Positions 1 to 64,000 of a stretch of 64,000 nucleotides of DNA are shown one piece after another (the stretch's first letter is position 1; every line of letters starts with the position of its first letter). Origin of the DNA: Patescibacteria group bacterium (GTDB lineage: Bacteria; Patescibacteriota; WWE3; UBA101185; UBA10185); NCBI GenBank assembly GCA_049322215.1, contig JBMORU010000001.1, forward strand, positions 969,759-1,033,758. Reading direction: 5' to 3'. The translations under genes and the position numbers were made by a program. A model generated the notes under the pieces. The model was not told the origin of the DNA, did not search any database, and worked only from the letters and a program-made list of their open reading frames with translations.

Positions 1-638
1 ACTCTATTCCGGAAGGACCTGAAATTGAAACAGCCGAATATAACTTTAGAAAATTAAACTTGCCAGAAGGGCACCCCGCCACCGATTTACAAGACACACT
101 TTTTATCACAGAACCTGACGTTATGTTAAGAACCCATACTTCATCTGTGGAAGCAAGAGTACTAACCAACTATAAACCCCCAATAAGAGTTGCATTTCCA
201 GGTAAGTGCTATAGAAATGAAAGTGTAAACTTAACCAATAGTGCTTTTTTTTACCAATACCAGGGAGTCGTAGTTGATGAGGGTATTACTATAAAAAACC
301 TTATGTCCACATTAGAAGCATTTCATAAGTATTTGTTTGGTAACGAGGTAGAAATAAGGTTTAGATACAAATATTACCCAGAAGTTTCCCCAGGATTAGG
401 TACAGATATTAAGTGCTTATTCTGCCATGGAAACGGCTGCGATGTTTGCAAACACCGAGGTTGGATAGAAGTGTTAGGTAGTGGCATGATTCACTACAAT
501 ACCTTAAAAATGTGCGGTATTGACCCAGAAGTTTATACAGGCTTCGCTTTTGGAATGGGTCTTGATAGATTAGTTATGCAAAAATTTGGCATCACTGATA
601 TTAGAAAATTATACAGTGGTGGAATGATATATGAGTAG
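1..638 (+). CDS. pheS: phenylalanyl-tRNA synthetase alpha subunit, C-terminal part. The 5' end lies outside the window, the frame is open from nt 3, and the listed start at 60 is an internal TTG.
   Basis: Translation from nt 3 reads ...AEYNFRKLNLPEGHPATDLQDTLFI..., which is the PheS class II core motif region, and continues through ...GFAFGMGLDRL... pheT follows immediately. Confidence 0.85.
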   Translation, partial: SIPEGPEIETAEYNFRKLNLPEGHPATDLQDTLFITEPDVMLRTHTSSVEARVLTNYKPPIRVAFPGKCYRNESVNLTNSAFFYQYQGVVVDEGITIKNLMSTLEAFHKYLFGNEVEIRFRYKYYPEVSPGLGTDIKCLFCHGNGCDVCKHRGWIEVLGSGMIHYNTLKMCGIDPEVYTGFAFGMGLDRLVMQKFGITDIRKLYSGGMIYE

Positions 639-816
639 TACAAAAAACATAATAAAAAATTTCATTGTAATAATTTTTCTATGTGGAGTGTTAGTTTTAA
701 TACTGTCGCAAATACCTTTTGTGCAAAATAACAAAATAAATGAATGTGATGGCCTTAGATTTTTTTCATACTGCAAAGGAAATAGTTACGAAGTTACTGT
801 GGAAACATTTGAATGA
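631..816 (+). CDS. hypothetical small membrane protein (61 aa), translationally coupled between pheS and pheT
   Basis: The ATG is preceded by GGTGGA. It overlaps the pheS stop by 8 nt and the pheT start by 4 nt (ATGA). It has one hydrophobic helix, IIKNFIVIIFLCGVLVLILSQI. Whether it is a real gene is not established. Confidence 0.3.
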   Translation: MSSTKNIIKNFIVIIFLCGVLVLILSQIPFVQNNKINECDGLRFFSYCKGNSYEVTVETFE

Positions 817-2747
817 AAATACCTGTTGAATGGTTAAAACATTATATAGAAACCAATAAAAGTACAAAAGATATTGCTGAAGCTTTCACTGCTTTGGGGT
901 TAATGTTAGACAGCCCTATAATTACTATAAGTAAGGAAGGCTATGAAACTGATTTATTAGATTTAGAGCACCGAATGGACAGATCTGATTGGTTATCTAT
1001 AACGGGGTGCGCTAGAGATTTAGCTGCAATGCTAAATGCACCTTTTAAATTTCCACAAACCCATACAGAAAAAGGCAAAGAGGGAGGAGGAATTAAAGTT
1101 ATAGTTGAATGCCCTGACGTAATTAATAGATTTAACACTAGAGTATTTAAAAACATAACTGTTAAAGAGTCGCCTGAATGGTTAAAAAACAGACTAGAAA
1201 GCTACGGTATTCCATCAAAAAACAACATAGTAGATATAACAAACTATGTAATGCTCGAATTAGGGCAACCAATGCATGCTCAAGACATTTCTAAAATGGA
1301 AGCACCAGAAATAGTAATAAGAAAAGCACGGAACGGTGAAAAAATCACGACACTCTTAGGAGAATTAATTGAACTAGATGCAGAGGCCTTCGTATTAGCA
1401 CAAAATGGTACACCTACAGTAATAGGCGGAATTGTTGGAGGAATAGCAACAGCTGTAGATGAAAACACCAAGGAAATAGTATTAGATGCAGGTAATTATG
1501 ATCAAACAAGTATTAGAAAAACTTCTAGAAGGTTAAAAATTCAAAATGAAACAGTGCTTAGATACGATAAATTTTTGCATCCCGAGCTAACAGAAATAGC
1601 CATTCAAAGAGCAACACAATTAATTTTGGAACTAGCCGGGGGAGAATACTACGAAAACGAAGATTGGTACCCAACAAAATTTACTCAAAAACAAATGAAT
1701 TTGCGATTATCACGTATAAAGCAGGTTTCTGGTATCAACTTTGATATAGAAAGAGTAAAAGAAATACTCATAGCATTAGAATATAAGTTACTAGTTTCCG
1801 ATAACGAAAGCCTAACACTAGAAGTTCCATACTTCAGAACTGATATAGAAGTAGAAGATGACTTAGTGGCAGATGTTTTAAGAATAAGCAATTATGCAAC
1901 TATTAAACCCGAGCCAATAATTGCAGCACCACCAAAAGAAATAACTCCAAAAATTTATAAGTTTGAAGAAAAGCTAAGAGACATACTAGTAAATTTAGGA
2001 CTACACGAGCACATTACATCATCACTTGTGCAGGGTGACAGTAATAATACAAAGCAAATTACTCTAGAAAACGCGCTTTCCTCCGAACTAAGTGCCTTAA
2101 GAACATCAATTTACGAAACATTAAAACCTGTGGTAAGTACTTATCAAAAACACAAAAAAGATGAAATAGGCTTATTTGAACTTGGCAACACATATACAAA
2201 GCAAAATGAAAAATTTGTCGAAACAAGAACCTTACAGGTAATTTACAAAGATAATCAAAGTGCAAAATATATAAGTCAAAAAAACAAACAGCTTTTAGCA
2301 GGATTGTTTAACAACTTAGGAATAATAAATTATTCAATTGAAAAACGCGAAAACGAACATGTCATATTAATAAACAACCATGTTGTTGGAAAAGTTGAGT
2401 ATGATTCATTCAGTATAGAAACAGAAAAACTACTTACTGCAGAAAATTCTGGATCTAGAATAGTGAGCGAAATGGAAAACATAATGTACGAAGATGTTTC
2501 TATTACAACTGAGATAACAAATAAGCTTGGCAAAGTTTATCAATACATAAAAAGTTTTGAAGCGGTAACAAGTATTGAGTTAGTTAGTGAATATGTTGCT
2601 AACAAAGAAAAAACCCTTACATTTAGAATTCAACTTGGTAAATTACCGTCAAACACTACTGAAAACGCAAAAGCAGCTAAAGAATCCATTATTAATGGAA
2701 TTTTAGCGGAATTCCCATACATAAGTGTAAAGCATTTAACATATTAA
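813..2747 (+). CDS. pheT: phenylalanyl-tRNA synthetase beta subunit (short form, 644 aa)
   Basis: N-terminus MKIPVEWLKHYIE, B3/B4 region NNIVDITNYVMLELGQPMHAQD, C-terminal FDX-ACB-like TLTFRIQLG...TTENAKAAKESI; position after pheS. Confidence 0.85.
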   Translation: MKIPVEWLKHYIETNKSTKDIAEAFTALGLMLDSPIITISKEGYETDLLDLEHRMDRSDWLSITGCARDLAAMLNAPFKFPQTHTEKGKEGGGIKVIVECPDVINRFNTRVFKNITVKESPEWLKNRLESYGIPSKNNIVDITNYVMLELGQPMHAQDISKMEAPEIVIRKARNGEKITTLLGELIELDAEAFVLAQNGTPTVIGGIVGGIATAVDENTKEIVLDAGNYDQTSIRKTSRRLKIQNETVLRYDKFLHPELTEIAIQRATQLILELAGGEYYENEDWYPTKFTQKQMNLRLSRIKQVSGINFDIERVKEILIALEYKLLVSDNESLTLEVPYFRTDIEVEDDLVADVLRISNYATIKPEPIIAAPPKEITPKIYKFEEKLRDILVNLGLHEHITSSLVQGDSNNTKQITLENALSSELSALRTSIYETLKPVVSTYQKHKKDEIGLFELGNTYTKQNEKFVETRTLQVIYKDNQSAKYISQKNKQLLAGLFNNLGIINYSIEKRENEHVILINNHVVGKVEYDSFSIETEKLLTAENSGSRIVSEMENIMYEDVSITTEITNKLGKVYQYIKSFEAVTSIELVSEYVANKEKTLTFRIQLGKLPSNTTENAKAAKESIINGILAEFPYISVKHLTY

Positions 2748-2759
2748 CAAAATCCATAA

Positions 2760-2772
2760 CCTATAGTATAAT
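2760..2772 (+). promoter_or_regulatory. CCTATAGTATAAT promoter element, copy 1 of 4 exact copies. It is a -10 TATAAT with a CCTATAG upstream extension and a TTAACA -35-like hexamer 17 nt upstream.
   Basis: Exact 13-mer shared with 10378, 11443 and 12606. It lies 70 nt upstream of the ATG at 2843. Confidence 0.5.
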
Positions 2773-2842
2773 ACAGGTATACCAGATCTATTGTTATTGG
2801 CTCAAACCTAATAACCAATAACACAAATATAAGGAGTAACAA

Positions 2843-3040
2843 ATGAAAATTACAAGCAAAAGCCAGTTAGATGAACAAATCGTTGCCGCCCAAAAAGCCG
2901 CAACACCAATGCCCAATTTCACAATTCCTACCAATCCAACGGAAGGACTTGTGGCGGCTACACTGCATACTCTTCAAGTTGAAGCCAAGAGACATGGGTG
3001 GCCTAATCCTAAGCTTCCAAAGATTTTGGGTCAAAAGTAA
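2843..3040 (+). CDS. hypothetical small protein (65 aa), GC-rich relative to surroundings
   Basis: Strong RBS AAGGAG 6 nt upstream of the ATG. It has its own promoter motif and is followed by an intrinsic terminator. No signal peptide. Confidence 0.5.
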   Translation: MKITSKSQLDEQIVAAQKAATPMPNFTIPTNPTEGLVAATLHTLQVEAKRHGWPNPKLPKILGQK

Positions 3041-3063
3041 AGTTTAGAGGCTAGCTTAGTAAA

Positions 3064-3117
3064 CCCCAGATGATTGCATACCAATACCGTTTGCAATTAC
3101 TCTGGGGTCTTTTTTTT
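3064..3117 (+). terminator. rho-independent terminator: stem CCCCAGATGATTGCA / TGCAATTACTCTGGGG followed by T10
   Basis: Inverted repeat plus U-run directly after the 2843 ORF. It lies between convergent genes. Confidence 0.65.
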
Positions 3118-3148
3118 GCTTAAGTTTTACTTTGGCAAAGCGGAAAGA

Positions 3149-5797
3149 TTATTTAGAAACGCGAAGTTTTATGCGCACATCACCTTTACGGCCATCTTCG
3201 TCTTCGGCTACAACATTAAATTCATGCTCGCCAGCCTGCGATTCAGGAAATGTTAAGTTATATCCATATGGCTCAGAAGAATCATCTGCAATTTTTTCTC
3301 CATCAATATAAAATCTTACTTCATCAATATCGTTTGGAGAAGAGACCTCAACCTTTAGTCTAAACTTTAAAGGAACATAGTCACCATCTTTTAAACCAAC
3401 AATATGAACTTCAGGGTTTACATCTTCTTTAAGCTTGCCGTCTTCATATTTAAGTGCTGATTTACTTGTAGGAGGAAAATATAAGTCGTTTCCATTGTAG
3501 TTTTCGCCAACCCAAGCATCTACGTCGTCTTGCCATTCGGGAAGTTCGGCAGTGATTTTAATGTATGTGTTTACTTCAGACTTGTCGGCATTTCTACAAG
3601 AGTCATTAGCTAACTTACCGTCTTTTTCACAAACTTCTACGCTTTGATACCATTCACTGGGCGCCGTAGGTTCGGTACCCTCAATAAACCACTCCTGGCG
3701 GCGAGAAAACTCACCATAGGGAAGTGCTCCCGTTAATTCATCCACTTCAATTTTTTTTACATTTTCAGGAGGCTCAAATTTTTCGTTTTCTTTATCTGCT
3801 AAATACTCACGCATGAATCTATTACCTATGGGTGTAGCTCCAGTTATACCTGATGCTACAAAAGGATTCATTTTGTCATTGTTATTGTTACCAACCCAAA
3901 CCCCTGCCACTACAGAGGGTGTGTATGCCATAAAGTAGTTATCTCGTTTATCATCGGTTGTACCTGTTTTTACAGCAACTTGATGCCCTGGAATATTTAG
4001 CAAACTGCCAGAACCAAAAGCAGCAGAACGAGCACCGTCATCAGACAAAATATCACTCATTAAAAAGGCAACATCTTCTCCAATAACTTGTTGCCCACCA
4101 TTATCTCTCCAACTGTATAAAATATCTCCGCGAGAATTTTTAACTTCTAAAATTCCTGTAGGTTTTCTGTAAACGCCTTTTGCTGCAAGAGTAGAGTATG
4201 CCCCTGTCATTTCTAAAAGCTTAGTTTCTCCGCCTCCTAAAGTTAATGACAAACCATAGCGAGTGGGGTCAGAAAAAGTTGTTATACCCATTGCTTTTGC
4301 TGTATCTATCATAGATTGTATTCCTACAATTTCTAAAGCTTTAACGGCGGGTATGTTCAAAGAATTACCCAAAGATTTTCTAAGAGAAGTAGGACCTTTA
4401 AAAGTGCCGTCATAATTTTCTGGTGTATAAGGCTTGCCCGCATCAGCTTTTTCAAATGTTGTTGGAACGTCTAAAAAGGGGTAAGCAGCAGTATAACCTT
4501 GAGAAAGCATTGTTGCATAAGTAATAGGCTTTATAGAAGATCCAGGTTGCCGGTTAGCTAAAGCAACATTAAGTTGAGGTTCGAAGGTACAACTGTTATC
4601 ACCAGTAATTCCTGAAATACAGCCTTCAGGCTCAGATTCGGCAAAGTAATCTTTAGAACCTACCATAGCCAAAACCTGGCCGGTTTTCGCATCTAAAGCA
4701 ACTAAAGACCCGTTTCCTACATTTAAGTTTTTAGCAGCATCAACTTCTTCTTTTACTATATTTTGTGCCATATCTTGAACATCTAAATCTAATGTGGTTG
4801 TTACCTGCAAACCACCCTGTTCTACCATTTCCTCACCGTATATTTCTACTAATTCATCTCTAACAAAAAATACAAAATGGGGAGCTTTAAAACTTGTTAA
4901 TGCAGTATCAAAAGATAAGTCTACCTGTTTTGCTGCTTCATACTCATCTTTGTTTAAATAATGCCATTGACCGCCTTCTTCCACCCAGCCATTATCAGTC
5001 ATTAAAAATAAAACATAATTTTTACGCTCTAAGCCTGCATTAGGGTCAGAACTGTAGGGTGAATATCTGCTTGGGCTCTGAGGTAACCCAGCTAAGTAGG
5101 CTGCCTCTGCCAAAGTTAGTTCTGAAGGGTGCTTGTTAAAATAAGATTTTGCGGCAGTTAAAATACCATAATTTTGACCACCATAAGGAGTTTCGTTCAA
5201 ATACATTTGAAGTATTTCATCTTTAGAATATTTATTTTCCAGTTGAAGCGCCAAAATAAGTTCTTTTACTTTACGAGAAATTGTTTGTTCTTGAGATAAA
5301 AGTGTGTTTTTTACTACCTGTTGTGTAAGAGTAGAACCACCCTGCAACCCTTCACCTAAAACTATATTACGTGTGGCTCTTAACATACCCCGCAAAGAAA
5401 ACCCTTGATGCTGATAAAATTCAGCATCTTCAGTTGCTAAAGTTGCTTGAACAACATATGGTGAAACATCTTCTAAAGAAACCAACTCGCGATTCTTTTC
5501 GCCATAAACTTCGAAAATAGAGGTTCCATTACGATCGTAAAGCTTTGTTGATAACTCAGCGTCTCTATTAAGTAATCTATCGGGGGTAGGTAAATCTCTA
5601 GAAAATACAGCCAATAAAATAACTACACCTAAAACACCTACCAATATTGAAAACAATGAAAAAGATGCGAGATAAGTTAAATACAATAGTGTCTTAGACC
5701 CCTTATATTTTGTATTAGCTTGAGGTTTTGGGGGTCGGTACGGTGTATACTTTCTCTTTGTTTTTCCACCAAATTTTTTAAAAATTTCCAAAGACAT
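3149..5797 (-). CDS. class A penicillin-binding protein (transglycosylase + transpeptidase) with a roughly 300-aa C-terminal Ig-like extension. The start is revised to the ATG at 5797.
   Basis: TM anchor LLYLTYLASFSLFSILVGVLGVVILLAVF. GT51 motifs EDAEFYQHQGF / GGSTLTQQ. Transpeptidase motifs SSIKP (SxxK), SLN and KTGTT. The listed ORF start at 6166 reads through antisense of the 5922 gene and is not credible. Confidence 0.8.
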   Translation of the reverse strand: MSLEIFKKFGGKTKRKYTPYRPPKPQANTKYKGSKTLLYLTYLASFSLFSILVGVLGVVILLAVFSRDLPTPDRLLNRDAELSTKLYDRNGTSIFEVYGEKNRELVSLEDVSPYVVQATLATEDAEFYQHQGFSLRGMLRATRNIVLGEGLQGGSTLTQQVVKNTLLSQEQTISRKVKELILALQLENKYSKDEILQMYLNETPYGGQNYGILTAAKSYFNKHPSELTLAEAAYLAGLPQSPSRYSPYSSDPNAGLERKNYVLFLMTDNGWVEEGGQWHYLNKDEYEAAKQVDLSFDTALTSFKAPHFVFFVRDELVEIYGEEMVEQGGLQVTTTLDLDVQDMAQNIVKEEVDAAKNLNVGNGSLVALDAKTGQVLAMVGSKDYFAESEPEGCISGITGDNSCTFEPQLNVALANRQPGSSIKPITYATMLSQGYTAAYPFLDVPTTFEKADAGKPYTPENYDGTFKGPTSLRKSLGNSLNIPAVKALEIVGIQSMIDTAKAMGITTFSDPTRYGLSLTLGGGETKLLEMTGAYSTLAAKGVYRKPTGILEVKNSRGDILYSWRDNGGQQVIGEDVAFLMSDILSDDGARSAAFGSGSLLNIPGHQVAVKTGTTDDKRDNYFMAYTPSVVAGVWVGNNNNDKMNPFVASGITGATPIGNRFMREYLADKENEKFEPPENVKKIEVDELTGALPYGEFSRRQEWFIEGTEPTAPSEWYQSVEVCEKDGKLANDSCRNADKSEVNTYIKITAELPEWQDDVDAWVGENYNGNDLYFPPTSKSALKYEDGKLKEDVNPEVHIVGLKDGDYVPLKFRLKVEVSSPNDIDEVRFYIDGEKIADDSSEPYGYNLTFPESQAGEHEFNVVAEDEDGRKGDVRIKLRVSK

Positions 5798-5866
5798 CGT
5801 TGAGTAATTATAGCAATTTAAAACCAATTTTTCATGACTACACACTAGATTACTATGGGGTTTAGA

Positions 5867-5874
5867 TGTATAAT
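5867..5874 (+). promoter_or_regulatory. extended -10 promoter (TGTATAAT) for the lipoprotein gene at 5922
   Basis: TGnTATAAT lies 48 nt upstream of the ATG; RBS AAGGAGAG. Confidence 0.4.
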
Positions 5875-5921
5875 ATAAGGAGTATCGATACTTTCGGATA
5901 GTCATAAGGAGAGTTTGACAA

Positions 5922-6560
5922 ATGAATATTAAAAAATTTGCTGGTCGGGTTTTGCTCATGCTTGCGGTATTGATCTTGATCGGTTGCCAACGACAAGAGC
6001 GGATTTCGATCCTGACCTTTGTTGCAACTTTCACCCCCACACCAACGGTTACGGCAACACCCCTTCCGACTGCAACGCCAACCTTGATCCCGATAGCTAA
6101 TGCTACGGAAGAACCCGAAGCAGTGGCGATTGCAACAACCCCAACAGCAGGCGAACAGGCTTTCATTGACGCCGTTAATGGGTTTGCAAACTCTGAGGTA
6201 GGCGAATGGGTCTTAAGCGACGTTGAAAACCCTCAAGAAGTTACTGGTGACGCTATTATAGGCATTGCCCGAAACATTTTGGCAGCGGTCTACGCCCAAT
6301 TGCAGGAGCAAGGAGCTTTGCCGGAAGACATGCCTACCCTGGAAGATGCATTAGAAGTTTTAAGCACGCCAGAGAAAGCGTTAGCCTTCGGTAGCTGCTT
6401 TAATCCCGCAATCGAATCCTACGAGGAAAATCAAAATGCAGCTGCGCTCGCGGAACAGCTTGCCTACTGCATCGAAAACGTAGACGAATACGAAGGAAAT
6501 CTCGATTTGCGTCGGGCAGTGACAGATTTCATTATCAATCAAATCACAACGGAGGAATAA
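5922..6560 (+). CDS. putative lipoprotein (212 aa; lipobox LIGC; Thr/Pro-rich linker), GC-rich island
   Basis: Signal peptide MNIKKFAGRVLLMLAVLILIGC, then TPTPTVTATPLPTATPT linker. About 52% GC by hand count in 60-nt windows at 5941-6060, against about 27% in a 60-nt window in recG (8301-8360). Confidence 0.6.
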   Translation: MNIKKFAGRVLLMLAVLILIGCQRQERISILTFVATFTPTPTVTATPLPTATPTLIPIANATEEPEAVAIATTPTAGEQAFIDAVNGFANSEVGEWVLSDVENPQEVTGDAIIGIARNILAAVYAQLQEQGALPEDMPTLEDALEVLSTPEKALAFGSCFNPAIESYEENQNAAALAEQLAYCIENVDEYEGNLDLRRAVTDFIINQITTEE

Positions 6561-6561
6561 A

Positions 6562-6675
6562 ATGATTAGCGACAACGCCATGTTGATTCTGATTTTAGTT
6601 ATCATTGTTATTGTGGCACCCTGGGACAAAATCCTTGCTGGTGTTTTTAAACGCAAAGATGATAACGAGAAATAA
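6562..6675 (+). CDS. 37-aa single-TM micropeptide (MISDNAMLILILVIIVIVAPWDKILAGVFKRKDDNEK), co-transcribed with the lipoprotein
   Basis: RBS GGAGGAATAAAATG, 1 nt after the lipoprotein stop. Hydrophobic core plus basic C-terminus. Directly followed by a terminator. It is below the ORF-track cutoff. Confidence 0.4.
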   Translation: MISDNAMLILILVIIVIVAPWDKILAGVFKRKDDNEK

Positions 6676-6682
6676 CTAACCA

Positions 6683-6735
6683 AAGGTCATATGTTATATA
6701 CTTTCAAATCGTATAACATATGACCTTATTTTTTT
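6683..6735 (+). terminator. intrinsic terminator: 17-19 bp perfect inverted repeat AAGGTCATATGTTATATAC / GTATAACATATGACCTT, then T8
   Basis: Read directly from the sequence; it closes the lipoprotein-micropeptide unit. Confidence 0.8.
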
Positions 6736-6878
6736 GCTATAATGCTATTAACAAATTCCAGAAAGAGGCCAGTTTAGACATGAAAGCACTTTTTTATCCC
6801 TCTTCCCGTGTTTTCAGGTCTTTTTTTATTGTTTATCCCACATACAAAAATAGGTAATAATGTTATATACTGCTTTAA

Positions 6879-8078
6879 ATGGCTAAAGTATCTACTAACC
6901 CTGAAAAAATTAATGAAATATTAACTCGAGGAGTGCATGAAGTTTTCACCAAAGAAGACTTAAAGCACAAACTTGAAAGTGGAAAACAGCTGCATATAAA
7001 ACTTGGCATAGATGTTACCGGCCCCTTAATTACTTTAGGGCATGCTGTAGTACAACGCAAATTAAGAGACTTTCAAGAGCTTGGACACAAAGTAACTTTA
7101 ATAGTTGGGGATTTTACAACACTAGTGGGAGACCATTCGGACAAAGTAGACATGCGTGCCGAAACAAACACACAAGAAATAAGTCAAAATGAAAAAACTT
7201 ATAAAGAACAATTTTTTAAAACCGTTATAAAAGAACAAACCGAAGTTAGACACAACTCTGAATGGCTTAAGGACTTAAATTTTAATGATGTTATAGATTT
7301 AGCGCAGCAATTTACAATAGCGCAAATGCTTGATAGAGAAACTTTCATGCTTAGATATAAAGAAAACAAACCAATAGGGCTTGATGAGTTTTTATACCCA
7401 TTAATGCAAGGATATGATTCGGTAGCTTTAAATTGTGATGTGGAGCTGGGAGGCACTGATCAAACGTTTAACTTGCTTGCAGGACGTAAGCTAATGCCAC
7501 ACTTTAATTTAGCCCCACAGTCAGCTATAGCAATGAAGTTATTAACCGGTAATGATGGAAGGCCTATGGGTAAATCATTAAAAAACTACATTCCAGTTAT
7601 GGACGACGCAAACGATATGTTTGGCAAAGTTATGTCTATAGTAGATGAAATAATTTGGGAATATTTTGAGCTTTCAACAAGAGTACCAATGAGCGAAATA
7701 GAAAAGATGCGTAAAGAGGTTGAAAGCGGTGCAAATCCGATGGAGTTTAAAAAGCTTCTAGCTAAAGATATTGTTACTTTTTATCATGGCAACGCCAAAG
7801 CAATAGAAGCAGAAAAACATTTTGAAAAAACCGTACAGAATAGAGAAATGGCTGAAGAAGACATTTTAGATATAGAAACAGACGCATACGCTACTGTGTT
7901 TCAGGCTATTCAAGAGGCTCAGTTTGAAGGAATTTCTAATTCAGAGATAAAAAGAGTAATCGAGCAGGGAGGCGTAGAGTTAAACGGAGAAAAAATACTT
8001 GACCCAAACAGAATTGGAAACTTTAATAAAGGAGATATTATTAAGTTTGGAAAAAGAAGATTTATAAGGGTTAAATAA
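6879..8078 (+). CDS. tyrS: tyrosyl-tRNA synthetase
   Basis: Class I HIGH-like motif (TLGH), KMSKS-like PMGKS, and a C-terminal S4 domain (EIKRVIEQGGVELNGEKILD...). The S4 domain distinguishes TyrS from TrpS. Confidence 0.8.
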   Translation: MAKVSTNPEKINEILTRGVHEVFTKEDLKHKLESGKQLHIKLGIDVTGPLITLGHAVVQRKLRDFQELGHKVTLIVGDFTTLVGDHSDKVDMRAETNTQEISQNEKTYKEQFFKTVIKEQTEVRHNSEWLKDLNFNDVIDLAQQFTIAQMLDRETFMLRYKENKPIGLDEFLYPLMQGYDSVALNCDVELGGTDQTFNLLAGRKLMPHFNLAPQSAIAMKLLTGNDGRPMGKSLKNYIPVMDDANDMFGKVMSIVDEIIWEYFELSTRVPMSEIEKMRKEVESGANPMEFKKLLAKDIVTFYHGNAKAIEAEKHFEKTVQNREMAEEDILDIETDAYATVFQAIQEAQFEGISNSEIKRVIEQGGVELNGEKILDPNRIGNFNKGDIIKFGKRRFIRVK

Positions 8079-8081
8079 TTT

Positions 8082-8291
8082 ATGCTAGATAGGTTATTAA
8101 TAAAAATAGGCTTGAAAAAAAGGGAACCAAAGGTAGTGGTGCTTGCCAAAAAGGCAAAGAAAAAGATAAAAAAAACAGTAAAACAATTATGGAAAAAGGG
8201 TGTCATAAAAAAATTTTTAGTTGTACTGCTTGCTTTAGCTTTTCTTGCCACTTCAGTATTACCCTATGTCATTAGCGCCTACGGGTTTTAA
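8082..8291 (+). CDS. hypothetical small Lys-rich protein with a C-terminal TM segment (69 aa)
   Basis: Starts 3 nt after the tyrS stop, and its stop overlaps the recG ATG (TAATG). No clear SD sequence. Whether it is a real gene is not established. Confidence 0.3.
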   Translation: MLDRLLIKIGLKKREPKVVVLAKKAKKKIKKTVKQLWKKGVIKKFLVVLLALAFLATSVLPYVISAYGF

Positions 8292-10309
8292 TGAATTTAA
8301 AGTCTTCAGTAAACTTAGTACCTAAAATAGGGCCTAAATATCAAAAGCTTTTAAATAAACTAGAAATATACAAAGTAGAGGATTTGCTTTACCACTTTCC
8401 TTTTAGATACGAGGATTACTCAAAAGTAAGCAAAGTTTCAGAATTAATACCTAATGCTGATGTAACTATAAAAGCGCAAATAGTTAGTGCTCAAAATATT
8501 TTTACTAAAAACCGAAAAAGAATAACAAAAGCAATCGCACTAGACGAAACAGGTGAGTTAGAACTTATTTGGTTTAACCAACATTACATAAAAAAGGCTC
8601 TATTAATAGGTGAAGAATATTACATAAGTGGAAAAGTAGGAACTTTTAGCTATAAACCCGCAATTATAAGTCCACAACTAGAACTTGTAGAAAAGGGGAA
8701 AACACTTAATACAGGAAGAATTGTACCTGTTTACCCTGAAACAAAAGGGCTTACTTCGAAGTGGATTAGAGATAAAATAGATTTTTTGCTAAATAAAATA
8801 ATAAGCATTGAAGAAATATTGCCAAAAGAGTTACTTGAAGAAAATAATTTCCCAACAATAAAAGCAGCACTAAGAAATATGCATTTTCCGAAAATATTAA
8901 GAGATGCTGAAGAAGCAAAAAAAAGATTCGCCTTTGAGGAGTTACTAACAGAACTTTTGAGAGTAGAGCATAGAAAGCATATTTGGCACCAAAAAATGGA
9001 AGGAGTGCCACTTAAAGTAGATGAGTATAAAAAAGAAATCGAAACTTTTGAAAATAGTTTGCCGTTTGAATTAACTTCATCACAAAAAAACGCGGTAAGA
9101 GAAATATTTGAAGAAATGCAAGGTCAGCACCCTATGAATAGATTACTTGAAGGGGATGTTGGCACTGGAAAAACGGTTGTTGCTGTAGCAGCGGCATACC
9201 TAGCGTACTTAAATGGCTTTAAAACGCTTTATATGGCTCCCACAGAAATTTTAGCGCAACAACACTACAAAAACTTTATTCAATATTTAGAACCTTTTAA
9301 AGTAAAAATAGAACTTAAGACCGGGAGTAAAAAAACTAATTTAAATAATACAGAGTTTGATATAGCCATTGGAACCCATGCCTTATTATTTACAGAAGAC
9401 GCATTAGAAAAAGTGGGGCTTGTAGTTATAGATGAACAACACCGATTTGGAGTAAAGCAACGCGCAAAACTAGCTTCGTTAAGTAACGAAACAAAGGCAC
9501 CAAATATTTTAACAATGACTGCAACACCTATTCCTAGAACGTTAGCTTTGACTCTTTATGGAGATTTGTCTATTTCAACACTAGATGTTCCGCCAAATAA
9601 AGACAAAAAAATAACCACAAAGGTGGTGCCTGATTCTAAAAGACTTTCTGCATACAAATGGATTAAAAGCAAAGGTGAACCTACATTTATTGTTTGCCCT
9701 TTAATTGAAGAATCTGAGCATGAAATGCTAGAAAATGTTAAAGCCGCTGAAGCTGAATACGAAAAGCTTTCTAAAGGTATTTTTAAAGATATATCGGTGG
9801 GGTTACTACATGGGCGAATGAAACCTGCAGAGAAAAAAGAAATTGTAGATAAATTCAGAGCAGGGGAATATAAAGTGCTAATTTCTACTCCCGTAATTGA
9901 GGTAGGAATAGATATTCCTGATGCAACAATAATAGTAATAGAAAGTGCAGAGCGTTATGGACTTGCCTCGCTGCACCAATTAAGAGGGCGTGTTGGTAGA
10001 GGAAAAAAAGAGGGATTCTGTTTGCTTTTTCAATCTAACTATTCAAAAAAGGCTTATGCACGCTTAAAAAACTTGGAAAAAATTAATTCAGGCTTAAAAC
10101 TTGCAGAAATAGACATGAAGTACCGAGGGCAAGGTGACGTATTTGGCACTATGCAAAGCGGAATTAAAAGTTTTAAAGTGGCAGATATTGGCAATTTAAA
10201 AATGATCGAAGATACTAAAAAAGCTGCACAAAAATATTATCCAAAGTTGCATAATTACCCACTATTAGAACAAAAAATAAAAGTGTCAGATGAAGTTATA
10301 AATAATTGA
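8291..10309 (+). CDS. recG: ATP-dependent DNA helicase RecG
   Basis: Wedge domain N-terminus, helicase motifs GDVGTGKT and DEQHRFG, size 672 aa. Confidence 0.85.
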   Translation: MNLKSSVNLVPKIGPKYQKLLNKLEIYKVEDLLYHFPFRYEDYSKVSKVSELIPNADVTIKAQIVSAQNIFTKNRKRITKAIALDETGELELIWFNQHYIKKALLIGEEYYISGKVGTFSYKPAIISPQLELVEKGKTLNTGRIVPVYPETKGLTSKWIRDKIDFLLNKIISIEEILPKELLEENNFPTIKAALRNMHFPKILRDAEEAKKRFAFEELLTELLRVEHRKHIWHQKMEGVPLKVDEYKKEIETFENSLPFELTSSQKNAVREIFEEMQGQHPMNRLLEGDVGTGKTVVAVAAAYLAYLNGFKTLYMAPTEILAQQHYKNFIQYLEPFKVKIELKTGSKKTNLNNTEFDIAIGTHALLFTEDALEKVGLVVIDEQHRFGVKQRAKLASLSNETKAPNILTMTATPIPRTLALTLYGDLSISTLDVPPNKDKKITTKVVPDSKRLSAYKWIKSKGEPTFIVCPLIEESEHEMLENVKAAEAEYEKLSKGIFKDISVGLLHGRMKPAEKKEIVDKFRAGEYKVLISTPVIEVGIDIPDATIIVIESAERYGLASLHQLRGRVGRGKKEGFCLLFQSNYSKKAYARLKNLEKINSGLKLAEIDMKYRGQGDVFGTMQSGIKSFKVADIGNLKMIEDTKKAAQKYYPKLHNYPLLEQKIKVSDEVINN

Positions 10310-10377
10310 GTATAGGGTATTGTCATAAAGTGAAAACTCCTAAATTTACATAAATAAAGCCTTTTCCTATGCTCCAA

Positions 10378-10390
10378 CCTATAGTATAAT
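10378..10390 (+). promoter_or_regulatory. CCTATAGTATAAT promoter element, copy 2
   Basis: Exact 13-mer, 43 nt upstream of the ATG at 10434. Confidence 0.5.
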
Positions 10391-10433
10391 TAGGCAACTA
10401 TCTGATAAACCAATACAAAAGGAGTACCTTACT

Positions 10434-11366
10434 ATGTACTTTAACAAAAAAATCACGACTTTGCTTTTATGGCTGCTTTTGATTATTTTGATGGCAGCAT
10501 GTGGAAGTGCGGACGATGCGGCAAGTGCTTTGCGCACGGCTGCGGATGCGGTAGAAAGCGTAGGTGAGGCCTCAGAAGATGTTAATGAACTAATTAATAA
10601 TCTTCAACAACCACCTCAAGCAAATAACACTGCACAAACAACCACAACAGACACTACAGGAACAACCGAACAACCCCAAAGTACGCCTGCAACACAAACA
10701 TGTAGTGGACAGGTTCAGTTCAACAACACAACCAGCATGGAGCTCTATGAGCATTACCCTGAGCTTGTCAACATGCAACCTACTCAGGCCAACACACTAA
10801 GCACATCATTTGGGCAGCTGGTATTTTACAACTACACCAACGTCCAAATCGACATGCAGGCCATTTCCAGTGCAGTCGAAAAACTGTACAGCATGGTAGG
10901 TAAGCAGGCTTTTCGGCTAAATACTGGAGGTACACCATACTGCCTTGTTGCAAAATCGTTCCCTAGTAGAACGTTGGTTATTGTTCCTCGCGAAATCGGC
11001 CGTTCGGAACTGACACCTGCGCAAAGCCACACCAACGCGGGCACATTTTTGGCAAGCAACGGCGCGTTTTCTTTCGTGTACTTTGAAAGGGGTTTCGAAG
11101 AAAGAGCCGATCAGGCAGTAAACATGGCAGCCATATTCACAGAGCTATGCAACGTACACCTGGGCATTGTAAGTCCATATTACGATGCAGAGGGTCCAGA
11201 CTGGTTCTGCAATGATTACATTGTGGGAAGCACGTTTAAAATTTTTGGCTTAGAAAGCGACACCAACGGTATTGCAACCAGGGCTAAAAACAACGGTGCT
11301 GACAATTTCTTCTATGTAGTCGATTTTAATGACTATATGGACACGGCACTGTTTAACATCGACTAA
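10434..11366 (+). CDS. lipoprotein, paralog A (310 aa; lipobox MAAC), GC-rich
   Basis: Signal peptide plus Cys. Shares motifs with the next two genes: MELYEHYPELVNMQP, LVIVPREIG, ELCN, DWFCNDY. I counted about 63% GC in 10501-10560. Confidence 0.6.
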   Translation: MYFNKKITTLLLWLLLIILMAACGSADDAASALRTAADAVESVGEASEDVNELINNLQQPPQANNTAQTTTTDTTGTTEQPQSTPATQTCSGQVQFNNTTSMELYEHYPELVNMQPTQANTLSTSFGQLVFYNYTNVQIDMQAISSAVEKLYSMVGKQAFRLNTGGTPYCLVAKSFPSRTLVIVPREIGRSELTPAQSHTNAGTFLASNGAFSFVYFERGFEERADQAVNMAAIFTELCNVHLGIVSPYYDAEGPDWFCNDYIVGSTFKIFGLESDTNGIATRAKNNGADNFFYVVDFNDYMDTALFNID

Positions 11367-11374
11367 TCTATTAC

Positions 11375-11421
11375 GGGATCTAAAGTTTGTTAAAAAAAAC
11401 AAACCTTAGGTCCCTTTTTTT
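11375..11421 (+). terminator. intrinsic terminator (GGGATCTAAAGTTTGTT ... AACAAACCTTTAGGTCCC + T7)
   Basis: Imperfect inverted repeat plus T-run after paralog A. Confidence 0.6.
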
Positions 11422-11442
11422 GTAGGTTTGCTTTATACCAAG

Positions 11443-11455
11443 CCTATAGTATAAT
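11443..11455 (+). promoter_or_regulatory. CCTATAGTATAAT promoter element, copy 3
   Basis: Exact 13-mer, 56 nt upstream of the ATG at 11512. Confidence 0.5.
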
Positions 11456-11511
11456 AGGTTAACGCATTTTTATAACTAAATAACACCGCTCAAACAAGGA
11501 GTTAGGTACAA

Positions 11512-12522
11512 ATGAAAAAAGCAATTGCTTTAGCTTCGCTAATGTTTTTATGGCTGTTAACAGCATGTGCAACAGGGGATGCAAGTTCGTCAAAAAGTGC
11601 AACTGACACTATTTTGGATGAAATTGCGGCAAACATCGTGGAAAGTGATTCTAAGCCTTCAACTGGCCAATTTCCACCACCTCCGCAGGCACCACCTTTA
11701 AATACAAACGCAAGTGGGGATTCAAACAGGGCTGCTTTGACATTGCCAACCACATCTGTGACAAATGCCGTGCCAAATACTACTGAGGTTCCGGCATACG
11801 GTTTGAGGTACGTTTCGTTTGAGAGCATGGAATCTTCAAACGTAGATATGTACGCTCATTTTCCTGCGCTGCATAACTATACCCCGTGGCAAAACTTTAC
11901 AGTAACCTCGGGGGGAATTAGCGTTACATTCGTTAATTTCAACCAAAGCATTAACCTCAACCAAAATGTACTACAACACTTTTTGGATGGGTTAGCTACA
12001 GCATCACAAAGTTGGGTGAATGTTACCAGCGTTGACGGTACCACATACGACCTGCGCATTTCAAAGTCCCAGAGCATTACTGTTATGGTTGCTCCGTACG
12101 ACATAGGTACATCTGATCTTATGAGTGATGAACATACGCTTGGTAACTACCCCGAACAACGCATTCAGGGATACTCGTTAATAACTGGAAGTGGTATTCT
12201 TGGCGTGGTAAAAAGCGATGGTGGAAACGGAACAAATGACTTAATTTTAACTGAAGCATGCAACAGCTTCATTGATTTAAGTCCCAATGGCTTTTACGCA
12301 GAAGATATGGAAATCGCCATTTACAGCAACACCTCTATTGTTCCTGGGGACGCGTTTTGTAACATGTATGCACGCTCTAGCTCTTACACTTCTGGAGGAC
12401 ATGTTACAAATCACCAAGAGCTGTACAGCTTTATGAGCACGCTTACTGTTTTTGGTTACCAGTACATGTATTTGCCTGAGCAATTATTTGGCGGGTACAT
12501 AACACAGTATGTAACAAACTAA
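11512..12522 (+). CDS. lipoprotein, paralog B (336 aa; lipobox LTAC)
   Basis: Motifs VDMYAHFPALHNYTP, ITVMVAPYDIG, TEACNSF, DAFCNMYA. Confidence 0.6.
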   Translation: MKKAIALASLMFLWLLTACATGDASSSKSATDTILDEIAANIVESDSKPSTGQFPPPPQAPPLNTNASGDSNRAALTLPTTSVTNAVPNTTEVPAYGLRYVSFESMESSNVDMYAHFPALHNYTPWQNFTVTSGGISVTFVNFNQSINLNQNVLQHFLDGLATASQSWVNVTSVDGTTYDLRISKSQSITVMVAPYDIGTSDLMSDEHTLGNYPEQRIQGYSLITGSGILGVVKSDGGNGTNDLILTEACNSFIDLSPNGFYAEDMEIAIYSNTSIVPGDAFCNMYARSSSYTSGGHVTNHQELYSFMSTLTVFGYQYMYLPEQLFGGYITQYVTN

Positions 12523-12528
12523 TATACA

Positions 12529-12573
12529 GGTTCAACTTTTAGGAAAAATCCCTACAAGTTGAACCTTTTTTTT
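12529..12573 (+). terminator. intrinsic terminator (GGTTCAACTT ... AAGTTGAACC + T8)
   Basis: Perfect 10-bp stem plus T-run. Confidence 0.7.
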
Positions 12574-12605
12574 ACTTAAAAGAAAAACCTTTTCACGTGC
12601 AAGAG

Positions 12606-12618
12606 CCTATAGTATAAT
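12606..12618 (+). promoter_or_regulatory. CCTATAGTATAAT promoter element, copy 4
   Basis: Exact 13-mer, 44 nt upstream of the ATG at 12663. Confidence 0.5.
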
Positions 12619-12662
12619 ATGGAAATTGCTTACCCAATAAACTAACTAGAAGGAGATTTAAA

Positions 12663-13493
12663 ATGAAAGGTAAAGCAACTCTGTATGTAGTAATACTGCT
12701 TCTCGTGGTAGCGTTGTTAAGCGGATGTACCAATGAAGAGGCTGTTTCGACTTTGACAACTGTAATTGAGGATGCAACAGGCAGTACTCAAGTAGAAAAC
12801 ACAAATCCAGACCAAGGCGGCACTATAAATGTTAGTGGCACGGCCAACCTGGATATTTATGCACACTATCCACAGTTGGCTAATGTGACTCCATTAGAGG
12901 ATTTCACGCTTACATCACCTGCAAGCTACGGTTATTCCGTACGCATTGTGAATTACAGCCATTTATCTGTAAACTCCGCTGCGGCCGGTCAATACCTTGA
13001 CTTGTTGCACTGGTTTGCGTGGAACAAAGTCACAGCTTTGGATATGAAAAATGTTGACCATTATATTTACATAAAGAATGTGCCAACTACCCAGCATGTT
13101 TTAGTAATTGTGCCCCAAGAAGTAGGTGCTTCGGTACTTATGCCAGAAGGAAACAATGTTAGAGGGGGCACACAAACTGGCACAAACGGTACGTTTGCAT
13201 TTTCTATGTTTAACGCGCAAACGCTTGATGTAAGCGAAAAAGGCAAAAATGAACTGAGGTTACTAGTTGAATTATGCAACTCATTCATTGGTGCCGGCAA
13301 TAATGGTTACAACTCTGGAGAAAGCGATGCTTTTTGCAATTCATATGCTACTGCTACGGTGCTAAAAGCGTTTGGTCTCAAACAAAATCTACAAGAAGTA
13401 ATTGACGCCTCTAAAGATGGCCAGTGGGGAAGTTATACCTTTATGTATATCAACTCCTGGGACGCATATATAGGCGCGCAAGTAACTAACTAA
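12663..13493 (+). CDS. lipoprotein, paralog C (276 aa; lipobox LSGC)
   Basis: Motifs LDIYAHYPQLANVTP, VLVIVPQEVG, VELCNSF, DAFCNSYA. Confidence 0.6.
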   Translation: MKGKATLYVVILLLVVALLSGCTNEEAVSTLTTVIEDATGSTQVENTNPDQGGTINVSGTANLDIYAHYPQLANVTPLEDFTLTSPASYGYSVRIVNYSHLSVNSAAAGQYLDLLHWFAWNKVTALDMKNVDHYIYIKNVPTTQHVLVIVPQEVGASVLMPEGNNVRGGTQTGTNGTFAFSMFNAQTLDVSEKGKNELRLLVELCNSFIGAGNNGYNSGESDAFCNSYATATVLKAFGLKQNLQEVIDASKDGQWGSYTFMYINSWDAYIGAQVTN

Positions 13494-13501
13494 TAACTAA
13501 A

Positions 13502-13556
13502 GGCCAAAAGAGTAAATCCACTCATAATGGAAATTCATTCTTTTGGCTTTTTTTTC
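13502..13556 (+). terminator. intrinsic terminator (GGCCAAAAGA ... TCTTTTGGC + T9)
   Basis: Inverted repeat plus T-run. Confidence 0.65.
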
Positions 13557-13588
13557 GCTTAAACACAACAATCTGTTAAAATACCCCC

Positions 13589-14143
13589 ATGTCTAGAATT
13601 ACATCAGGCACCGCAAAAGGAAAAAACTTAATAGTTCCTAATATTGAAAATATTAGACTCCCACAAGACAAATTTAAATTGGCTTTATTTTCTATACTTG
13701 CAGATAAAGTAAAAGGCGCCGATTGTTTAGATTTATACGCAGGAAGTGGAAGTTTGGGTCTTGACGCATTAAGCAGAGGAGCACAATCATGCGACTTTGT
13801 AGATACAGATAGAAAAGCAATAGATGCTATAGAAAAAAATATGTTCGATTTAGGTTTTACAGGTAGAGGAGAAATAATTCAGGATGACGCTGTGAAATAT
13901 GTTGCAAATACAAGTGTAACTTACGACATTATTTTTGCAGATCCATTTTTTGATGACGTAAAACATAGGTTTTTAATGCAAAATATGGAAGAAATTTTGA
14001 ACCCAAATGGGGTAATTTGTTTTTCACACGGAAAAGAGTTAGATATAGAAGATGTTATTAAAAACACTAAACTTGAGATTTTCACCACTCGAAAATATAA
14101 CAATGCGTTTCTTACAATTTTAAAAGCAACTGCCACAAGCTAA
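13589..14143 (+). CDS. rsmD: 16S rRNA (guanine966-N2)-methyltransferase RsmD family
   Basis: LDLYAGSGSLGLDALSRGA SAM motif and DPPF-like ADPFF. Confidence 0.7.
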   Translation: MSRITSGTAKGKNLIVPNIENIRLPQDKFKLALFSILADKVKGADCLDLYAGSGSLGLDALSRGAQSCDFVDTDRKAIDAIEKNMFDLGFTGRGEIIQDDAVKYVANTSVTYDIIFADPFFDDVKHRFLMQNMEEILNPNGVICFSHGKELDIEDVIKNTKLEIFTTRKYNNAFLTILKATATS

Positions 14144-14225
14144 AACACACAAATTTATATTTAAAAAATAAAAAAAGAGGCTTGGAGTGTACTGTTTAAT
14201 TTGTACAAACCAAACCTCATGTTAT

Positions 14226-14912
14226 TTAGGCACCATAAGATGCAGTAGTACCCAAAGGATCAAGCTGACCGTAAATATTTTGCATTTCCTGAAGGGCAGC
14301 ACGGGCGCGTGTAATACGATGGTTACCGGCAGAAGGTTTAACATCAGGAAGTGCTAAGTGGGCGTGTGTGTCCACATGCTCTATCATCTGCGTTGTAACC
14401 AACATCAAGACCCTAATCTGGAAAATGGCACACTCTGTTGATACAGTTATTTGTTGTGCACCAAAGCCTTTCCCAATCGATGCATTTAAACCCCGGGCTA
14501 TTCCCAAAATGTACTCAGCAGCCTCATCCATTAGGGGTTGATGCGTTCGAGTAAGCACTGGACCTAAATCAACGACAGTGTTAAGGGCTAGACCCAACAC
14601 GTTGATACGCTGCTCAGATTCCGTTTTTGACAAATTATGCCCGGTGGTAGGAAAAACAGACAAAACTGTGTCTACCAGCGCTATAACAGCCCATTCAAAC
14701 GCTTCAAGCACTCTTTGAGCATCTGGGTTATTTTTAGCTGCATACTCACGCATTCTGTTTCGAGCAATTTTAATTTTTTTGTAGAATTTCATTCCCTTTG
14801 CATCTTCTGGGGGTTCGTCATCTACAGAAAAAGTTAAAAGCCAAAACAGAGTTGAGAGCGCAGTTAAATTAAATGCACCCCGCAACAAATTACCTATTGT
14901 AAGCCTCTTCAT
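14226..14912 (-). CDS. hypothetical protein with an N-terminal TM/signal segment, GC-rich
   Basis: RBS AAGGAGAATGAGTTAAATG. A CTATAGGG(tgc)TATAAT promoter-like element lies upstream on the minus strand at about 14967-14990. I counted about 53% GC in 14281-14340. Confidence 0.5.
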   Translation of the reverse strand: MKRLTIGNLLRGAFNLTALSTLFWLLTFSVDDEPPEDAKGMKFYKKIKIARNRMREYAAKNNPDAQRVLEAFEWAVIALVDTVLSVFPTTGHNLSKTESEQRINVLGLALNTVVDLGPVLTRTHQPLMDEAAEYILGIARGLNASIGKGFGAQQITVSTECAIFQIRVLMLVTTQMIEHVDTHAHLALPDVKPSAGNHRITRARAALQEMQNIYGQLDPLGTTASYGA

Positions 14913-15024
14913 ATTAACTCATTCTCCTTGCAATATTTGATTTTGATGATAATTATATCAGTGCTGTATTATAGCACCCTATAGTAATGAAGATCAACAT
15001 TGTAAAAAGGGTTGGGGGCTTAAG

Positions 15025-15678
15025 TTAGCTATAACGTTCTTCAAGCCAAGGGTCACCATGGTTGTTATAACCGCGAACTTCCCAAAAGCCAGGTTCATCA
15101 TGCTTTAAAAAGGTAATTTTGTTTAAAAATTTTGCAGACTTCCAGCCATATAAATGGGGGACTAACATGCGAACAGGGCCACCATGCAATGTAGGTATAG
15201 TTTCACCTTCTAGCTCGTAAGCAACTAAAACATCTTCTTTTAAACATTCTTCTATAGGTAAGTTGGTAGTGTAATCATCTCTACTGCTAAAAACTACAAA
15301 CCTGGCGCTAGGCTTAGGTTTTACTAATTTTGCAATTTCCAAAAAGCTTACACCTTTCCAGGTTAAATCGTAACGTGACCACCTAGTAACACAATGAAAA
15401 TCTTTTGTAACTTCTACCGAAGGAAGCGCTAAAAGTGAGGCTTGCTTTAAAATTACAGGATTTTCCACCTCACCATCTATCGTCAAAGTAAAATCTTGAA
15501 AGTCTAAATGAGGACGAACCCCTAGATCAAGTACAGGAAAACCATCTGTAAGGTACTGGCCAGGAGGTAACCTGTTTGTACTACGCTTTTTTTGACCTAT
15601 TAATCCAAACTTTTCAGCTGCTTTTTTAATTTTTGCCGAAATTAAAAACTCATTGTATGCATCGTTAGGTAAGTTCAT
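15025..15678 (-). CDS. molybdopterin-dependent oxidoreductase, short sulfite-oxidase-family (YuiH/MsrP-like catalytic domain)
   Basis: HCVTRWS motif, ...TLHGGPVRMLVPHLYGWKSAKF..., and no signal peptide. Confidence 0.55.
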   Translation of the reverse strand: MNLPNDAYNEFLISAKIKKAAEKFGLIGQKKRSTNRLPPGQYLTDGFPVLDLGVRPHLDFQDFTLTIDGEVENPVILKQASLLALPSVEVTKDFHCVTRWSRYDLTWKGVSFLEIAKLVKPKPSARFVVFSSRDDYTTNLPIEECLKEDVLVAYELEGETIPTLHGGPVRMLVPHLYGWKSAKFLNKITFLKHDEPGFWEVRGYNNHGDPWLEERYS

Positions 15679-15701
15679 TTGTATTAATTTTATCAGATGC
15701 T

Positions 15702-17135
15702 ATGATTTTCATAGTGCTCAAAATTTATAAAAAAACAAAAATAATATCTACATTAGGTCCCGCTTCGGAAGACCCCCAGAAAATAAAAAAACTAATTGAA
15801 AGTGGTGTAAATGTATTTAGGTTTAACATGAAGCATGGAACAGTTGAATGGCATGAGAATGCTATAGAGAAAGTTCAGAAAATAGCAAATGAACTAGAGT
15901 ACTCGCTTGGAATTTTAATTGACTTACAAGGGCCTGAAATAAGAATACAAACAAAAAATGGTGAGGAGTTAGAAATAAAAGAAGGACAGGAAATAATTTT
16001 TACACATGTATTTAAAAACGACAACGACCTTATTAGAATCCCACATAAGTCTTTTTTTGATGCGCTAGAAGAAGGAGATAAGTTTTCAATTGACGATGGC
16101 TTTATAAGATTTGTTGTTACAAAAAAAGAAACAAACCGCCTAACTGCAGGAACATTAGATGACGCTATAGTAAAAAATAACAAGGGGTTAAATTTAGTTG
16201 GTAAAGATATAGATTTGCCATCAATGATTGACGATGATATTGAGAGATTACATCTTGCAGTAAGAAAAAAAGTAGACTATGTGGCATTATCTTTTGTAAG
16301 AACAAAACATGATGTCATTGCGTTAAAACAGGAAATGAAGCGAAAGAAAATTAATGCTCAAATAGTATCAAAAGTAGAAAGCCAAAAAGGACTTGATAAT
16401 ATTGAAGAAATAATTGATGAATCCGATGTAGTAATGATTGCAAGAGGAGACTTAGGTATTGAAGTTCCTATGGAACAAATTACATATCATCAAAAGCAAA
16501 TTATTAATAAATGTAGGCTAGCGCATAAACCTGTAATTGTTGCTACACAAATGCTGCAGTCAATGATTGAATACCCATTACCTACACGTGCAGAAGCGAC
16601 AGATGTTGCTAATGCCGTTTTTGACGGAACTGATGCGGTAATGCTTTCGGGCGAAACTGCAACAGGAAAATACCCATTAAAAGCGGTAGAGGCTATGAGT
16701 AAAATTTTGGCGTTTAACGAAGAAAAGGCAGAGGTCACAAAATTTAACACTATTCCAACAAATGCCACAGAATTAATAGTTAGAGCTGCCGAAGATATAG
16801 CAGAACATGCTTTTGAACCTAAAACCAAATTTATTGTAGTGTTTACAGAAACTGGATATACCGCAAAAGTTTTATCCAGTTTTAGACCTAAAATCCCTAT
16901 TATTGCAGTTACGCATAATCAAAAAACTGTAGAAACACTGACGCTTTCTTATGGTGTAACCCCTGTAAAAGTTAAATTTCCCAAAAGCGGCAGATTAATT
17001 TCCCCCGATGCAGTTTTACAAAAAATAAAAGAGTTAAAACTAGTACATAAAGGGGACAACATTCTTTTAATCCACGGACAACATTGGCAAAAACCAGGTC
17101 AAACCAACGCTATAGTATTTTTGCCTGTAGAATAA
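15702..17135 (+). CDS. pyk: pyruvate kinase
   Basis: KTKIISTLGPAS, NVFRFNMKHG and MIARGDLGIEVP motifs. Confidence 0.85.
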   Translation: MIFIVLKIYKKTKIISTLGPASEDPQKIKKLIESGVNVFRFNMKHGTVEWHENAIEKVQKIANELEYSLGILIDLQGPEIRIQTKNGEELEIKEGQEIIFTHVFKNDNDLIRIPHKSFFDALEEGDKFSIDDGFIRFVVTKKETNRLTAGTLDDAIVKNNKGLNLVGKDIDLPSMIDDDIERLHLAVRKKVDYVALSFVRTKHDVIALKQEMKRKKINAQIVSKVESQKGLDNIEEIIDESDVVMIARGDLGIEVPMEQITYHQKQIINKCRLAHKPVIVATQMLQSMIEYPLPTRAEATDVANAVFDGTDAVMLSGETATGKYPLKAVEAMSKILAFNEEKAEVTKFNTIPTNATELIVRAAEDIAEHAFEPKTKFIVVFTETGYTAKVLSSFRPKIPIIAVTHNQKTVETLTLSYGVTPVKVKFPKSGRLISPDAVLQKIKELKLVHKGDNILLIHGQHWQKPGQTNAIVFLPVE

Positions 17136-17195
17136 TTACCTGTTATAATAATACTCACAAAAATAATTGTTAAACCCATAACATGGAGGAATAAA

Positions 17196-17411
17196 ATGAG
17201 TTTCAGTCATTTGATGCTGCAAGAAAATACTGTTAAACACTTTAAGGGGCAATTGGGTAACGAGGCAGTTGGGTTGAAGTTTAAAATGATTAAAAAAAAT
17301 GGTAGACCCGCCAACCTCGTTTTCACCGTAACCGAGGTGAAAAATTTTGGTTTTTGGACTGACAAAAGTATGCTCATTGCCGACGACATTTTGATTCAGA
17401 TAGTGGGCTAA
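17196..17411 (+). CDS. hypothetical small protein (71 aa), with its own promoter and terminator
   Basis: Extended -10 TGTTATAAT at about 17143-17152, RBS GGAGGAATAAAATG, and a hairpin plus T-run at about 17412-17470. Confidence 0.5.
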   Translation: MSFSHLMLQENTVKHFKGQLGNEAVGLKFKMIKKNGRPANLVFTVTEVKNFGFWTDKSMLIADDILIQIVG

Positions 17412-17595
17412 CCAATAGGGGATCTCTAACAAAAGTGAAAACACTTTTTGCTAGAAATCCCTTTTTTTTGTTTATAACAAATAGGTTGACAAATAAGGCA
17501 ATCATAACCTATATTACCCCAGCAAGGAGTTATTGATTTAACTTCTAAAATGCACTACCATGGTTTTAAGTGCAATGAAAGGATTTTTATAAAAA

Positions 17596-17745
17596 ATGCC
17601 AGTACCAAAACGTAGACATAGTAAAGGTAGAACAAGAAGAAAAAGGAATAGCCACTTTTTTAGAAAAGTGGTGCATACTGTTAAGTGCAAAAAATGTGGC
17701 GCTGAAAAGCTTCCTCATATAGTATGCACTCAGTGTGAACAATAA
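17596..17745 (+). CDS. rpmF: 50S ribosomal protein L32 (49 aa)
   Basis: MPVPKRRHSKGRTRRKR...CKKCGAEKLPHIVCTQC; below the ORF-track size cutoff. Confidence 0.8.
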   Translation: MPVPKRRHSKGRTRRKRNSHFFRKVVHTVKCKKCGAEKLPHIVCTQCEQ

Positions 17746-17776
17746 CAAAGTTTGTTTGTTAGTTGAAAACTAGAAA

Positions 17777-18202
17777 ATGGGAGTAATAAATGATCCAAGA
17801 CATAACGCAAGAAAAATAGCACTAGCCGCAGTGTTTAGTTGGCTTTTTTCGGATACTGAAAGAGATCAAAGTCTTGAATTTTCAAAAGACTTACTAGAGT
17901 GTAGCGATTTTGACTCTTCTCTTACAAATTCCCTTATTAGTGGTATAAAACAGCATAGAGTACAGATAGATGGTATTGTTAAGGAATGTGCTCCTGAATG
18001 GCCCTTAGATAAAATATCTAAGGTAGATCTAGTTATATTAAGAATAGCAATTTACGAACTGCTATACAGTAAAAGTGCGCCTGAAAAAGTAATAATAGAC
18101 GAAGCCATTGAGCTTGCAAAAGAATTTGGCAATGACACGTCTAGTAAATTTGTAAACGGAGTACTTGGTACTGTTGCAGATAACAAAAAAAAGTATGAAT
18201 GA
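17777..18202 (+). CDS. nusB: transcription antitermination factor NusB
   Basis: 141 aa with the NusB signature [19 protein letters not shown]; ends with TGA. Confidence 0.8.
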
Positions 18203-18434
18203 TGAATATTACAAAAAAATTAAAAAAATGCTTATAGATAATTATGGTGTAGATGAGGATGAAATAGTGGAAGATGCTTATTTTGGTGATGACCTAAACT
18301 TAGGGGATCTAGAACTAGAAGAAATGTTACAAGTTTTAGAAGACGAATATGAAATCACTTTTGAGGAAGAAGAAAGAGGAGAAATAGAAACAGTTGACGA
18401 CTTAACAACATTATTATCGGAGAAACTAGATTAA
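18195..18434 (+). CDS. acyl carrier protein homologue lacking the phosphopantetheine-attachment Ser (DSL becomes GDL)
   Basis: Gapless alignment over about 66 residues with E. coli AcpP (from memory). The acpP-to-rnc synteny matches Firmicutes. The ATG at 18195 overlaps the nusB stop. Confidence 0.55.
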
Positions 18435-18437
18435 TTT

Positions 18438-19133
18438 ATGCATTTTGACTTTGAAAAAGTAAACAAAGTATTAGAAACTAAACTTGAAGAGGAAGATCTC
18501 TTTAAAACAGCGTTTACACACAGATCTTACTTAAATGAACATCCTGATTACCCTAATCCTTCTAACGAGCGACTAGAGTTTTTAGGAGATGCTGTTTTAC
18601 AGTTTATTTCCTCAGAATTTTTGTACAATACATATCCCGACTGTACTGAAGGCCATTTAACTAACTATAGAGCAGCTATTGTTAATACTAATTCTTTGGC
18701 AAGTGAAGCTTACCGCCTTGGCTACGGAGAATTTTTATTGTTATCTAAAGGAGAAGAAGCCTCGGGAGGTAGAGAAAGAGAATATATTTTAGCAAATACC
18801 TTTGAAGCAGTTTTAGGCGCACTATATTTAGAAAAAGGAATTGGCCATTGCAAAGAATTTTTAGAAAGAGAGCTGTTATACAAAGTGCAAGATATAGTAG
18901 AAAACGAAGACTATAAAGATAACAAGTCAGTGTTTCAAGAAATGGCACAAGAAAAAAAGGGAGTAACACCCACATACGAAGTTATGGATTCGTGGGGTGC
19001 CGATCATAACAAAACATTTAAAGTCGGCGTTTATTTAGGTAAAAAGCTATATGGAGAAGGCCAAGGAAAAAGCAAACAAAAGGCACAACAGAGTGCAGCC
19101 AAAGCTGCATTGGACAAGCTCCAAAACGAGTGA
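18438..19133 (+). CDS. rnc: ribonuclease III
   Basis: ERLEFLGDAVL signature plus a C-terminal dsRBD. Confidence 0.85.
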   Translation: MHFDFEKVNKVLETKLEEEDLFKTAFTHRSYLNEHPDYPNPSNERLEFLGDAVLQFISSEFLYNTYPDCTEGHLTNYRAAIVNTNSLASEAYRLGYGEFLLLSKGEEASGGREREYILANTFEAVLGALYLEKGIGHCKEFLERELLYKVQDIVENEDYKDNKSVFQEMAQEKKGVTPTYEVMDSWGADHNKTFKVGVYLGKKLYGEGQGKSKQKAQQSAAKAALDKLQNE

Positions 19134-19181
19134 TAAAATGCCAAAGCACTTGGTAACAAGTAATGATTTAGTGAATTATTT

Positions 19182-19529
19182 ATGTCAATAACAATAAGAT
19201 TAGCAAAAGTCGGAAAAAAACATGCACCTGCTTATAAAGTAGTTGTGGCTAATACCCGTGATAAAAGAAACGGTAAGTTTCTTGATGTACTAGGGTATTA
19301 CAATCCTTCTATGAATCCTGTAGAATTTGAATTAGATCAGAAAAAGTATTCTGACTGGAAGAGCAAAGGTGCTTTATCTACTAAAGCAATCGAAAAGCTC
19401 GTTGATGGTACATACGAGTTTAAAAAGTATGAACCTAACAAGGGAGAAGAAGAAGCTACACAAGCCGAAGCAGATGATGCAACAGAAACGTCTTCGGAAG
19501 ACGACGTACCTGCTGAACAAGAGGCTTGA
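19182..19529 (+). CDS. rpsP: 30S ribosomal protein S16 with an acidic C-terminal tail
   Basis: MSITIRLAKVGKKHAPAYKVVVANTRDKRNGKFLD. Confidence 0.85.
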   Translation: MSITIRLAKVGKKHAPAYKVVVANTRDKRNGKFLDVLGYYNPSMNPVEFELDQKKYSDWKSKGALSTKAIEKLVDGTYEFKKYEPNKGEEEATQAEADDATETSSEDDVPAEQEA

Positions 19530-19562
19530 GCTAATAGATAATTTGTTATAGGAGGTATATAA

Positions 19563-19862
19563 ATGAAAGAATTTGTAGAATATATTTTAAAGTCTATAGT
19601 TAATAACCCAGATGCGGTTGTTGTTGAAGAAGCAGTAGATGGAACTATTGTTGATATCAAAATAACAGTAGCAAAAGAAGACATGGGCTTGGTAATTGGT
19701 AAAGAAGGTAGAACAATAAAAAGTATAAGATCAATAGCTAAAGCTAAAGCTATATTGGACGAAGTAAAAGTAAACGTTCAATTAGAAGATCCTTATGCTG
19801 AAAATAAAGAAGAAGAAACAACAGCACCAGCTGAAGAAGCTGAAACACCAGCTGAAGAATAA
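19563..19862 (+). CDS. KH-domain RNA-binding protein (YlqC/UPF0109 family)
   Basis: GLVIGKEGRTIKSIR KH motif; RBS AGGAGG; follows rpsP. Confidence 0.75.
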   Translation: MKEFVEYILKSIVNNPDAVVVEEAVDGTIVDIKITVAKEDMGLVIGKEGRTIKSIRSIAKAKAILDEVKVNVQLEDPYAENKEEETTAPAEEAETPAEE

Positions 19863-19870
19863 GCAATTAA

Positions 19871-20524
19871 ATGTTAAGATTCGACATAATAACTTTATTT
19901 CCAGGTTTATTTGAAGAATTTGTTAATGGCCTTCCTTTTAGGAAGGCCATTGATTTAAATGTTTTAAATATTTACCTGCATAATTTACGCGACCACGCAA
20001 TTGATAAGCACGGTACAGTAGATTCACGAGTTTATGGTGGGGGAGTGGGAATGCTTTTAAGAATTGAGCCAATTGATAAAGCACTAGAAATGGTTAAAAG
20101 CGATGTTCCAAACACACATGTCATTGTACTAACACCTAAAGGAAATAAGCTCACACAAAAAAAAGCAGATGAGTTAAGCAAAAAAGAAGCTATAACACTA
20201 GTATGTGGAAGATACGAAGGGTTTGACCAACGCGTAGTAGATAATCTTGCAGATGAAGCGCTTTCTATTGGTGATTTTGTACTATCCGGGGGAGAATTAC
20301 CAGCATTGGTAACTATGGAAAGTATCACAAGATTATTACCTGGCGTACTCGAAAAAGAAGATGCAACAAAAATTGAATCTTTTAGTAACGAAAACACATA
20401 CGAATTTCCACAATATACAAGACCTGAAGAGTATAAGGGCTGGAAGGTACCTGAAGTATTACTATCGGGACATCATAAGCTTATCGAAGACTGGCGCAAA
20501 AAAAACAGCGAAGAAATAAAATAA
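19871..20524 (+). CDS. trmD: tRNA (guanine37-N1)-methyltransferase
   Basis: MLRFDIITLFPGLFE and VCGRYEGFDQRV motifs. Confidence 0.85.
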   Translation: MLRFDIITLFPGLFEEFVNGLPFRKAIDLNVLNIYLHNLRDHAIDKHGTVDSRVYGGGVGMLLRIEPIDKALEMVKSDVPNTHVIVLTPKGNKLTQKKADELSKKEAITLVCGRYEGFDQRVVDNLADEALSIGDFVLSGGELPALVTMESITRLLPGVLEKEDATKIESFSNENTYEFPQYTRPEEYKGWKVPEVLLSGHHKLIEDWRKKNSEEIK

Positions 20525-20532
20525 CTTACTTG

Positions 20533-21384
20533 CTACTCATTTTCACCAATTAGCTCTAATACCTCATCTGGAAGAGGCTCTTCTGTAGGAGTTTCCTCAC
20601 CCTCACTTGGTTGTTCTTCAGAAGCGGCTTCTGAGTCTTCAGGAGCCTCAGTAGACTCATCTACGGGGCCTTCTTCTAAAGCTTCATCAACTATGGTGCT
20701 TGGAACGGTAGTATCGAAATAACGAAGCCCTTTGAGCTTGTCTATTAACGCAATGAATTGCTCACTTGTAACATTTAAATTTACCGGATCATCAGTTACC
20801 GCGTTAGACTGAACTTCTAAATAAGGTGATGTTAAAACTACTGATGCTGAAAGCACATCAGCACCTTCTTCACTAACAGATTCACTATAACGCAAACTTA
20901 TAATATCTATTATACGTCCGGAGTTTTCCAGATTACGCAAAAAAGTTTCTATTTGTGTATAGTTTCCAGCAACTCCTAAACTTACTGTAACTGATTCATA
21001 TAATGCCAAGTCAGCATCTTCACCAGAAGTTTCACCAAAGGAATAACTTAGCTTAGTAACTGCTAAACCCGACTCTCTTGCCAAAGAATCTATTTGGGTT
21101 AAAAGAATAGGAACATTAGGGTCAGAAACCAAAACCTGGTCAATTAAGGCAGAATTTTCGTCTACGACACTTTTAAAGTCTAACAAATTATTTAAGTTAG
21201 AAGCTTTTGTTCTTAATTGAGCCTCAAGTTCACGTTTTTGCATAACCTCTGCTTTTAGTAATGGTAATTTACTTATAGAAGGATATACCCAAAAAACAAA
21301 CAACCCAATAGAAACAATGATACTAATTATTGGTATTAAAAAGTTTAGTAGGGTGTCTTTAAGTGTTTGAGTGTTTATATTCAT
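20533..21384 (-). CDS. pilO: type IV pilus assembly protein PilO-like (N-terminal TM, coiled coil, acidic C-terminal tail)
   Basis: Topology and position after pilN; last gene of the pilus operon. Confidence 0.55.
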   Translation of the reverse strand: MNINTQTLKDTLLNFLIPIISIIVSIGLFVFWVYPSISKLPLLKAEVMQKRELEAQLRTKASNLNNLLDFKSVVDENSALIDQVLVSDPNVPILLTQIDSLARESGLAVTKLSYSFGETSGEDADLALYESVTVSLGVAGNYTQIETFLRNLENSGRIIDIISLRYSESVSEEGADVLSASVVLTSPYLEVQSNAVTDDPVNLNVTSEQFIALIDKLKGLRYFDTTVPSTIVDEALEEGPVDESTEAPEDSEAASEEQPSEGEETPTEEPLPDEVLELIGENE

Positions 21385-21965
21385 TTCTTTAGTAAAGATT
21401 CATCAAAATCTATAATAATAAAATACTTGGCAGAGCTATTTTGGCTATCTAAGTTTACTGTTGTTAAAGTAACATTTGTAAATAGTGCCGCTAAACCATC
21501 GCCTGCAGAAGGAAAGTTTTGGTCTGATAAAGTTTTTATAAACTGTGCTATAGAAATATAATCTGAACCTGTACCTGATATATTTATAATTGGGTCACCG
21601 CTGTCTAAACTTAGGTTTGCAATAACTACATTTGCAGGAACTCTTTTGGATAATTCCGAAAGCAAAATAGAAAAGTAATTGCGATCGGCATAAATACTTT
21701 GAACCGCAGAAAATTTAGCATCCAAATTTCGTGCAGAAATTTCTATTTGAGCTAAGTTCGTGATTTCCTTACGTAATTCCTGAATACGGGCTTCTGCACC
21801 ATCAGACTCTTGTTGAAGACTTCGAATTTGCCAGTAATAGTAGCCACTGATACCCAAAACCAGTAACAAAATAAGCAAAGAAACCACAGTACCTGCCTTC
21901 ACCGCTTTTTCTCTTACTTGTTCCTGTTTTTCTTCCTGAGGAATCAGGTTAATACTTTGAGCCAT
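21381..21965 (-). CDS. pilN: type IV pilus assembly protein PilN-like
   Basis: Single TM plus coiled coil; overlaps pilM and pilO by 1-4 nt. Confidence 0.55.
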   Translation of the reverse strand: MAQSINLIPQEEKQEQVREKAVKAGTVVSLLILLLVLGISGYYYWQIRSLQQESDGAEARIQELRKEITNLAQIEISARNLDAKFSAVQSIYADRNYFSILLSELSKRVPANVVIANLSLDSGDPIINISGTGSDYISIAQFIKTLSDQNFPSAGDGLAALFTNVTLTTVNLDSQNSSAKYFIIIDFDESLLKK

Positions 21966-23002
21966 TAACTCGCAAGTCCTTTCATTGCTAGACCAACTGC
22001 AGTTACAAACATAGGCCCAGAATCGGTTAAGTATTCTTTTTTAGAAAGTATTTTTTCGGAAATCCTAATGTTTCTCCAAGGGTTAGCTAGCTCTACTTCT
22101 AAATCTAAATTATTTGCCATGTAAAAGAGTAATCCAGGCATCAGGGCAGCACCTCCGGAAAGTATTACTCTATTAATGATAACATTGGGATTATGCGTTG
22201 TATAGAAAATTTTAGAGCGTTTTATTTCGGCAGTAATATTATCAAATAATGGTTTAAGTACCTCATAAACCTTACCATCTGCCTGAGTGCTATCTAAACC
22301 ATAAGTTTTTTTATATTCTTCTGCCTGATTAAAATCAAAATTTAATGCTTGCGCCAAAGAACGCGATAAAGTATCACCACCCATTGAAATACTTCTAGTG
22401 AAGCGTACGTATCCTTTATATGTAACAATAATTTCTGTACTCAACTCTCCCATATTTAAAATAATGCTAGCGCTTGGCCTACTTGGGTTATCTCCTAAAA
22501 CACGTCCTATAGCAAGTGTTTCGGGCTCAAGTCCTTTGGGAACAAGCTTTGCATCTTTTAAAATGGCCACATATTTACTTAAAACTGCTTGTTTTGCAGC
22601 CACTAACAAAACATCCATTTTATTTTTATCAATAGAATCAGTATCTATTATTTGGAAATCATAATTTACTTCTTTAAGAGGTAAGGGTATGTATTGTTCT
22701 GCCTCAAAGGCTATCGAGCTTTTTAAATCTTTTTCACCCATTTGTGGAACTTTAATAACCCTTGTAAATACGTCGGATTCAGGCAAAGAAACAATTACTT
22801 GATTCGAGGTAAACCCATTTTCCGAAAATATTTCTTTTAGTTTTTCTGAGTAATAGTCTAAGTCTTCTTTTGTATTGGATTCCAAGTTTAACTTGGCGTC
22901 ATTGAAAACGGTAAAGTTTTTAAGAACTTTGTTTCCCTTTATTTCATCTATTTCTAAGGCTTTTATGCTATAAGTACCTAAATCTAAACCTACTATGGAC
23001 AT
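21965..23002 (-). CDS. pilM: type IV pilus assembly ATPase-fold protein PilM
   Basis: Actin-like fold starting MSIVGLDLGTYSIKALE. Confidence 0.75.
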   Translation of the reverse strand: MSIVGLDLGTYSIKALEIDEIKGNKVLKNFTVFNDAKLNLESNTKEDLDYYSEKLKEIFSENGFTSNQVIVSLPESDVFTRVIKVPQMGEKDLKSSIAFEAEQYIPLPLKEVNYDFQIIDTDSIDKNKMDVLLVAAKQAVLSKYVAILKDAKLVPKGLEPETLAIGRVLGDNPSRPSASIILNMGELSTEIIVTYKGYVRFTRSISMGGDTLSRSLAQALNFDFNQAEEYKKTYGLDSTQADGKVYEVLKPLFDNITAEIKRSKIFYTTHNPNVIINRVILSGGAALMPGLLFYMANNLDLEVELANPWRNIRISEKILSKKEYLTDSGPMFVTAVGLAMKGLAS

Positions 23003-23044
23003 GGTTAAATTCTAAAGTCTCTACTGTTTAATAGCAAGTTGCTA

Positions 23045-23857
23045 CTAATTAGAAAGTGGTTCTGTTGTATGTGTTTGAAATAAAGCAAAATCATATTGAA
23101 AGGGAACATAAGATTCGGTTTTTACTACCACAACTCGCTTTACGGCATCGCCAACTTGTCCAACTGATTCAATACGAATGCCTTGCGAAGGTAGAGAAGC
23201 ACCAGAATCAGATAAAACATTCACTTCCACATCGTTATAAAAAGACCGCAACCTAACCAACTTAGAATCGGGTCTGCCATTTATAGTAAAACAATGGGCA
23301 TATCCAAAAGCAGATGTAGCATCATCAAAACCGTTGCTAGTGTATGGAGATCCTAACGAATTTATGGCATAACTATCCATAGCTACAGAACCTGCGTTTC
23401 CATAAACATGGTAGGCCATTACTGAAGGTAAAAATCCGCTACTTGGGCTATTCCAACAAACAAATAAGTCAGTATTATCAGCATACCCATCTGTAATTAC
23501 TTGAGATACGTTTTCCTGTGTAACTCCAATTCCTAATGAGTCTGAAGAACCCTCAGTGCTTAATGTAATGCTTGCAGTAGCTACTACACCATCACTCCCT
23601 GTGATTTCCAAATAACAATCGGAAGTGCAGTTGCTGTTTTGAATATAATCTAATAATGTTTGATTTGGTAACGTTAAAATTCGTTCAACGGCAGCTTCAG
23701 CAACAGCTAAAGCTCTTTCTGAGTTATCGCTTTCACTTATAGTGCTTAAGTTTTTAATAAAGCGGGTGGAAACTGTAAGACCAATAGACAAAGCAATTAG
23801 CATCACCAAAACAATTAAGAGTATCGTTTGCCCTTGTTGATTTTTACCAAAACACAT
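23045..23857 (-). CDS. PilX-N-domain pilus assembly protein (paralog 1)
   Basis: N-terminus NQQGQTILLIVLVMLIALSIGL resembles the PilX N-terminal domain. Confidence 0.5.
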   Translation of the reverse strand: MCFGKNQQGQTILLIVLVMLIALSIGLTVSTRFIKNLSTISESDNSERALAVAEAAVERILTLPNQTLLDYIQNSNCTSDCYLEITGSDGVVATASITLSTEGSSDSLGIGVTQENVSQVITDGYADNTDLFVCWNSPSSGFLPSVMAYHVYGNAGSVAMDSYAINSLGSPYTSNGFDDATSAFGYAHCFTINGRPDSKLVRLRSFYNDVEVNVLSDSGASLPSQGIRIESVGQVGDAVKRVVVVKTESYVPFQYDFALFQTHTTEPLSN

Positions 23858-24390
23858 TAATATGCACCTCTAACAACAACGGTGTTGTCTAGGGAAACAG
23901 CTCCAGTGAAAACAGCCGCTGCTGCAGAACCTCTTTGAATGAAAACTAAGTGAATTTTTACTATAGAACCATCGCTAAGTTCAGAAATATCAGCAAAGTT
24001 AGGTTGACCGTCGCTGCGATCAACTCTTATTCCCGAAACTGAATCGTCGTTTATAATAGTTACTTGACTACCACCATTCACTGCTCTAAATAAGTTACCG
24101 TTTCCATCTACTGTATAAGATATTGTTACTGGGGTATCGTTAAGTTCGCGAGAAATAGTTACTTGTGTAGCACTATTTACTACAACAGAATCCGCATCTC
24201 GCAGCTCTTTTTCCAATTTTAAAAGCACATAATTTGTGTTTTGCTCAATTTCGTTCGCTACACGAGTTTTGTTATAACTTCTTACTAAAGATACAATTAT
24301 GTCACTTGAAACACCTACAGTTATAACAATTAAACTTACAACAATTAACAATTCTATTAAAGTGAATCCTTTAGAATTTTTATTGTGCAT
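23857..24390 (-). CDS. prepilin-type pseudopilin (minor pilin)
   Basis: KGFTLIELLIVVSLI class III signal. Confidence 0.65.
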   Translation of the reverse strand: MHNKNSKGFTLIELLIVVSLIVITVGVSSDIIVSLVRSYNKTRVANEIEQNTNYVLLKLEKELRDADSVVVNSATQVTISRELNDTPVTISYTVDGNGNLFRAVNGGSQVTIINDDSVSGIRVDRSDGQPNFADISELSDGSIVKIHLVFIQRGSAAAAVFTGAVSLDNTVVVRGAY

Positions 24391-24884
24391 TACTCTGGCC
24401 TCCAGTTAGAAAGTTCTGTATATGAATGCGCATATTTAACATCAGTACCTACTCGCCAAGAAACAGTAACTGCTATACGAACTAAGTTGTCAGAAGCATC
24501 AACACCATCTCCATTTATAGGGTCACTTGTTGTAAAAAATCGTGTTATTTGGTCGGCACCACTTCCTATTGTTTCGGTACCTGAAGATACGCCTATACCT
24601 GAAGATGTAGTTATATAACAGTTGCTCGAATCGCAGTTTCCCATTGTTGCAGTAAAAGTAGCCCAGTCAGTACTATCTCTAAAGGCGCGGGCTAACTCAA
24701 TTTCTTCATTCACTAATTTAGAACTTTGTAATAAAAGCTTGCTTTGAGTAGACGTTCTTAAAGTAAAAACAGATAAAGAAACCAAAGAGGTTATAACAAT
24801 AAGAGAAATTCCTAGAGCTACAAGTGTTTCTATTAACCCTATTCCGTTTTCGTTTTTAAATAGTTTAATCATTAGTATTCGCAA
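24390..24884 (-). CDS. prepilin-like pseudopilin (PilV-like)
   Basis: NGIGLIETLVALGISLIVI. Confidence 0.5.
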   Translation of the reverse strand: MRILMIKLFKNENGIGLIETLVALGISLIVITSLVSLSVFTLRTSTQSKLLLQSSKLVNEEIELARAFRDSTDWATFTATMGNCDSSNCYITTSSGIGVSSGTETIGSGADQITRFFTTSDPINGDGVDASDNLVRIAVTVSWRVGTDVKYAHSYTELSNWRPE

Positions 24885-25462
24885 CTTACTTCAGCAGACC
24901 TTGCGCGAATTAGCCCCGCTGTATTTAATTCTATAGCCTCACAAGATGTATTATCAGAAAATCCCACAGTTATTACACAATTGGTGGGATTTGCATTGTT
25001 ACATTGAAAACCATCAGCAGCTCCAGAACCATCATTAAATGTAACATCACCGTTTTCATAGCTAAAAAACACACAAATTGGTCCGTTTCTAATTAATATG
25101 TTTCTGGGTAAATTTGACCCATTAGTGACCGGTTCGGTAGTGTTGAGACAATTTGCACTATAGTTAGTACCTGTAGCCTTAAAATAAGAATAATTTTTAG
25201 CATTATCGTAAAAACGAATACCCCAGTGAGTATACGTTCCATCTGAACCAACTCCTGACAAAGCATTGTTTTGAACGCTGCGCAAATCGCTTTTTACTTG
25301 TTCCTGCGCTTGAGTACGGCTTTGATTTTCGGAATAGGTGTTAAACCCTGGAACCAAAAAGCCGGTTAAAATAGCAATAAGTGAAACCACCACCAATAGT
25401 TCAATAAGCGTAAAACCTTGCATATTAGGGGTTTTTAGTTTTGTAATGACAAATAAGTACAT
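24872..25462 (-). CDS. prepilin-type pseudopilin
   Basis: MQGFTLIELLVVVSLIAIL. Confidence 0.65.
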   Translation of the reverse strand: MYLFVITKLKTPNMQGFTLIELLVVVSLIAILTGFLVPGFNTYSENQSRTQAQEQVKSDLRSVQNNALSGVGSDGTYTHWGIRFYDNAKNYSYFKATGTNYSANCLNTTEPVTNGSNLPRNILIRNGPICVFFSYENGDVTFNDGSGAADGFQCNNANPTNCVITVGFSDNTSCEAIELNTAGLIRARSAEVSCEY

Positions 25463-25468
25463 ACTAAA

Positions 25469-26032
25469 TTAACTTTCAGGCTGCTTAACTCCTACACAGT
25501 AGTTTTTTGTAGGGAAATTATTACCACATCCACTTAGATTCCAATTGCTTAGTTGTTCGCAGCGCATCTCCAAATCTGATGCAGCTTTGGGATTTTCTAA
25601 AATAGCAGTGAGTATATAATATCTACCTTGAGCCGAAGCCGGAGAATAATAAGCATATCGGTTAAAATTTGCATTATTGCACGGACTATTTGTTCCGCCG
25701 GTTTCACCACTTGGATCTTCAGGAATATGCGACAAGTAAGCAGGAGATAGAGCAGTCTTCATAAAATTGCTGTTGTTATCGTTAACTTGCCGCCAGGCAC
25801 TTCCAGTGGTAGGATACCTTAGATTTTCTGCAAAATATATTTCTAATGCTGTTTGAATTTTTTGTAAATCGGAAATGCGTTGAGTATCGCGACCTTTCGA
25901 ACGAATACCCGAAGAGTTTAAAACTGCCAAAATAAGTCCACTTAGCACAGATATTATAACTATAACTAATAAAAGCTCTATTAAGGTAAAACCCTTCGTC
26001 TTAAGTAATTTGTTTTGGGCAGCCTTATACAT
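25469..26032 (-). CDS. type IV pilin
   Basis: KGFTLIELLLVIVIISVL...RDTQRISDLQKIQTALEIY. Confidence 0.7.
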   Translation of the reverse strand: MYKAAQNKLLKTKGFTLIELLLVIVIISVLSGLILAVLNSSGIRSKGRDTQRISDLQKIQTALEIYFAENLRYPTTGSAWRQVNDNNSNFMKTALSPAYLSHIPEDPSGETGGTNSPCNNANFNRYAYYSPASAQGRYYILTAILENPKAASDLEMRCEQLSNWNLSGCGNNFPTKNYCVGVKQPES

Positions 26033-26044
26033 ACATAAATGTTA

Positions 26045-26566
26045 TCACAATATTGTTAAGTCGTTACCTAGTTCGTAGTATAAATCGTCATCGCCACCAT
26101 CATTTGAATTTAGAGAATATTCTGTGAGTACTTCTAAACTAGCTTGCAACTCATAACCAAAATCAGTATGTGCATAAGAGTAATGGTGGGTACTATCGTT
26201 TAATGGATCAGTAGGAAGTTTTGTAATATAGTCACTTAGGTCGGCTGCAATCCACCCGTTTCCCAAACTATTAACTAAAGGCCCCGAACTTCCTACAGGA
26301 AGTGAAGTACTAACTCTTACAATGTCAGAAAAATCAGGATACACTCCGTTATCTATACGATATTCATTTATAGCTCTGTCTATAAGTTGTAAATCACTAA
26401 CTCGTTTTTCATCTCTAGCTTTACCTCTTAATTCAGATGGATTTACAGATAGTAAAGCATATGCAGAAATAATAGCTATTATCGCTATGACCACAGTTAT
26501 TTCAACATAAGTTAAACCTTTTTCAGAAACTTTTTTATTATGGATTTTCAACACCATAGCACACAT
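26045..26566 (-). CDS. divergent pilin-like protein. The start is uncertain: the listed 26578 is TTG, and ATGs occur at 26566 and 26557.
   Basis: GLTYVEITVVIAIIAI (Gly, with Glu at +5). The C-terminus DGGDDDLYYELGNDLTIL is shared with the pilins at 36868 and 44853. Confidence 0.45.
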   Translation of the reverse strand: MCAMVLKIHNKKVSEKGLTYVEITVVIAIIAIISAYALLSVNPSELRGKARDEKRVSDLQLIDRAINEYRIDNGVYPDFSDIVRVSTSLPVGSSGPLVNSLGNGWIAADLSDYITKLPTDPLNDSTHHYSYAHTDFGYELQASLEVLTEYSLNSNDGGDDDLYYELGNDLTIL

Positions 26567-27080
26567 CGCTTGTAGCAAAAGAAGAACAAGTAGACGATGG
26601 AATAGACCCGTACCCGTTTAAGCTACTACACTCATTATCATCGTTAGAGGTGGCAACCTCCATTATGGCAGCAAGCATGTATACTGATCCAGAAGCGTTA
26701 GTAATGTAGTGATATCTTTGAATATCTGGTGAGGAACATGGTTGATTAGCTGCAGATCCTTCTTCATCAGCAGGATCTAAAGGTAGGGGATCAATAAAGT
26801 CTGGTTCTAAATAAGAGGGTAGAAAGGAGCTGGCTTTTACCCAACCCTGGTTGCTACCCGAGGTGGGATACTGCCGGTTTTCCGCATAATACAGCTCTAA
26901 TGCCGTTTGGATTTTTTTTAAGTCTGAAGCACGTTGTGAATCACGAGCTTTCGACCTTATGCCTCCTGTATTTATAACAGAAAGCACTAAACCACTTAGT
27001 ACAGAAATTATAACCACTACTACTAACAATTCTATAAGTGTAAAACCATATTCCTTTGTTTTTAAATTTTGCGATTTCAT
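26538..27080 (-). CDS. type IV pilin (start revised to the ATG at 27080: MKSQNLKTKEYGFTLIELL)
   Basis: Paralog of the pilin at 25469 (RDSQRASDLKKIQTALELYYAEN). Confidence 0.7.
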   Translation of the reverse strand: MKSQNLKTKEYGFTLIELLVVVVIISVLSGLVLSVINTGGIRSKARDSQRASDLKKIQTALELYYAENRQYPTSGSNQGWVKASSFLPSYLEPDFIDPLPLDPADEEGSAANQPCSSPDIQRYHYITNASGSVYMLAAIMEVATSNDDNECSSLNGYGSIPSSTCSSFATSDVCYGVENP

Positions 27081-27091
27081 TTTAATAGCAT

Positions 27092-27117
27092 AATGAGGCC
27101 TCCGAGGAGGCCTCATT
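27092..27117 (-). terminator. GC-rich perfect hairpin (AATGAGGCCTCC ga GGAGGCCTCATT), a candidate attenuator/partial terminator after the major pilin gene
   Basis: 12-bp perfect inverted repeat 11 nt after the pilin stop. Only a weak U tract follows on the minus strand. Confidence 0.45.
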
Positions 27118-27127
27118 GTATAAGCCG

Positions 27128-27649
27128 TTAACTACAGTTGGTGCCTGCGTTATCACAATCCTGGATTTCTCCAACGGTATTATCGTATCTAAATATTGTG
27201 TCTACGATACCATGGGATTTACCAAAGATTTGGAACTGTACAGATCCTGCGCCACTAGGTGCAAGATATCTGAAACTACATTGAACTGCACCTGAACCAC
27301 TCCAAGTAGGAGCTGTTCCTGAACAAAGTACCGGTAACGGATTACCTGTAATAGTAAACATACAGTCATAGGAATTTGCGGTAGAACAGCTTGTACCAGA
27401 TTCGGTAACGTTAGATAAAGCAGCGATAAACTGAACCTCATCTGGAACCTCTCCATAGGCGGAGATGAAACCTTCGGTTGCCAATGCTACCTTGTTTATA
27501 CCAGCTTTAACTCCTGCATCTCTAGCTCTGTTTTGTTGAGTTGCTGGATTAATAACAGCAATCAACACACCGGCCAAAATACCTATAATAACGATAACGA
27601 TTAATAATTCAATAAGGGTGAAACCTTTAGAAGACCTTAGCGTTCTCAT
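27128..27649 (-). CDS. pilA: type IV pilin, candidate major pilin (start revised to the ATG at 27649: MRTLRSSKGFTLIELLIVIVIIGILAG)
   Basis: Strong SD GGGGGTGGAG. First prepilin gene after pilD, followed by a hairpin. The listed start at 27688 is TTG. Confidence 0.65.
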   Translation of the reverse strand: MRTLRSSKGFTLIELLIVIVIIGILAGVLIAVINPATQQNRARDAGVKAGINKVALATEGFISAYGEVPDEVQFIAALSNVTESGTSCSTANSYDCMFTITGNPLPVLCSGTAPTWSGSGAVQCSFRYLAPSGAGSVQFQIFGKSHGIVDTIFRYDNTVGEIQDCDNAGTNCS

Positions 27650-27791
27650 GTCTCCACCCCCTTTCTGATAGTATATAGTTGTATTCAAAACCTCTATTTA
27701 ACATGATACTGGGCAGATGACTACAGCAAATAAAATGTACCATGTTCAATGTAATCATCTATATCAAGTATGGCTGTCGACATATTTAATG

Positions 27792-28667
27792 TCAAGAATT
27801 AAACAAGCCGAAATACCAGTATATAAGGTAATTACCAAAAAAATTACCAAGTAAACTACCAAGTATTAAAAAGGGGCCAAAGGGTATAGTGTCTTTTATG
27901 GTTTTAACCCTAACTAAAATTAAAAACACGCTAAAAACGGCCCCAGTTAAGAAACCCAAAAATATTGAAAGAATGTTTATTGGAAATACGTTAAACAAAC
28001 CAATTAGTAGGCTGAGTTTTAAATCACCGCCACCCATACCACGGCCTTTTGTAAGCACAATTAATAACCAAAAAAAAGCAAATATACCTAAAGCGCTCAA
28101 AAACTGAAAGCCAAGCTGCTGCAAAGTAAGATAAAGCCGATCGTTCCATAAACCAACGTCTAGCAAGTATTTTCCAAACTCATCATTTTTCAGATAAATA
28201 TAAGAAGTAGCTAAGTCATAAGTTTTTATTCCAATGGTATATAACAAAACAATTGCAATGGTGGGAAAAATAACTTTATTCGGTAGCAGTCTAAACTTAA
28301 TGTCAGTAAGAAATAATATTACGTAAGCTGAAAAAACAAATAAAAAGTAAAAAAACACTAGTAGCGAACTATCTGTAAAGATATTTGCAGAGTAAGCTGC
28401 TAAAACAAACATAGCACCTGTAAGAAGTTCAGATAGGGGATAGAGCTTTGATAAAGTTTTTTTGCAATTTAAACATTTACCACGCTGATACAAAAAAGAA
28501 AAGACAGGAACAAGTTCTTTTGGTGTAAGGTTTTTACCACAAAACGAGCACTTGGATCTTCCTATAAAAATGGATTCTTCCGTATCTAGTCTGTCAGAAA
28601 TTAGATTTAAAAAAGAACCAACAAATAAACCTGAAAAAAATATTACTAAATAACCCAATAAGTACAT
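27792..28667 (-). CDS. pilD: prepilin peptidase (A24 family) with an N-terminal CxxC...CxxC Zn-finger
   Basis: CSFCGKNL...CLNCKK plus a polytopic membrane domain. Confidence 0.8.
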   Translation of the reverse strand: MYLLGYLVIFFSGLFVGSFLNLISDRLDTEESIFIGRSKCSFCGKNLTPKELVPVFSFLYQRGKCLNCKKTLSKLYPLSELLTGAMFVLAAYSANIFTDSSLLVFFYFLFVFSAYVILFLTDIKFRLLPNKVIFPTIAIVLLYTIGIKTYDLATSYIYLKNDEFGKYLLDVGLWNDRLYLTLQQLGFQFLSALGIFAFFWLLIVLTKGRGMGGGDLKLSLLIGLFNVFPINILSIFLGFLTGAVFSVFLILVRVKTIKDTIPFGPFLILGSLLGNFFGNYLIYWYFGLFNS

Positions 28668-28668
28668 G

Positions 28669-29526
28669 TTAATTGCTTGTTAATGAACCCTCATCACTGT
28701 ACAAACTGTGATCAAACATGCTTGGTAAATGAGGTAAAAACTTAAATACTGTTGCTTCCTTAACGGCTTCGTTTTCAATAGTTGCACCTTGCAAACTAGC
28801 ACGTGCACGAATTCGATGCCCTTGATAAGGTAGCCCTGAGGAACCTCTTAAGCCAACATGCGAATCACCTGCAATAGATCTTATACGAATGCCAACAGGG
28901 TTACTTGGCAAACTAACATTTGCACAGTGATCATAGTTACTATTTGACGATGGGGAAGCGTTTATAAAGCCACTTTTATCTGATCCAAAACCCGTATCAC
29001 AAGAACCACTACAAGAAATTCCTGTTTTTGTTATTTCACCAGAATTATTGTATGCGATTACATACAGGTCTGTATCCGTACCAGAGGGTTCTCCTGCCCA
29101 GCATACCTCTACAGAAGATGAACTATATGTTGTTAAAGAAACTTCAAAAGTTTGATTTTCTTCTAGGGGAATCGGTATATCAAAAAAGTTTCCGGCAGTT
29201 GTATTACCAAATCTTTCTACCACTATGGCAGCGACGGCAGTAACTGTTTCGGTAGCTTCAGGATTAAAGGTAACAACACACGCCGTGGTATCAAAATTAG
29301 AACATGTACCTGTTAAATTATCCAATTCCACACTTGATAAACGTAAATAACGCTCTAGACCACCTTCTGCAGCAGCAATTAAGCGTGAGTAAGTATCTGT
29401 GGATGTTATTCGAGAAACTGAGGATAAAGTTCGAAGGGATACAGCAGTACCTACAGCTAAAGCTATAGCCATAGTAGCTACTACAAATAACAAAACTTGA
29501 CCTTGTTGATTAAAATGGTTCTTCAT
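28669..29526 (-). CDS. PilX-N-domain pilus assembly protein (paralog 2; start at the ATG at 29526: MKNHFNQQGQV)
   Basis: NQQGQVLLFVVATMAIALAV. The C-terminus is similar to paralog 1. The ATG overlaps the upstream stop by 1 nt. Confidence 0.5.
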   Translation of the reverse strand: MKNHFNQQGQVLLFVVATMAIALAVGTAVSLRTLSSVSRITSTDTYSRLIAAAEGGLERYLRLSSVELDNLTGTCSNFDTTACVVTFNPEATETVTAVAAIVVERFGNTTAGNFFDIPIPLEENQTFEVSLTTYSSSSVEVCWAGEPSGTDTDLYVIAYNNSGEITKTGISCSGSCDTGFGSDKSGFINASPSSNSNYDHCANVSLPSNPVGIRIRSIAGDSHVGLRGSSGLPYQGHRIRARASLQGATIENEAVKEATVFKFLPHLPSMFDHSLYSDEGSLTSN

Positions 29527-32500
29527 TATTTTTCCCAATAAACCTCACTAACAAACAAGCCTGAATAATTGGCTATGCTGCTGTTTAACTCCTGCGAGGT
29601 TAGTTTAGTTAAATACAATGGGTTGTAAACTATATACTCTGCAGGATAACTGTTCTTTAAACCTCTATCTCTTTCAAATAATACAGTACTTGCTGCATCT
29701 CCACCAACAATTAGTGGACCTTCTACAATTATAGTGCTTTCGGTTTCTATATCGCCTGTACTTTCGAATATTATACTACCATGTGTTAAAAAGGCAGCTT
29801 CAACAAAAGGACGCGTGCTTATGCTAGGCTCACCTGCAAAGCTAGCCCCTAGATCAGCACTAAAGCGAATGGGAACCTGGCTAACAAAAAATATACGATC
29901 ATTATTTATTTCGCTCGACCTAAAATATCTGGGGGTACCTATAGAATCACCATCACCAAAAACTACTTCAGTAACGCCAGTAACGTAAATTACTACTACA
30001 CCATTTTCACCGTTAGCTATGCGATAATCAGCAGCATTTAAACTATTCAAACCATTTTGCAAACAGCTTGAAGTAATTTCATACACATTTGCAGGGTCTA
30101 GTGATCTGTTAGTTAAAAACCCAGTACAATCAGTTATTTGTATAGCGTTTTCGGGTGGAATAAAAGAATATGCTGATAACCAGGTACTAGCCAATGTATT
30201 AATATTTTTAAGATATACATTTGACTGTGCATATTGGGAACTATCTTGATTAGTTGCAATGTTTTTATTAGAAAACGTAGTTGCATTACCGCTTACTAGG
30301 TGCGGGGCAAAGCCTCCCTGCACTACCGAAGCATCTGGTATAGATTCAGTAATTCCTTCTGCACAAGTTAAACACCCCGCATATATATCACCATTTAATG
30401 AGCTGAACCAACCTTTAGAATCTAAATCAAATCCCAAATGAACATCAACAGGATTTCCAGAGGCATCTAAAGGAACATCAATAAGAGCGCAAGTGGAACT
30501 TAAAGGGCCACTATTACCCGGACCATCTACACATCTCAAGGAATACGTAGCATTAGCTTGTTGAGCGTACTCAGACAAATCGGCACATAAACTTAAACCA
30601 TTTTGCTGAGGGGTATCTTGTACTACATAGCTAGGGTAATTTGAGGCACCGTCAAGTGATACACTTGAAGAGCCTGTAGGTACGGTTGTAATGTTTATGG
30701 CATCTACGGCTATGGGATCAAGTTCTTCCACACCTTTAGCGGGATATTCACAAACAAACTCTGTAGAATCCCAAAGCCAACCTTGCACATCAGACACAGG
30801 ATTAACGGTAACGCGCATAAAGTCTTCATCTCCACAATTAGACCAACCCGGCACAACATTTGTAGGATAAAGCGGAGAATTTAACGGGCCATAAAATGGA
30901 GAGTTTTCCGGGTAAGCACCAGGATTACCTGAACAACGACCGTTTTCTCCTGCACCGTCCCCAAATTCATCCCAAACATTAACAGAAACCACCCAATCTC
31001 CCACATCAGAAATTACAGGAGTCCAACTTCTCGTCATATAACAAGGTTCTACCGACGTACCACAACTATGCGTACCCGAAAACTGTGTCCAACAGTTTGG
31101 TGAACAAACACTAGTAGGAACTGACCATTGTCCTGTGCTTGCATTATATTTTCTTCTAAACAGCTTTAAGGTTTCACCAGTATTAGGATTTAAATCTTCT
31201 CCTTTTCCCTGAAAAGTTTGAGCTACACCCACACTCAAAGTTGTACTGCCACCTGAAGGATAATAGCCCTCACTGAAAAAACTTCCGTTTAGGCGTACAG
31301 CACCTGTAGGAGGATCATTGACAATTACACGAACTCTGCTTGTATCGCCACAGTTAGACCAAGCTGAGTAAGGAGACGAAGGATAAACAGGAGGGAATAG
31401 AGGATTATCTCCAGGATTACCAGTGCAAATTGAATAGGGACGCCCGGCGAATCCTTCTGTATCTTGCGCATTTACTGCAACCCACCAGTACCCAACATCA
31501 GAACTATTTATATCCCAAGAGCGGGTGATTGTACAATCCCCACCGCTACAACTTTGTGTGGAACCTATTTGAACCCAGTTTCCAATCCAGGTACCAGAAT
31601 TTGGATCATATTTACGACGCCACATTGTTGCTTCATCCAAATTATCATTTTGATCACTTACAGTGGCACTAACATTTAAAAGCCTACTTGGATAGTAAAT
31701 TGGGTCTGTTAAGTTTGTTATTTGAGCAGTAGGTGGGTCGTTTTCAGGTTTGAGTTTAAACCACAAATGATTATCCCAATCATCACCACCTAAAGGAACC
31801 GTAGCCACACATCCGTAACCAGAAGCATTTGTATAACTCCCAAATGGATAAGTAACAGACCAAGTATCACACTCCCAACCGCTAGGAGGGAATAGAGTAA
31901 AGGAGTGCGGTCCAGCACCGTCAGCTGCAGCTTCTCTTATGTAGTGAGGACCAGGATTACATGCCCAATCGGAAGCAGCCCCGTTAGAATTGGAAATTAT
32001 TAAAGTGCCATTGTGTTCACCATTAGGATCTGTTTGGTAACTACCCCCACAAGAGAAACCCGCACCATTATCGGTAGCAGGTTGCCATAAAATATTATTA
32101 CCAGAGGAATCTGTATGATATACACGACCAATTACGCGGCGTTTGTCTTCGCCACCACCTCCACCACCACCGCAAACACTTCCCCAGCAAACTTTTTTAC
32201 AGTTGCCATCGCCCCAGTCAGACCAACTAGCGCAGGATAATCCTGCGTTATCGCAAATACTGTGATCCTCCCAGGAAACATTAACATTAGAACAACCATC
32301 AGACGCACTTCCTTCACCACAAATATCGCCACAAACAGCGGGTTCTGGTGGGGGATCATCTGGGTCACCAGGATCTCCATCATCTGAAACATTTACACAA
32401 CATGTCCCAGTATAATGCCAGGAACCAGCACCTTCACTGCAGGTGTTAGGGTCACAACCTTCTGCAGGGTAATACACATCATAACCACAATCGGCTTCAC

Positions 32501-32702
32501 AGGTAAAAGTAACTCGCTGCCAACGTTGATAACATGGTGGACTACTGCCAGGGGGGTTAAAGCCACAACCACCCGGTACATCCTGAACTTTTGTACCAAT
32601 GCAATAGTCTTGCGGATTACATATGGTTTGAGCATTAGCTTGAAATGTGAAAAACAAGCCACCAATAAAAACTAAACTAACTATAAATATTCTTTTCTTC
32701 AT
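29526..32702 (-). CDS. 1058-aa secreted Cys-rich protein with internal tandem roughly 130-aa repeats; candidate pilus-associated adhesin (giant 1)
   Basis: Sec signal MKKRIFIVSLVFIGGLFFTFQANAQ. Cys-rich N-terminus and a Gly7 run. Repeats WRRKYDPNSGTW...WSNCGDTSRVRVIV and FRRKYNASTGQW...WSNCGDEDFMRVTV. Many N-x-S/T sequons. Paralog of the gene at 33419. Confidence 0.5.
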   Translation of the reverse strand: MKKRIFIVSLVFIGGLFFTFQANAQTICNPQDYCIGTKVQDVPGGCGFNPPGSSPPCYQRWQRVTFTCEADCGYDVYYPAEGCDPNTCSEGAGSWHYTGTCCVNVSDDGDPGDPDDPPPEPAVCGDICGEGSASDGCSNVNVSWEDHSICDNAGLSCASWSDWGDGNCKKVCWGSVCGGGGGGGEDKRRVIGRVYHTDSSGNNILWQPATDNGAGFSCGGSYQTDPNGEHNGTLIISNSNGAASDWACNPGPHYIREAAADGAGPHSFTLFPPSGWECDTWSVTYPFGSYTNASGYGCVATVPLGGDDWDNHLWFKLKPENDPPTAQITNLTDPIYYPSRLLNVSATVSDQNDNLDEATMWRRKYDPNSGTWIGNWVQIGSTQSCSGGDCTITRSWDINSSDVGYWWVAVNAQDTEGFAGRPYSICTGNPGDNPLFPPVYPSSPYSAWSNCGDTSRVRVIVNDPPTGAVRLNGSFFSEGYYPSGGSTTLSVGVAQTFQGKGEDLNPNTGETLKLFRRKYNASTGQWSVPTSVCSPNCWTQFSGTHSCGTSVEPCYMTRSWTPVISDVGDWVVSVNVWDEFGDGAGENGRCSGNPGAYPENSPFYGPLNSPLYPTNVVPGWSNCGDEDFMRVTVNPVSDVQGWLWDSTEFVCEYPAKGVEELDPIAVDAINITTVPTGSSSVSLDGASNYPSYVVQDTPQQNGLSLCADLSEYAQQANATYSLRCVDGPGNSGPLSSTCALIDVPLDASGNPVDVHLGFDLDSKGWFSSLNGDIYAGCLTCAEGITESIPDASVVQGGFAPHLVSGNATTFSNKNIATNQDSSQYAQSNVYLKNINTLASTWLSAYSFIPPENAIQITDCTGFLTNRSLDPANVYEITSSCLQNGLNSLNAADYRIANGENGVVVIYVTGVTEVVFGDGDSIGTPRYFRSSEINNDRIFFVSQVPIRFSADLGASFAGEPSISTRPFVEAAFLTHGSIIFESTGDIETESTIIVEGPLIVGGDAASTVLFERDRGLKNSYPAEYIVYNPLYLTKLTSQELNSSIANYSGLFVSEVYWEK

Positions 32703-33415
32703 TTCTCCAATATATCTAAGTGAATTTGGTATGCTGGCATTACTGACACTTCTTTTAACGAAAAAGGAAGTTCTCTAACATAGGCTTTAATTTCAAGTAA
32801 GTCGGTAATTTGTGCAATATTACACATATAGGCACGTCCACTACAATACTCAGAATTACGAATATCTGCAGAGGGGTACTCAGAAATGTATTCAATATTA
32901 ATTGGAGAACCTATTTTCGCTACAGACTTGAAAAACTCAAAGTTTACAAATTCAGGAGGACTATCAGATGACTTAAAAAGGGATATGTTATCAACAGTTA
33001 CATTATGTAAAGTGCCCGTTAAAAAAACTTTAAATTTAGTATCTAGCGCTTGCACTATCATATAATTTGCAGCACCGTCACTTTCAAAACCTAGTAAAGT
33101 CGGTTGAAAGTAGCGAAATACCCAACCTTCAAAGCTACCATACTCTGTAGGATGTAACGGAACATCTGAAAACACCCCATTATTAAGCATATCTTTAGGG
33201 GGCAATAGTAATGTGGCATCAATATTTGATGAATCAGAAAAACTTTTTAGTGCAGTATCTTTATAGGAGGCAAAGAAAAACCCTAAATATCCAGCTGTAA
33301 ATAATACAAACACCACTAATGTTATAAACAACAAAGGTTTTAGACTAAACTTACTGGCTGGCTTATCAGCTAAAAGCTTAAGTGGCTCGTAATTTGCTTT
33401 AGCTTTTAATCCCAT
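32699..33415 (-). CDS. single-pass membrane protein (238 aa), partner of giant 1
   Basis: TM segment LLFITLVVFVLFTAGYLGFFFA. It overlaps neighbours by 4 nt on each side. Confidence 0.4.
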   Translation of the reverse strand: MGLKAKANYEPLKLLADKPASKFSLKPLLFITLVVFVLFTAGYLGFFFASYKDTALKSFSDSSNIDATLLLPPKDMLNNGVFSDVPLHPTEYGSFEGWVFRYFQPTLLGFESDGAANYMIVQALDTKFKVFLTGTLHNVTVDNISLFKSSDSPPEFVNFEFFKSVAKIGSPINIEYISEYPSADIRNSEYCSGRAYMCNIAQITDLLEIKAYVRELPFSLKEVSVMPAYQIHLDILEK

Positions 33416-33418
33416 AAA

Positions 33419-36286
33419 TTACTCCCAAAAAACCGGTGAAACAAACAAACCGCTGTAATTTGACACAGAATTATTACCAGAGCGTTCCTGGTTTGTTAAA
33501 TCAACAAGATATGCTGGATTATATTTAACAAGCACCGAAGGTTTATCATTGTTTAAACCCCGATCTTTTGCAAAAACTATAGTGTCTGTAGACCCGCCAA
33601 CTACAATTGGGCCTTCAAGAATAACGGTTTTTTCAGTTTCTACATCATTGGTAGATTCAAATGTAATAGGTGCCTGGCTTATAAAACCTGCTTCAATAAA
33701 CGGACGCGTAGTTTCTGTAGGTTCTGCAGTACCAAAGCTTTTACCCAAATCCTGACTTATAACTATTGGAACCTGACTTATAAACATTATTCTAGTTGAA
33801 TTTACTAAGGCAGATCTAAAAAATCTATTGTTTGCTGAACCGCTTGTTTCTCCGGCACCAAAAGTTACTGTAGAACTACCTGTAATGTATATGGTAGCAA
33901 CACCACTAGCTCCATTTGTTAATCTGTAAAAACGCTGACCTTGAGGCTGGGTTCCTAATGCATCTATACCGCTCTGAACACAGGAGGAGCTGGCATAATA
34001 AACCTCATCAGGGTCTAAAATTCTAGCGGTAAACATTCCAACGCAATCACCACCAGTTAACTCAATAGCGTTTTCAGGAGGTAGAAATGTATAAGATACA
34101 GGCCATGTAGGGGAAGATGTATTTAAATTGCGTATAAACATGTCACTTTCAGCAAAAAAACTTGTTCCTGAATTTACAGAAACATCGTCATTAGAAAATA
34201 AGTTACCTAAACCAGAAACTAAATAAGGTGAAAATCCTGCAGCAGTAACTAGTGCGGGGTCGGGAATAGCCTGACTAACACTTTCGGTACAGCTGGAACA
34301 ACCCACAAATATATCGCCATCTACAGCTGTAAACCAGCCACTTGAGGCTAAATCAAAACCTAAATGAATATCTACAGGAGAGGTAGAAGGATCCAAGTTT
34401 AATAAAGCACAGTTTCCACTTAAAGGACCGCTACCATTAGGACCTTCAACACAAGTTAATGAATATGTTGCATTTGCCTGTTGTGCGTACTCAGACAAGT
34501 CTACACATACGCTAAGCCCGTTTTCTACTGGAACAAGATTTATGTTGTAGCTTGGGTAATTGCTTGAGCCATCTAACGAAAGACTTCCATTTATTGGTGG
34601 GGAAGATACTGATATGCCGTCAACAGCTATGGAATTTAGTTCTAAAGTCCCTTTGTCTGAGGTGCTACATACTTGGTCTGTGGAATCCCATAACCAACCT
34701 CTAACATCAGTCACCCCAACTACTTCTACTGCTAAATGACTATTATTTCCACAATTCGACCACCCACTACTTGCCCAAGGAGATACTGGGTAGGCAGGAG
34801 GATTTAAAAAGCTCCCCGTAGGAATTAAATGGTTATAAGGATTTCCTGTACATCTCGTATTTACACAACTTGTTCCGCTACAGGTACCTGCGCCAGAACC
34901 GCCGGGGGCATAAATGTCACGGCTATCAACTTCTAGCATCCAAAATCCAGCATCACTACCACTTGCCGCAGGCGTCCATGTTCTGCCATAAGTACAGGAA
35001 GTACCTGAGCAAGATTGTGTAGCACCTACAGCAATAGGCGCAGCTAAACGCGTGTCATTTACTTCATCAAACAAAATCCTTTGCAAAGAACTGTACTCTA
35101 AGTTTCCGCCAGCATCGTTTGCTCGTAGAGTTAAATTTATAGTTTCCCCTGAACGTACAACTAAACGATTAGTAGGGCTATCAAACGTATCTTCCACGGG
35201 AGCTAAAATTTCACTTGTAGGAGGAGAATTAACAGTAATTAAAATGCGACTATTGTCACCACAGTTTGCAAAACCAGCAACGTTTTCTGTAGGGTATGGA
35301 GCAGGATTTAATGGGTCAGTTCCAGGATTACCCGTACACCATACACTAGAAGTATCTGAAGCATTTGTTGCAATAATCCAAGATCCTTGATCTGCTAGTG
35401 GAATACTATTCCAGGTGCGCGAAAAATTACAGGTACTTCCCGAACAACTCACATTTGATTGAATTTGAATCCAACTGCCTAACCAGGTACCACTAACTGG
35501 GTCTATCTCACGGCGCCATAGTTGCCCTAAAGATAAATTTCCATCTGTATCAGATGCAGTAACATTGAAAGTAACGCTTCCGCCAGAGTTAACAAAATAG
35601 GGTGTAGCTGGAGAAGTTATTGAAGCAGTTGGTGCAACATTGGCCGGCTGCACTTTAAACCATAAATGATTATCCCAGTCATCTGCACCTAAAGACACCG
35701 TAGCTGTACAACCAGTACCAGAAGTGTTTGTGTAAGCTCCAAGAGGATAGGATATAAACCATGACACGCACGTATATCCAGGAGGAGGAGTTAAGGTAAA
35801 GCTGTGTGGCCCCGCACCGTCACTAGCTGCTGCACGTATGTAGTAGGGCTCGGGGTTGCAAGCCCAACTGGCAGTACTTCCCCCAGAATTGGATACGGTT
35901 ACTGTATTGCTTGAATCTGTTTGATAGCTACCACCACACGAAGCGCTAGCACGCTGCCAAAGTCTTGTTGACCCTGTAAAGTCATCATAAATTCTACCAA
36001 TAACGCGACGGGTGTCACTAGGAGTACCCCCGCCACCACTACAACAACTGCAAGTACCTCCCTCACTAGTTGGAATACCATCCCCGTAGTCAGGAGCACC
36101 CGGCTGACAACAACAACCATTACTGCAACCTCCAGGTAAAGGATCACCACATAAGTGCCAACATGGGGCGGGATCACCGCAACCTGCAAATGTTGTATTA
36201 GGCGTTAATAACCCAATGGCTATAAAAGAAATAGCTGTAAAGACCGTAATTAAAAATACTTTTCTATAATGGCTTAGTTTGGGCAT
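33419..36286 (-). CDS. 955-aa secreted Cys-rich protein (giant 2), paralog of the gene at 29526
   Basis: Signal peptide. Shares the core RRVIGRIYDD...WACNPEPYYIRAAASDGAGPHSFTL...DDWDNHLWFK and the C-terminal roughly 450 aa (...NYSGLFVSPVFWE) with giant 1. Confidence 0.5.
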   Translation of the reverse strand: MPKLSHYRKVFLITVFTAISFIAIGLLTPNTTFAGCGDPAPCWHLCGDPLPGGCSNGCCCQPGAPDYGDGIPTSEGGTCSCCSGGGGTPSDTRRVIGRIYDDFTGSTRLWQRASASCGGSYQTDSSNTVTVSNSGGSTASWACNPEPYYIRAAASDGAGPHSFTLTPPPGYTCVSWFISYPLGAYTNTSGTGCTATVSLGADDWDNHLWFKVQPANVAPTASITSPATPYFVNSGGSVTFNVTASDTDGNLSLGQLWRREIDPVSGTWLGSWIQIQSNVSCSGSTCNFSRTWNSIPLADQGSWIIATNASDTSSVWCTGNPGTDPLNPAPYPTENVAGFANCGDNSRILITVNSPPTSEILAPVEDTFDSPTNRLVVRSGETINLTLRANDAGGNLEYSSLQRILFDEVNDTRLAAPIAVGATQSCSGTSCTYGRTWTPAASGSDAGFWMLEVDSRDIYAPGGSGAGTCSGTSCVNTRCTGNPYNHLIPTGSFLNPPAYPVSPWASSGWSNCGNNSHLAVEVVGVTDVRGWLWDSTDQVCSTSDKGTLELNSIAVDGISVSSPPINGSLSLDGSSNYPSYNINLVPVENGLSVCVDLSEYAQQANATYSLTCVEGPNGSGPLSGNCALLNLDPSTSPVDIHLGFDLASSGWFTAVDGDIFVGCSSCTESVSQAIPDPALVTAAGFSPYLVSGLGNLFSNDDVSVNSGTSFFAESDMFIRNLNTSSPTWPVSYTFLPPENAIELTGGDCVGMFTARILDPDEVYYASSSCVQSGIDALGTQPQGQRFYRLTNGASGVATIYITGSSTVTFGAGETSGSANNRFFRSALVNSTRIMFISQVPIVISQDLGKSFGTAEPTETTRPFIEAGFISQAPITFESTNDVETEKTVILEGPIVVGGSTDTIVFAKDRGLNNDKPSVLVKYNPAYLVDLTNQERSGNNSVSNYSGLFVSPVFWE

Positions 36287-36845
36287 TCTGTATAAATAAT
36301 ATCTCAGTAGGAGTAATTTCGTAAGCTTGTAAAAACAAAGAACTTGTTACCCCGTCGATTACTCGATGAAAATATATAACTTCTGGCGTGGTTTTAACTT
36401 CTATAAACAGCTCTCCGTTAGCGTCATTTAAAAATGTAACTACGGGGGCGTCGTATAAAAATTCAGGATCGTCTTCAACATTAGCATACACCTTACCAAG
36501 AGGCTTGAATCCTATTAAAGTAACTTCTTTATTATTTTCAAGAACTACTTTGCCGTCTAAAAATAGAGTGTCTTTAGTTAGATATTGGCGGGTTAACTCA
36601 AAACTCAATACTTTACTAGTTCCATTTTCAGGCACTGGAATTAAATATTCTTCACTAACAGAAAATTGAGAAAATGGTTCTGAATTTAGTGTTTCTTCTA
36701 GTGAGGTGTCGTTTGTAGGGGGTCTTAAGTTGGCTACTATGTTCTCAAATGAACCAGTAGTATATAAGTAGTAAAGAGCTGAAAACAGAAATAATAAAAC
36801 AGTGAGTAATACACCAAGTTTTTTGTACTTTTTTAAATCCACCAT
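36264..36845 (-). CDS. single-pass membrane protein (193 aa), partner of giant 2
   Basis: TM segment LGVLLTVLLFLFSALYYLY. It overlaps the start of giant 2 by 23 nt. Confidence 0.4.
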   Translation of the reverse strand: MVDLKKYKKLGVLLTVLLFLFSALYYLYTTGSFENIVANLRPPTNDTSLEETLNSEPFSQFSVSEEYLIPVPENGTSKVLSFELTRQYLTKDTLFLDGKVVLENNKEVTLIGFKPLGKVYANVEDDPEFLYDAPVVTFLNDANGELFIEVKTTPEVIYFHRVIDGVTSSLFLQAYEITPTEILFIQNAQTKPL

Positions 36846-36867
36846 TACTAATAATAGTAACCAAAAT

Positions 36868-37383
36868 TTAGAGTATTGTTAATGATGTGCCTATTTCATA
36901 AACGCCCGATGCATTGCCACCATCAGTGCTCATTAATGCTGCGTTATCAGGATGCTCTAAAACAGCGTTCAGTTCAAAATCAGTTCCGTCAGATGCATAT
37001 GTGTAAACATTTGTACCTGTGTTTTCCGGATCTAGGGGCAGCTTGGGCAAATAGTTAGATATACCAGTCATTCCTGTGGGAATTTGATATAAAACATAAC
37101 CTGTCCCATCTAGTACTTGGGTACCTGAACCACTATCACAAGTTGTGCATGTTGTAGTAGCTACTAATGTTGCTTCGCCTTCTGCTAAGGCTAGAGAAAT
37201 TCCTTGAAATAAAGAATCTAAATCACTCAAGCGACGTGCATCTCGGCTTTTTTGTAGTAGTGAAACAGGGTTTATTGCTACAACTATTACACCTGTTAGT
37301 ATAGAAATTATTGCTATTACAACCAAAAGTTCTACTAGAGTGAATCCTGTCGAGTTTTTTCTGTTTTTCAATTTAGTTTCCAT
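36868..37383 (-). CDS. type IV pilin (start revised to the ATG at 37383: METKLKNRKNSTGFTLVELLVVIAIISIL)
   Basis: Class III signal. Shares TTCTTCDSGSGTQV...LPLDP...YTYASDGTDFELNAVLE...DGGN..VYEIG..LTIL with the pilin at 44853. Confidence 0.65.
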   Translation of the reverse strand: METKLKNRKNSTGFTLVELLVVIAIISILTGVIVVAINPVSLLQKSRDARRLSDLDSLFQGISLALAEGEATLVATTTCTTCDSGSGTQVLDGTGYVLYQIPTGMTGISNYLPKLPLDPENTGTNVYTYASDGTDFELNAVLEHPDNAALMSTDGGNASGVYEIGTSLTIL

Positions 37384-37393
37384 AATGTGTATT

Positions 37394-38596
37394 CTATAAA
37401 CTACTTGTGATTTGGTAAATAGGCGTAATAATCGAAACAATCAAAAGACCTACCATACCACCAAGCATTAAAAGAATTATTGGTTCCAATGCAGAAGACA
37501 ATCCTTGTACAGCATGATCAGTTTCTCCACCAAAAAAATCTGCAACCTTATCTAGTACTTCATCTAGTTGACCTGTTTCTTCACCAACTGCCGCCATTTG
37601 ACCAAGGAGGGGAGGAAAAATTTTATTAGCTCTAAGGTACTCTGACAAAGCATTACCTTTTTCTACACTGTTGGCAGCTTCTATGGCAGCTCTTTTAATG
37701 GCACTGTTTTTTGCAGCACGCGCTACTATGTGTAAAGCTTCAACAATAGGAATTGCAGAAGCAACTAACAAGGATAACGTACGCGTAAATTCTGATAATT
37801 CTTTTTGTTTGTTTATTTTACCAAACACAGGGAGTGTAAAGGACAGTTTAGATAATAATTCTTTACCGCCCTCAGTTGCAACAAAAGTTTTTATTGCAAA
37901 TATTAAACCGGCAACTGCGACCAAAACTATATAATAGCGTTGTACAAACAAATCAGACACAGTGATCATAAATTTTGTAATAGGAGGTAAGTCTACATTT
38001 AAGCTCTCATACATGTCAGCTAGCTTTGGTATAACAAAAACCATCATTAAAACAAAAACACCTATCATAACCACAAATACTATCGCCGGATACACCATGG
38101 CTGCTTTAAATTTAGACCTAAGCTCCCGCTGTTTTTCCATAGTGTCGGCTAAACGTAAAAGTACTTCGTCTAACTTACCCGATGCCTCACCTGCCATAAC
38201 TAAAGACTGATATGTTTGGGGGAAAACCTTAGGATATCTTCCTAAAGCCGTTGACAACGAAGAACCGCCCTCAATGTCTCGAAGAGAATCCATAATTATT
38301 TTTTTCATTTTAGGATTAGGTGATTGCTCAGATAAAACTTCTAAGGCTCGTGAAATAGGCAAACCTGCCGAAATCATAGTAGAAAGCTGACGTGTGAAAG
38401 CAACTATATCATTATCAGGAACTCCGCGAATACTAGTTAATTGATCTAATATTGAGGTTCTTTTTTCTGTTAATGTTACAACAAATAAACCCTGATCTTT
38501 TAACAAGCTGACTGCCAATGCTTCAGTTCTAGCGTCAACTGTACCAGTACGAGACTGCCCTTTATTGTCACGTGCAGTATAAGTATAAATAGGCAT
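37394..38596 (-). CDS. pilC: type IV pilus inner-membrane platform protein PilC (GspF family)
   Basis: Two GspF repeats and 3 TM segments; 400 aa. Confidence 0.8.
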   Translation of the reverse strand: MPIYTYTARDNKGQSRTGTVDARTEALAVSLLKDQGLFVVTLTEKRTSILDQLTSIRGVPDNDIVAFTRQLSTMISAGLPISRALEVLSEQSPNPKMKKIIMDSLRDIEGGSSLSTALGRYPKVFPQTYQSLVMAGEASGKLDEVLLRLADTMEKQRELRSKFKAAMVYPAIVFVVMIGVFVLMMVFVIPKLADMYESLNVDLPPITKFMITVSDLFVQRYYIVLVAVAGLIFAIKTFVATEGGKELLSKLSFTLPVFGKINKQKELSEFTRTLSLLVASAIPIVEALHIVARAAKNSAIKRAAIEAANSVEKGNALSEYLRANKIFPPLLGQMAAVGEETGQLDEVLDKVADFFGGETDHAVQGLSSALEPIILLMLGGMVGLLIVSIITPIYQITSSL

Positions 38597-39669
38597 TATT
38601 TATCCTTATCTTCCTTTAAAATTCTTCGCAGCTCATCAGGCTCGTTTGTAACTTTTAGAGCCTCACCTAAATCTATATGACCGTCGGTAACCAACTGGGC
38701 TAAATTCTTTTCAAGTGTTTGCATACCCATACTTCCACTTGTACGAATTACATTATTAAGTTGAAATGTTTTTCCTTCTCTAATTAAATTGCTTACAGCA
38801 TTAGTGGCAGTCATCAATTCAATTGCAGGAACCATTCCATAAGTTGGGGAGGGAACTAAGCGTTGTGAAATAACAGCCTCTAAGCTTTGAGACAATTGAA
38901 GCTGAATTTGTTTTTGTTGATTCTCAGGAAATGAGTCAATAATACGGTCAATACTTTGAGCAGCTGAATTTGTATGTAAAGTAGCAAATACCAAATGACC
39001 TGTTTCTGCAATTGTTACAGCAGCAGCTATTGTTTCATAGTCACGCATTTCTCCAATTAAAACTACGTTAGGATCTTGTCTTAAAACTGATTTCAACGCA
39101 ACACCCCAAGAATGGGTGTCTAAGTGCATTTCTCTTTGTTCTATCAACGATTGTTTGTTGGTAAAAACATACTCAATTGGATCTTCTATAGTAATTACGT
39201 GCTCTGCGCGTGTTTCATTAATTCGCTCTAACATTGCTGCTATTGTTGTAGATTTTCCATGCCCAGTTGGGCCTGTAACTAATACAAATCCCTGAGTTAG
39301 GGCACATAAGTCTCCTAAAACTGCAGGCAAGTTTAGTTCCTCCAAAGTAGGCACCTGTAAAGGCACCACGCGCATAGCAACTGATGCATAACCTTTTTGA
39401 AAAAACACGTTGACTCTAAAACGTACTTTATTGCCTAGTGAAACCGAAAAATCGACTTCTTTATTTACATCAAAAATATCTTTTTGCTCTTGGGTCATAA
39501 TTTGAGTCAAAACATACTCAATGTCGTCTACTACAAGTGGGGGATAATCGTCTAAACGTTTTAAAAATGTGTTTACTCTTACCATTGGAGAAATTCCCAC
39601 CGACAAATGTAAATCCGTCGCCTCAATTTCAACAATATGCTCAAGTAGTTTAGTGATATTAAATTTCAT
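38596..39669 (-). CDS. pilT: twitching-motility retraction ATPase PilT
   Basis: GPTGHGKSTT Walker A; 357 aa with no N-terminal GSPII_E_N domain. Confidence 0.8.
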   Translation of the reverse strand: MKFNITKLLEHIVEIEATDLHLSVGISPMVRVNTFLKRLDDYPPLVVDDIEYVLTQIMTQEQKDIFDVNKEVDFSVSLGNKVRFRVNVFFQKGYASVAMRVVPLQVPTLEELNLPAVLGDLCALTQGFVLVTGPTGHGKSTTIAAMLERINETRAEHVITIEDPIEYVFTNKQSLIEQREMHLDTHSWGVALKSVLRQDPNVVLIGEMRDYETIAAAVTIAETGHLVFATLHTNSAAQSIDRIIDSFPENQQKQIQLQLSQSLEAVISQRLVPSPTYGMVPAIELMTATNAVSNLIREGKTFQLNNVIRTSGSMGMQTLEKNLAQLVTDGHIDLGEALKVTNEPDELRRILKEDKDK

Positions 39670-39671
39670 AA

Positions 39672-41441
39672 TTACTCCTTTGCAACTCTCAAAACTTCTT
39701 CAATTGTGGTTGAACCCTCTAATACCTTCAAAAACCCATCTTGTACAAGTGTTATCATTCCTTCTGCTACAGCCATATCTTGTATTTTATCGGCAGTTGA
39801 ATTTTCTAAAGTTAACTCTGCAATTTTATTACTCATTTCTAGCACCTCAAATATACCCATTCGTCCTTTGTAGCCTGTTTTATTGCATTTGTCACAACCT
39901 TTACCACGATATAATTTTATTTTGTCTTCATGCAAAAGCTTTAATGTATCGGCAATACGCTTATCTTTACTCATTAATACTGTAGACTTTTCAATTTTGC
40001 TTAAATGCTCACGCATTTCTTTGGTTATTTCTTGCGGAGGTTCATAAGATTCTTTACAGTCAACACATATTTTTCTTACTAGTCGTTGTGCCACAATAAC
40101 ATTTACTGTAGATGCCAACAAAAAGTTTTCTACACCCATGTCCAACATACGAGGCAACGCACCAGAGGATGAGTTTGTATGTAAAGTTGAAAGTACCAAG
40201 TGCCCCGTTAGCGCAGCATGAATACCTAATTCTGCTGTTTCGCCGTCACGAATTTCTCCCACCATGATAATGTTAGGGTCTTGTCTTAAAAAAGCACGCA
40301 AGCCTGTTGCAAATGTTAACCCTGCCTGCGGATTAACTTGAACCTGATTAACTCCTGCTACTCTGATTTCTACGGGATCTTCTAAAGTAACAATATTTAC
40401 TCTTATGGTATTTAGCTTATTTAAGGCCGATGCCAAGGTTACGGTTTTACCCGAACCTGTAGGGCCCGTTACTAAAATCATGCCTGTAGGTTTTAATAAG
40501 CTTTCTTCAAAACGTTTTAACGATAAGCCTCGTAACCCCAAATCGTCAAAAGTAAAAATAAACCCTTCTTCTTTCAATAAACGTATAACTACTTTTTCGC
40601 CATAAATGGTGGGTAAAGTAGATACACGCAAGTCAGTTTGAGTATTACCCACCTGAACTTTAAAACGACCATCCAACGGAATACGCTTTTCATCAATTTT
40701 CATATTTCCTAAAATTTTTATACGTGCCACTATTGAATCGTGCATTTCTTTAGGGAAAGTACGCTTTTCTTCAAGTACGCCGTCTACACGATAACGTAAT
40801 CTTGTTTTGTCTTCACCAGGTTCTATATGAACATCAGACGCCGAAATTTTTACAGCCGTCTCTAAAATCATTCCAACAATACGTGCAATAGGAGCATCTC
40901 TAATTGTGGCCTCATCTGCTTCTAAGTCACCCTGATAATCCTCTAACTTAAGAGTGGTAGCCTGTATATCTTCTAAGGCAGCGCTAATTTCCTCGCCTAT
41001 AGCGCGCCCTTGCTGCTCATCGACTATACGAAGTATTTCTTTATCGGTAGCAATAAAAGGAATAACTTTATGCCCAGTACGACGTTCCAAAAATTCAATA
41101 GTCTGCAAGTCCAAAGGATCCACCATTGCTACTTTTAAGTTATTGTCTTGTAGTTCAAAAGGAAATACCTGATATTTTCGGGCAACTGTTGTAGGTATTA
41201 TCTCGGCATAGTTAGGATCGATTTTTATGTTTGATAAATCTACATATTCGATGCCATAAACCTCACCAAATGCTTTTACAAAATCCTCACTGCTAACGTA
41301 ACCACGCTCTTTAATTATTTCTTCTATGCTTTTGCCTGTATTAACGTTTTCAAATTTAATTGCAGAAAGCTGGTCATCATTAATGATGCCTTTTTCATGC
41401 AAAACGTCTTCTATTCCTTTTTGTGGATTCAAAAATGACAT
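39672..41441 (-). CDS. pilB: type IV pilus extension ATPase PilB/GspE (start revised to the ATG at 41441: MSFLNPQKGIEDV...)
   Basis: GPTGSGKTVTL, and a tetracysteine C-terminus CVDCKESY...CDKCNKTGYKGR. The listed start at 41513 is TTG. Confidence 0.8.
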   Translation of the reverse strand: MSFLNPQKGIEDVLHEKGIINDDQLSAIKFENVNTGKSIEEIIKERGYVSSEDFVKAFGEVYGIEYVDLSNIKIDPNYAEIIPTTVARKYQVFPFELQDNNLKVAMVDPLDLQTIEFLERRTGHKVIPFIATDKEILRIVDEQQGRAIGEEISAALEDIQATTLKLEDYQGDLEADEATIRDAPIARIVGMILETAVKISASDVHIEPGEDKTRLRYRVDGVLEEKRTFPKEMHDSIVARIKILGNMKIDEKRIPLDGRFKVQVGNTQTDLRVSTLPTIYGEKVVIRLLKEEGFIFTFDDLGLRGLSLKRFEESLLKPTGMILVTGPTGSGKTVTLASALNKLNTIRVNIVTLEDPVEIRVAGVNQVQVNPQAGLTFATGLRAFLRQDPNIIMVGEIRDGETAELGIHAALTGHLVLSTLHTNSSSGALPRMLDMGVENFLLASTVNVIVAQRLVRKICVDCKESYEPPQEITKEMREHLSKIEKSTVLMSKDKRIADTLKLLHEDKIKLYRGKGCDKCNKTGYKGRMGIFEVLEMSNKIAELTLENSTADKIQDMAVAEGMITLVQDGFLKVLEGSTTIEEVLRVAKE

Positions 41442-41483
41442 AGGCAGGTTTTTTCTACTCTTTACAAGAGTCTTCCTACAAAA

Positions 41484-41513
41484 ATGATAACAGTTTGGTC
41501 TGTGATTTTGCAA
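41484..41513 (-). promoter_or_regulatory. putative sigma-70-type promoter of the pilus super-operon (-35 TTGCAA, 18-nt spacer, TGtTATCAT extended -10), divergent from the holB-like gene
   Basis: Read on the minus strand in the 100-bp pilB/holB divergent region. Confidence 0.3.
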
Positions 41514-41541
41514 TAGAGCTCAATAATAATATAATCTTACA

Positions 41542-42207
41542 ATGCACGGATCTATTATGATTTTTGGCGGCAGCAGTGAAAAAAGACATCAATACGCTGA
41601 AAATTTATTAACTCAATTAAATTTAAAACTAAACGAAAACGAGGCAGATTTATTTGTTATTGATAAAACTGATGATAAAAAGAGTATAGGCATAGATTTT
41701 GCTAGAAGTGCAAAAAAGTTTATTAGCGAAAGGCCTTTAAAAGGCTCTACTAAGGCAATTGTAATAAAAAATGCGCATTTGTTAACAATACAAGCACAAA
41801 ATGCTTTACTTAAAACAATAGAAGAACCTCCCGCCTATGCAACCATATTGATTTTGGTTAAAAACGAAGACGCCTTACTTGAAACAATTGCTTCCCGCTG
41901 TAAAAGAATAAGCGTAGGCAAAGAAGATTTCATGCAAATAAATACTGCTGAAAGTGAAAAGTTTGACATAGTGAATTTACTAAACACTTCACCAGGTGAA
42001 AGAATTAGTTGGGTAGAAACATTTTCAAAACAAAATAAAGACGAAATAGTGCAAGAATTGGAAAACTGGATATTAACATTAAGAAAAACCCCCACTGTAA
42101 GAAACGCTAATAACATAAAAACCATCCAAAAGGTAAAAGCCGACTTAGAAAACATAAATATGAATACCAGACTTGCGCTTGAAATGCTAATGATAAACAT
42201 TGAGTGA
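41542..42207 (+). CDS. holB: DNA polymerase III delta-prime-like clamp-loader subunit
   Basis: QNALLKTIEEPP motif with a degenerate P-loop. Confidence 0.55.
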   Translation: MHGSIMIFGGSSEKRHQYAENLLTQLNLKLNENEADLFVIDKTDDKKSIGIDFARSAKKFISERPLKGSTKAIVIKNAHLLTIQAQNALLKTIEEPPAYATILILVKNEDALLETIASRCKRISVGKEDFMQINTAESEKFDIVNLLNTSPGERISWVETFSKQNKDEIVQELENWILTLRKTPTVRNANNIKTIQKVKADLENINMNTRLALEMLMINIE

Positions 42208-42304
42208 ATCTTCATTCTCGGTTAAAATAACTCAGCATACTAAAAGAGAATTTGTCTTAATGATAAGTTATGATAAAGTAAGCACTGTAAATTACTATTT
42301 TTAA

Positions 42305-44275
<1,971 letters not shown>

Positions 44276-44296
44276 TTGTACCTATACAATTAATAC

Positions 44297-44860
44297 ATGA
44301 GTGAAGGAATACCTCCATACGCTAATGAAATACATTCACTAATAGAACAACTTTCGGAAGAAGCCAAAAGACAAGAAATTTTAGATTTAGAGCCAAAAGA
44401 AGGAAAAAACAAGGTCAAAGCTTTAGTTTTTTGCGATGCTGGAAAAAACAGAAGCTTGATGATAGCAGATCAACTAAAAAAACGAGGATACGAAGCCAAT
44501 AACTACGGAACAGGTAACTCAAATCCTTTTGAACCCTCCGCTATAGAAAATTCCGGTTTTCAAGTAATTGTTTTTGCAGATGAAACCGTAGAAGAAAACT
44601 TTTATAAAATACTGGAGGCTACAGGACATACCGAATCACCTTTATTAAAATTACCAACTAGAACATTAGACATTAAAGAAAGTAATGGAATAAGAGGGTA
44701 TAGAAACTCAACAAATCCATTCAACAAGCAAAAAGAGGTTGAAAAGGTAGTAGGGGAAACTAATCAAAAGCTTGAAAATTTAGGCTTTGTAAATAAAAAT
44801 GCCGAAAAAATAGAATCATTAGTAAATGAGATGGAACTGGAGGAAAGAGAATATGCCTAA
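44297..44860 (+). CDS. low-molecular-weight phosphotyrosine-phosphatase-like protein (divergent)
   Basis: LVFCDAGKNRS contains a CX5R(S) P-loop, as in VCLGNICRS; about 45-aa N-terminal extension. Confidence 0.35.
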   Translation: MSEGIPPYANEIHSLIEQLSEEAKRQEILDLEPKEGKNKVKALVFCDAGKNRSLMIADQLKKRGYEANNYGTGNSNPFEPSAIENSGFQVIVFADETVEENFYKILEATGHTESPLLKLPTRTLDIKESNGIRGYRNSTNPFNKQKEVEKVVGETNQKLENLGFVNKNAEKIESLVNEMELEEREYA

Positions 44861-45371
44861 AAAACTTCGCAAAAGGTTGTACGTAGAAAAAGGTTTTACT
44901 TTACTAGAGCTTTTAATTGTAATCACGGTTATAAGTATATTAGCCTCACTTTTAGTTGTTGTACTCAATGCAGGAGAATATCTTGGAGCATCAAGAGATT
45001 CGCACAGAGTTACAGACTTAAATAAAGTGCAGTTGGCTATTACAAATGCTTTAACTGACAATGCAATAGAATTAACCGACACAACAGGATGTACAACATG
45101 TAACAGCCTAACCGGAACCACGGCTATAGATGGTACAGGTTGGGTACAATTTAACAATACAAGTGGCAATGGCTTATCAGGATTGTTATTTGTACTACCA
45201 GTTGACCCTACAAATGAAGGAAATCATGTATACAGATATTATTCAAATGGAACAGATTTTGAAATAAACGTTAACTTTGAATCTGAAAAATTCACAAATG
45301 AAAACGCAGTTTCAGATGGAGGAAACAATGATTCGGTATATGAAAAAGGCTGGGATTTAACAATTAACTAA
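44853..45371 (+). CDS. orphan type IV pilin (start revised to the second ATG: MPKKLRKRLYVEKGFTLLELLIVITVISIL)
   Basis: RBS GGAGG. Homologous to the pilin at 36868 (TTGCTTCNS...GTTAIDGTGWV...VDPTNEG...GTDFEINVNFE...DGGNNDSVYEKGWDLTIN). Confidence 0.65.
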   Translation: MPKKLRKRLYVEKGFTLLELLIVITVISILASLLVVVLNAGEYLGASRDSHRVTDLNKVQLAITNALTDNAIELTDTTGCTTCNSLTGTTAIDGTGWVQFNNTSGNGLSGLLFVLPVDPTNEGNHVYRYYSNGTDFEINVNFESEKFTNENAVSDGGNNDSVYEKGWDLTIN

Positions 45372-45376
45372 AAAAA

Positions 45377-45401
45377 TATCCCTACCTTTCGGTAGGGATA
45401 T
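45377..45401. terminator. bidirectional intrinsic terminator (ATATCCCTACC tttc GGTAGGGATAT) flanked by an A-run on one side and a T-rich tract on the other
   Basis: Perfect 11-bp stem between the convergent pilin and LPXTG genes. Confidence 0.65.
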
Positions 45402-45426
45402 TAAAAAGTCTACAAGTAAACTTTTT

Positions 45427-46683
45427 TTACTGTCTTTTCTTTAAGGCAAAACCGCTAGTTATAGATGTTAAGCCTAGCAAGGTTAACACTACAGTTGAAG
45501 TAGCACCTGTTCTAGGTAATTCTTCTATACTTAGCACTTCACCATTTTCGTAACATACCGTTGCGGTATCTGAAGCTTCTTCATTATCATCATATTTAGC
45601 TACAGCTTCATTAACTACACACTTACTAAAGTCAGTTCTGTCGTATTCTTCAGAGTTAACTTTAACAGTAATGTAAAAGGTTCTTTCTTCACCAGGTTTA
45701 AAGTTATCCCAATCTTCGGTTAAGTCACCTGAAAGCTTAGCTAACTCATCTGGTAAAAAATCGTGCATACGCATATTATCGAATTCTACATCGTCAACAT
45801 CACCTGAATCAGTGTTGTTTTTAACTACGATTCTAAACTCAACTTCATCATCTTCAGTAACACCGGTTACTTTATCTTTCCATGATTTGTCACCTTTAAT
45901 GCGAACTTTCTTCTCTATATCAAAGGATTTATTAACGATACAGTCACCACCACCATAAGAACATACAGGTTCTTCGGGTTCCTCTGGCTGTTCACACTCA
46001 GAAGCATTGTATGAAACAGTATGCTTTTCAGTGTCACCAGAGTTTACCTTAACTCTAAGTTCTACTTCACCTGAATCAATAGAAGTCAAATTTGTATCTA
46101 ACTTCCATGTTTCGGAATCTCCAGAATTCAAAGTACGTGTGTCACCAGTAATACCTGTTTGTTTGTCTTTAGGTGTAATTTCTACAACATAATTTGAATC
46201 ACTGTTATCATTATTTTTAACTTGAACGTTAATTACTACACTTTCTTCTTCGCATGCAACCTCAGCAGAATAGGTTATAGAACCTTCAGGCTCTTCTTCA
46301 CCTTTACAGTTTATAGCTTCATAAGATACTTTTCTTTTATCAGTACCCTTGTTGCCATTTGTCCAAGTTAAGTAAAATTCAACTTCACCGGCAGATACAC
46401 TATTTAAGCCTGTATCAATTTCCCAAATAGCTTCTTCACCGGGATTTACAGTTTTAGTATCTCCTGACACGCCAGACTGCAAATCTGTAGGTGTAACATC
46501 CATAGCAGCTTGAGAGTTCTTTTCAGTATTTTTAAAAGTCGCTTTAATGACTACAGAATTATCTGTACAAACAGCTTCAGCTTCTTGAGATGTTTTCCAT
46601 GCGTTAGTGCTATAAACAGGCATAAAGGCAACTGTAACGGCAACTAAAAGCATTGTCTTTGAAATATTTCTTTTAATATTCAT
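45427..46683 (-). CDS. LPXTG (LPRTG) sortase-anchored surface protein (start revised to the ATG at 46683: MNIKRNISKTMLLVAVTVAFMPV...)
   Basis: C-terminus LPRTGATSTVVLTLLGLTSITSGFALKKRQ is a sorting signal. The C-terminal roughly 190 aa are paralogous to the gene at 46846. The CTATAGGGTATAAT promoter is at about 46753-46766 (minus strand). Confidence 0.65.
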   Translation of the reverse strand: MNIKRNISKTMLLVAVTVAFMPVYSTNAWKTSQEAEAVCTDNSVVIKATFKNTEKNSQAAMDVTPTDLQSGVSGDTKTVNPGEEAIWEIDTGLNSVSAGEVEFYLTWTNGNKGTDKRKVSYEAINCKGEEEPEGSITYSAEVACEEESVVINVQVKNNDNSDSNYVVEITPKDKQTGITGDTRTLNSGDSETWKLDTNLTSIDSGEVELRVKVNSGDTEKHTVSYNASECEQPEEPEEPVCSYGGGDCIVNKSFDIEKKVRIKGDKSWKDKVTGVTEDDEVEFRIVVKNNTDSGDVDDVEFDNMRMHDFLPDELAKLSGDLTEDWDNFKPGEERTFYITVKVNSEEYDRTDFSKCVVNEAVAKYDDNEEASDTATVCYENGEVLSIEELPRTGATSTVVLTLLGLTSITSGFALKKRQ

Positions 46684-46792
46684 GGGGCAAGCCTCCAAAT
46701 TAATAAATACAAGTACAAAATAAGGATCCGAAGATCCTAAATATTCATTTATTATACCCTATAGTCACTACAGTGTCAAACTAGGACAAAAA

Positions 46793-46819
46793 GAGAAGGG
46801 CTCCGTAAGGAGCCCTTCT
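46793..46819 (-). terminator. intrinsic terminator (GAGAAGGGCTCC gtaa GGAGCCCTTCT + T-rich tract on the minus strand)
   Basis: Perfect stem 27 nt after the stop of the 46846 gene. Confidence 0.65.
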
Positions 46820-46845
46820 AAACATTAACTGTAACGTAGCTGACT

Positions 46846-47970
46846 TTACTTTCTTCTTTTCAAGGCATAACCACTAGTTATAGAGGTTAATCCCAGTAAG
46901 GTTAGTACTAATGTTGAAGCCGCACCTGTTTCAGGTAGTTCCTCAATGCCTAGTACATCTTCGGTGTCAGAATAACAAACGGTAGCCGTGTCAGAACCTT
47001 CTTCGGTTCCGTCATAAATCACTGTAGCCTCATTAACTACACACTTGTCAAAGTCAGATCTATCGTACTCATCAGGATCAACTCTTACTCTGATGATGAA
47101 AGTTCTTTCTTCACCAGGTTTAAAAGCATCCCAATCTTCAGTTAAGTCACCAGAAAGCTTAATTAGCTCATCTGGCAATATATCGTGCATTCTCATGTTA
47201 TCGAATGCAACACCATCAACATCGTTAGCGTCAGTTTTGTTTTTTACAACAACCCTAAACTCTACGACATCATCAAATTCAACATCAGTTACTTTATCTT
47301 TCCATTTTTTGTCACCCTCTATACGAACCTTTTTCTCTATATCAAATGACTTGTTAATGATACAGTTTTCACCACCTCCGTAGCCTCCACCGTAACCACC
47401 GTAGATACTACATGGGGTTTCTTCTGGATCATCTTCAGGTTCTGGCTCAGGTTCGTTAGCAGGACAGCTTATTTCATGATGTTGCGCAATACTGTCAGCA
47501 GCATAAAGCTTTAACTCTCCAGCTTTGGGCAAGGTGAATGAAGATTCAACCACCATACCTTGAGGGGACTCGTAAACAACTTCTCCATTAAGGTAAAACT
47601 TGTTTACACGTTCATCAACATCGTCGTCAATAAACACATAGCTGAATTCACATCCAGCAGGTAACTCCCCGAAATTCACCCATTCATGGAAGATTTTTGT
47701 GTAGGCTTCGGAGCTAGTCCAAACTCGTTCCTTACGTGTAGAAGTGTAAGTATCACTATCTACAGTATCAAAACGAAACGGATTAGTTCTTTTAACTACA
47801 AATACTTCATTAGAATCCTTTGTATAACTTGCACTACCTTCGCCCAAATACTGAGTTTCTGGTAAAGCAAAAGCCTCATTAAGAGGCATTATCCCAAGGG
47901 CTAAGATTGTCATAGCAACAACCTTAAGTGATTTATCAGAGAGCCTTGAAATGAATTTTATTAAGTTCAT
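46846..47970 (-). CDS. LPXTG (LPETG) sortase-anchored surface protein
   Basis: LPETGAASTLVLTLLGLTSITSGYALKRRK; GY/GG-rich segment; RBS AGGAAGGAG; a TATAAT next to CTATAGG lies upstream. Confidence 0.65.
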   Translation of the reverse strand: MNLIKFISRLSDKSLKVVAMTILALGIMPLNEAFALPETQYLGEGSASYTKDSNEVFVVKRTNPFRFDTVDSDTYTSTRKERVWTSSEAYTKIFHEWVNFGELPAGCEFSYVFIDDDVDERVNKFYLNGEVVYESPQGMVVESSFTLPKAGELKLYAADSIAQHHEISCPANEPEPEPEDDPEETPCSIYGGYGGGYGGGENCIINKSFDIEKKVRIEGDKKWKDKVTDVEFDDVVEFRVVVKNKTDANDVDGVAFDNMRMHDILPDELIKLSGDLTEDWDAFKPGEERTFIIRVRVDPDEYDRSDFDKCVVNEATVIYDGTEEGSDTATVCYSDTEDVLGIEELPETGAASTLVLTLLGLTSITSGYALKRRK

Positions 47971-48113
47971 TTAAGAACTCCTTCCTAGGTTTAAATTGTT
48001 AACCTATAGTAATTATAGGGGGAAAAGCAAAGTATGTCAAACGCTGAAACTAAACGCTTTGGGAGGGTTTATTAGTTGCTAAATATTAATAATAAATGTG
48101 ATAAACTACGATC

Positions 48114-48659
48114 ATGAAAAAGACAAACTCACACTTTCACACAATTCCGCAGGATAAAGCTCCTGAGGTCTTAAATTTAATTGTAGAAATTAAAAAAGGG
48201 GATATAAACAAATACGAATATAACCATGAGCTCGGAATCATAGAGCTAGATAGAGTGCTTTATGGACCAGTTCATTTTCCCGTTAATTATTGCGATGTAC
48301 CAAGAACATGGAATGAAGACGACGGCGATCCATTGGACGCTGTAGTTTTCACAAGTGGAAATTTAGTACCTGGGTGTATGGTAAAGGGTAGAGTAATTGG
48401 AGTTATGGAAATGGATGATAACGGCGAAAAAGATAACAAAATAATATGTGTGGCTAAAAAAGATCCCAGATTTAATCAAGTTAAACATGTAGATGACTTA
48501 AGAGAATACGAAAAGAAAGATTTAAAAACTTTCTTTGAAACATACAAGTATGCGCAAACGGGTCCAGGGACAGTAACAATCGGCGAATTTTTGGGACCTG
48601 AAGCAGCGTACAAGCTAATTAAAGACGCAATGGAAGCCTACGATAGACTTTTTGAATGA
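48114..48659 (+). CDS. ppa: inorganic pyrophosphatase (family I)
   Basis: DGDPLD and VIGVMEMDD motifs. Confidence 0.85.
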   Translation: MKKTNSHFHTIPQDKAPEVLNLIVEIKKGDINKYEYNHELGIIELDRVLYGPVHFPVNYCDVPRTWNEDDGDPLDAVVFTSGNLVPGCMVKGRVIGVMEMDDNGEKDNKIICVAKKDPRFNQVKHVDDLREYEKKDLKTFFETYKYAQTGPGTVTIGEFLGPEAAYKLIKDAMEAYDRLFE

Positions 48660-48688
48660 AAATAGCTGTATTAATTACTAGACTAGGA

Positions 48689-48717
48689 AAAACCGCGGTG
48701 GAAGCTGCGGTTTTTTT
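48689..48717 (+). terminator. intrinsic terminator (AAACCGC ... GCGGTTT + T7)
   Basis: Follows ppa. Confidence 0.55.
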
Positions 48718-48792
48718 ACAAAAAAGTCTAAAGTTTTTACACAAACACAACAATGTAAAAACCTTAGACCTGTAAACTACGCCGAATTACGG

Positions 48793-49245
48793 TTACAAAG
48801 GGGCACTAACGTGCAGTAGCAACATGCCCATTTCACCAATTGGCCACCAAGCCTCATCATGGCATACACGCCCTTTACCGCTGTCTTTTTCAGGGTTAAG
48901 CACCGTGTGTAAAAACTTTTCTTCATCTGCCATAGAGGTGGGCAATGTCAAAATAAGATCAACATTTGGACTGCTGCGCTGAGTGTGCTTCCACGAAAGC
49001 CAGTGCAAATTCGCTCTGCTTCTGGTAAACGCCAGGTCAGCAAGCCTACTTAAAAATCCAACCCTAATAGCTAATCTGCGCAAAAGCACAGGTAGGGGAC
49101 GTCGATCAACAACGGTTACACTAAGAAAACCTGCATCCTCAACGTAAAAATCATAAACAACTTGTCCAGGAATAGCCTTTTGTATACGCAGAAACGGCAA
49201 AAGACTCTTGTCTACCTTTAAACCCTCATATACTTTATTTCGCAT
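48793..49245 (-). CDS. hypothetical protein (150 aa), GC-rich
   Basis: RBS AAGGAGAGA. I counted about 52% GC in 48841-48900. CCTATAGTG lies upstream on the minus strand. Confidence 0.45.
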   Translation of the reverse strand: MRNKVYEGLKVDKSLLPFLRIQKAIPGQVVYDFYVEDAGFLSVTVVDRRPLPVLLRRLAIRVGFLSRLADLAFTRSRANLHWLSWKHTQRSSPNVDLILTLPTSMADEEKFLHTVLNPEKDSGKGRVCHDEAWWPIGEMGMLLLHVSAPL

Positions 49246-49365
49246 TTGTTCTCTCCTTATAGTTTTGATAAGTAGGGAAATCTTAACACACTATAGGATC
49301 ATATGCATCTAAAATATACGCAATCAATTGAGTATATTAATAAAAATTGATATCATAGCAACGCT

Positions 49366-51963
49366 ATGTCAAAAGAAGAGATAACAGCCCTAGATGCTTC
49401 AAACAATAAGCAAGAGGCAACAAACCTAATAAAAGCTGATATTACAACCGAAATGCAAAAAGCGTATTTGGATTACTCTATGAGTGTTATTGTCTCAAGA
49501 GCATTACCTGATGTACGCGACGGATTAAAACCTGTACACAGAAGAATAATATACGCAATGCAAGATCAAACTATGTACTACAACGGAAAGTATCATAAAT
49601 GTGCAGCCGTTGTAGGTGAAGTTTTAAAAAAGTACCATCCTCATAGCGACACCTCAGTATACGATGCTTTAGTTCGTATGGCGCAAAACTTTTCATTACG
49701 CTACACCTTAATAGATGGACAGGGTAACTTTGGAAGCATTGACGGAGATCCTCCTGCTGCTATGCGTTATACCGAATGTAAAATGGAACAACTAGCCGGA
49801 GAACTATACCGTGACATAGACAAAGATACTGTTGATTTTATGTTAAATGACCTCCAAAACGAAGAACCCGCAGTTTTGCCATCTGTTATACCAAACGTGT
49901 TGCTTAACGGAGCACAAGGTATTGCTGTAGGAATGGCAACTAATATTCCACCACATAATTTAAATGAACTTATAGATGGAATTAACCTTTTAATTGAAAA
50001 CTCAGATTATATAGGAGAAAAACCTGAAAAAGATACTAAACATGAATCAGAAGAAATAATTGCTAAAACAGGATTTTCATCTTCTGCAACTGTAGAAGAT
50101 TTAGTAAAAGTTGTAAAAGGACCTGACTTTCCAACGGGCGGAATAATTTATGATCAAAAAGAAATTATTCAAATGTATGCTACAGGTAAAGGAAGAATAG
50201 TAACCAGAGCAAAAATGGAAATTGAAGAAGACAAAAAGGGTAGAATGCGCATCATTGTTACCGAAATTCCATATCAAGTTAACAAATCCTCATTAATTGA
50301 AAAAATTGCAAAACTCGTTAGAGATAAAAAAATAACTGGCGTCGCAGATTTAAGAGATGAATCAAACAGAAAAGGTATGCGTATAGTTATTGAACTTAAA
50401 AAAGATGCCTTACCTAAAAAAGTACAAAACAGATTGTATAAACATACGCCCCTTCAAACATCATTCAATGCAAATATGGTTGCGCTTTTAGACGGTGAAC
50501 CAAAATTAATGACTTTGAAGGTAATTTTGGAAGAATTTATTAAACATCGCCAAATAGTTGTTGTTAGAAGAACAATATTTTTACTTAAAAAAGCACGAGC
50601 TCGTCAGCACATTTTACTGGGCTTAAAAATAGCATTAGATAATTTAGATGAAGTCATAAAACTTATTAGAAATAGTAAAGATACCGAGGTTGCTAAAACT
50701 GGACTTATGACAAAGTTTAAACTGACTGAAATACAGGCGCAAGCAATTTTAGACATGCAATTACGTCGTTTAGCCGCACTTGAAAGACAAAAAATAGAAG
50801 ACGAACTAAAGCAGATAACAGAAACCATCGAAGACTACGAGGATTTATTAATTTCACCAGAAAGAATCATGACTGTAGTAAAAGATGAGTTAACAGAGAT
50901 AAGAGAAAAGTATGGTGATGAAAGAAAAACTAAGGTTATTAAGAGCAAAGTAGGGGAGCTGTCTGACGAAGATTTAATAGTGAATGAAAGTTGCATAATT
51001 ACTATTTCTAGAAGTGGTTATATTAAAAGATTGAAACCTGATACTTACAAAAAACAAGGCCGCGGCGGAAAAGGCGTTAAAGGACAAGAACTCAGAGAAG
51101 AGGATATTGTAGACACAATTCGCATATGTAATACGCATGACTACGCACTATTCTTTACTAATAAAGGTAAGGTATATAAATTAAGGATTTGGGAAATACC
51201 AGAAACACTAAGAACTGCAAAAGGAACCGCATTAGTTAACTTTTTGGGCATTTCGCAAAGTGAAAATATACAAGCCTTTATATCGTTATCTGCAGAGCAA
51301 ATGGATGCTGAAGAAGGATTTATTGTATTTGGAACTGAAAAAGGAACAGTAAAGAAAACTTCCTTAGCAGATTTTGCTAATATAAGGTCTTCAGGAATTA
51401 TGGCAATTAAAATAGCTGACGGGGATGATCTTGTTAGAGTGTTACTAAGTGATGGGAAATCTGACGTTTTAATGGTTACAGCACAAGGGCAGTCTATAAG
51501 ATTTCCTGAGAAACAAATTAGAACAATGGGACGCACAGCTGGAGGAGTAATGGGTATAAAACTGGTTAAAGATGATGATCAAGTAGTTGGGATGGATTTA
51601 ATAGATGAGAACTCTACAAAAACATGCAGTTTATTTGTAGTAACCGAAAAAGGGAATGGTAAAAAAACACTAGTTACTGAATATAAAGCACAAAACAGAG
51701 GTGGTTCTGGTATTTTAACTTATAAAGTCACACCAAAAACCGGAAAAGTTAACACAGGAAGAATCATAGATAGCAGTGTAGAAATGGATATATTAATTGT
51801 TTCTTCATCAGGAAAAGTAATTCGACTTGATGAAAAGCAAATACCACAGTTAGGTAGAGCAACACAAGGTGTTAGATTAATATCATTAAGTGCATCTGAT
51901 AAAGTTTCCTCCACAGCAATTATTTCAGAAGAAGAGGAGCTTGAGAAAATAGAGAATGAATAG
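49366..51963 (+). CDS. gyrA: DNA gyrase subunit A
   Basis: AMRYTE(C) catalytic Tyr region, QGNFGSIDGD, and a C-terminal beta-pinwheel. Confidence 0.9.
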   Translation: MSKEEITALDASNNKQEATNLIKADITTEMQKAYLDYSMSVIVSRALPDVRDGLKPVHRRIIYAMQDQTMYYNGKYHKCAAVVGEVLKKYHPHSDTSVYDALVRMAQNFSLRYTLIDGQGNFGSIDGDPPAAMRYTECKMEQLAGELYRDIDKDTVDFMLNDLQNEEPAVLPSVIPNVLLNGAQGIAVGMATNIPPHNLNELIDGINLLIENSDYIGEKPEKDTKHESEEIIAKTGFSSSATVEDLVKVVKGPDFPTGGIIYDQKEIIQMYATGKGRIVTRAKMEIEEDKKGRMRIIVTEIPYQVNKSSLIEKIAKLVRDKKITGVADLRDESNRKGMRIVIELKKDALPKKVQNRLYKHTPLQTSFNANMVALLDGEPKLMTLKVILEEFIKHRQIVVVRRTIFLLKKARARQHILLGLKIALDNLDEVIKLIRNSKDTEVAKTGLMTKFKLTEIQAQAILDMQLRRLAALERQKIEDELKQITETIEDYEDLLISPERIMTVVKDELTEIREKYGDERKTKVIKSKVGELSDEDLIVNESCIITISRSGYIKRLKPDTYKKQGRGGKGVKGQELREEDIVDTIRICNTHDYALFFTNKGKVYKLRIWEIPETLRTAKGTALVNFLGISQSENIQAFISLSAEQMDAEEGFIVFGTEKGTVKKTSLADFANIRSSGIMAIKIADGDDLVRVLLSDGKSDVLMVTAQGQSIRFPEKQIRTMGRTAGGVMGIKLVKDDDQVVGMDLIDENSTKTCSLFVVTEKGNGKKTLVTEYKAQNRGGSGILTYKVTPKTGKVNTGRIIDSSVEMDILIVSSSGKVIRLDEKQIPQLGRATQGVRLISLSASDKVSSTAIISEEEELEKIENE

Positions 51964-52966
51964 TGCATTTAGTGATTTACATGAAGTACTATTAATAAGC
52001 TCACAACCTCTTGATTCAGACTCTATTGCTAGTGGCACAATACTTAAAAAATACCTACAAAGTAAAAAAGTTAATGTTAAGCACATTTTCCCAAAGGAGT
52101 TAAGAGAAAAAGAAAAAGAAGCATTCATACATTTACCTTTTTTTGACGAATTCACAGGAGTTGACTCAAGAGAATTTCTTAAAGAAACCACATATGATGC
52201 GGTTATATTAGTAGACGGATCTAACGAAATACAGTTTTATGATTACGAAAATACTGATTTACCAGCGCCTGACTTTTCAGAACATGCCAAAATAATTGTT
52301 GTAGATCACCACCCAACAGACAACCCCAATTTAGGAAATACTATTATTAAAAACAAAAAAGCAAGTTCAGCTACCGAAGTAGTGCTAACTGATATAGTTC
52401 CCACAGAATTTTTAGACAGAGACCTGGCAATGCTAGCGTATGCAGGCATAGTAGGGGATACGGGAAACTTTCAATGGAACTTCACACCTTCTACAATGCG
52501 CTTAGCAGCAGATTTACTAGAAAAAGGTGCTGAGCCTATACAAATTACAGAAAGATACTTTAGAGATAAACCTGTAGAGTATTTTGACATGCTCAGCTTT
52601 GCCATTGAGCATACTGAGTATTTAGATGAAATACAAACTCAACTATTCGTACTGTCATACAATAGTATTCAAGAGCATAACTTAGATAAAGACAGATTAA
52701 GTTTAGTAAAGTATGCCTTTAAGTCAGCCTTAAGTGGTTTTGTTAAAGGATATCCAAGAGGAATAATGGTAACCGAATTTGAACCCGGTAAATTAAGTGT
52801 TTCAGGGCGTGGCAGCAATATTTATAACAAAATTTCATTGCCTGAGCTTTTTAAAGAAATGGGTGGAAACGGGGGCGGACATTTTAACTCAGCAGGAATG
52901 GGAATAAATATGGACATAGAAGAATTTAGAATCAAACTTTTCGATACTATTAAAAAGTTAATGTAG
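51956..52966 (+). CDS. DHH-DHHA1 phosphoesterase (NrnA-like oligoribonuclease / pAp phosphatase)
   Basis: IVVDHHPTD and GGNGGGHFNSAG motifs. Confidence 0.65.
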   Translation: MNSAFSDLHEVLLISSQPLDSDSIASGTILKKYLQSKKVNVKHIFPKELREKEKEAFIHLPFFDEFTGVDSREFLKETTYDAVILVDGSNEIQFYDYENTDLPAPDFSEHAKIIVVDHHPTDNPNLGNTIIKNKKASSATEVVLTDIVPTEFLDRDLAMLAYAGIVGDTGNFQWNFTPSTMRLAADLLEKGAEPIQITERYFRDKPVEYFDMLSFAIEHTEYLDEIQTQLFVLSYNSIQEHNLDKDRLSLVKYAFKSALSGFVKGYPRGIMVTEFEPGKLSVSGRGSNIYNKISLPELFKEMGGNGGGHFNSAGMGINMDIEEFRIKLFDTIKKLM

Positions 52967-52974
52967 CACTTCAT

Positions 52975-53616
52975 ATGGAAAAGTTAATTTATGAAAAAAA
53001 ACTATGGGAAAGTGGAGTAACTTCGATTGCTGGTGTAGATGAGGTTGGAAGAGGCTGCCTGGCAGGCCCTATGGTAGTAGCCAGCGTAATACTAAACAAA
53101 GACCATTTTACTGCAAATACAAAAGATAATTCACTTTTGATGGAAACTTATGTTCAAATAAAGGACTCTAAGAAGATTTCTTCTAAGAAACGTGATTATT
53201 TAAGTGAATTCATCCATGATGTATCCATAAACTACTCAATAGAGATTATCAGCCATGAAATAATAGATAATTCTGGAATTTCACATGCCACACAAATGGG
53301 ATTTTATAATGCTTTTAAAAAAAGCGGGGCGCAACACATATTAACTGATATGTTTGAAATAAAAGGTTTAGCCAAAAACAAGCAAACCAATATTAAGGGC
53401 GGGGATAACCTAAGTTTAACAATAGCAGCCGCTTCAATAGTTGCTAAAGTTTTTAGAGATAATTTAATGATAGAGCTAAATGAAAAGTACAAAAACTACG
53501 GTTTTTCTCAACATAAAGGTTATGGAACAAAAATGCACAAAGAGGCAATAGAGAAGTATGGGCCATGCGAAATACATCGCATGTCTTTTGAACCTTTAAA
53601 GTCATTGAAAATATAA
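52975..53616 (+). CDS. rnhB: ribonuclease HII
   Basis: IAGVDEVGRGCLAGPMVVA. Confidence 0.8.
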   Translation: MEKLIYEKKLWESGVTSIAGVDEVGRGCLAGPMVVASVILNKDHFTANTKDNSLLMETYVQIKDSKKISSKKRDYLSEFIHDVSINYSIEIISHEIIDNSGISHATQMGFYNAFKKSGAQHILTDMFEIKGLAKNKQTNIKGGDNLSLTIAAASIVAKVFRDNLMIELNEKYKNYGFSQHKGYGTKMHKEAIEKYGPCEIHRMSFEPLKSLKI

Positions 53617-53621
53617 AAAAG

Positions 53622-53655
53622 CCACTAATAAGTACAAAATACCTAAAGTGGCTTG
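53622..53655. terminator. hairpin (AGCCACT ... AGTGGCT) with an A-run before it and a U-run on the minus strand; putative bidirectional terminator
   Basis: Lies between the convergent rnhB and 53661 genes. Confidence 0.45.
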
Positions 53656-53660
53656 CCTGA

Positions 53661-54125
53661 CTACATCTTAAATAAGCTTTTTACTTTAATTAAAAGCCTA
53701 AATCCCCAAGTAAACCCCTTTCTTTTAACTGTAGACAACAAAGTTTGTTTGTTTAGTACAAGTTTAAACGCACGGTATCCAAATTTAGCGTCTGTTACTT
53801 CTTCAAAGTAAGATGTAAAACTATTGAAGTCTACTGATTCTTGAAGCAGCCCCTGCTTGATTAAACGCTTTAACAAAGCATCACGGTAATAATCAGGAAA
53901 CACCGGATTATTCAACTGCTCTCTACTAAAGTAAAGTGTAGGGTTAAACAAAAAAGTAAAACCTGATTTCCATTTATAACCTCGGGAAATATATATTCCA
54001 CCTTGAGAAATAGCCTTTTCATTATGTTTTAGACCAAATAACTCTTGTACAACACTTTCTGGCAGCAACAATTCACCATCTAAAGAAAAAAACGGCTCTC
54101 CAACTTCTACATTTAATGCTCTCAC
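53661..54125 (-). CDS. hypothetical protein (154 aa)
   Basis: ORF only; no recognisable motifs. Confidence 0.4.
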   Translation of the reverse strand: MRALNVEVGEPFFSLDGELLLPESVVQELFGLKHNEKAISQGGIYISRGYKWKSGFTFLFNPTLYFSREQLNNPVFPDYYRDALLKRLIKQGLLQESVDFNSFTSYFEEVTDAKFGYRAFKLVLNKQTLLSTVKRKGFTWGFRLLIKVKSLFKM

Positions 54126-54207
54126 AGTAATTCTCCTTTTTTTTCGTTGAATACAGGTAGTTTACTATAAGGTTGACCATAAGTATAACGCAAGGTAGTA
54201 TGGTCTA

Positions 54208-55290
54208 GTGGCGACAAAGTCTCAATTCGATAACCTACCACTAGCCTTATCTTACGACGATGTTCTTTTGCTACCTCAATACTCAGAAGTTGATTCCAGA
54301 GCACAGGTTATATTAGACACTAAAATTTCAAAAAATCTAAAACTTAAAATTCCACTTATAAGCACAAAAATGGATACGATTACCGGCGTTAGAATGGCAG
54401 CCAAAATGGGGGAACTGGGTGGAATGGGAATTTTACCAAGATTTGAAAGCATAGAATCGCAAGCTAAAAAGGTTGAGCAAGTTGCTAAATTTAAAGTAAT
54501 AGCAGCAGCGGCGGTAGGTTGTAACCCTGGTTTTTTTGAAAGAGCTAAAAGCTTAGTTGCGGCGGGGGCATCGGTAATAAATATAGATGTAGCGCACGGG
54601 CATATGAAAAAAAATATTGAAGCCACAAAAAAACTTAAAAACTACTTTGGCAATAACATTACACTTATATCTGGTATAGCTTCTACCTATGAATGCGCAG
54701 ATGACTTATTTAAGGCAGGAGCCGATGCTGTGTTAGTGGGTGTGGGGGCAGGATCAATATGTACAACAAGAATACAAACTGGCTCGGGTTCACCAGGGTT
54801 TTACTCTCTTGTAGAGGCAGCAAAAGCAGCAAGAAAACATAACAAGGTAGTTATACCTGATGCAGGCATTAGGACTTCAGGGGATATTGTTAAAGCGCTA
54901 GCTGCAGGAGCATCTGCGATTGTAGCAGGATCATTATTTGCAGGGACTGATGAAACCCCAGGCGACATAATAAAAATAGAGGGTAAAAAATATAAAAGAT
55001 ACAACGGGTCTGCTTCTGAATCTGAAAAAGAAAAACAAGTAAAGAAGGATCCAAACGGTAAAAATCTTATGTATACAAAACATATTGAAGGTGTGGAAGC
55101 GTTTAAGCCTTATAATGGCACAGTAGAGGAACTTATAATTAGGTTGTGTGCAGGAATAAGGTCGGGTTTAAGCTACAGCGGAGCATTCACTATTGAAGAA
55201 CTATGGAAAAAAGCAAAATTCATAAGAGTCACAAACGCAGGGGTAGTAGAAAGCAATGCCCATGATGTATTAGTTAATAGAAACTCTTAA
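54208..55290 (+). CDS. IMP dehydrogenase / GMP reductase family enzyme without CBS domains
   Basis: LSYDDVLLLPQYSEV N-terminus; catalytic loop GAGSICTTRI; 360 aa. Confidence 0.7.
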   Translation: MATKSQFDNLPLALSYDDVLLLPQYSEVDSRAQVILDTKISKNLKLKIPLISTKMDTITGVRMAAKMGELGGMGILPRFESIESQAKKVEQVAKFKVIAAAAVGCNPGFFERAKSLVAAGASVINIDVAHGHMKKNIEATKKLKNYFGNNITLISGIASTYECADDLFKAGADAVLVGVGAGSICTTRIQTGSGSPGFYSLVEAAKAARKHNKVVIPDAGIRTSGDIVKALAAGASAIVAGSLFAGTDETPGDIIKIEGKKYKRYNGSASESEKEKQVKKDPNGKNLMYTKHIEGVEAFKPYNGTVEELIIRLCAGIRSGLSYSGAFTIEELWKKAKFIRVTNAGVVESNAHDVLVNRNS

Positions 55291-55372
55291 GCAGAGTAGG
55301 GGAAATACGTCGTAAAATTTTTAAAAAGCGACGTTAAATCTCTTTTTTTTGAACATTTGGGTTTTAGTAAAG

Positions 55373-56359
55373 TTAAATTAAACTATTAATTTCGTCAGCA
55401 GTATCATCAACATCTTTATGAAACTTTGTGTGAATGTCTTTTAGCTGTTTATTTGTAACATGCGTATATATTTGGGTAGTAGACACATTAGAATGACCTA
55501 ATAGCTCTTGTACAGAACGTAAATCAGCACCCTCAGACAAAAGTCCGGTAGCAAATGTATGACGCAAAGTGTGTGGAGTAGCATCAATAGACAATCCGGC
55601 TCTAGTAACGTATTTTTTTATCATACGTTGCACACTTCTAGGCGTTAATCTTAAAGATTCGCCATCTTCATCACCAACTTCCATACGCTTGCCAGAATAA
55701 CGTAAGAATAAAGGTACGAAATTATCTCTACGCGTAGATAAGTAACGCTTTAACCAATCTTTAGCGCTAGGACTTAAATAAACTGTACGAACTTTTCGAC
55801 CTTTACCTACAACGGTAAATTCTCCTGAATTTAAATTTATGTCAGATACATCTAAATTTACTAATTCGCTTACACGTAACCCAGTGCTAAATAGGGTTTC
55901 AAGCATAGCTCTATCACGAATACCTGATTTCTTACTTAAATTTTGTGTTGAAAACAAGCCCTGCAATTGTTCTTCATTTAAAACTTTAGGAACACGTGCC
56001 TCTGGTTTACCTAAAATTATTTGTTCGGGGGATACTGTGTCTAAACCTAACTCCACCACAATGTATTTCAAAAAGGCACGAATTGCGACAAGAAATGTTT
56101 TTTGTGTAGATTTCTTGAATTCTTCATGCGATTTATTACTTATACGTCGGTTTAAATTTAAACGATACTTTCTAAGTAGTTCTTGATCAATATCGGATAC
56201 GTAAAAATCATCCTTCTTTAAATATGCCTTAGACCACTCAATAAAGTCATTTAAATAAAAATCGTACATACGAATTGTATTTTGAGAAAGGTTTTTTTCA
56301 ATTTCACAATGTTCTAAATAACGCGTAAGTAATTCTTTTAGAGATTTGGTCATAAACAT
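55373..56359 (-). CDS. tyrosine site-specific recombinase (XerC/XerD family)
   Basis: ...HTLRHTFATGLL...LLGHSNVSTTQIYTHV (R, H-x-x-R, and Y nucleophile). Confidence 0.8.
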   Translation of the reverse strand: MFMTKSLKELLTRYLEHCEIEKNLSQNTIRMYDFYLNDFIEWSKAYLKKDDFYVSDIDQELLRKYRLNLNRRISNKSHEEFKKSTQKTFLVAIRAFLKYIVVELGLDTVSPEQIILGKPEARVPKVLNEEQLQGLFSTQNLSKKSGIRDRAMLETLFSTGLRVSELVNLDVSDINLNSGEFTVVGKGRKVRTVYLSPSAKDWLKRYLSTRRDNFVPLFLRYSGKRMEVGDEDGESLRLTPRSVQRMIKKYVTRAGLSIDATPHTLRHTFATGLLSEGADLRSVQELLGHSNVSTTQIYTHVTNKQLKDIHTKFHKDVDDTADEINSLI

Positions 56360-56767
56360 ATGTTAACAAGAGTTAGAAAATTTTCAAACATAGAACATAG
56401 ATTATGCAAGTTTAAGATTTTGTAGACCTAGCATTAAAATTTACTCATTACATGTGATGCATAAGTCAACTAAAAAATAAAAATTGCTTACAGGGCATTC
56501 TAGAGCCTCACACCCATTATTTACTGTCACAACAACAAATAGTAAGAATCAGCATGTTTAAAACTGCTAAAAATGTAATGAAATAAAAAAAGACAAGTGA
56601 GGTATATACGCAAGAAATGAAAATGCGGCATTAAACGTTGAATAGAGTAGCTGCGCCGCAAACTAAAAATAAATTAACATACAATTAAACAAAAATTTGT
56701 TTGGTATTAAAAAGTAAATTAATTTGGATCAAATTATAGGGAACAGGTTAGAATATTAAAAAATACA

Positions 56768-56797
56768 AGACGTCGTATAATGTATGTTTAACGACGC
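56768..56797. other. candidate dif-like Xer recombination site: 11-bp arm ACGTCGTATAA, 6-bp spacer TGTATG, 11-bp arm TTTAACGACGC
   Basis: Imperfect palindrome (8 of 11 arm positions match). The core CGTATAATGTATGTT matches the E. coli dif core CGCATAATGTATATT (from memory) at 13 of 15 positions. It lies about 410 bp upstream of the xer gene. Confidence 0.4.
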
Positions 56798-57010
56798 CGA
56801 GGATTTATATGTATTGCAAGCACATAGATTCAACTGAATAGGGAGGCTTAATGGGATCACTCTATTAAAGCAGTTAATTTAGAAGAATTAATTATGTATT
56901 AATAAGTATTATTTATAGCTATTTATTTATTAATTCAGTTTTTATTTACGGCTTAGTAAAATTAATTCTTACTTGAGTACAAATTAAGTTATGCACAATT
57001 AACTTGAAAA

Positions 57011-57092
57011 GTATGACAACCCTCCCCTAGCCAAAGTATGACAACATAAACTATGACATTCTTACTTAAATTGCTTAACTAACTATGACAAC
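57011..57092. repeat. four direct repeats of TATGACA(A/T)(C/T): three copies TATGACAAC and one TATGACATT, at irregular spacing; iteron/operator-like
   Basis: Copies at 57011, 57036, 57051 and 57084, in the 840-bp AT-rich non-coding region. Confidence 0.4.
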
Positions 57093-57110
57093 ATTACAAC
57101 AAGCATTAGT

Positions 57111-57125
57111 GTAATAATACTATAG
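57111..57125 (-). promoter_or_regulatory. CCTATAGTATTAT promoter-like element on the minus strand (12 of 13 identical to the CCTATAGTATAAT motif), pointing into the non-coding region toward xer
   Basis: Reverse complement of TAATAATACTATAGG. Confidence 0.35.
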
Positions 57126-57197
57126 GTATTAGCAAATATAACTATGGGGTGTTAACAGCACTAGCACTTCCCTGCCTTCAGTTTTAGTCCTGTTTGT

Positions 57198-57992
57198 TTA
57201 AGGCTTAAATACAAGCAATAGTAGTAAAAATAATACTGTTACTAAAGAATATTCAAAAACAAATCTATTTGTTATTTTATTTTTTAAATGGGCTTGTAAG
57301 TAACCAATTCCCGACATCAAAATTGACGCATCAAACATTGCTAACAAAAAAGATTCTGTAGGTATAAATGAAACACTGATGCTCAAGGAAAAGACAACGA
57401 AGGAAACTAAGAAACTACCTATTAGTACGTCCCCTATTTTAAATACTTTAGAATCTTCATCAAAGCGTTGCGACCAAAAAGTGTAAACACTAAATAAAAA
57501 AGTTGAGCCACTAATAATTAAACTCTGGAAAACTGAGATTATAGGTACTTTAAAGATACCTGCAAAATAGGGAATACATACAACTACTATTAATATTTGG
57601 CTCCAGGTAACAGCGACTCTATATAAGGGAATGAGCTCGTTTTTTTGCTGCACAACAAGAAATATATTATTCATTAACGCAATAGCGTATGTAATTACAA
57701 ATAAAGCCCCCAGTGCCCCTACAACTACAAGTTTGCTTAAGTTTGGAAAAAACACTAAGGATAATAACGCCCCGATTACCGCATGAATATGTAAAAGTAT
57801 TACAGGTAAAGTGAGTTTAAAGCTGTTTATTGGTAAATGAATTAATACCCCACCTAAAACACAAAAAAGCAAAGACCCAACAAGAAAATAAAGACGCAAC
57901 TCCCCTGCTACAAAAGAAAAAAAATACAACAGAACAACCTGCACTAAAGCATATATAGAATATTTAACTTTTTTTGATATGACAAAACTCAT
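57198..57992 (-). CDS. polytopic membrane protein, hypothetical
   Basis: About 8 hydrophobic helices. It overlaps ruvC by 4 nt, indicating an operon. Confidence 0.5.
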   Translation of the reverse strand: MSFVISKKVKYSIYALVQVVLLYFFSFVAGELRLYFLVGSLLFCVLGGVLIHLPINSFKLTLPVILLHIHAVIGALLSLVFFPNLSKLVVVGALGALFVITYAIALMNNIFLVVQQKNELIPLYRVAVTWSQILIVVVCIPYFAGIFKVPIISVFQSLIISGSTFLFSVYTFWSQRFDEDSKVFKIGDVLIGSFLVSFVVFSLSISVSFIPTESFLLAMFDASILMSGIGYLQAHLKNKITNRFVFEYSLVTVLFLLLLLVFKP

Positions 57993-58480
57993 TTTACCTT
58001 CACTTTTATATAGTCTTTATGAAAGTAGCAGAGACCCATTGCCACAGCATCATTAGCATCATCAGGTCGTAATATCTCCTCTAGGTTCATAAATTGTTTA
58101 ACTGCTGACTGCAACTCTTTCTTATTAGCTCTTCCATAGCCTGTTAAAACTTGTTTGGCTTGTAAAGCAGTATATTCAATTATTTGCACATCATAATGAG
58201 CAGCAACTAGCAAAGGTATTCCCCGAGCTTGACCTACAGACATCGCGGTTTTAACGTTAGTGTTAAAAAACAAGCGTTCTATTACCATAACCTCAGGCGT
58301 ATGTACTTTCATAAGTTCGTGAAGGTTTTCATAAAGCATTCGTAGCCTTTTAGACATAGCTATACCGGCAGGTGTAGAAATAACAGCGCTATCAATCAAC
58401 TCTGGTTTTTGACTTCCGTTAAATTTTAAGACACCATAGCCTGTGGAGGCAGTGCCTGGATCTATACCTAGGACTATCAT
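57989..58480 (-). CDS. ruvC: Holliday junction resolvase RuvC
   Basis: MIVLGIDPGTASTGYGV...VIERLFF. Confidence 0.85.
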   Translation of the reverse strand: MIVLGIDPGTASTGYGVLKFNGSQKPELIDSAVISTPAGIAMSKRLRMLYENLHELMKVHTPEVMVIERLFFNTNVKTAMSVGQARGIPLLVAAHYDVQIIEYTALQAKQVLTGYGRANKKELQSAVKQFMNLEEILRPDDANDAVAMGLCYFHKDYIKVKVK

Positions 58481-58511
58481 GCTTTATAATTTTAACATAT
58501 ACGAATTGTAA

Positions 58512-59066
58512 CTAGTTTAAATACTTGTCTGGTATATCAAAATTAGCATATACCTCTTGCACATCATCTTGATCTTCAAGCAAATCTATAATTCGTAGTA
58601 AAGTTTTTGCTTGAGACGGGTCTTCTACGGGAATTTCAAAACTTGGCTCCCCTGTTATGACATCAAAAATATAGGCAGTACTACCTGCTTCACCTAAAGA
58701 GCCTCCATTTTTGTTAAATATGGTTCTTATTTCTGCTACTGTTCTATTTTTGTTATCAGTGAGTGCCGATACATAAAAAGCCACTCCCCCAGGGCCATAC
58801 CCTTCATAAGAGACTTCAATAAAAGCGGCGCCATTACCTGCACCTAAACCTTTTTGAATAGCTTTTTCAATATTATCTTTTGGCATACTGGCCTTTTTTG
58901 CCTTATCAACAGCTAAACGCAACCTTGGATTTGCATCTATGTCTCCCCCACCCTCTTTAGCAGCCACAGATATTAAACGACTCATTTTAGAAAAAACTTT
59001 GCTTTTTTTTGCATCGTTCGCATTTTTTGTTCTTTGAATGTTTTTCCATTTAGAATGTCCTGCCAT
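58512..59066 (-). CDS. yebC: YebC/PmpR-family transcriptional regulator (short, 184 aa)
   Basis: [12 protein letters not shown]-terminus; yebC-ruvC synteny. Confidence 0.8.
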
Positions 59067-59143
59067 AACTCAAATAATATCACATGAAGCCTAAGTTAGA
59101 GCAAATGTTTGCCAACCAACTTAAGAAATGTTAGTTTTCATAC

Positions 59144-59827
59144 ATGAAATCAAATGCACATGCACTAGGAAAAAAAGCCATAAAAGCAGCCTTAAATAAA
59201 GATTGGAAAGCTGCTGTTGAACTTAATCTGGAAGTGTTGGAGGAAGCACCAAAAGACATACCCGCAAAAATCAGATTAGGAAGAGCCTATTTAGAGCTTA
59301 AAGAGTTTGCAAAGGCAAAAAAACTGTTTAAAGAGGTCTTAGAATCAGATCCTATAAATTCTGTAGCAAAGAAAAATTATGAATTAGCAAAAAGTAAAAC
59401 TGTAGTAAAAGACGCGATCATAGATAAAAAAAGCTTAATCAGAGAACCAGGTACTACAGATGTAGTTTGGATGGAAATAATAGCGCCAAGAATTACAGCT
59501 AATAACTTTAAACCAAAAGAAATGCTCAACTTTAGAATTAACAAAAATACAGTAACAATATTAAAGGAACATTCTAAAAGTGGTGAAACAGACATTCATG
59601 TAGGTAATATAGAAAAAGATTATGCAGCTAGATTAAAAAAGGCCAAAGACAAAGAAGCTGAAATAACAATTCAATTCATTGAGGGCAATGACAAACAAAT
59701 TAAGCTTGAATTGACTTCAACTGAACCAGTTTTTAGGGCAGAAAAGCAAGAAGTCAGACCTTACTTTAAACAAGATAATACAATCATAGAGGAAAGCCCC
59801 TTCGCTGACATAGACGATGAAGAATGA
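59144..59827 (+). CDS. TPR-repeat-containing hypothetical protein
   Basis: N-terminal TPR-like helices (KAIKAALNKDWKAAVELNLEVLE...LGRAYLELKEFAKAKKLFKEVLESDP). Confidence 0.5.
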   Translation: MKSNAHALGKKAIKAALNKDWKAAVELNLEVLEEAPKDIPAKIRLGRAYLELKEFAKAKKLFKEVLESDPINSVAKKNYELAKSKTVVKDAIIDKKSLIREPGTTDVVWMEIIAPRITANNFKPKEMLNFRINKNTVTILKEHSKSGETDIHVGNIEKDYAARLKKAKDKEAEITIQFIEGNDKQIKLELTSTEPVFRAEKQEVRPYFKQDNTIIEESPFADIDDEE

Positions 59828-59830
59828 GAA

Positions 59831-59860
59831 AGGCCGCATTATTAAATGCGGCCTTTTTTT
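59831..59860 (+). terminator. intrinsic terminator (AGGCCGCAT tattaa ATGCGGCCT + T7)
   Basis: Perfect 9-bp GC-rich stem plus T-run after the TPR gene. Confidence 0.8.
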
Positions 59861-59890
59861 CGTTTGCTAAATAACTAACCCGTAAATTCT

Positions 59891-60724
59891 TTAACGCAGA
59901 TCCTCATCATTAATTACACTAGGATCAAATTCCTTCAGCTCTGGCTCTATCTGAGTGGATGAGGTAGGTTGGGTTTTGGGCGTTAAAGGTTCTGTAGGCA
60001 TTTCCAAAGCTTCTACAGGCGGTACTGGTGGTACTGGTGGCTTTACAACATCAACCGAAGGTGGTGGAGGTGCAACCGGCTGAGGGGCTGGTGTAGAAGG
60101 CTCAAGAGGAATATCCCCTGCAGGCGCAATCACTTCCTGTGGCTGCGGAGGCACAGGAGTAGAGTTAGGTGTGGGAGATTCAGCTAAACTAGGTGCATCC
60201 GTAGCTGTTTTAGAAGGTGCTACCGACTTTTCATCTTTCACAACGCTATCAAGAGTGGCAAAAGGTGCTTTTAAATTATTTGCAGGAACTTCAACACGAA
60301 CTTTATTGTTTACCTCTAAATCGTTAAAGCTTGCAGCAGCCTCAGAAATAACATATGAACCGGCATCTGTTAACACATGCCACTGACCATCTTTTTTAGA
60401 AACTACGCCTTCTAAAATCTTTCTGTCGATTTTTTCCACTTGCTTAAATAATTTCTTCCCACCGTCTTCAATCATTTTTAAGGTATCGCCATAGGCCAGC
60501 ATTGATTTCGCAGCATAATTGGGGTTAACCTCATACTTCTGACCGTCTTCAGTAATCATATTGAACCCATCAAACACTCCCATAACACCGGGTACTTCTC
60601 TGTAGGACACTTTTGTGGCCTCATCAACCGTTTTTAAAAGCGCCTTAACTTTAGCTAAACTTTTTTCTATAGCATCAATTTGAGATTTTATAGAATTTAT
60701 GTCTTTTGATATATCGGCAGACAT
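59891..60724 (-). CDS. hypothetical protein with a Pro-rich C-terminal half
   Basis: PVPPQPQ...PAPQPVAPPPPSVDVVKPPVPPVPPV. Last gene of the minus-strand unit with the VirD4-like ATPase. Confidence 0.45.
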   Translation of the reverse strand: MSADISKDINSIKSQIDAIEKSLAKVKALLKTVDEATKVSYREVPGVMGVFDGFNMITEDGQKYEVNPNYAAKSMLAYGDTLKMIEDGGKKLFKQVEKIDRKILEGVVSKKDGQWHVLTDAGSYVISEAAASFNDLEVNNKVRVEVPANNLKAPFATLDSVVKDEKSVAPSKTATDAPSLAESPTPNSTPVPPQPQEVIAPAGDIPLEPSTPAPQPVAPPPPSVDVVKPPVPPVPPVEALEMPTEPLTPKTQPTSSTQIEPELKEFDPSVINDEDLR

Positions 60725-60770
60725 TTGCCTCCTCTCATTTAAGTTTGTAAACTGACGGGCATTCTACAAT

Positions 60771-63332
60771 TCATTTGGAATGCCCAGTACTTTTCTCTGT
60801 TTCCATGGCTTTTCGTGCTTTATGCTCTTGGGAGATAGCTAAACCTTTATCGAACTGTCTATCTACCCAACGACGTATTCTTTCCTCTACAATGCGTCTA
60901 TCTGTACCGTAGTTTTGTCTACTTAGTTGAAGAGCACGTTCTCTGTTGGTAGCAGATCTAGGTACAAACGGTGGAACAGACTTTGCAGAAAAAGGCAAAG
61001 AAGTTGTTCCATTAATTACCATCTTAATATACATATTATACTTATCCAATGAAATTATATCGTTTGGAGTAAATTGAGGTGCAAACTCATTTGCAAGCAA
61101 TCGGGCATCACTCGCACCTAACCCAAAGGCAGCAATTGTTCCAACATTACCTAACACAGCACTCAATAAATAATCAGGAAGCTGAGATGTATATTGATGC
61201 GTTAGGTACAAACCTAGCTTATATTTACGTGACTCTGACAAAATAGACTCAAAACTACCTGTAGCAAAGTTTTGAAACTCGTCTACATATAAGTAAAATT
61301 CTCTTCTTTGTTCTGGGGCTAATTTTGCTCTTTGCAAGGCCATAAATTGAATTCTAGATACTAATAAGGCACCTAACAAATTGGCATTATCTTCACCTAC
61401 TTTACCTTTTGATAAATTTAGCAAAAGTATTTTTCCTGTATTCATGGCGTCCCAAATGTTAATTGTGGATTTTGGTTGACCCAATATATTTCGAATGGTT
61501 GTGGAAGCTAGAAATCTGTTTATTTTATTTTGTATGGGGGCAACCGCTTCTGTAGCTAATTTAGCATTCCCTCGCATAGCTGCGTACTCCTTTTCCCAAA
61601 ACTCCAAAACAACTGGGTCTTTTATATAGTGAAGAATATATTTTTGATAGTTCATGTCTCCAAGTAGGCGTGTAATAGAAAGCATGGTTGTGCCTGGGAC
61701 CTCAAGCAAAGTCAAAATAGCATAGTTTAACAAGTATTCTAACCTGGGTCCCCAGGAATATTCAAAGTGCACTTTAATTGCCGAAACAAGAGCAGATGCC
61801 ATTAAGTTTTTTTGTGACTGATCCTCTATTTCAAGTAAGTTAATTCCCACAGGATACGCAGTGTCAGAAGGATCAACTATTATTACATCTTTTAATCTGT
61901 GATCAGGAATATATTCCAAAACGTGGTCTATTAATTCGCCGTGTGGATCTAATACACCAACACCAAAACCATTATATATATCTTGCGTAATCATTGTTTC
62001 AAACAATGTCGACTTACCTACACCGGTTTTACCAATTAAATACATATGCCTTAAACGATCTCCCGTTGTATTATCTATACCAAAGGCAATACTCTGGCCT
62101 CTGTATGTAGTACGCCCAATATAGCAACAGTTTTCCGTTGGTAGATGTGAAGGGGGCTCCCCTTTTTTAGAATAAATCCATGACATATTAGGAGTTTCTA
62201 CATTAGATGTAGGCAAATGAAATATAGAAGCCATTTCAGTAATGTTTAATACATAACTGTTTTCCGTACTAAAAGTACGCGCCTTATATTTTTCAAAAGC
62301 CAATGAATTACTTACCTCATGATTAGTAATAAAGCTATTTAAGTTAGATGTGGAAAACTGGCGCATCGAGGCAGAAAAAGACCTTACTAGGTTTTTTGAA
62401 CGCTCCTGAGAATTAGAAGAAGCCAAAATTCTTATACTTACCTCAAAACCCATTTTCTCTAGCTTTGTTTCTATTGCTTCTACCATAACTTCTTCGGAAC
62501 CGGTTAGCTCTGGTTTCTCTGGAGCACTAGGGCCGGAAGACTGCTTACTACCTAAACCACTATCAGCAGAACTTCCAGCCAAAGCATCCGCAATTCCTCC
62601 AACTACGGCATATGTTAATGTTAAAAGTAAATCCAAAACAAAATCTAAAACATTGAAACCTTTTCTTTTTGATACAGCTTTTCCTGTAAGTAATTCTTTC
62701 ACATAATCGTAACCTTCTTCTTGCCAAACATCTGCAATTGGCCGTACAAGTAATTGTAACCACACAGTTTCCCCTTCTTCGGCCTCAGATAAAGCAGAAG
62801 TTAATGCAGCTAATGGGTCTACTTCAAAATCTCTAAATGTCTTTATAGGAAATATTTGGTTTTTTAATAAATTCATGTGAGCAACTTCAAATTTTTTATC
62901 TATAGGCTCAATGGCGTAGTCATCTACACGTTCGATGTGCGCTTCAGGGTATTGTGCATAAATTTGGCTTTCTACAAATTTATAAATGTGTCTAGGAACA
63001 ACAGCAAAAAATCTAATACCTTTAGCGTCTGAAGTTATTTCAAAAGTAAAGTGTTCTTGAACACCTGCATCTTCTCGCAACAATCCGTGCAAAGAAGCAA
63101 ACATCTGTTCTGCGGCAATAGGGGCTGTTTTGGTTACACCAATTTCAGGCATATCGCTCCAGGGAACCTGTATTTGAAGAAACACAGGATCATCAATTTT
63201 TTCTTCAACTATAGGTGTATCTTTTCTTTTTTTGGCTAAAACTAAAACTACGACAATTACTGCCACTAATGGGATAACAAGTAAAAAAGGTAAAATGGGC
63301 TGTAAAGAATTAAATATCTGATTAAAATTCAT
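60771..63332 (-). CDS. VirD4/TraG/TraD-like (type IV coupling protein-like) P-loop ATPase with an N-terminal TM and about 400-aa unknown domain (start revised to the ATG at 63332)
   Basis: Walker A LIGKTGVGKST. Walker B / TraG-D_C-like FYLYVDEFQNF. Perfect SD AAGGAGGTG 9 nt upstream. The listed start at 63344 is GTG. Confidence 0.6.
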   Translation of the reverse strand: MNFNQIFNSLQPILPFLLVIPLVAVIVVVLVLAKKRKDTPIVEEKIDDPVFLQIQVPWSDMPEIGVTKTAPIAAEQMFASLHGLLREDAGVQEHFTFEITSDAKGIRFFAVVPRHIYKFVESQIYAQYPEAHIERVDDYAIEPIDKKFEVAHMNLLKNQIFPIKTFRDFEVDPLAALTSALSEAEEGETVWLQLLVRPIADVWQEEGYDYVKELLTGKAVSKRKGFNVLDFVLDLLLTLTYAVVGGIADALAGSSADSGLGSKQSSGPSAPEKPELTGSEEVMVEAIETKLEKMGFEVSIRILASSNSQERSKNLVRSFSASMRQFSTSNLNSFITNHEVSNSLAFEKYKARTFSTENSYVLNITEMASIFHLPTSNVETPNMSWIYSKKGEPPSHLPTENCCYIGRTTYRGQSIAFGIDNTTGDRLRHMYLIGKTGVGKSTLFETMITQDIYNGFGVGVLDPHGELIDHVLEYIPDHRLKDVIIVDPSDTAYPVGINLLEIEDQSQKNLMASALVSAIKVHFEYSWGPRLEYLLNYAILTLLEVPGTTMLSITRLLGDMNYQKYILHYIKDPVVLEFWEKEYAAMRGNAKLATEAVAPIQNKINRFLASTTIRNILGQPKSTINIWDAMNTGKILLLNLSKGKVGEDNANLLGALLVSRIQFMALQRAKLAPEQRREFYLYVDEFQNFATGSFESILSESRKYKLGLYLTHQYTSQLPDYLLSAVLGNVGTIAAFGLGASDARLLANEFAPQFTPNDIISLDKYNMYIKMVINGTTSLPFSAKSVPPFVPRSATNRERALQLSRQNYGTDRRIVEERIRRWVDRQFDKGLAISQEHKARKAMETEKSTGHSK

Positions 63333-63380
63333 TTGTTTGTACACCTCCTTAGCATAAAAATAGCTTTATAAACACATCAA

Positions 63381-63405
63381 CCCCGCCCAAAATTTGGGGC
63401 GGGGT
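63381..63405 (-). terminator. GC hairpin CCCCGCCC aaaatttg GGGCGGGG; a putative terminator/attenuator between the 63437 gene and the VirD4-like gene
   Basis: Perfect 8-bp G/C stem in AT-rich DNA, followed on the minus strand by a moderately U-rich tract. Confidence 0.45.
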
Positions 63406-63436
63406 GAAGAAAGGAGAGAGACTTGGCATTATATTC

Positions 63437-64000
63437 TCACAAAGCGTTTGCTATGTCAAGCCCTAGAATGACAGTAATATCCGATCGTTCTATTTCATTT
63501 TCTGTCAGTGTTTTCAAAGAGTCCTTTGGAAGAATATTAGAAATGTTAAAAAATTTTGCTATATACTTAACTGAGGGAGAATCTGGATTTTTTGCGATAA
63601 TTAAACTTTCAGAATAAACTTTACCAGCATTGCTCGTAGCTATAACATGCAAGCCTGCATTATTTAAAACTCTAGAGCCATGAGATGCTAAACCTGGCTG
63701 TGTTGTTCCATTTAAAACTGTAGTACTTTCACCATCATGTGTAATTTTGGAATTAAAGGTTATATCCCCAATTAACGTATCTACTTTTGCAAAATCACTT
63801 ATTAAAGCAGTATCAATGTTTACGGGATTAGCATGCATGAGAGTAGAGTTTGAAATAAACTTATGAATATAGTGAAGTTCAGATAAAGTGAAGTTTGTTT
63901 CAATGGAACTTTGTAACTTACTTACAAAATCCATATTGACCAAACTAAGCAAAGACCCTTCCGGTGACGCAGCCTCTAAATAAGTAGAGGCACTCTTATC
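63437..64000 (-). CDS. hypothetical protein, 5' partial (the frame stays open to the window edge)
   Basis: No stop codon upstream in frame through nt 64000. Confidence 0.4.
   Translation of the reverse strand, partial: DKSASTYLEAASPEGSLLSLVNMDFVSKLQSSIETNFTLSELHYIHKFISNSTLMHANPVNIDTALISDFAKVDTLIGDITFNSKITHDGESTTVLNGTTQPGLASHGSRVLNNAGLHVIATSNAGKVYSESLIIAKNPDSPSVKYIAKFFNISNILPKDSLKTLTENEIERSDITVILGLDIANAL

What the first reader, a model, noticed from the sequence alone, without database searches (positions are those of the whole stretch)
57011..57125. Iteron-like TATGACAAC direct repeats plus an orphan CCTATAGTATTAT promoter facing the non-coding region
Four direct repeats occur within 82 bp: three TATGACAAC and one TATGACATT. 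Immediately upstream on the minus strand is a copy of the window's recurrent promoter motif, oriented to transcribe through the repeats, the AT-rich tract and the dif-like site toward xer.

This could be (i) a long regulated 5' leader, (ii) an unannotated ncRNA, or (iii) a protein-binding array such as iterons or an operator. No ORF longer than 60 aa exists here.
Basis: seen in the sequence. Interest (0 to 1): 0.55.

Follow-up and report, generated by a model that had tools for sequence, protein, structure and literature searches.

The report
Iteron array beside the chromosome dif site
The four TATGACAAC repeats are real, conserved protein-binding-type repeats ("iterons") that, with a DnaA box and an AT-rich spacer of fixed length, form an undescribed non-coding module on one side of the chromosome-dimer-resolution site (dif) of WWE3-type candidate-phyla-radiation bacteria, so a plasmid-origin-like element sits where the chromosome's two arms converge.

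Summary
Observation confirmed. Four same-strand copies of TATGACA(A/T)(C/T) lie at 57012-57092, and CCTATAGTATTAT lies at 57114-57126 (-).

The window is a Patescibacteria (WWE3/Katanobacteria-like) chromosome. In about 75 related loci the repeats recur at the same place and in the same orientation. They are 19-bp units (GtAnGnT-TGTCATA-nnTT), 2-5 per locus, mostly 21-25 bp apart. About 25 bp further on, in register, comes a DnaA box (perfect TGTGGATAA in 51 of 55 loci). Then comes a spacer of 206 +/- 12 bp holding the most AT-rich 100 bp of the window, then an invariant 28-bp dif-like site, then xer.

A G-rich heptamer (TAGGGGA) is strictly polar and flips strand exactly at that site, so it is a true dif.

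No RNA signal was found: no Rfam hit, no fold excess, no consensus structure, no terminator. The promoter-like CTATAG box is present in only 30 of 50 loci and in either orientation.

Best reading: a DNA-level iteron array belonging to a dif-coupled nucleoprotein module.

Unresolved: the architecture equals an iteron plasmid origin, and third-codon-position strand asymmetry does not invert at dif. A unidirectional origin next to dif therefore cannot be excluded.

The parts
57079..57097 (-). Iteron 1 (core TTGTCATA; + strand TATGACAAC at 57084-57092). It is the farthest from dif.
   Evidence: The unit limits come from the 68-copy logo.
57047..57065 (-). Iteron 2, a variant core aTGTCATA (+ strand TATGACATT at 57052-57060). 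It overlaps iteron 3, with 15-bp spacing.
57032..57050 (-). Iteron 3 (core TTGTCATA followed by CTTT; + strand TATGACAAC at 57037-57045).
57007..57025 (-). Iteron 4 (core TTGTCATA followed by CTTT; + strand TATGACAAC at 57012-57020). It lies 25 bp from iteron 3 and 21 bp before the DnaA-type box.
57021..57033 (-). G-rich tract GGCTAGGGGAGGG between iterons 3 and 4. It contains the polar heptamer TAGGGGA pointing toward dif.
   Evidence: The equivalent GGTGGGGTGGGG tract is seen in relatives.
56989..56997 (-). DnaA-type box TGTGCATAA (= TTATGCACA, which fits TTATNCACA). It is the positional homologue of the perfect TGTGGATAA found in relatives.
   Evidence: Perfect box in 51 of 55 loci. 17 perfect boxes in the module against 2 elsewhere in 210 kb.
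56874..56973 (.). AT-rich tract (GC 15%), the most AT-rich 100 bp of the 64 kb window. It is part of the roughly 200-bp fixed-length spacer between the box and dif.
   Evidence: Spacer length is 205.7 +/- 11.7 bp in 55 loci. The 80-90% AT core lies 60-120 bp after the box.
56770..56797 (-). dif-like core: ACGTCGTTAAA / CATACA / TTATACGACGT in xer orientation (11-bp inverted arms with a 6-bp centre).
   Evidence: identical or nearly identical in 20 relatives; 52 metagenome loci. The polarity switch of TAGGGGA falls exactly here.
56665..56764 (.). Second AT-rich tract (GC 17%) on the xer side of dif.
57114..57126 (-). CCTATAGTATTAT, a promoter-like CTATAG box pointing toward the iterons.
   Evidence: The homologous box in relatives is variable in presence and orientation.
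57140..57151 (-). Second CTATAG-type box (CACCCCATAGTT). It is the homologue of the box that sits inside a TAGCA..TGCTA hairpin in relatives.
57165..57181 (-). Purine-rich box CTGAAGGCAGGGAAGTG just after the stop codon of the upstream gene. Relatives have GAAGTAGGGGAG here, a polar-motif copy.
55373..56359 (-). xer, a single Xer-type tyrosine recombinase gene (328 aa).
   Evidence: It is 68-77% identical in WWE3 relatives.
57198..57992 (-). Conserved 264-aa polytopic membrane protein gene, the last gene of the yebC-ruvC operon. It ends about 100-200 bp before the array in all relatives.
56493..56507 (-). Conserved GGCTCTAGAATGCCC motif, preceded by a TTGTTGT..ACAA palindrome (56520-56542), upstream of xer. 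It is a likely xer control region.
   Evidence: where the motif recurs in most relatives at -60 to -130 from xer.

Best explanation
The repeats are iterons: binding sites on double-stranded DNA for a sequence-specific protein that has not been identified.

They are one component of a conserved non-coding module of about 430 bp attached to one side of the chromosomal dif site of WWE3-type Patescibacteria. Its order is: polar G-rich motif, an optional CTATAG box, 2-5 phased 19-bp iterons, a DnaA box in register with them, an AT-rich spacer of about 205 bp, the dif core, and xer.

I think the array and DnaA most likely assemble a nucleoprotein complex that bends or opens the adjacent AT-rich DNA. 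It would act in cis on what happens at dif. It could be a one-sided accessory arm that controls Xer recombination or the processing of the terminus, in the way accessory sequences work at plasmid cer/psi sites.

Shown:
- The repeats, their unit, phasing, orientation and conservation.
- Their exclusive linkage to dif.
- The nature of the site as dif.

Inferred:
- That proteins, including DnaA, bind here.
- That the output is control of dif or terminus events rather than replication initiation.
For: Repeat unit and conservation:
- The repeats are conserved in orientation and position in 20 genomes whose Xer is only 68-77% identical.
- A pattern search found 52 further metagenome loci carrying the array with a dif-like site behind it.
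- A logo from 68 copies extends the 7-bp core to about 19 bp. Gaps between neighbours cluster at 21-25 bp (21 of 47), with a second class at 59-72 bp.
- All copies are on one strand: 45-57 on top against 0-5 on the bottom.

DnaA box:
- The box follows the last iteron at 27 +/- 5 bp (mode 25), which is the array's own period.
- It is perfect in 51 of 55 loci.
- Perfect boxes number 17 in the module against 2 elsewhere in 210 kb.

Coupling to dif:
- The box-to-dif distance is 205.7 +/- 11.7 bp, although the spacer sequence is not conserved.
- By contrast, dif-to-xer varies from about 285 to 955 bp (positions).
- Every genuine array-plus-box hit in the metagenome scan with enough flank is followed by a dif-like site. 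None lies in another context.

The site is a true dif:
- TAGGGGA/AGGGGAG is polar and flips exactly at the site: 12:0 on the + strand for window positions before 55.3 kb, and on the - strand after 57 kb.
- In 20 relatives the counts are 27:2 on the left and 1:36 on the right.
- In 41 metagenome loci AGGGGA is 89:11 on the left and 5:86 on the right.

No RNA signal.

The CTATAG hairpin loop is inverted between lineages. Double-stranded DNA can tolerate that; an RNA loop could not.
Against: - No binder is identified. The flanking genes are a polytopic membrane protein and Xer, and no Rep-like or other DNA-binding family was found within +/-7 kb.
- No chromosomal dif known to me needs accessory sequences. 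A KOPS-like polar motif also suggests an FtsK-type, not an accessory-protein, control of recombination.
- The combination of phased iterons, a DnaA box and an AT-rich tract is the signature of replication origins, not of recombination accessory arms.
- No A-tract periodicity, and so no sign of intrinsic bending, was found in the spacer.
- The box-to-dif distance shows no strict helical phasing (range 180-224 bp).
Confidence: 0.4

Rival explanations
1. Plasmid-type replication origin next to dif. The iterons (bound by an unknown initiator), the DnaA box and the AT-rich tract form an oriV-like origin. It would fire unidirectionally, away from the iterons, through dif and xer. Origin and terminus of the roughly 1 Mb chromosome would then coincide, and the iteron array would also be the place where the fork finally arrives.
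For: Architecture matches iteron origins:
- Phased 19-bp repeats, an in-register consensus DnaA box, and the most AT-rich 100 bp of 64 kb lying 60-120 bp beyond the box.

Third-position asymmetry does not invert at dif:
- At 4-fold-degenerate sites the strand asymmetry stays the same across dif. In the window plus its extensions (66 kb on the xer side, 21 kb on the other), genes on the window + strand have A>T. Genes on the - strand have T>A in their coding strand, on both sides of dif.
- The same holds in 21 genomes and in 41 metagenome loci out to 8-15 kb.
- The G/T-rich strand, the usual leading strand, is the one running iterons -> box -> AT tract -> dif -> xer.

Gene orientation:
- On that reading 31 of 52 window genes and 13 of 14 genes on the other side are co-directional with the fork.

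Published precedent:
- Near-linear cumulative GC skew in Microgenomates UBA1400 genomes led the authors to propose an origin next to the terminus and unidirectional theta replication (PMC7143001).

Neighbourhood:
- Replication genes lie nearby (dnaB, gyrA, gyrB, holB).
Against: - Whole-sequence GC skew, gene orientation and the polar motif all converge on the locus (left +0.09, right -0.06 in 21 loci). This is the classical terminus picture.
- The first 15 kb on the xer side (guaB-like, rnhB, nrnA, gyrA) would be head-on to forks leaving the origin.
- There is a single DnaA box only.
- No rep gene is adjacent, and no dnaA or dnaN lies within 87 kb.
- A fork-meeting point displaced from dif by more than 66 kb (xer side) or more than 21 kb (other side) would explain the missing inversion under ordinary bidirectional replication. 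In the complete RAAC2 genome the locus lies at 51.8% of the record; the record's start convention is unknown.
- No bacterial chromosome is known to replicate this way.
Confidence: 0.2
2. Polar replication-fork barrier (Ter-like). The protein-bound, uniformly oriented array stops forks on one side of dif, so that termination happens next to dif.
For: - The array is uniformly oriented and lies 230-400 bp from dif, at the convergence point of the polar motif.
- Protein-bound direct-repeat arrays can block forks (established knowledge).
- There is a faint resemblance of ATGTTGTCATA and of the TTGTTGTAACAACAA palindromes to the E. coli Ter core GTTGTAAC. This resemblance is from my own recollection of Ter.
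Against: - The array lies on one side of dif only, with no oppositely oriented array on the xer side (right-side counts 4 against 2).
- Third-position strand asymmetry does not change at the array in more than 60 genomes, so forks do not habitually stop here.
- The fixed distance to dif and the DnaA box are not explained.
- No Tus or RTP-like gene is nearby.
Confidence: 0.07
3. Transcribed element. The CTATAG promoter drives a non-coding RNA, or a long xer leader, in which the repeated UUGUCAUA motifs bind a protein or base-pair with targets.
For: - The window copy matches a motif that precedes four genes of this genome.
- In several relatives CTATAGGG is followed by a TAnnnT hexamer 13-14 nt before the first iteron.
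- In the window the dif palindrome is followed by a T-run that could terminate a transcript of about 335 nt.
Against: - No Rfam family in the window or in 13 relatives.
- Folding z-scores are -0.16, -1.23 and -0.26.
- There is no consensus structure over 18 sequences. In 5 close relatives both strands score alike, as DNA palindromes would.
- There is no conserved hairpin plus U-tail after the box.
- The box is present in only 30 of 50 loci and in either orientation.
- The T-run after dif is specific to the window.
- The 21-25 bp phasing and the register with a DnaA box have no meaning for an RNA.
Confidence: 0.1
4. Operator array. The repeats bind a transcription factor that regulates the neighbouring promoter(s), for example xer or the yebC-ruvC-membrane operon.
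For: - In many relatives the first iteron starts 13-14 nt after the CTATAGGG box, an operator-like position.
- TGTCA-type palindromes also occur just upstream of xer.
Against: - The distance from the array to xer varies from about 550 to 1300 bp, with dif in between.
- The array lies downstream of the operon that ends beside it.
- The coupling is to dif and to the DnaA box, not to a gene start.
Confidence: 0.08

Closest known systems
Iteron-type theta origins of plasmids and secondary chromosomes (RK2 oriV, pSC101, P1 oriR, F oriS, Vibrio chromosome 2)
   Same: Directly repeated units of 17-22 bp in one orientation at a period of about 22 bp, one or a few DnaA boxes next to them, and an adjacent AT-rich tract. 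Several of these replicons fire unidirectionally, away from the iterons, and carry a multimer-resolution site nearby.
   Different: No initiator (rep) gene is adjacent. The element is chromosomal and lies at the convergence point of gene orientation, GC skew and a KOPS-like motif. It sits at a fixed distance from dif, and autonomous replication is untested.
Accessory sequences of plasmid Xer sites cer (ColE1) and psi (pSC101)
   Same: A one-sided arm of some 180-200 bp next to a Xer core site. It binds architectural proteins and acts only in cis on recombination. Its geometry relative to the core is fixed while its sequence is poorly conserved.
   Different: Here the site is the chromosomal dif of a single-Xer system. 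The arm is about 430 bp, and its recognisable sites are iterons and a DnaA box, not ArgR/ArcA/PepA sites. A KOPS-like motif suggests translocase-driven control as well.
Single-recombinase dif modules XerS/difSL (streptococci, lactococci) and XerH/difH (Helicobacter, Campylobacter)
   Same: One Xer gene sits immediately next to its near-palindromic dif site at the terminus, with polar purine-rich motifs converging on it (as with GAAGAAG in Lactococcus).
   Different: As far as I know, those modules have no phased repeat array, DnaA box or fixed AT-rich spacer on the far side of dif. The WWE3 Xer scores below the NCBIfam cut-offs for XerC, XerD, XerS and XerA.
Tus-Ter (E. coli) and RTP-Ter (B. 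subtilis) fork traps
   Same: Polar protein-binding sites in the terminus region close to dif.
   Different: Traps consist of oppositely oriented sites on both sides of the terminus. Here all copies lie on one side in one orientation, and strand asymmetry does not switch at them.
KOPS / SRS / AIMS polar motifs (GGGNAGGG, GAGAAGGG, GAAGAAG)
   Same: TAGGGGA(G) is G-rich, independent of gene strand, and inverts exactly at dif.
   Different: The sequence is different, it has not been described for Patescibacteria in the literature I could search, and the reader protein is unknown.
Proposed unidirectional replication in Microgenomates UBA1400 (Kadnikov et al. 2020, PMC7143001)
   Same: A related CPR lineage with small genomes and a strand asymmetry that does not invert. 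The authors proposed that origin and terminus lie close together.
   Different: That proposal rests on whole-genome GC disparity and names no element. Here the asymmetry is seen at third codon positions (mainly A/T) over at most 87 kb, and whole-sequence GC skew does invert at dif.

Membership tests
Iteron-type plasmid/chromid origin | Three or more direct repeats of 17-22 bp, same orientation, at a period of about 22 bp | tested here: met
   The unit is 19 bp, with 2-5 copies (mode 4), neighbour gaps of 21-25 bp and a single orientation.
Iteron-type plasmid/chromid origin | DnaA box(es) and an AT-rich tract adjacent to the iterons | tested here: met
   A perfect box occurs in 51 of 55 loci, about 25 bp after the last iteron. 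An AT core of 80-90% lies 60-120 bp beyond it, and this is the lowest-GC 100 bp of the window.
Iteron-type plasmid/chromid origin | Cognate initiator (rep) gene next to the iterons | tested here: not met
   The neighbours are xer and a 264-aa membrane protein. There is no Rep family hit within +/-7 kb, nor among the called genes of L054 and L336.
Iteron-type plasmid/chromid origin | Supports initiation of replication | not testable with these tools
   This needs marker-frequency data or a replication assay.
Chromosomal oriC | Cluster of several DnaA boxes, usually beside dnaA or dnaN | tested here: not met
   There is one box per locus. No dnaA or dnaN lies in the 87 kb examined.
Chromosomal oriC | Divergent gene orientation, a GC-skew minimum and divergent polar motifs | tested here: not met
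   All three converge on the locus.
dif / Xer chromosome-dimer resolution site (context of the array) | 28-bp site with two inverted 11-bp arms and a 6-bp centre, one per locus, beside or near a Xer gene | tested here: met
   ACGTCGTTAAA-CATACA-TTATACGACGT lies 285-955 bp upstream of xer and is nearly invariant in more than 70 loci.
dif / Xer chromosome-dimer resolution site (context of the array) | Located where polar (KOPS-type) motifs and the replichores converge | tested here: met
   The TAGGGGA polarity switch falls at the site, and total GC skew and gene orientation converge there. Third-position skew does not switch there.
cer/psi-type accessory sequences | One-sided arm at fixed geometry next to the Xer core | tested here: met
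   The array and box lie on the non-xer side only. The box-to-core distance is 206 +/- 12 bp in 55 loci.
cer/psi-type accessory sequences | Binding of architectural proteins (ArgR/ArcA, PepA) and resolution selectivity | not testable with these tools
   I looked for no ARG-box or ArcA-type site, so binding and topology need experiments.
Tus-Ter / RTP-Ter fork trap | Oppositely oriented polar sites on both sides of the terminus | tested here: not met
   Counts are 45:0 on the left side, against 2 top and 4 bottom scattered copies on the right side.
Known structured RNA families (Rfam 15) | Covariance-model match at or near the gathering score | tested here: not met
   There were no matches in the window or in 13 relatives at gathering threshold. 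In 56300-57260 only two chance hits appeared, at E values of 5 and 6.
Sigma-70-type promoter (for the CCTATAGTATTAT box) | -10 hexamer with a suitably spaced -35, conserved position and orientation relative to a transcribed unit | tested here: inconclusive
   The window has TATTAT with no -35, and the consensus scan did not call it. The same 13-mer with TATAAT precedes four ORFs. The box is absent from 20 of 50 relatives and its orientation varies.

The most novel reading that the evidence does not exclude
The module is the chromosomal replication origin of WWE3-type Patescibacteria. It would be a plasmid-like, iteron plus DnaA-box origin placed directly beside dif that fires in one direction only, away from the iterons and through dif and xer. 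Origin and terminus would then coincide, and the dif-centred polar motif would serve segregation independently of replication direction. This would give a molecular basis to the unidirectional theta replication proposed for related Microgenomates from their skew (PMC7143001).
Probability: 0.2. Interest if true: 0.95.

Novelty: new variant of a known kind. Interest (0 to 1): 0.72.

Why it matters
Nothing is published, in the library I could search, on dif, Xer, KOPS-type motifs or origins in Patescibacteria. This locus supplies three things at once for one large CPR class:
- a well-supported dif site with its single Xer;
- a candidate FtsK-orienting motif, TAGGGGA(G);
- a conserved accessory module of unprecedented composition.

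If the module controls Xer recombination, it is the first chromosomal dif with an accessory arm, and one that recruits DnaA.

If it is an origin, a free-standing bacterial chromosome replicates like a unidirectional plasmid. That would change how skew, coverage-based growth rates (iRep/PTR) and genome curation are interpreted for these lineages.

Either reading is directly testable with public metagenome reads and simple in-vitro assays.

Tried and rejected
1. Known RNA. Rfam found nothing at gathering threshold in the window or in 13 relatives, and a permissive scan of 56300-57260 gave only chance hits. ARAGORN found no tRNA or tmRNA.

2. RNA structure. Single-sequence folding of both strands was no better than shuffles. 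Alignment folding gave no consensus for 18 sequences, and for 5 close relatives both strands scored equally. A search for a hairpin plus U-tail after the DnaA box gave weak, inconsistently placed hairpins. The terminator scan found none.

3. Link to phage or plasmid iterons. A triple TTGTCATA array pattern hits 58 viral contigs, including jumbo phages with 7-15 cores at 21-bp phasing. Two composition-matched control 8-mers give 66 and 85 hits, so no relationship can be claimed. PHROG annotation of the flanking phage genes was uninformative.

4. Generality in other CPR classes. Gracilibacteria, Peregrinibacteria and Doudnabacteria xer loci (Xer 39-47% identical) show no dif-like palindrome, DnaA box or repeat array upstream of xer.

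5. Intrinsic bending of the spacer. There is no 10-11 bp AA/TT periodicity.

6. A strand-biased oligomer that does not flip at dif (a Chi-like compass). Only generic T-rich words were found, at about 3:1.

7. Candidate binder among the neighbours. The 264-aa protein is polytopic membrane, the 277-aa protein is coiled-coil plus proline-rich, and the 154-aa protein is not conserved. None has a Pfam or NCBIfam hit.

8. Similarity of the iteron to the Xer arms or to the DnaA box. By eye this is only partial (for example ..GTT...CATA..) and not convincing.

9. Literature. Searches for the repeat sequence returned primers only. The RAAC2 paper says nothing on origin or skew. The paper on the Patescibacteria SOS motif is not held.

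10. Genome coordinates of this organism's 1.11 Mb contig could not be obtained.
Full report
**The observation**

The region 56360-57197 is an 838-bp gap without ORFs longer than 60 aa. It lies between xer (55373-56359, -) and a 264-aa ORF (57198-57992, -).
- TATGACAAC occurs three times in the window, all on the + strand, at 57012, 57037 and 57084.
- TATGACATT is at 57052.
- The degenerate pattern TATGACAWY has 8 matches in 64 kb, against 2.4 expected, and four of them fall within 82 bp on one strand.
- The repeated units are longer than 9 bp: AAAGTATGACAAC occurs twice, and AACTATGACA..TTAC occurs twice.
- CCTATAGTATTAT is at 57114-57126 (-). It is one base away from CCTATAGTATAAT, which occurs four times on the + strand. 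Three of those copies lie 45-55 nt before start codons, and the fourth precedes a called 65-aa ORF.

**Where the window comes from**

The Xer protein is identical to a protein of a Patescibacteria MAG on a 1.11 Mb contig. Its closest relatives (68-77% identity) are from candidate division WWE3. The window holds ordinary chromosomal genes:
- pheST, a class A PBP, a class I aminoacyl-tRNA synthetase gene (Trp/Tyr type) and recG;
- pyk, nusB, rnc and trmD;
- a 20-kb type IV pilus operon;
- holB, gyrB, ppa, gyrA, nrnA, rnhB and a guaB-like gene;
- xer;
- on the other side of the gap, the membrane protein, ruvC, yebC, a TPR protein and a HerA/TraD-like ATPase.

No tRNA, tmRNA or Rfam family is present.

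**The repeats are conserved and belong to a larger module**

I examined 20 WWE3 genomes fetched through Xer. The same architecture lies upstream of xer in all those with enough sequence. Read in the direction of xer, it runs:
- the stop codon of the membrane-protein gene;
- a purine-rich box (GAAGTAGGGGAG);
- one or two CTATAG boxes;
- two to five copies of (N)TTGTCATA, the reverse complement of TATGACAA, all in one orientation;
- a G-rich tract;
- TGTGGATAA, the consensus DnaA box;
- an AT-rich stretch;
- the invariant sequence GTCGTTAAACATACATTATACGAC;
- 285-955 bp further on, xer.

A pattern search of metagenome contigs for two repeats plus the box returned 72 stretches. Of these, 52 have the dif-like sequence 181-223 bp behind the box, and 9 end too early to tell. 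Three of the remainder have a diverged version of the dif-like site. The rest are unrelated sequences (coding or eukaryote-like, and tandem repeats) or a palindromic chimera. No genuine copy of the array plus box was found in any other genomic context.

**Anatomy of the array**

A logo of 68 copies extends the invariant TGTCATA to about 19 bp. The conserved flanking positions are G at -7, A at -5, G at -3 and T at -1, then T at +9 and +10.
- Gaps between neighbouring copies cluster at 21-25 bp (21 of 47), with a second class at 59-72 bp, about three periods.
- In the 20 relatives, TTGTCATA occurs 45 times on the top strand and never on the bottom strand on the array side of dif.
- The DnaA box starts 27 +/- 5 bp (mode 25) after the last copy. 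That is the array's own period, so the box is in register.
- The box is perfect in 51 of 55 distinct loci. The window has TGTGCATAA (56989-56997), which still fits TTATNCACA.
- Perfect boxes number 17 in the module of 20 loci, against 2 elsewhere in 210 kb, where 1.6 are expected by chance.
- The distance from the box to the dif-like core is 205.7 +/- 11.7 bp (range 180-224) in 55 loci, although the spacer sequence is poorly conserved.
- The spacer's core, 60-120 bp after the box, is 80-90% A+T. In the window it is the most AT-rich 100 bp of all 64 kb (56874-56973, GC 15%). The second most AT-rich stretch lies on the other side of the core.

**The neighbouring site is a true dif**

The core is ACGTCGTTAAA-CATACA-TTATACGACGT, two 11-bp inverted arms around 6 bp, as in Xer sites. 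An unbiased search for oligomers that point toward the site from both sides picked TAGGGGA/AGGGGAG far above general purine bias.
- In the window TAGGGGA occurs 12 times on the + strand before 55.3 kb, including inside the 20-kb operon that is coded on the - strand. It never occurs on the - strand there. After 57 kb it occurs only on the - strand.
- In 20 relatives the counts are 27:2 on one side and 1:36 on the other.
- A 21-kb stretch of a Logan contig of the same organism gives AGGGGA 12:0 and 0:4.
- In 41 further metagenome loci AGGGGA gives 89:11 and 5:86.

This is the behaviour of KOPS/SRS-type motifs that orient FtsK-like translocases toward dif. Total GC skew (+0.09 on the left, -0.06 on the right) and gene orientation also converge on the locus in all 21 loci. 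I found no paper that treats dif or Xer in Patescibacteria.

**RNA or DNA?**

Nothing supports an RNA:
- There is no Rfam family, even at permissive thresholds.
- Folding energies are indistinguishable from shuffles on either strand.
- There is no consensus structure for 18 sequences. In five close relatives both strands score alike, as conserved DNA palindromes would.
- There is no conserved terminator after the box.

It is detectable in 30 of 50 loci, sometimes as CTATAGGG and sometimes as the complementary CCYATAG. In several lineages it sits in the loop of a TAGCA..TGCTA hairpin whose loop is inverted relative to other lineages. In the window it resembles a real promoter type of this genome, so transcription into the array is possible here, but it is not a conserved feature.

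The points that speak for recognition of double-stranded DNA by proteins are:
- the 21-25 bp phasing;
- the register with a DnaA box;
- the strict polarity relative to dif;
- the tolerance of an inverted loop.

**What it does**

The shown facts are a phased iteron array, an in-register DnaA box and an AT-rich spacer of fixed length. All are locked in cis, on one side, to the chromosomal dif.

I think it most likely (0.4) that this is an accessory arm. A nucleoprotein complex, made of an unknown iteron-binding protein plus DnaA, would act on events at dif, in the manner of the one-sided accessory sequences of cer and psi.

The weaknesses of this reading are:
- no binder is identified among the neighbours;
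- no bending periodicity is seen in the spacer;
- no chromosomal dif is known to need such an arm;
- this exact triad is the hallmark of iteron-type replication origins.

**An unexplained observation that bears on the rival**

At 4-fold-degenerate sites, genes on the window's + strand have A>T and genes on the - strand have T>A in their coding strand. This holds over the whole window and its two extensions, 66 kb on the xer side and 21 kb on the other side of dif.

The asymmetry therefore belongs to the DNA strand and does not invert at dif. The same holds for third positions in 21 genomes and for 41 metagenome loci out to 8-15 kb.

The G- and T-rich strand, the usual leading strand, is the one that reads iterons -> box -> AT tract -> dif -> xer.

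There are two possible readings:
- The fork-meeting point is displaced from dif by more than 66 kb (xer side) or more than 21 kb (other side).
- Forks pass this locus in one direction only.

A published analysis of related Microgenomates genomes found near-linear cumulative GC skew. Its authors proposed that origin and terminus lie close together, with unidirectional theta replication (PMC7143001).

An iteron plus DnaA-box origin beside dif, firing away from the iterons, would fit both the architecture and the asymmetry. I give it 0.2. Against it stand:
- the convergent total skew and gene orientation;
- the head-on position of the first 15 kb of genes on the xer side;
- the single DnaA box;
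- the absence of a rep gene;
- the lack of any precedent for a chromosome.

The same asymmetry argues against a fork barrier (0.07), because forks evidently do not stop here, and the array has no opposed partner. An operator function (0.08) and an RNA (0.1) are the remaining rivals.

**Comparison with known systems and novelty**

The module works like, but cannot be filed under, three known kinds:
- iteron origins, because the rep gene is missing and replication is untested;
- oriC, because it has one box, no dnaA nearby and convergent context;
- Ter traps, because it is one-sided.

It shares geometry with cer/psi accessory sequences, but with different sites and on a chromosome. It extends the single-Xer, gene-next-to-site modules XerS/difSL and XerH/difH.

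More distant CPR classes lack it. Apparent phage counterparts did not survive a control.

I rate it a new variant of a known kind, with a realistic chance of being something more.

**Limits**
- All inference is from sequence.
- The whole genome of this organism or of a complete relative could not be read.
- The position of the locus in complete records (51.8% in CP006914, about 22% in MEWB01000001 and Ga0208373_1000006) cannot be interpreted without knowing where those records start.

Noticed in passing
window 17416-55297 (+ strand) and 57023-62770 (- strand); also L001-L021, L054, L336 and L264-L335: TAGGGGA/AGGGGAG is a strictly polar G-rich motif, independent of gene strand, that inverts exactly at the dif-like site. 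It is a candidate KOPS-type (FtsK-orienting) sequence for WWE3 bacteria.
   Followed up: yes
whole window, L054 and L336 (87 kb); L001-L021; 41 metagenome loci: At 4-fold-degenerate sites, + strand genes have A>T and - strand genes have T>A in their coding strand, on both sides of dif. This strand asymmetry does not invert where the polar motif, total GC skew and gene orientation do.
   Followed up: partly
window 2760-2772, with the ORF at about 2843-3040 (+): The fourth copy of the CCTATAGTATAAT promoter motif looked orphan, but it is followed by a called 65-aa ORF with no family hit. A 9-10 bp inverted repeat (TGTTATTGG..CCAATAACA) lies just after the promoter.
   Followed up: partly
window 10378-13493: Three consecutive genes of unknown function (310, 336 and 276 aa, no Pfam hit) each have their own perfect CCTATAGTATAAT box 45-55 nt before the start codon, as if strongly and separately expressed.
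   Followed up: no
L043 4045-5001: In this relative about 950 bp separate dif from xer, and a second partial dif arm (ATGTCGTTAAAC) lies about 60 bp before xer. This looks like a small element inserted at dif (IMEX-like).
   Followed up: no
window 56493-56542 (- strand): A conserved GGCTCTAGAATGCCC motif, preceded by a TTGTTGT..ACAA palindrome, lies 60-130 nt upstream of xer in most relatives. It could be a xer operator or leader element. In one relative (L014) the palindrome inside the array is GTTGTCATGACAAC, two iteron cores head to head.
   Followed up: no
window 60771-63344 (-): An 857-aa ATPase with DUF8128, HerA/DUF87 and TrwB-like regions, but no FtsK_SpoIIIE hit, lies 4 kb from dif and is conserved in synteny. 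It is a possible DNA translocase.
   Followed up: no
window 58512-59066 (-): The yebC ORF is only 184 aa, where the family model is about 245 aa. It is the same in an independent Logan contig, so this is not a sequencing error of this assembly.
   Followed up: partly
L109, L092, L097, L069, L086, L089 (viral contigs of 100-284 kb): These jumbo-phage contigs carry 7-15 same-strand TGTCATA cores at strict 21-bp phasing, with variable spacers, in a non-coding stretch of about 450 bp. This is probably a phage origin or partition site. Controls show that the shared core may be coincidence.
   Followed up: partly
L264 2608-3253: This metagenome contig holds two inverted copies of the whole module with many small indels between the arms. 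It is most likely a chimeric (palindromic) assembly or amplification artefact.
   Followed up: partly
L273 645-702: A contig from an unrelated low-GC organism (GC 29%) has ATGACAttTTGTCAT palindromes abutting a perfect DnaA box. It is a different element with the same core.
   Followed up: no

Follow-up and report, generated by a model that had tools for sequence, protein, structure and literature searches.

What does the gene for a coupling-protein-like ATPase do on a bacterial chromosome when no conjugation genes accompany it? The question bears on the biology of Patescibacteria, which need to be in physical contact with bacterial hosts. The T4SS of Southlakia epibionticum, the only species tested, is essential (Wang et al., 2023), and its gene cluster has no recognisable coupling protein (PMC10633639). 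Almost all Patescibacteria genomes carry about two stand-alone T4CP-like genes: 5,713 have been counted in 2,918 of 3,035 genomes, and 148 of them lie near virB4 (PMC12102498). We analyzed a 64,000-nucleotide stretch of a Patescibacteria contig (the window) that encodes such an ATPase, and infer that the protein belongs to the same family as the 'T4CP homologues' of Quinonero-Coronel et al. (2025).

The open reading frame of the ATPase can be read from a GTG (60771..63344, minus strand) or from an ATG at 63332, which gives a protein of 853 aa. Since the GTG at 63344 overlaps the Shine-Dalgarno (SD) sequence, and the database protein agrees with the ATG, the GTG was dropped and the ATG taken as the real start. 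The SD sequence is strong, as had been claimed in a preliminary description of this DNA, with 11 nt between GGAGG and ATG. Also present, as described there, were an N-terminal TM helix, a Walker A motif and a DEFQNF Walker B motif. The protein is 100% identical to an NCBI protein (P0001) from a Patescibacteria MAG, where it is encoded on a contig of 1.11 Mb. It contains a single strong hydrophobic segment (Kyte-Doolittle 19-residue windows up to 3.3), and the AF2 model (mean pLDDT 82.7) places the TM helix at residues 14-35. The positive-inside rule predicts an N-out/C-in topology, with the remainder of the protein in the cytoplasm. Residues G434, K435, G437, G439 and K440 of Walker A were invariant in 70 homologues, as were D684-F689 of Walker B, which lie in the stretch FYLYVDEF(QNF) at residues 679-689.

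Features of the ATPase locus, in window coordinates
Feature	Coordinates	Strand	Basis
LytR_C gene, 3' part (membrane protein, 359 aa in full)	63437..64000	(-)	Pfam LytR_C 2.3e-9
GC-rich hairpin, probable 5' boundary of ATPase unit	63380..63405	(-)	terminator-like in scan
SD of ATPase gene, AAGGAGGTG	63342..63350	(-)	read from sequence
ATPase CDS (853 aa, membrane-anchored DUF8128 + T4CP-like, P2 clade)	60771..63332	(-)	ORF; identical to P0001
N-terminal TM helix, ~residues 12-33, then KKRK	63234..63299	(-)	Kyte-Doolittle; AF2 model
DUF8128 domain, ~residues 45-400, VirB4 NTD-like fold in the model	62133..63200	(-)	
RecA-like translocase ATPase domain, ~residues 401-790	60963..62132	(-)	
Walker A GKTGVGKS, residues 434-441	62010..62033	(-)	regex match
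All-alpha insertion in ATPase domain, ~residues 505-632	61437-61820	(-)	
Walker B core DEFQNF, residues 684-689	61266..61283	(-)	
Downstream partner gene, 277 aa	59891..60724	(-)	ORF; own SD
Terminator-like hairpin closing ATPase-partner unit	59829..59856	(-)	12-pair stem

We then compared the protein with profiles of known ATPase families. The best Pfam match was DUF87/HerA-central (2e-9), and TrwB_AAD_bind also scored above its cut-off, while T4SS-DNA_transf (18.0 bits, cut-off 20.1) and TraG-D_C (17.3 bits, cut-off 22) remained below theirs. The NCBIfam T4CP models gave 25-29 bits against cut-offs of 366-648 (SXT_TraD, 28.7 against 366; conj_TOL_TraD, 25.3 against 647), and relatives of the ATPase scored similarly. 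No match to VirB4_CagE (TIGR00929) or CagE_TrbE_VirB was seen for the ATPase in Pfam and NCBIfam scans, and a VirB4 sequence model gave 17.8 bits on a Saccharibacteria relative (cut-off 643). Assignment to a HerA or FtsK clade, which the preliminary description had named as grounds for refutation, went no further than the top DUF87 match: the HerA equivalog NF040819 reached 11.9 bits (cut-off 970), and the Pfam scan showed neither an FtsK_SpoIIIE match nor an FtsK gamma domain. The FtsK/SpoIIIE combination of FtsK_SpoIIIE motor, gamma winged-helix and 4TM N-terminus is not that of this protein. Searches of PDB sequences with the single sequence or a 70-sequence profile returned only marginal P-loop matches to TrwB, and sequence similarity to characterised T4CPs was limited to the P-loop region.

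The large N-terminal domain had been described as novel, but it is already covered by Pfam PF26449 (DUF8128), whose profile retrieves 3955 clusters at 50% identity. The precomputed Pfam hits of the identical NCBI protein are PF26449, PF10412 and PF01935; the DUF8128 assignment rests on these precomputed hits, PF26449 being missing from the local Pfam scan. All 120 listed homologues share the same architecture, DUF8128 and then the ATPase domain, and the window protein likewise carries DUF8128 followed by a DUF87/TrwB-like ATPase in one polypeptide of the ~800-1000 aa typical of the family. It is therefore an ordinary member of a known family that numbers thousands. The DUF8128 ATPases fall into two old paralogue clades, P1 and P2, and the window copy belongs to P2; a search with a P1 query retrieved close relatives only, the few named ones being Berkelbacteria. 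Our literature search found nothing under 'DUF8128', and no published description of the P1/P2 split or of the VirB4-like fold described below.

Structural comparison provided a different view of the N-terminal domain. Foldseek aligned the AF2 model with TrwK collinearly over the whole length (E 2.6e-11). In the model, the DUF8128 domain, which includes a hydrophobic, low-confidence helix at ~residues 226-253, adopts the fold of the VirB4 N-terminal domain. The nucleotide-binding domain has a TrwB-like fold, complete with the all-alpha domain and Walker A/B, and ranks nearer to T4CPs than to VirB4. The VirB4-type fold indicates that the ATPase is a hybrid of a VirB4 N-terminal domain and a T4CP-like motor; a VirD4 bearing an orphan domain would be the wrong description. 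Of the proposed VirD4/TraG likeness, the TrwB_AAD_bind match and TrwB-like fold held, whereas the two sub-threshold Pfam families and the VirB4-type N-terminal domain did not fit it. In two loci (L081 and L082) the DUF8128 and motor modules are encoded by separate genes. An architecture with a one-helix membrane anchor and an otherwise cytoplasmic protein, comprising a ~350-aa VirB4-type N-terminal domain and a coupling-protein-type motor, is well supported.

The ATPase gene had been placed in a three-gene minus-strand unit with a GC hairpin just 5' of it. The hairpin is present, with 8 of its 9 pairs being G-C in the terminator scan, and the 108-nt spacer upstream of the ATPase folds with -30.1 kcal/mol (z = -2.3). 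Its T-tail is weak (TGATGTGTTT). It starts 32 nt past the stop codon of the upstream gene and so, judged from sequence, probably belongs to that gene, as its intrinsic terminator, and not to the ATPase. This leaves a likely unit of two genes, the ATPase and its 277-aa partner; the order of all three genes is conserved in WWE3 relatives, but the terminator-like hairpin parts the first from the other two. The upstream gene, reported as a 5' partial hypothetical gene, is indeed partial in the window and encodes a protein with a LytR_C domain; the full gene extends past the window edge (locus L001). A syntenic homologue in locus L002 is 33% identical, and the gene maps show this gene (cluster C14) conserved upstream of the ATPase only in WWE3 and Dojkabacteria.

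The partner gene starts 46 nt after the ATPase stop, and the two are probably co-transcribed. Its cytoplasmic product consists of a coiled-coil N-terminus, a conserved ~130-aa domain and a tail that is Pro-rich (27% proline in the final 111 residues) but not poly-Pro, as its C-terminal half had been called. The gene lies outside 60771-64000, the interval that the preliminary description covered. Profile scans found no Pfam or NCBIfam family for the partner. Its syntenic homologue in L002 is 46% identical; a word-indexed homology search retrieved 5 relatives only, and a local HMM gave matches only in WWE3 and Berkelbacteria-like loci. In three of the latter (L012, L013 and L015) partner homologues lie between both ATPase paralogues, and in L006 (1097 aa) and P0092 (1041 aa) the partner domain is fused to the C-terminus of the ATPase. 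Two other relatives (P0089 and P0118) carry an S1 domain at this position (S1 3.7e-20). In 50 of 75 loci, a gene for a DNA-binding protein with Sigma70_r4 and HARE-HTH domains lies directly upstream of the ATPase gene, a neighbour that the WWE3 lineage of the window lacks. DUF8128 ATPases repeatedly occur next to, or fused with, nucleic-acid-binding modules.

Is the gene part of a mobile element? The NCBI name of the identical protein, 'type IV secretory system conjugative DNA transfer family protein', and a tyrosine recombinase gene 4.4 kb away would suit a coupling protein that serves an integrated conjugative element with its remaining genes beyond the window. However, no relaxase, VirB4 or other T4SS/MPF genes were found in the screened window ORFs or within 10 kb past the edge, and relaxase/MPF genes were likewise absent from the 82 related loci mapped. 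The ATPase gene is flanked by HisRS, DnaB, EF-P, Lgt, LspA and RluD on one side and by YebC, RuvC, a Xer-like recombinase, IMPDH, RNase HII and GyrA on the other. Matching synteny surrounds a WWE3 homologue that is 57% identical, and the flanks are kept across genomes whose ATPases are just 56-57% identical. The recombinase gene is itself syntenic in WWE3 and Dojkabacteria, and it adjoins a dif-like site. GC content is uniform over the window, no tRNA genes were found in it, and Rfam scans of the window and an 838-nt gap gave no match. Full-length relatives of 37-57% identity occur in at least 600 Patescibacteria species, and just two records among the species matches carry other labels (L062, Bulleidia sp.; L076, Chlamydiae bacterium). 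A conjugative element is extremely improbable on these grounds and was ruled out by synteny, composition and the absent MPF and relaxase genes in the window and 10 kb beyond. The preliminary description had been correct in calling the ATPase stand-alone and no part of a classical conjugative element, and the neighbourhood conservation that it proposed to check is there. It is well supported that Patescibacteria inherit the ATPase gene vertically as part of their chromosomal core, and that it falls within the P2 clade of the large DUF8128-ATPase family.

The same distribution bears on a HerA-type ATPase of an anti-phage defence system, a role that the top DUF87 match, a PADLOC match to mad8 (7.7e-12) and weak HerA matches could suggest. 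These matches span the generic ATPase core only, and no effector (Sir2, nuclease, DUF4297) or other MADS gene lies nearby. Core-gene distribution and housekeeping synteny are unlike those of defence islands, and both the membrane anchor and the VirB4-like domain are foreign to HerA. We consider such a role very unlikely, and rejected it since the mad8 match has no system context.

Genetic data from Southlakia epibionticum provide a further handle on function. SEML1_0293 is likely the orthologue of the window ATPase, based on synteny (TopA - x - sigma/HARE - ATPase), length and Pfam coordinates, and not on an alignment. It is listed as 'core' and 'Patescibacteria enriched' and scored NE in Tn-seq at all three time points, while its apparent paralogue, SEML1_0142, scored ES. 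Judging from this syntenic gene, the P2 copy is dispensable for growth on the host.

This dispensability would agree with the redundant role of an accessory chromosome or division translocase, a second FtsK/SftA-like pump, bound to the membrane, that would clear or resolve septal DNA. YebC, RuvC and the Xer-like recombinase lie beside the ATPase gene in WWE3 and Dojkabacteria, and a conserved dif-like palindrome (56769-56798) is found 4 kb away. The Saccharibacteria gene adjoins TopA and diverges from the dcw genes FtsQ, FtsW, MraY, FtsI and FtsL, and the structure-based annotation of Wang et al. paired the two Southlakia proteins with FtsK (2iut) and with the P-loop domain of 6j17. Replacement of FtsK is weakened as an option by the canonical, essential FtsK of Southlakia (SEML1_0096). 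The missing FtsK signatures also argue against a division translocase, and the neighbourhoods of the ATPase vary between classes, so that none of the division or repair genes accompanies it consistently. We regard this role as decidedly unlikely.

A DNA-uptake motor, as the preliminary description had considered, would pull single-stranded DNA through ComEC after its capture by the T4P, as ComFA does in other monoderms. Saccharibacteria are naturally competent via T4P and ComEC, and comEC, like SEML1_0293, is non-essential (PMC10633639, PMC12857230). The Southlakia tables annotate no ComFA and list only a ComF-family phosphoribosyltransferase-like protein. The S1 and HTH fusions and neighbours suggest nucleic acid as a substrate, the window holds a complete T4P cluster, and the gene order in Saccharibacteria is DprA - TopA - sigma/HARE - ATPase. 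However, dprA-topA linkage is widespread in bacteria, with or without a DUF8128 ATPase gene, and the proximity of DprA may therefore be incidental. The T4P cluster lies ~19 kb from the ATPase, and no pil or com genes adjoin the ATPase in any of the 82 loci mapped. There is also no link of the ATPase to ComEC, and the VirB4-like domain suggests a T4SS-type platform over ComEC. An uptake motor thus appears unlikely.

Our best guess, by analogy, is that the ATPase is a nucleic-acid or substrate-coupling translocase. It would form a hexameric ring at the membrane, like TrwB, VirB4, HerA and FtsK, and would draw on ATP to pass a polymer, most probably nucleic acid, into a channel of the envelope whose genes lie elsewhere. 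The VirB4 N-terminal domain contacts the VirB3/VirB8 inner-membrane platform, as seen in the R388 structures 7o41/8rtd. This contact makes the corresponding domain of the ATPase the part that likely docks on the MPF-FATA-like T4SS of Patescibacteria, whose gene cluster is without a coupling protein. The downstream partner may be a substrate adaptor, as suggested by the fusions only, and in other lineages the fused partner copy or S1 domain may take this role. P2 may serve a conditional substrate, its apparent paralogue being essential. We put the chances of this explanation as a whole, a P2 core ATPase that couples nucleic acid or another substrate to an envelope machine encoded elsewhere, at about even.

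An obligatory role in the T4SS is argued against by the occurrence of T4CP-like genes in ~500 more genomes than VirB4 (PMC12102498), and by the essentiality of the Southlakia T4SS but not of the P2 orthologue. P1 and P2 could instead form a Patescibacteria-specific nucleic-acid translocation apparatus, independent of conjugation-type T4SS, with the partner and the Sigma70_r4/HARE-HTH protein. P1 would be its apparently essential member, with the window copy as P2, and the apparatus might either import scavenged host DNA, as the ComFA-like motor that is missing, or export DNA/RNA into the host. We hold this to be improbable; if true, the family would be intermediate in evolution between VirB4 and the coupling proteins. 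These proteins unite a docking domain of VirB4 type with a motor of coupling-protein type; whether they are DNA-uptake motors or the coupling ATPases that the T4SS cluster lacks is testable in genetically tractable Saccharibacteria.

A comparison with known systems places the coupling-translocase reading in context. The ATPase shares with HerA/FtsK hexameric DNA translocases one P-loop superfamily, with DUF87 as its top match, but has no FtsK alpha or gamma domain and no NurA partner, no NurA-like gene being seen among its flanking genes. With T4CPs (TrwB of R388, VirD4, TraD/TraG, Cagbeta, DotL) it shares a membrane-anchored RecA-like motor with an all-alpha insertion, a DEF-type Walker B and the TrwB_AAD_bind match, and its C-terminal tail hosts adaptor or fusion domains, paralleling TraD-TraM. 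In contrast to the short two-helix membrane stem of T4CPs, one TM helix and the ~350-aa VirB4-like domain precede its nucleotide-binding domain; it falls below the cut-off of every T4CP-specific Pfam/NCBIfam model, and it is a chromosomal core gene without a relaxase/MPF neighbourhood, whereas T4CPs are part of mobile elements. VirB4 (TrwK of R388; TraC/TrbE/CagE) has a similar two-module architecture and length (~800-850 aa). Unlike VirB4, the ATPase shows no sequence-level membership of that family, has its own TM anchor and a motor nearer to T4CPs, and is not encoded with VirB3, VirB6 or VirB8. The T4CP homologues of Quinonero-Coronel et al. (2025) are likewise chromosomal, far from virB4 and present in ~2 copies per genome. 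SEML1_0293 matches the ATPase in Pfam domain coordinates and has the TopA - sigma/HARE - ATPase synteny of the 50 loci, whereas the WWE3 version in the window has LytR_C in place of sigma/HARE upstream and the 277-aa partner downstream.

The minus-strand reading frame of the ATPase was listed by ORF calling with a GTG start, a codon that falls within the Shine-Dalgarno sequence AAGGAGGTG. Translation from the ATG gave an 853-aa product identical over its full length to P0001, a database protein from a 'Patescibacteria group bacterium' MAG (1.11-Mb contig) that NCBI already labels 'type IV secretory system conjugative DNA transfer family protein'. The N-terminal transmembrane segment, Walker motifs and Shine-Dalgarno sequence noted in the preliminary description of this 853-aa ORF were all present; a single strong hydrophobic segment is followed directly by KKRK, and neither Walker motif varied among 70 aligned homologues. 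It seems secure that the protein is a membrane-anchored, cytoplasm-facing translocase of the VirB4/VirD4/HerA/FtsK superfamily, belonging to a Patescibacteria-wide core family, and it would probably work as a hexameric, ATP-driven pump.

Coordinates of features in the window and of segments in the ATPase (aa, residue numbers)
Feature	Position	Strand	Remarks
PilM	21965-23002	-	pilus cluster 20533-41513
Large ORF	29526-32702		1058 aa, pilus cluster
Large ORF	33419-36286		955 aa, pilus cluster
PilC	37394-38596	-	pilus cluster
PilT	38596-39669	-	pilus cluster
PilB	39672-41513	-	pilus cluster
Pilin-like N_methyl protein	44826-45371
LPXTG proteins	45427-46698, 46846-47970	-	adjoining
Xer-like recombinase gene	55373-56359
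ORF-free gap	56360-57197		838 nt, 29% GC
Imperfect palindrome	56769-56798		30 bp, GGCGTCGTTAA-ACATACAT-TATACGACGTC
TGTCATA(G/C)TT, four copies	57018-57099	-	starts 57090, 57058, 57043, 57018
TPR gene	59144-59827	+	227 aa
Partner gene	59891-60724		277 aa, own SD; start 46 nt past ATPase stop
ATPase ORF as called	60771..63344	-	GTG start
ATPase ATG	63332	-	853-aa product
Shine-Dalgarno sequence	63350-63342	-	AAGGAGGTG
GC hairpin	63405..63380		9 pairs, 8 of them G-C; terminator-like by consensus scan
Strong hydrophobic segment	aa ~12-33		KKRK directly after
Alpha/beta domain	aa ~45-400		AlphaFold2 model
Hydrophobic helix	aa ~226-253 (62574-62657)		KD ~1.7-1.8
Walker A	aa 434-441		GKTGVGKS
All-alpha insertion	aa ~505-632		AlphaFold2 model, within RecA-like domain
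Walker B	aa 679-689		FYLYVDEFQNF

The GC hairpin reported just upstream of the ATPase was located 32 nt past the stop codon of the upstream gene, ending 47 nt short of the ATPase ATG, in a spacer that folds better than its shuffles (z = -2.3). The upstream gene, partial in the window as first described, encodes a LytR_C-domain protein of 359 aa when complete, and the hairpin is probably its terminator. Though the adjacent genes of the proposed three-gene unit are present, the likely transcription unit comprises two genes, the ATPase and the downstream partner, with this terminator-like hairpin following the upstream gene. A 12-pair terminator-like hairpin lies 3' of the partner gene, whose product ends in a proline-rich tail (27% proline in the final 111 residues) rather than the poly-Pro half originally described. 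The TPR gene, convergent with the partner gene, has counterparts at the corresponding site in WWE3 relatives (those in L002 and L005 are 39% identical).

We then extended the neighbourhood by 10 kb past the window edge, using an identical Logan contig. This region encodes EamA, HisRS, an MBL-fold protein, DnaB, EF-P and Lgt, and onward a DksA/TraR zinc finger, LspA, two response regulators, RluD and the LytR_C protein. On the other flank of the ATPase lie the partner, the convergent TPR gene, YebC, RuvC, a membrane protein and the Xer-like recombinase, and onward IMPDH, RNase HII, a DHH phosphoesterase and GyrA; the remaining window is also housekeeping in content. No relaxase, VirB4 or other T4SS genes were found in the window or the adjoining 10 kb, as the preliminary description had held for its surroundings. 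GC content is uniform along the window, no tRNA was found in it, and the gene order is the same around a 57%-identical WWE3 homologue. The ATPase gene is thus chromosomal and vertically inherited, and the reading of it as part of an integrative conjugative element was rejected on the missing relaxase, VirB4 and T4SS genes and the conserved WWE3 gene order. A defence-system reading was also rejected.

A type IV pilus cluster on the minus strand (PilM, PilC, PilT, PilB) lies ~19 kb from the ATPase gene, and also holds a run of 160-290-aa ORFs. Two large ORFs in it, one essentially without a Pfam match and the other (955 aa) with a weak Big_7 match only, may encode pilus-associated adhesins. Outside the cluster, two adjoining proteins, each with an LPXTG cell-wall-anchor motif as its only Pfam domain, are encoded next to a pilin-like N_methyl protein; the pair is consistent with a monoderm envelope that displays sortase-anchored surface proteins.

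The ORF-free gap, bounded by the Xer-like recombinase gene and a gene for a 264-aa membrane protein, gave no Rfam match. It contains an imperfect palindrome that is a candidate dif-like Xer site beside its recombinase. The core, GTCGTTAAACATACATTATACGACGTC, recurs unchanged in two further WWE3-type genomes (L005:13555-13583 and L002 ~18255-18285), while the flanks diverge. This AT-rich gap also has, within ~80 nt, four copies of TGTCATA(G/C)TT, which may be protein-binding repeats.

The N-terminal 400 aa, initially thought novel and unassignable, correspond in precomputed Pfam matches to PF26449 (DUF8128) and adopt a VirB4-type fold; a DUF8128 profile search returned 3955 clusters at 50% identity. 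The closest homologues of the ATPase are from candidate division WWE3 (53-63% identity), and a scan covering a single genome from each species showed at least 600 loci encoding relatives. The 80 loci retained from these encode full-length relatives (37-57% identity), all labelled Patescibacteria except L062 (Bulleidia sp.) and L076 (Chlamydiae bacterium); the groups named are WWE3, Dojkabacteria, Saccharibacteria, Nomurabacteria, Peregrinibacteria, Peribacteria and Gracilibacteria. In a published survey, 2,918 of the 3,035 Patescibacteria genomes carried 5,713 VirD4-like T4CP homologues between them, no more than 148 of these near virB4; VirB4 was found in 2,417 genomes, and exaptation was raised as a possibility (Quinonero-Coronel et al., PMC12102498). 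We infer that these homologues are the DUF8128-ATPase family.

Gene maps of 82 loci and a neighbour-joining tree defined two clades in this family, P1 and P2. The window protein belongs to P2; it shares 42% identity with a Berkelbacteria-like P2 protein and 36% with P1 members. Berkelbacteria-like loci have the order P1, a 164-aa protein, a Sigma70_r4 + HARE-HTH (sigma/HARE) protein and P2. The first 166 residues of the partner have a homologue in this 164-aa protein (36% identity, E 7e-23). The partner domain is fused onto the ATPase C-terminus in L006 (1097 aa) and, via a Pro-rich linker, in the homologue P0092 (1041 aa), and an S1 nucleic-acid-binding domain takes that position in P0089 and P0118. 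The gene for the sigma/HARE protein (~350 aa, annotated 'RpoS', for example L023:6866-7927) is immediately 5' of P2 in 50 of the 75 loci with sufficient flank; WWE3 and Dojkabacteria are without it and have a LytR_C gene at that position. In assembly L025, sigma/HARE and P2 read as one 1312-aa ORF, either a true fusion or a sequencing error. Since S1, HTH and partner modules recur, we suggest that the substrate would be a nucleic acid, or be reached through a substrate adaptor.

Genetic data are available for Southlakia epibionticum ML1 (Wang et al. 2023, PMC10633639, Tables S1 and S2). There, TopA (0296) is followed by one further gene, SEML1_0294 (Sigma70_r4 + HARE-HTH, essential) and SEML1_0293 (921 aa, PF10412 match at residues 402-719), which we take as the P2 orthologue because its synteny matches that of P2 loci. 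SEML1_0293 carries the labels 'core' and 'Patescibacteria enriched' and was called non-essential at all three time points, although its normalised reads fell from 5817 to 1372 (PMC10633639). SEML1_0142 (1019 aa, 'TraM recognition domain'), presumably a P1 member, is essential, as is the 139-aa gene preceding it, and the T4SS cluster is essential and without a recognisable coupling protein (PMC10633639). We rank first a role as coupling or energising ATPase for a T4SS encoded elsewhere, but hold it loosely, since the P2 orthologue, unlike the T4SS, is dispensable, and since VirB4 occurs less widely than T4CP-like genes do. A DNA-uptake motor and an accessory chromosome or division translocase are live rivals. 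Southlakia has no annotated ComFA, neither comEC nor dprA is essential there, and a canonical FtsK is essential. The wider Saccharibacteria order is DprA, TopA, sigma/HARE and P2, then divergent FtsQ, FtsW, MraY, FtsI and FtsL.

The window gene adds one member to a family already catalogued and functionally uncharacterised. What may add to knowledge is the recognition of a VirB4 fold in DUF8128, the division into P1 and P2, and the partner and S1 fusions, none of which we found in the literature available; these are properties of the whole family and nothing special to the window.

An AlphaFold2 model of the full protein (mean pLDDT 82.7) comprises a TM helix, an alpha/beta domain, a RecA-like domain with an all-alpha insertion and a helical tail. 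A second, moderately hydrophobic helix in the VirB4-like domain, which falls in the sole long low-confidence stretch of the model and is also poorly conserved, may be a membrane-dipping element. In two Saccharibacteria genomes (L081:7851-10805 and L082:7839-10904), stop codons part DUF8128 from the ATPase, leaving two adjoining ORFs in the same frame; the split coincides exactly with the conserved EPPxxLP motif at the domain boundary. Numerous DUF8128 representatives are ~430 aa long and stop at the domain C-terminus, which suggests that the split form is common.

The VirD4/TraG-type assignment held in part: DUF87 and TrwB_AAD_bind passed Pfam cut-offs, but T4SS-DNA_transf and TraG-D_C did not, and the N-terminal half is of VirB4 type. 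NCBIfam models for T4CP, VirB4 and HerA all scored far under cut-off, matching the P-loop region only. In a Foldseek search against the PDB, the best match of the model was full-length TrwK/VirB4 (E 2.6e-11, ~900 aligned columns), with TrwB second, followed by DotL, Cagbeta and HerA. On this ranking and the Pfam and NCBIfam scores, the modelled protein is a hybrid of a VirB4-type N-terminal domain, a coupling-protein-type motor and its own membrane anchor, and the VirB4-like domain suggests that it could dock on a T4SS-type inner-membrane platform.
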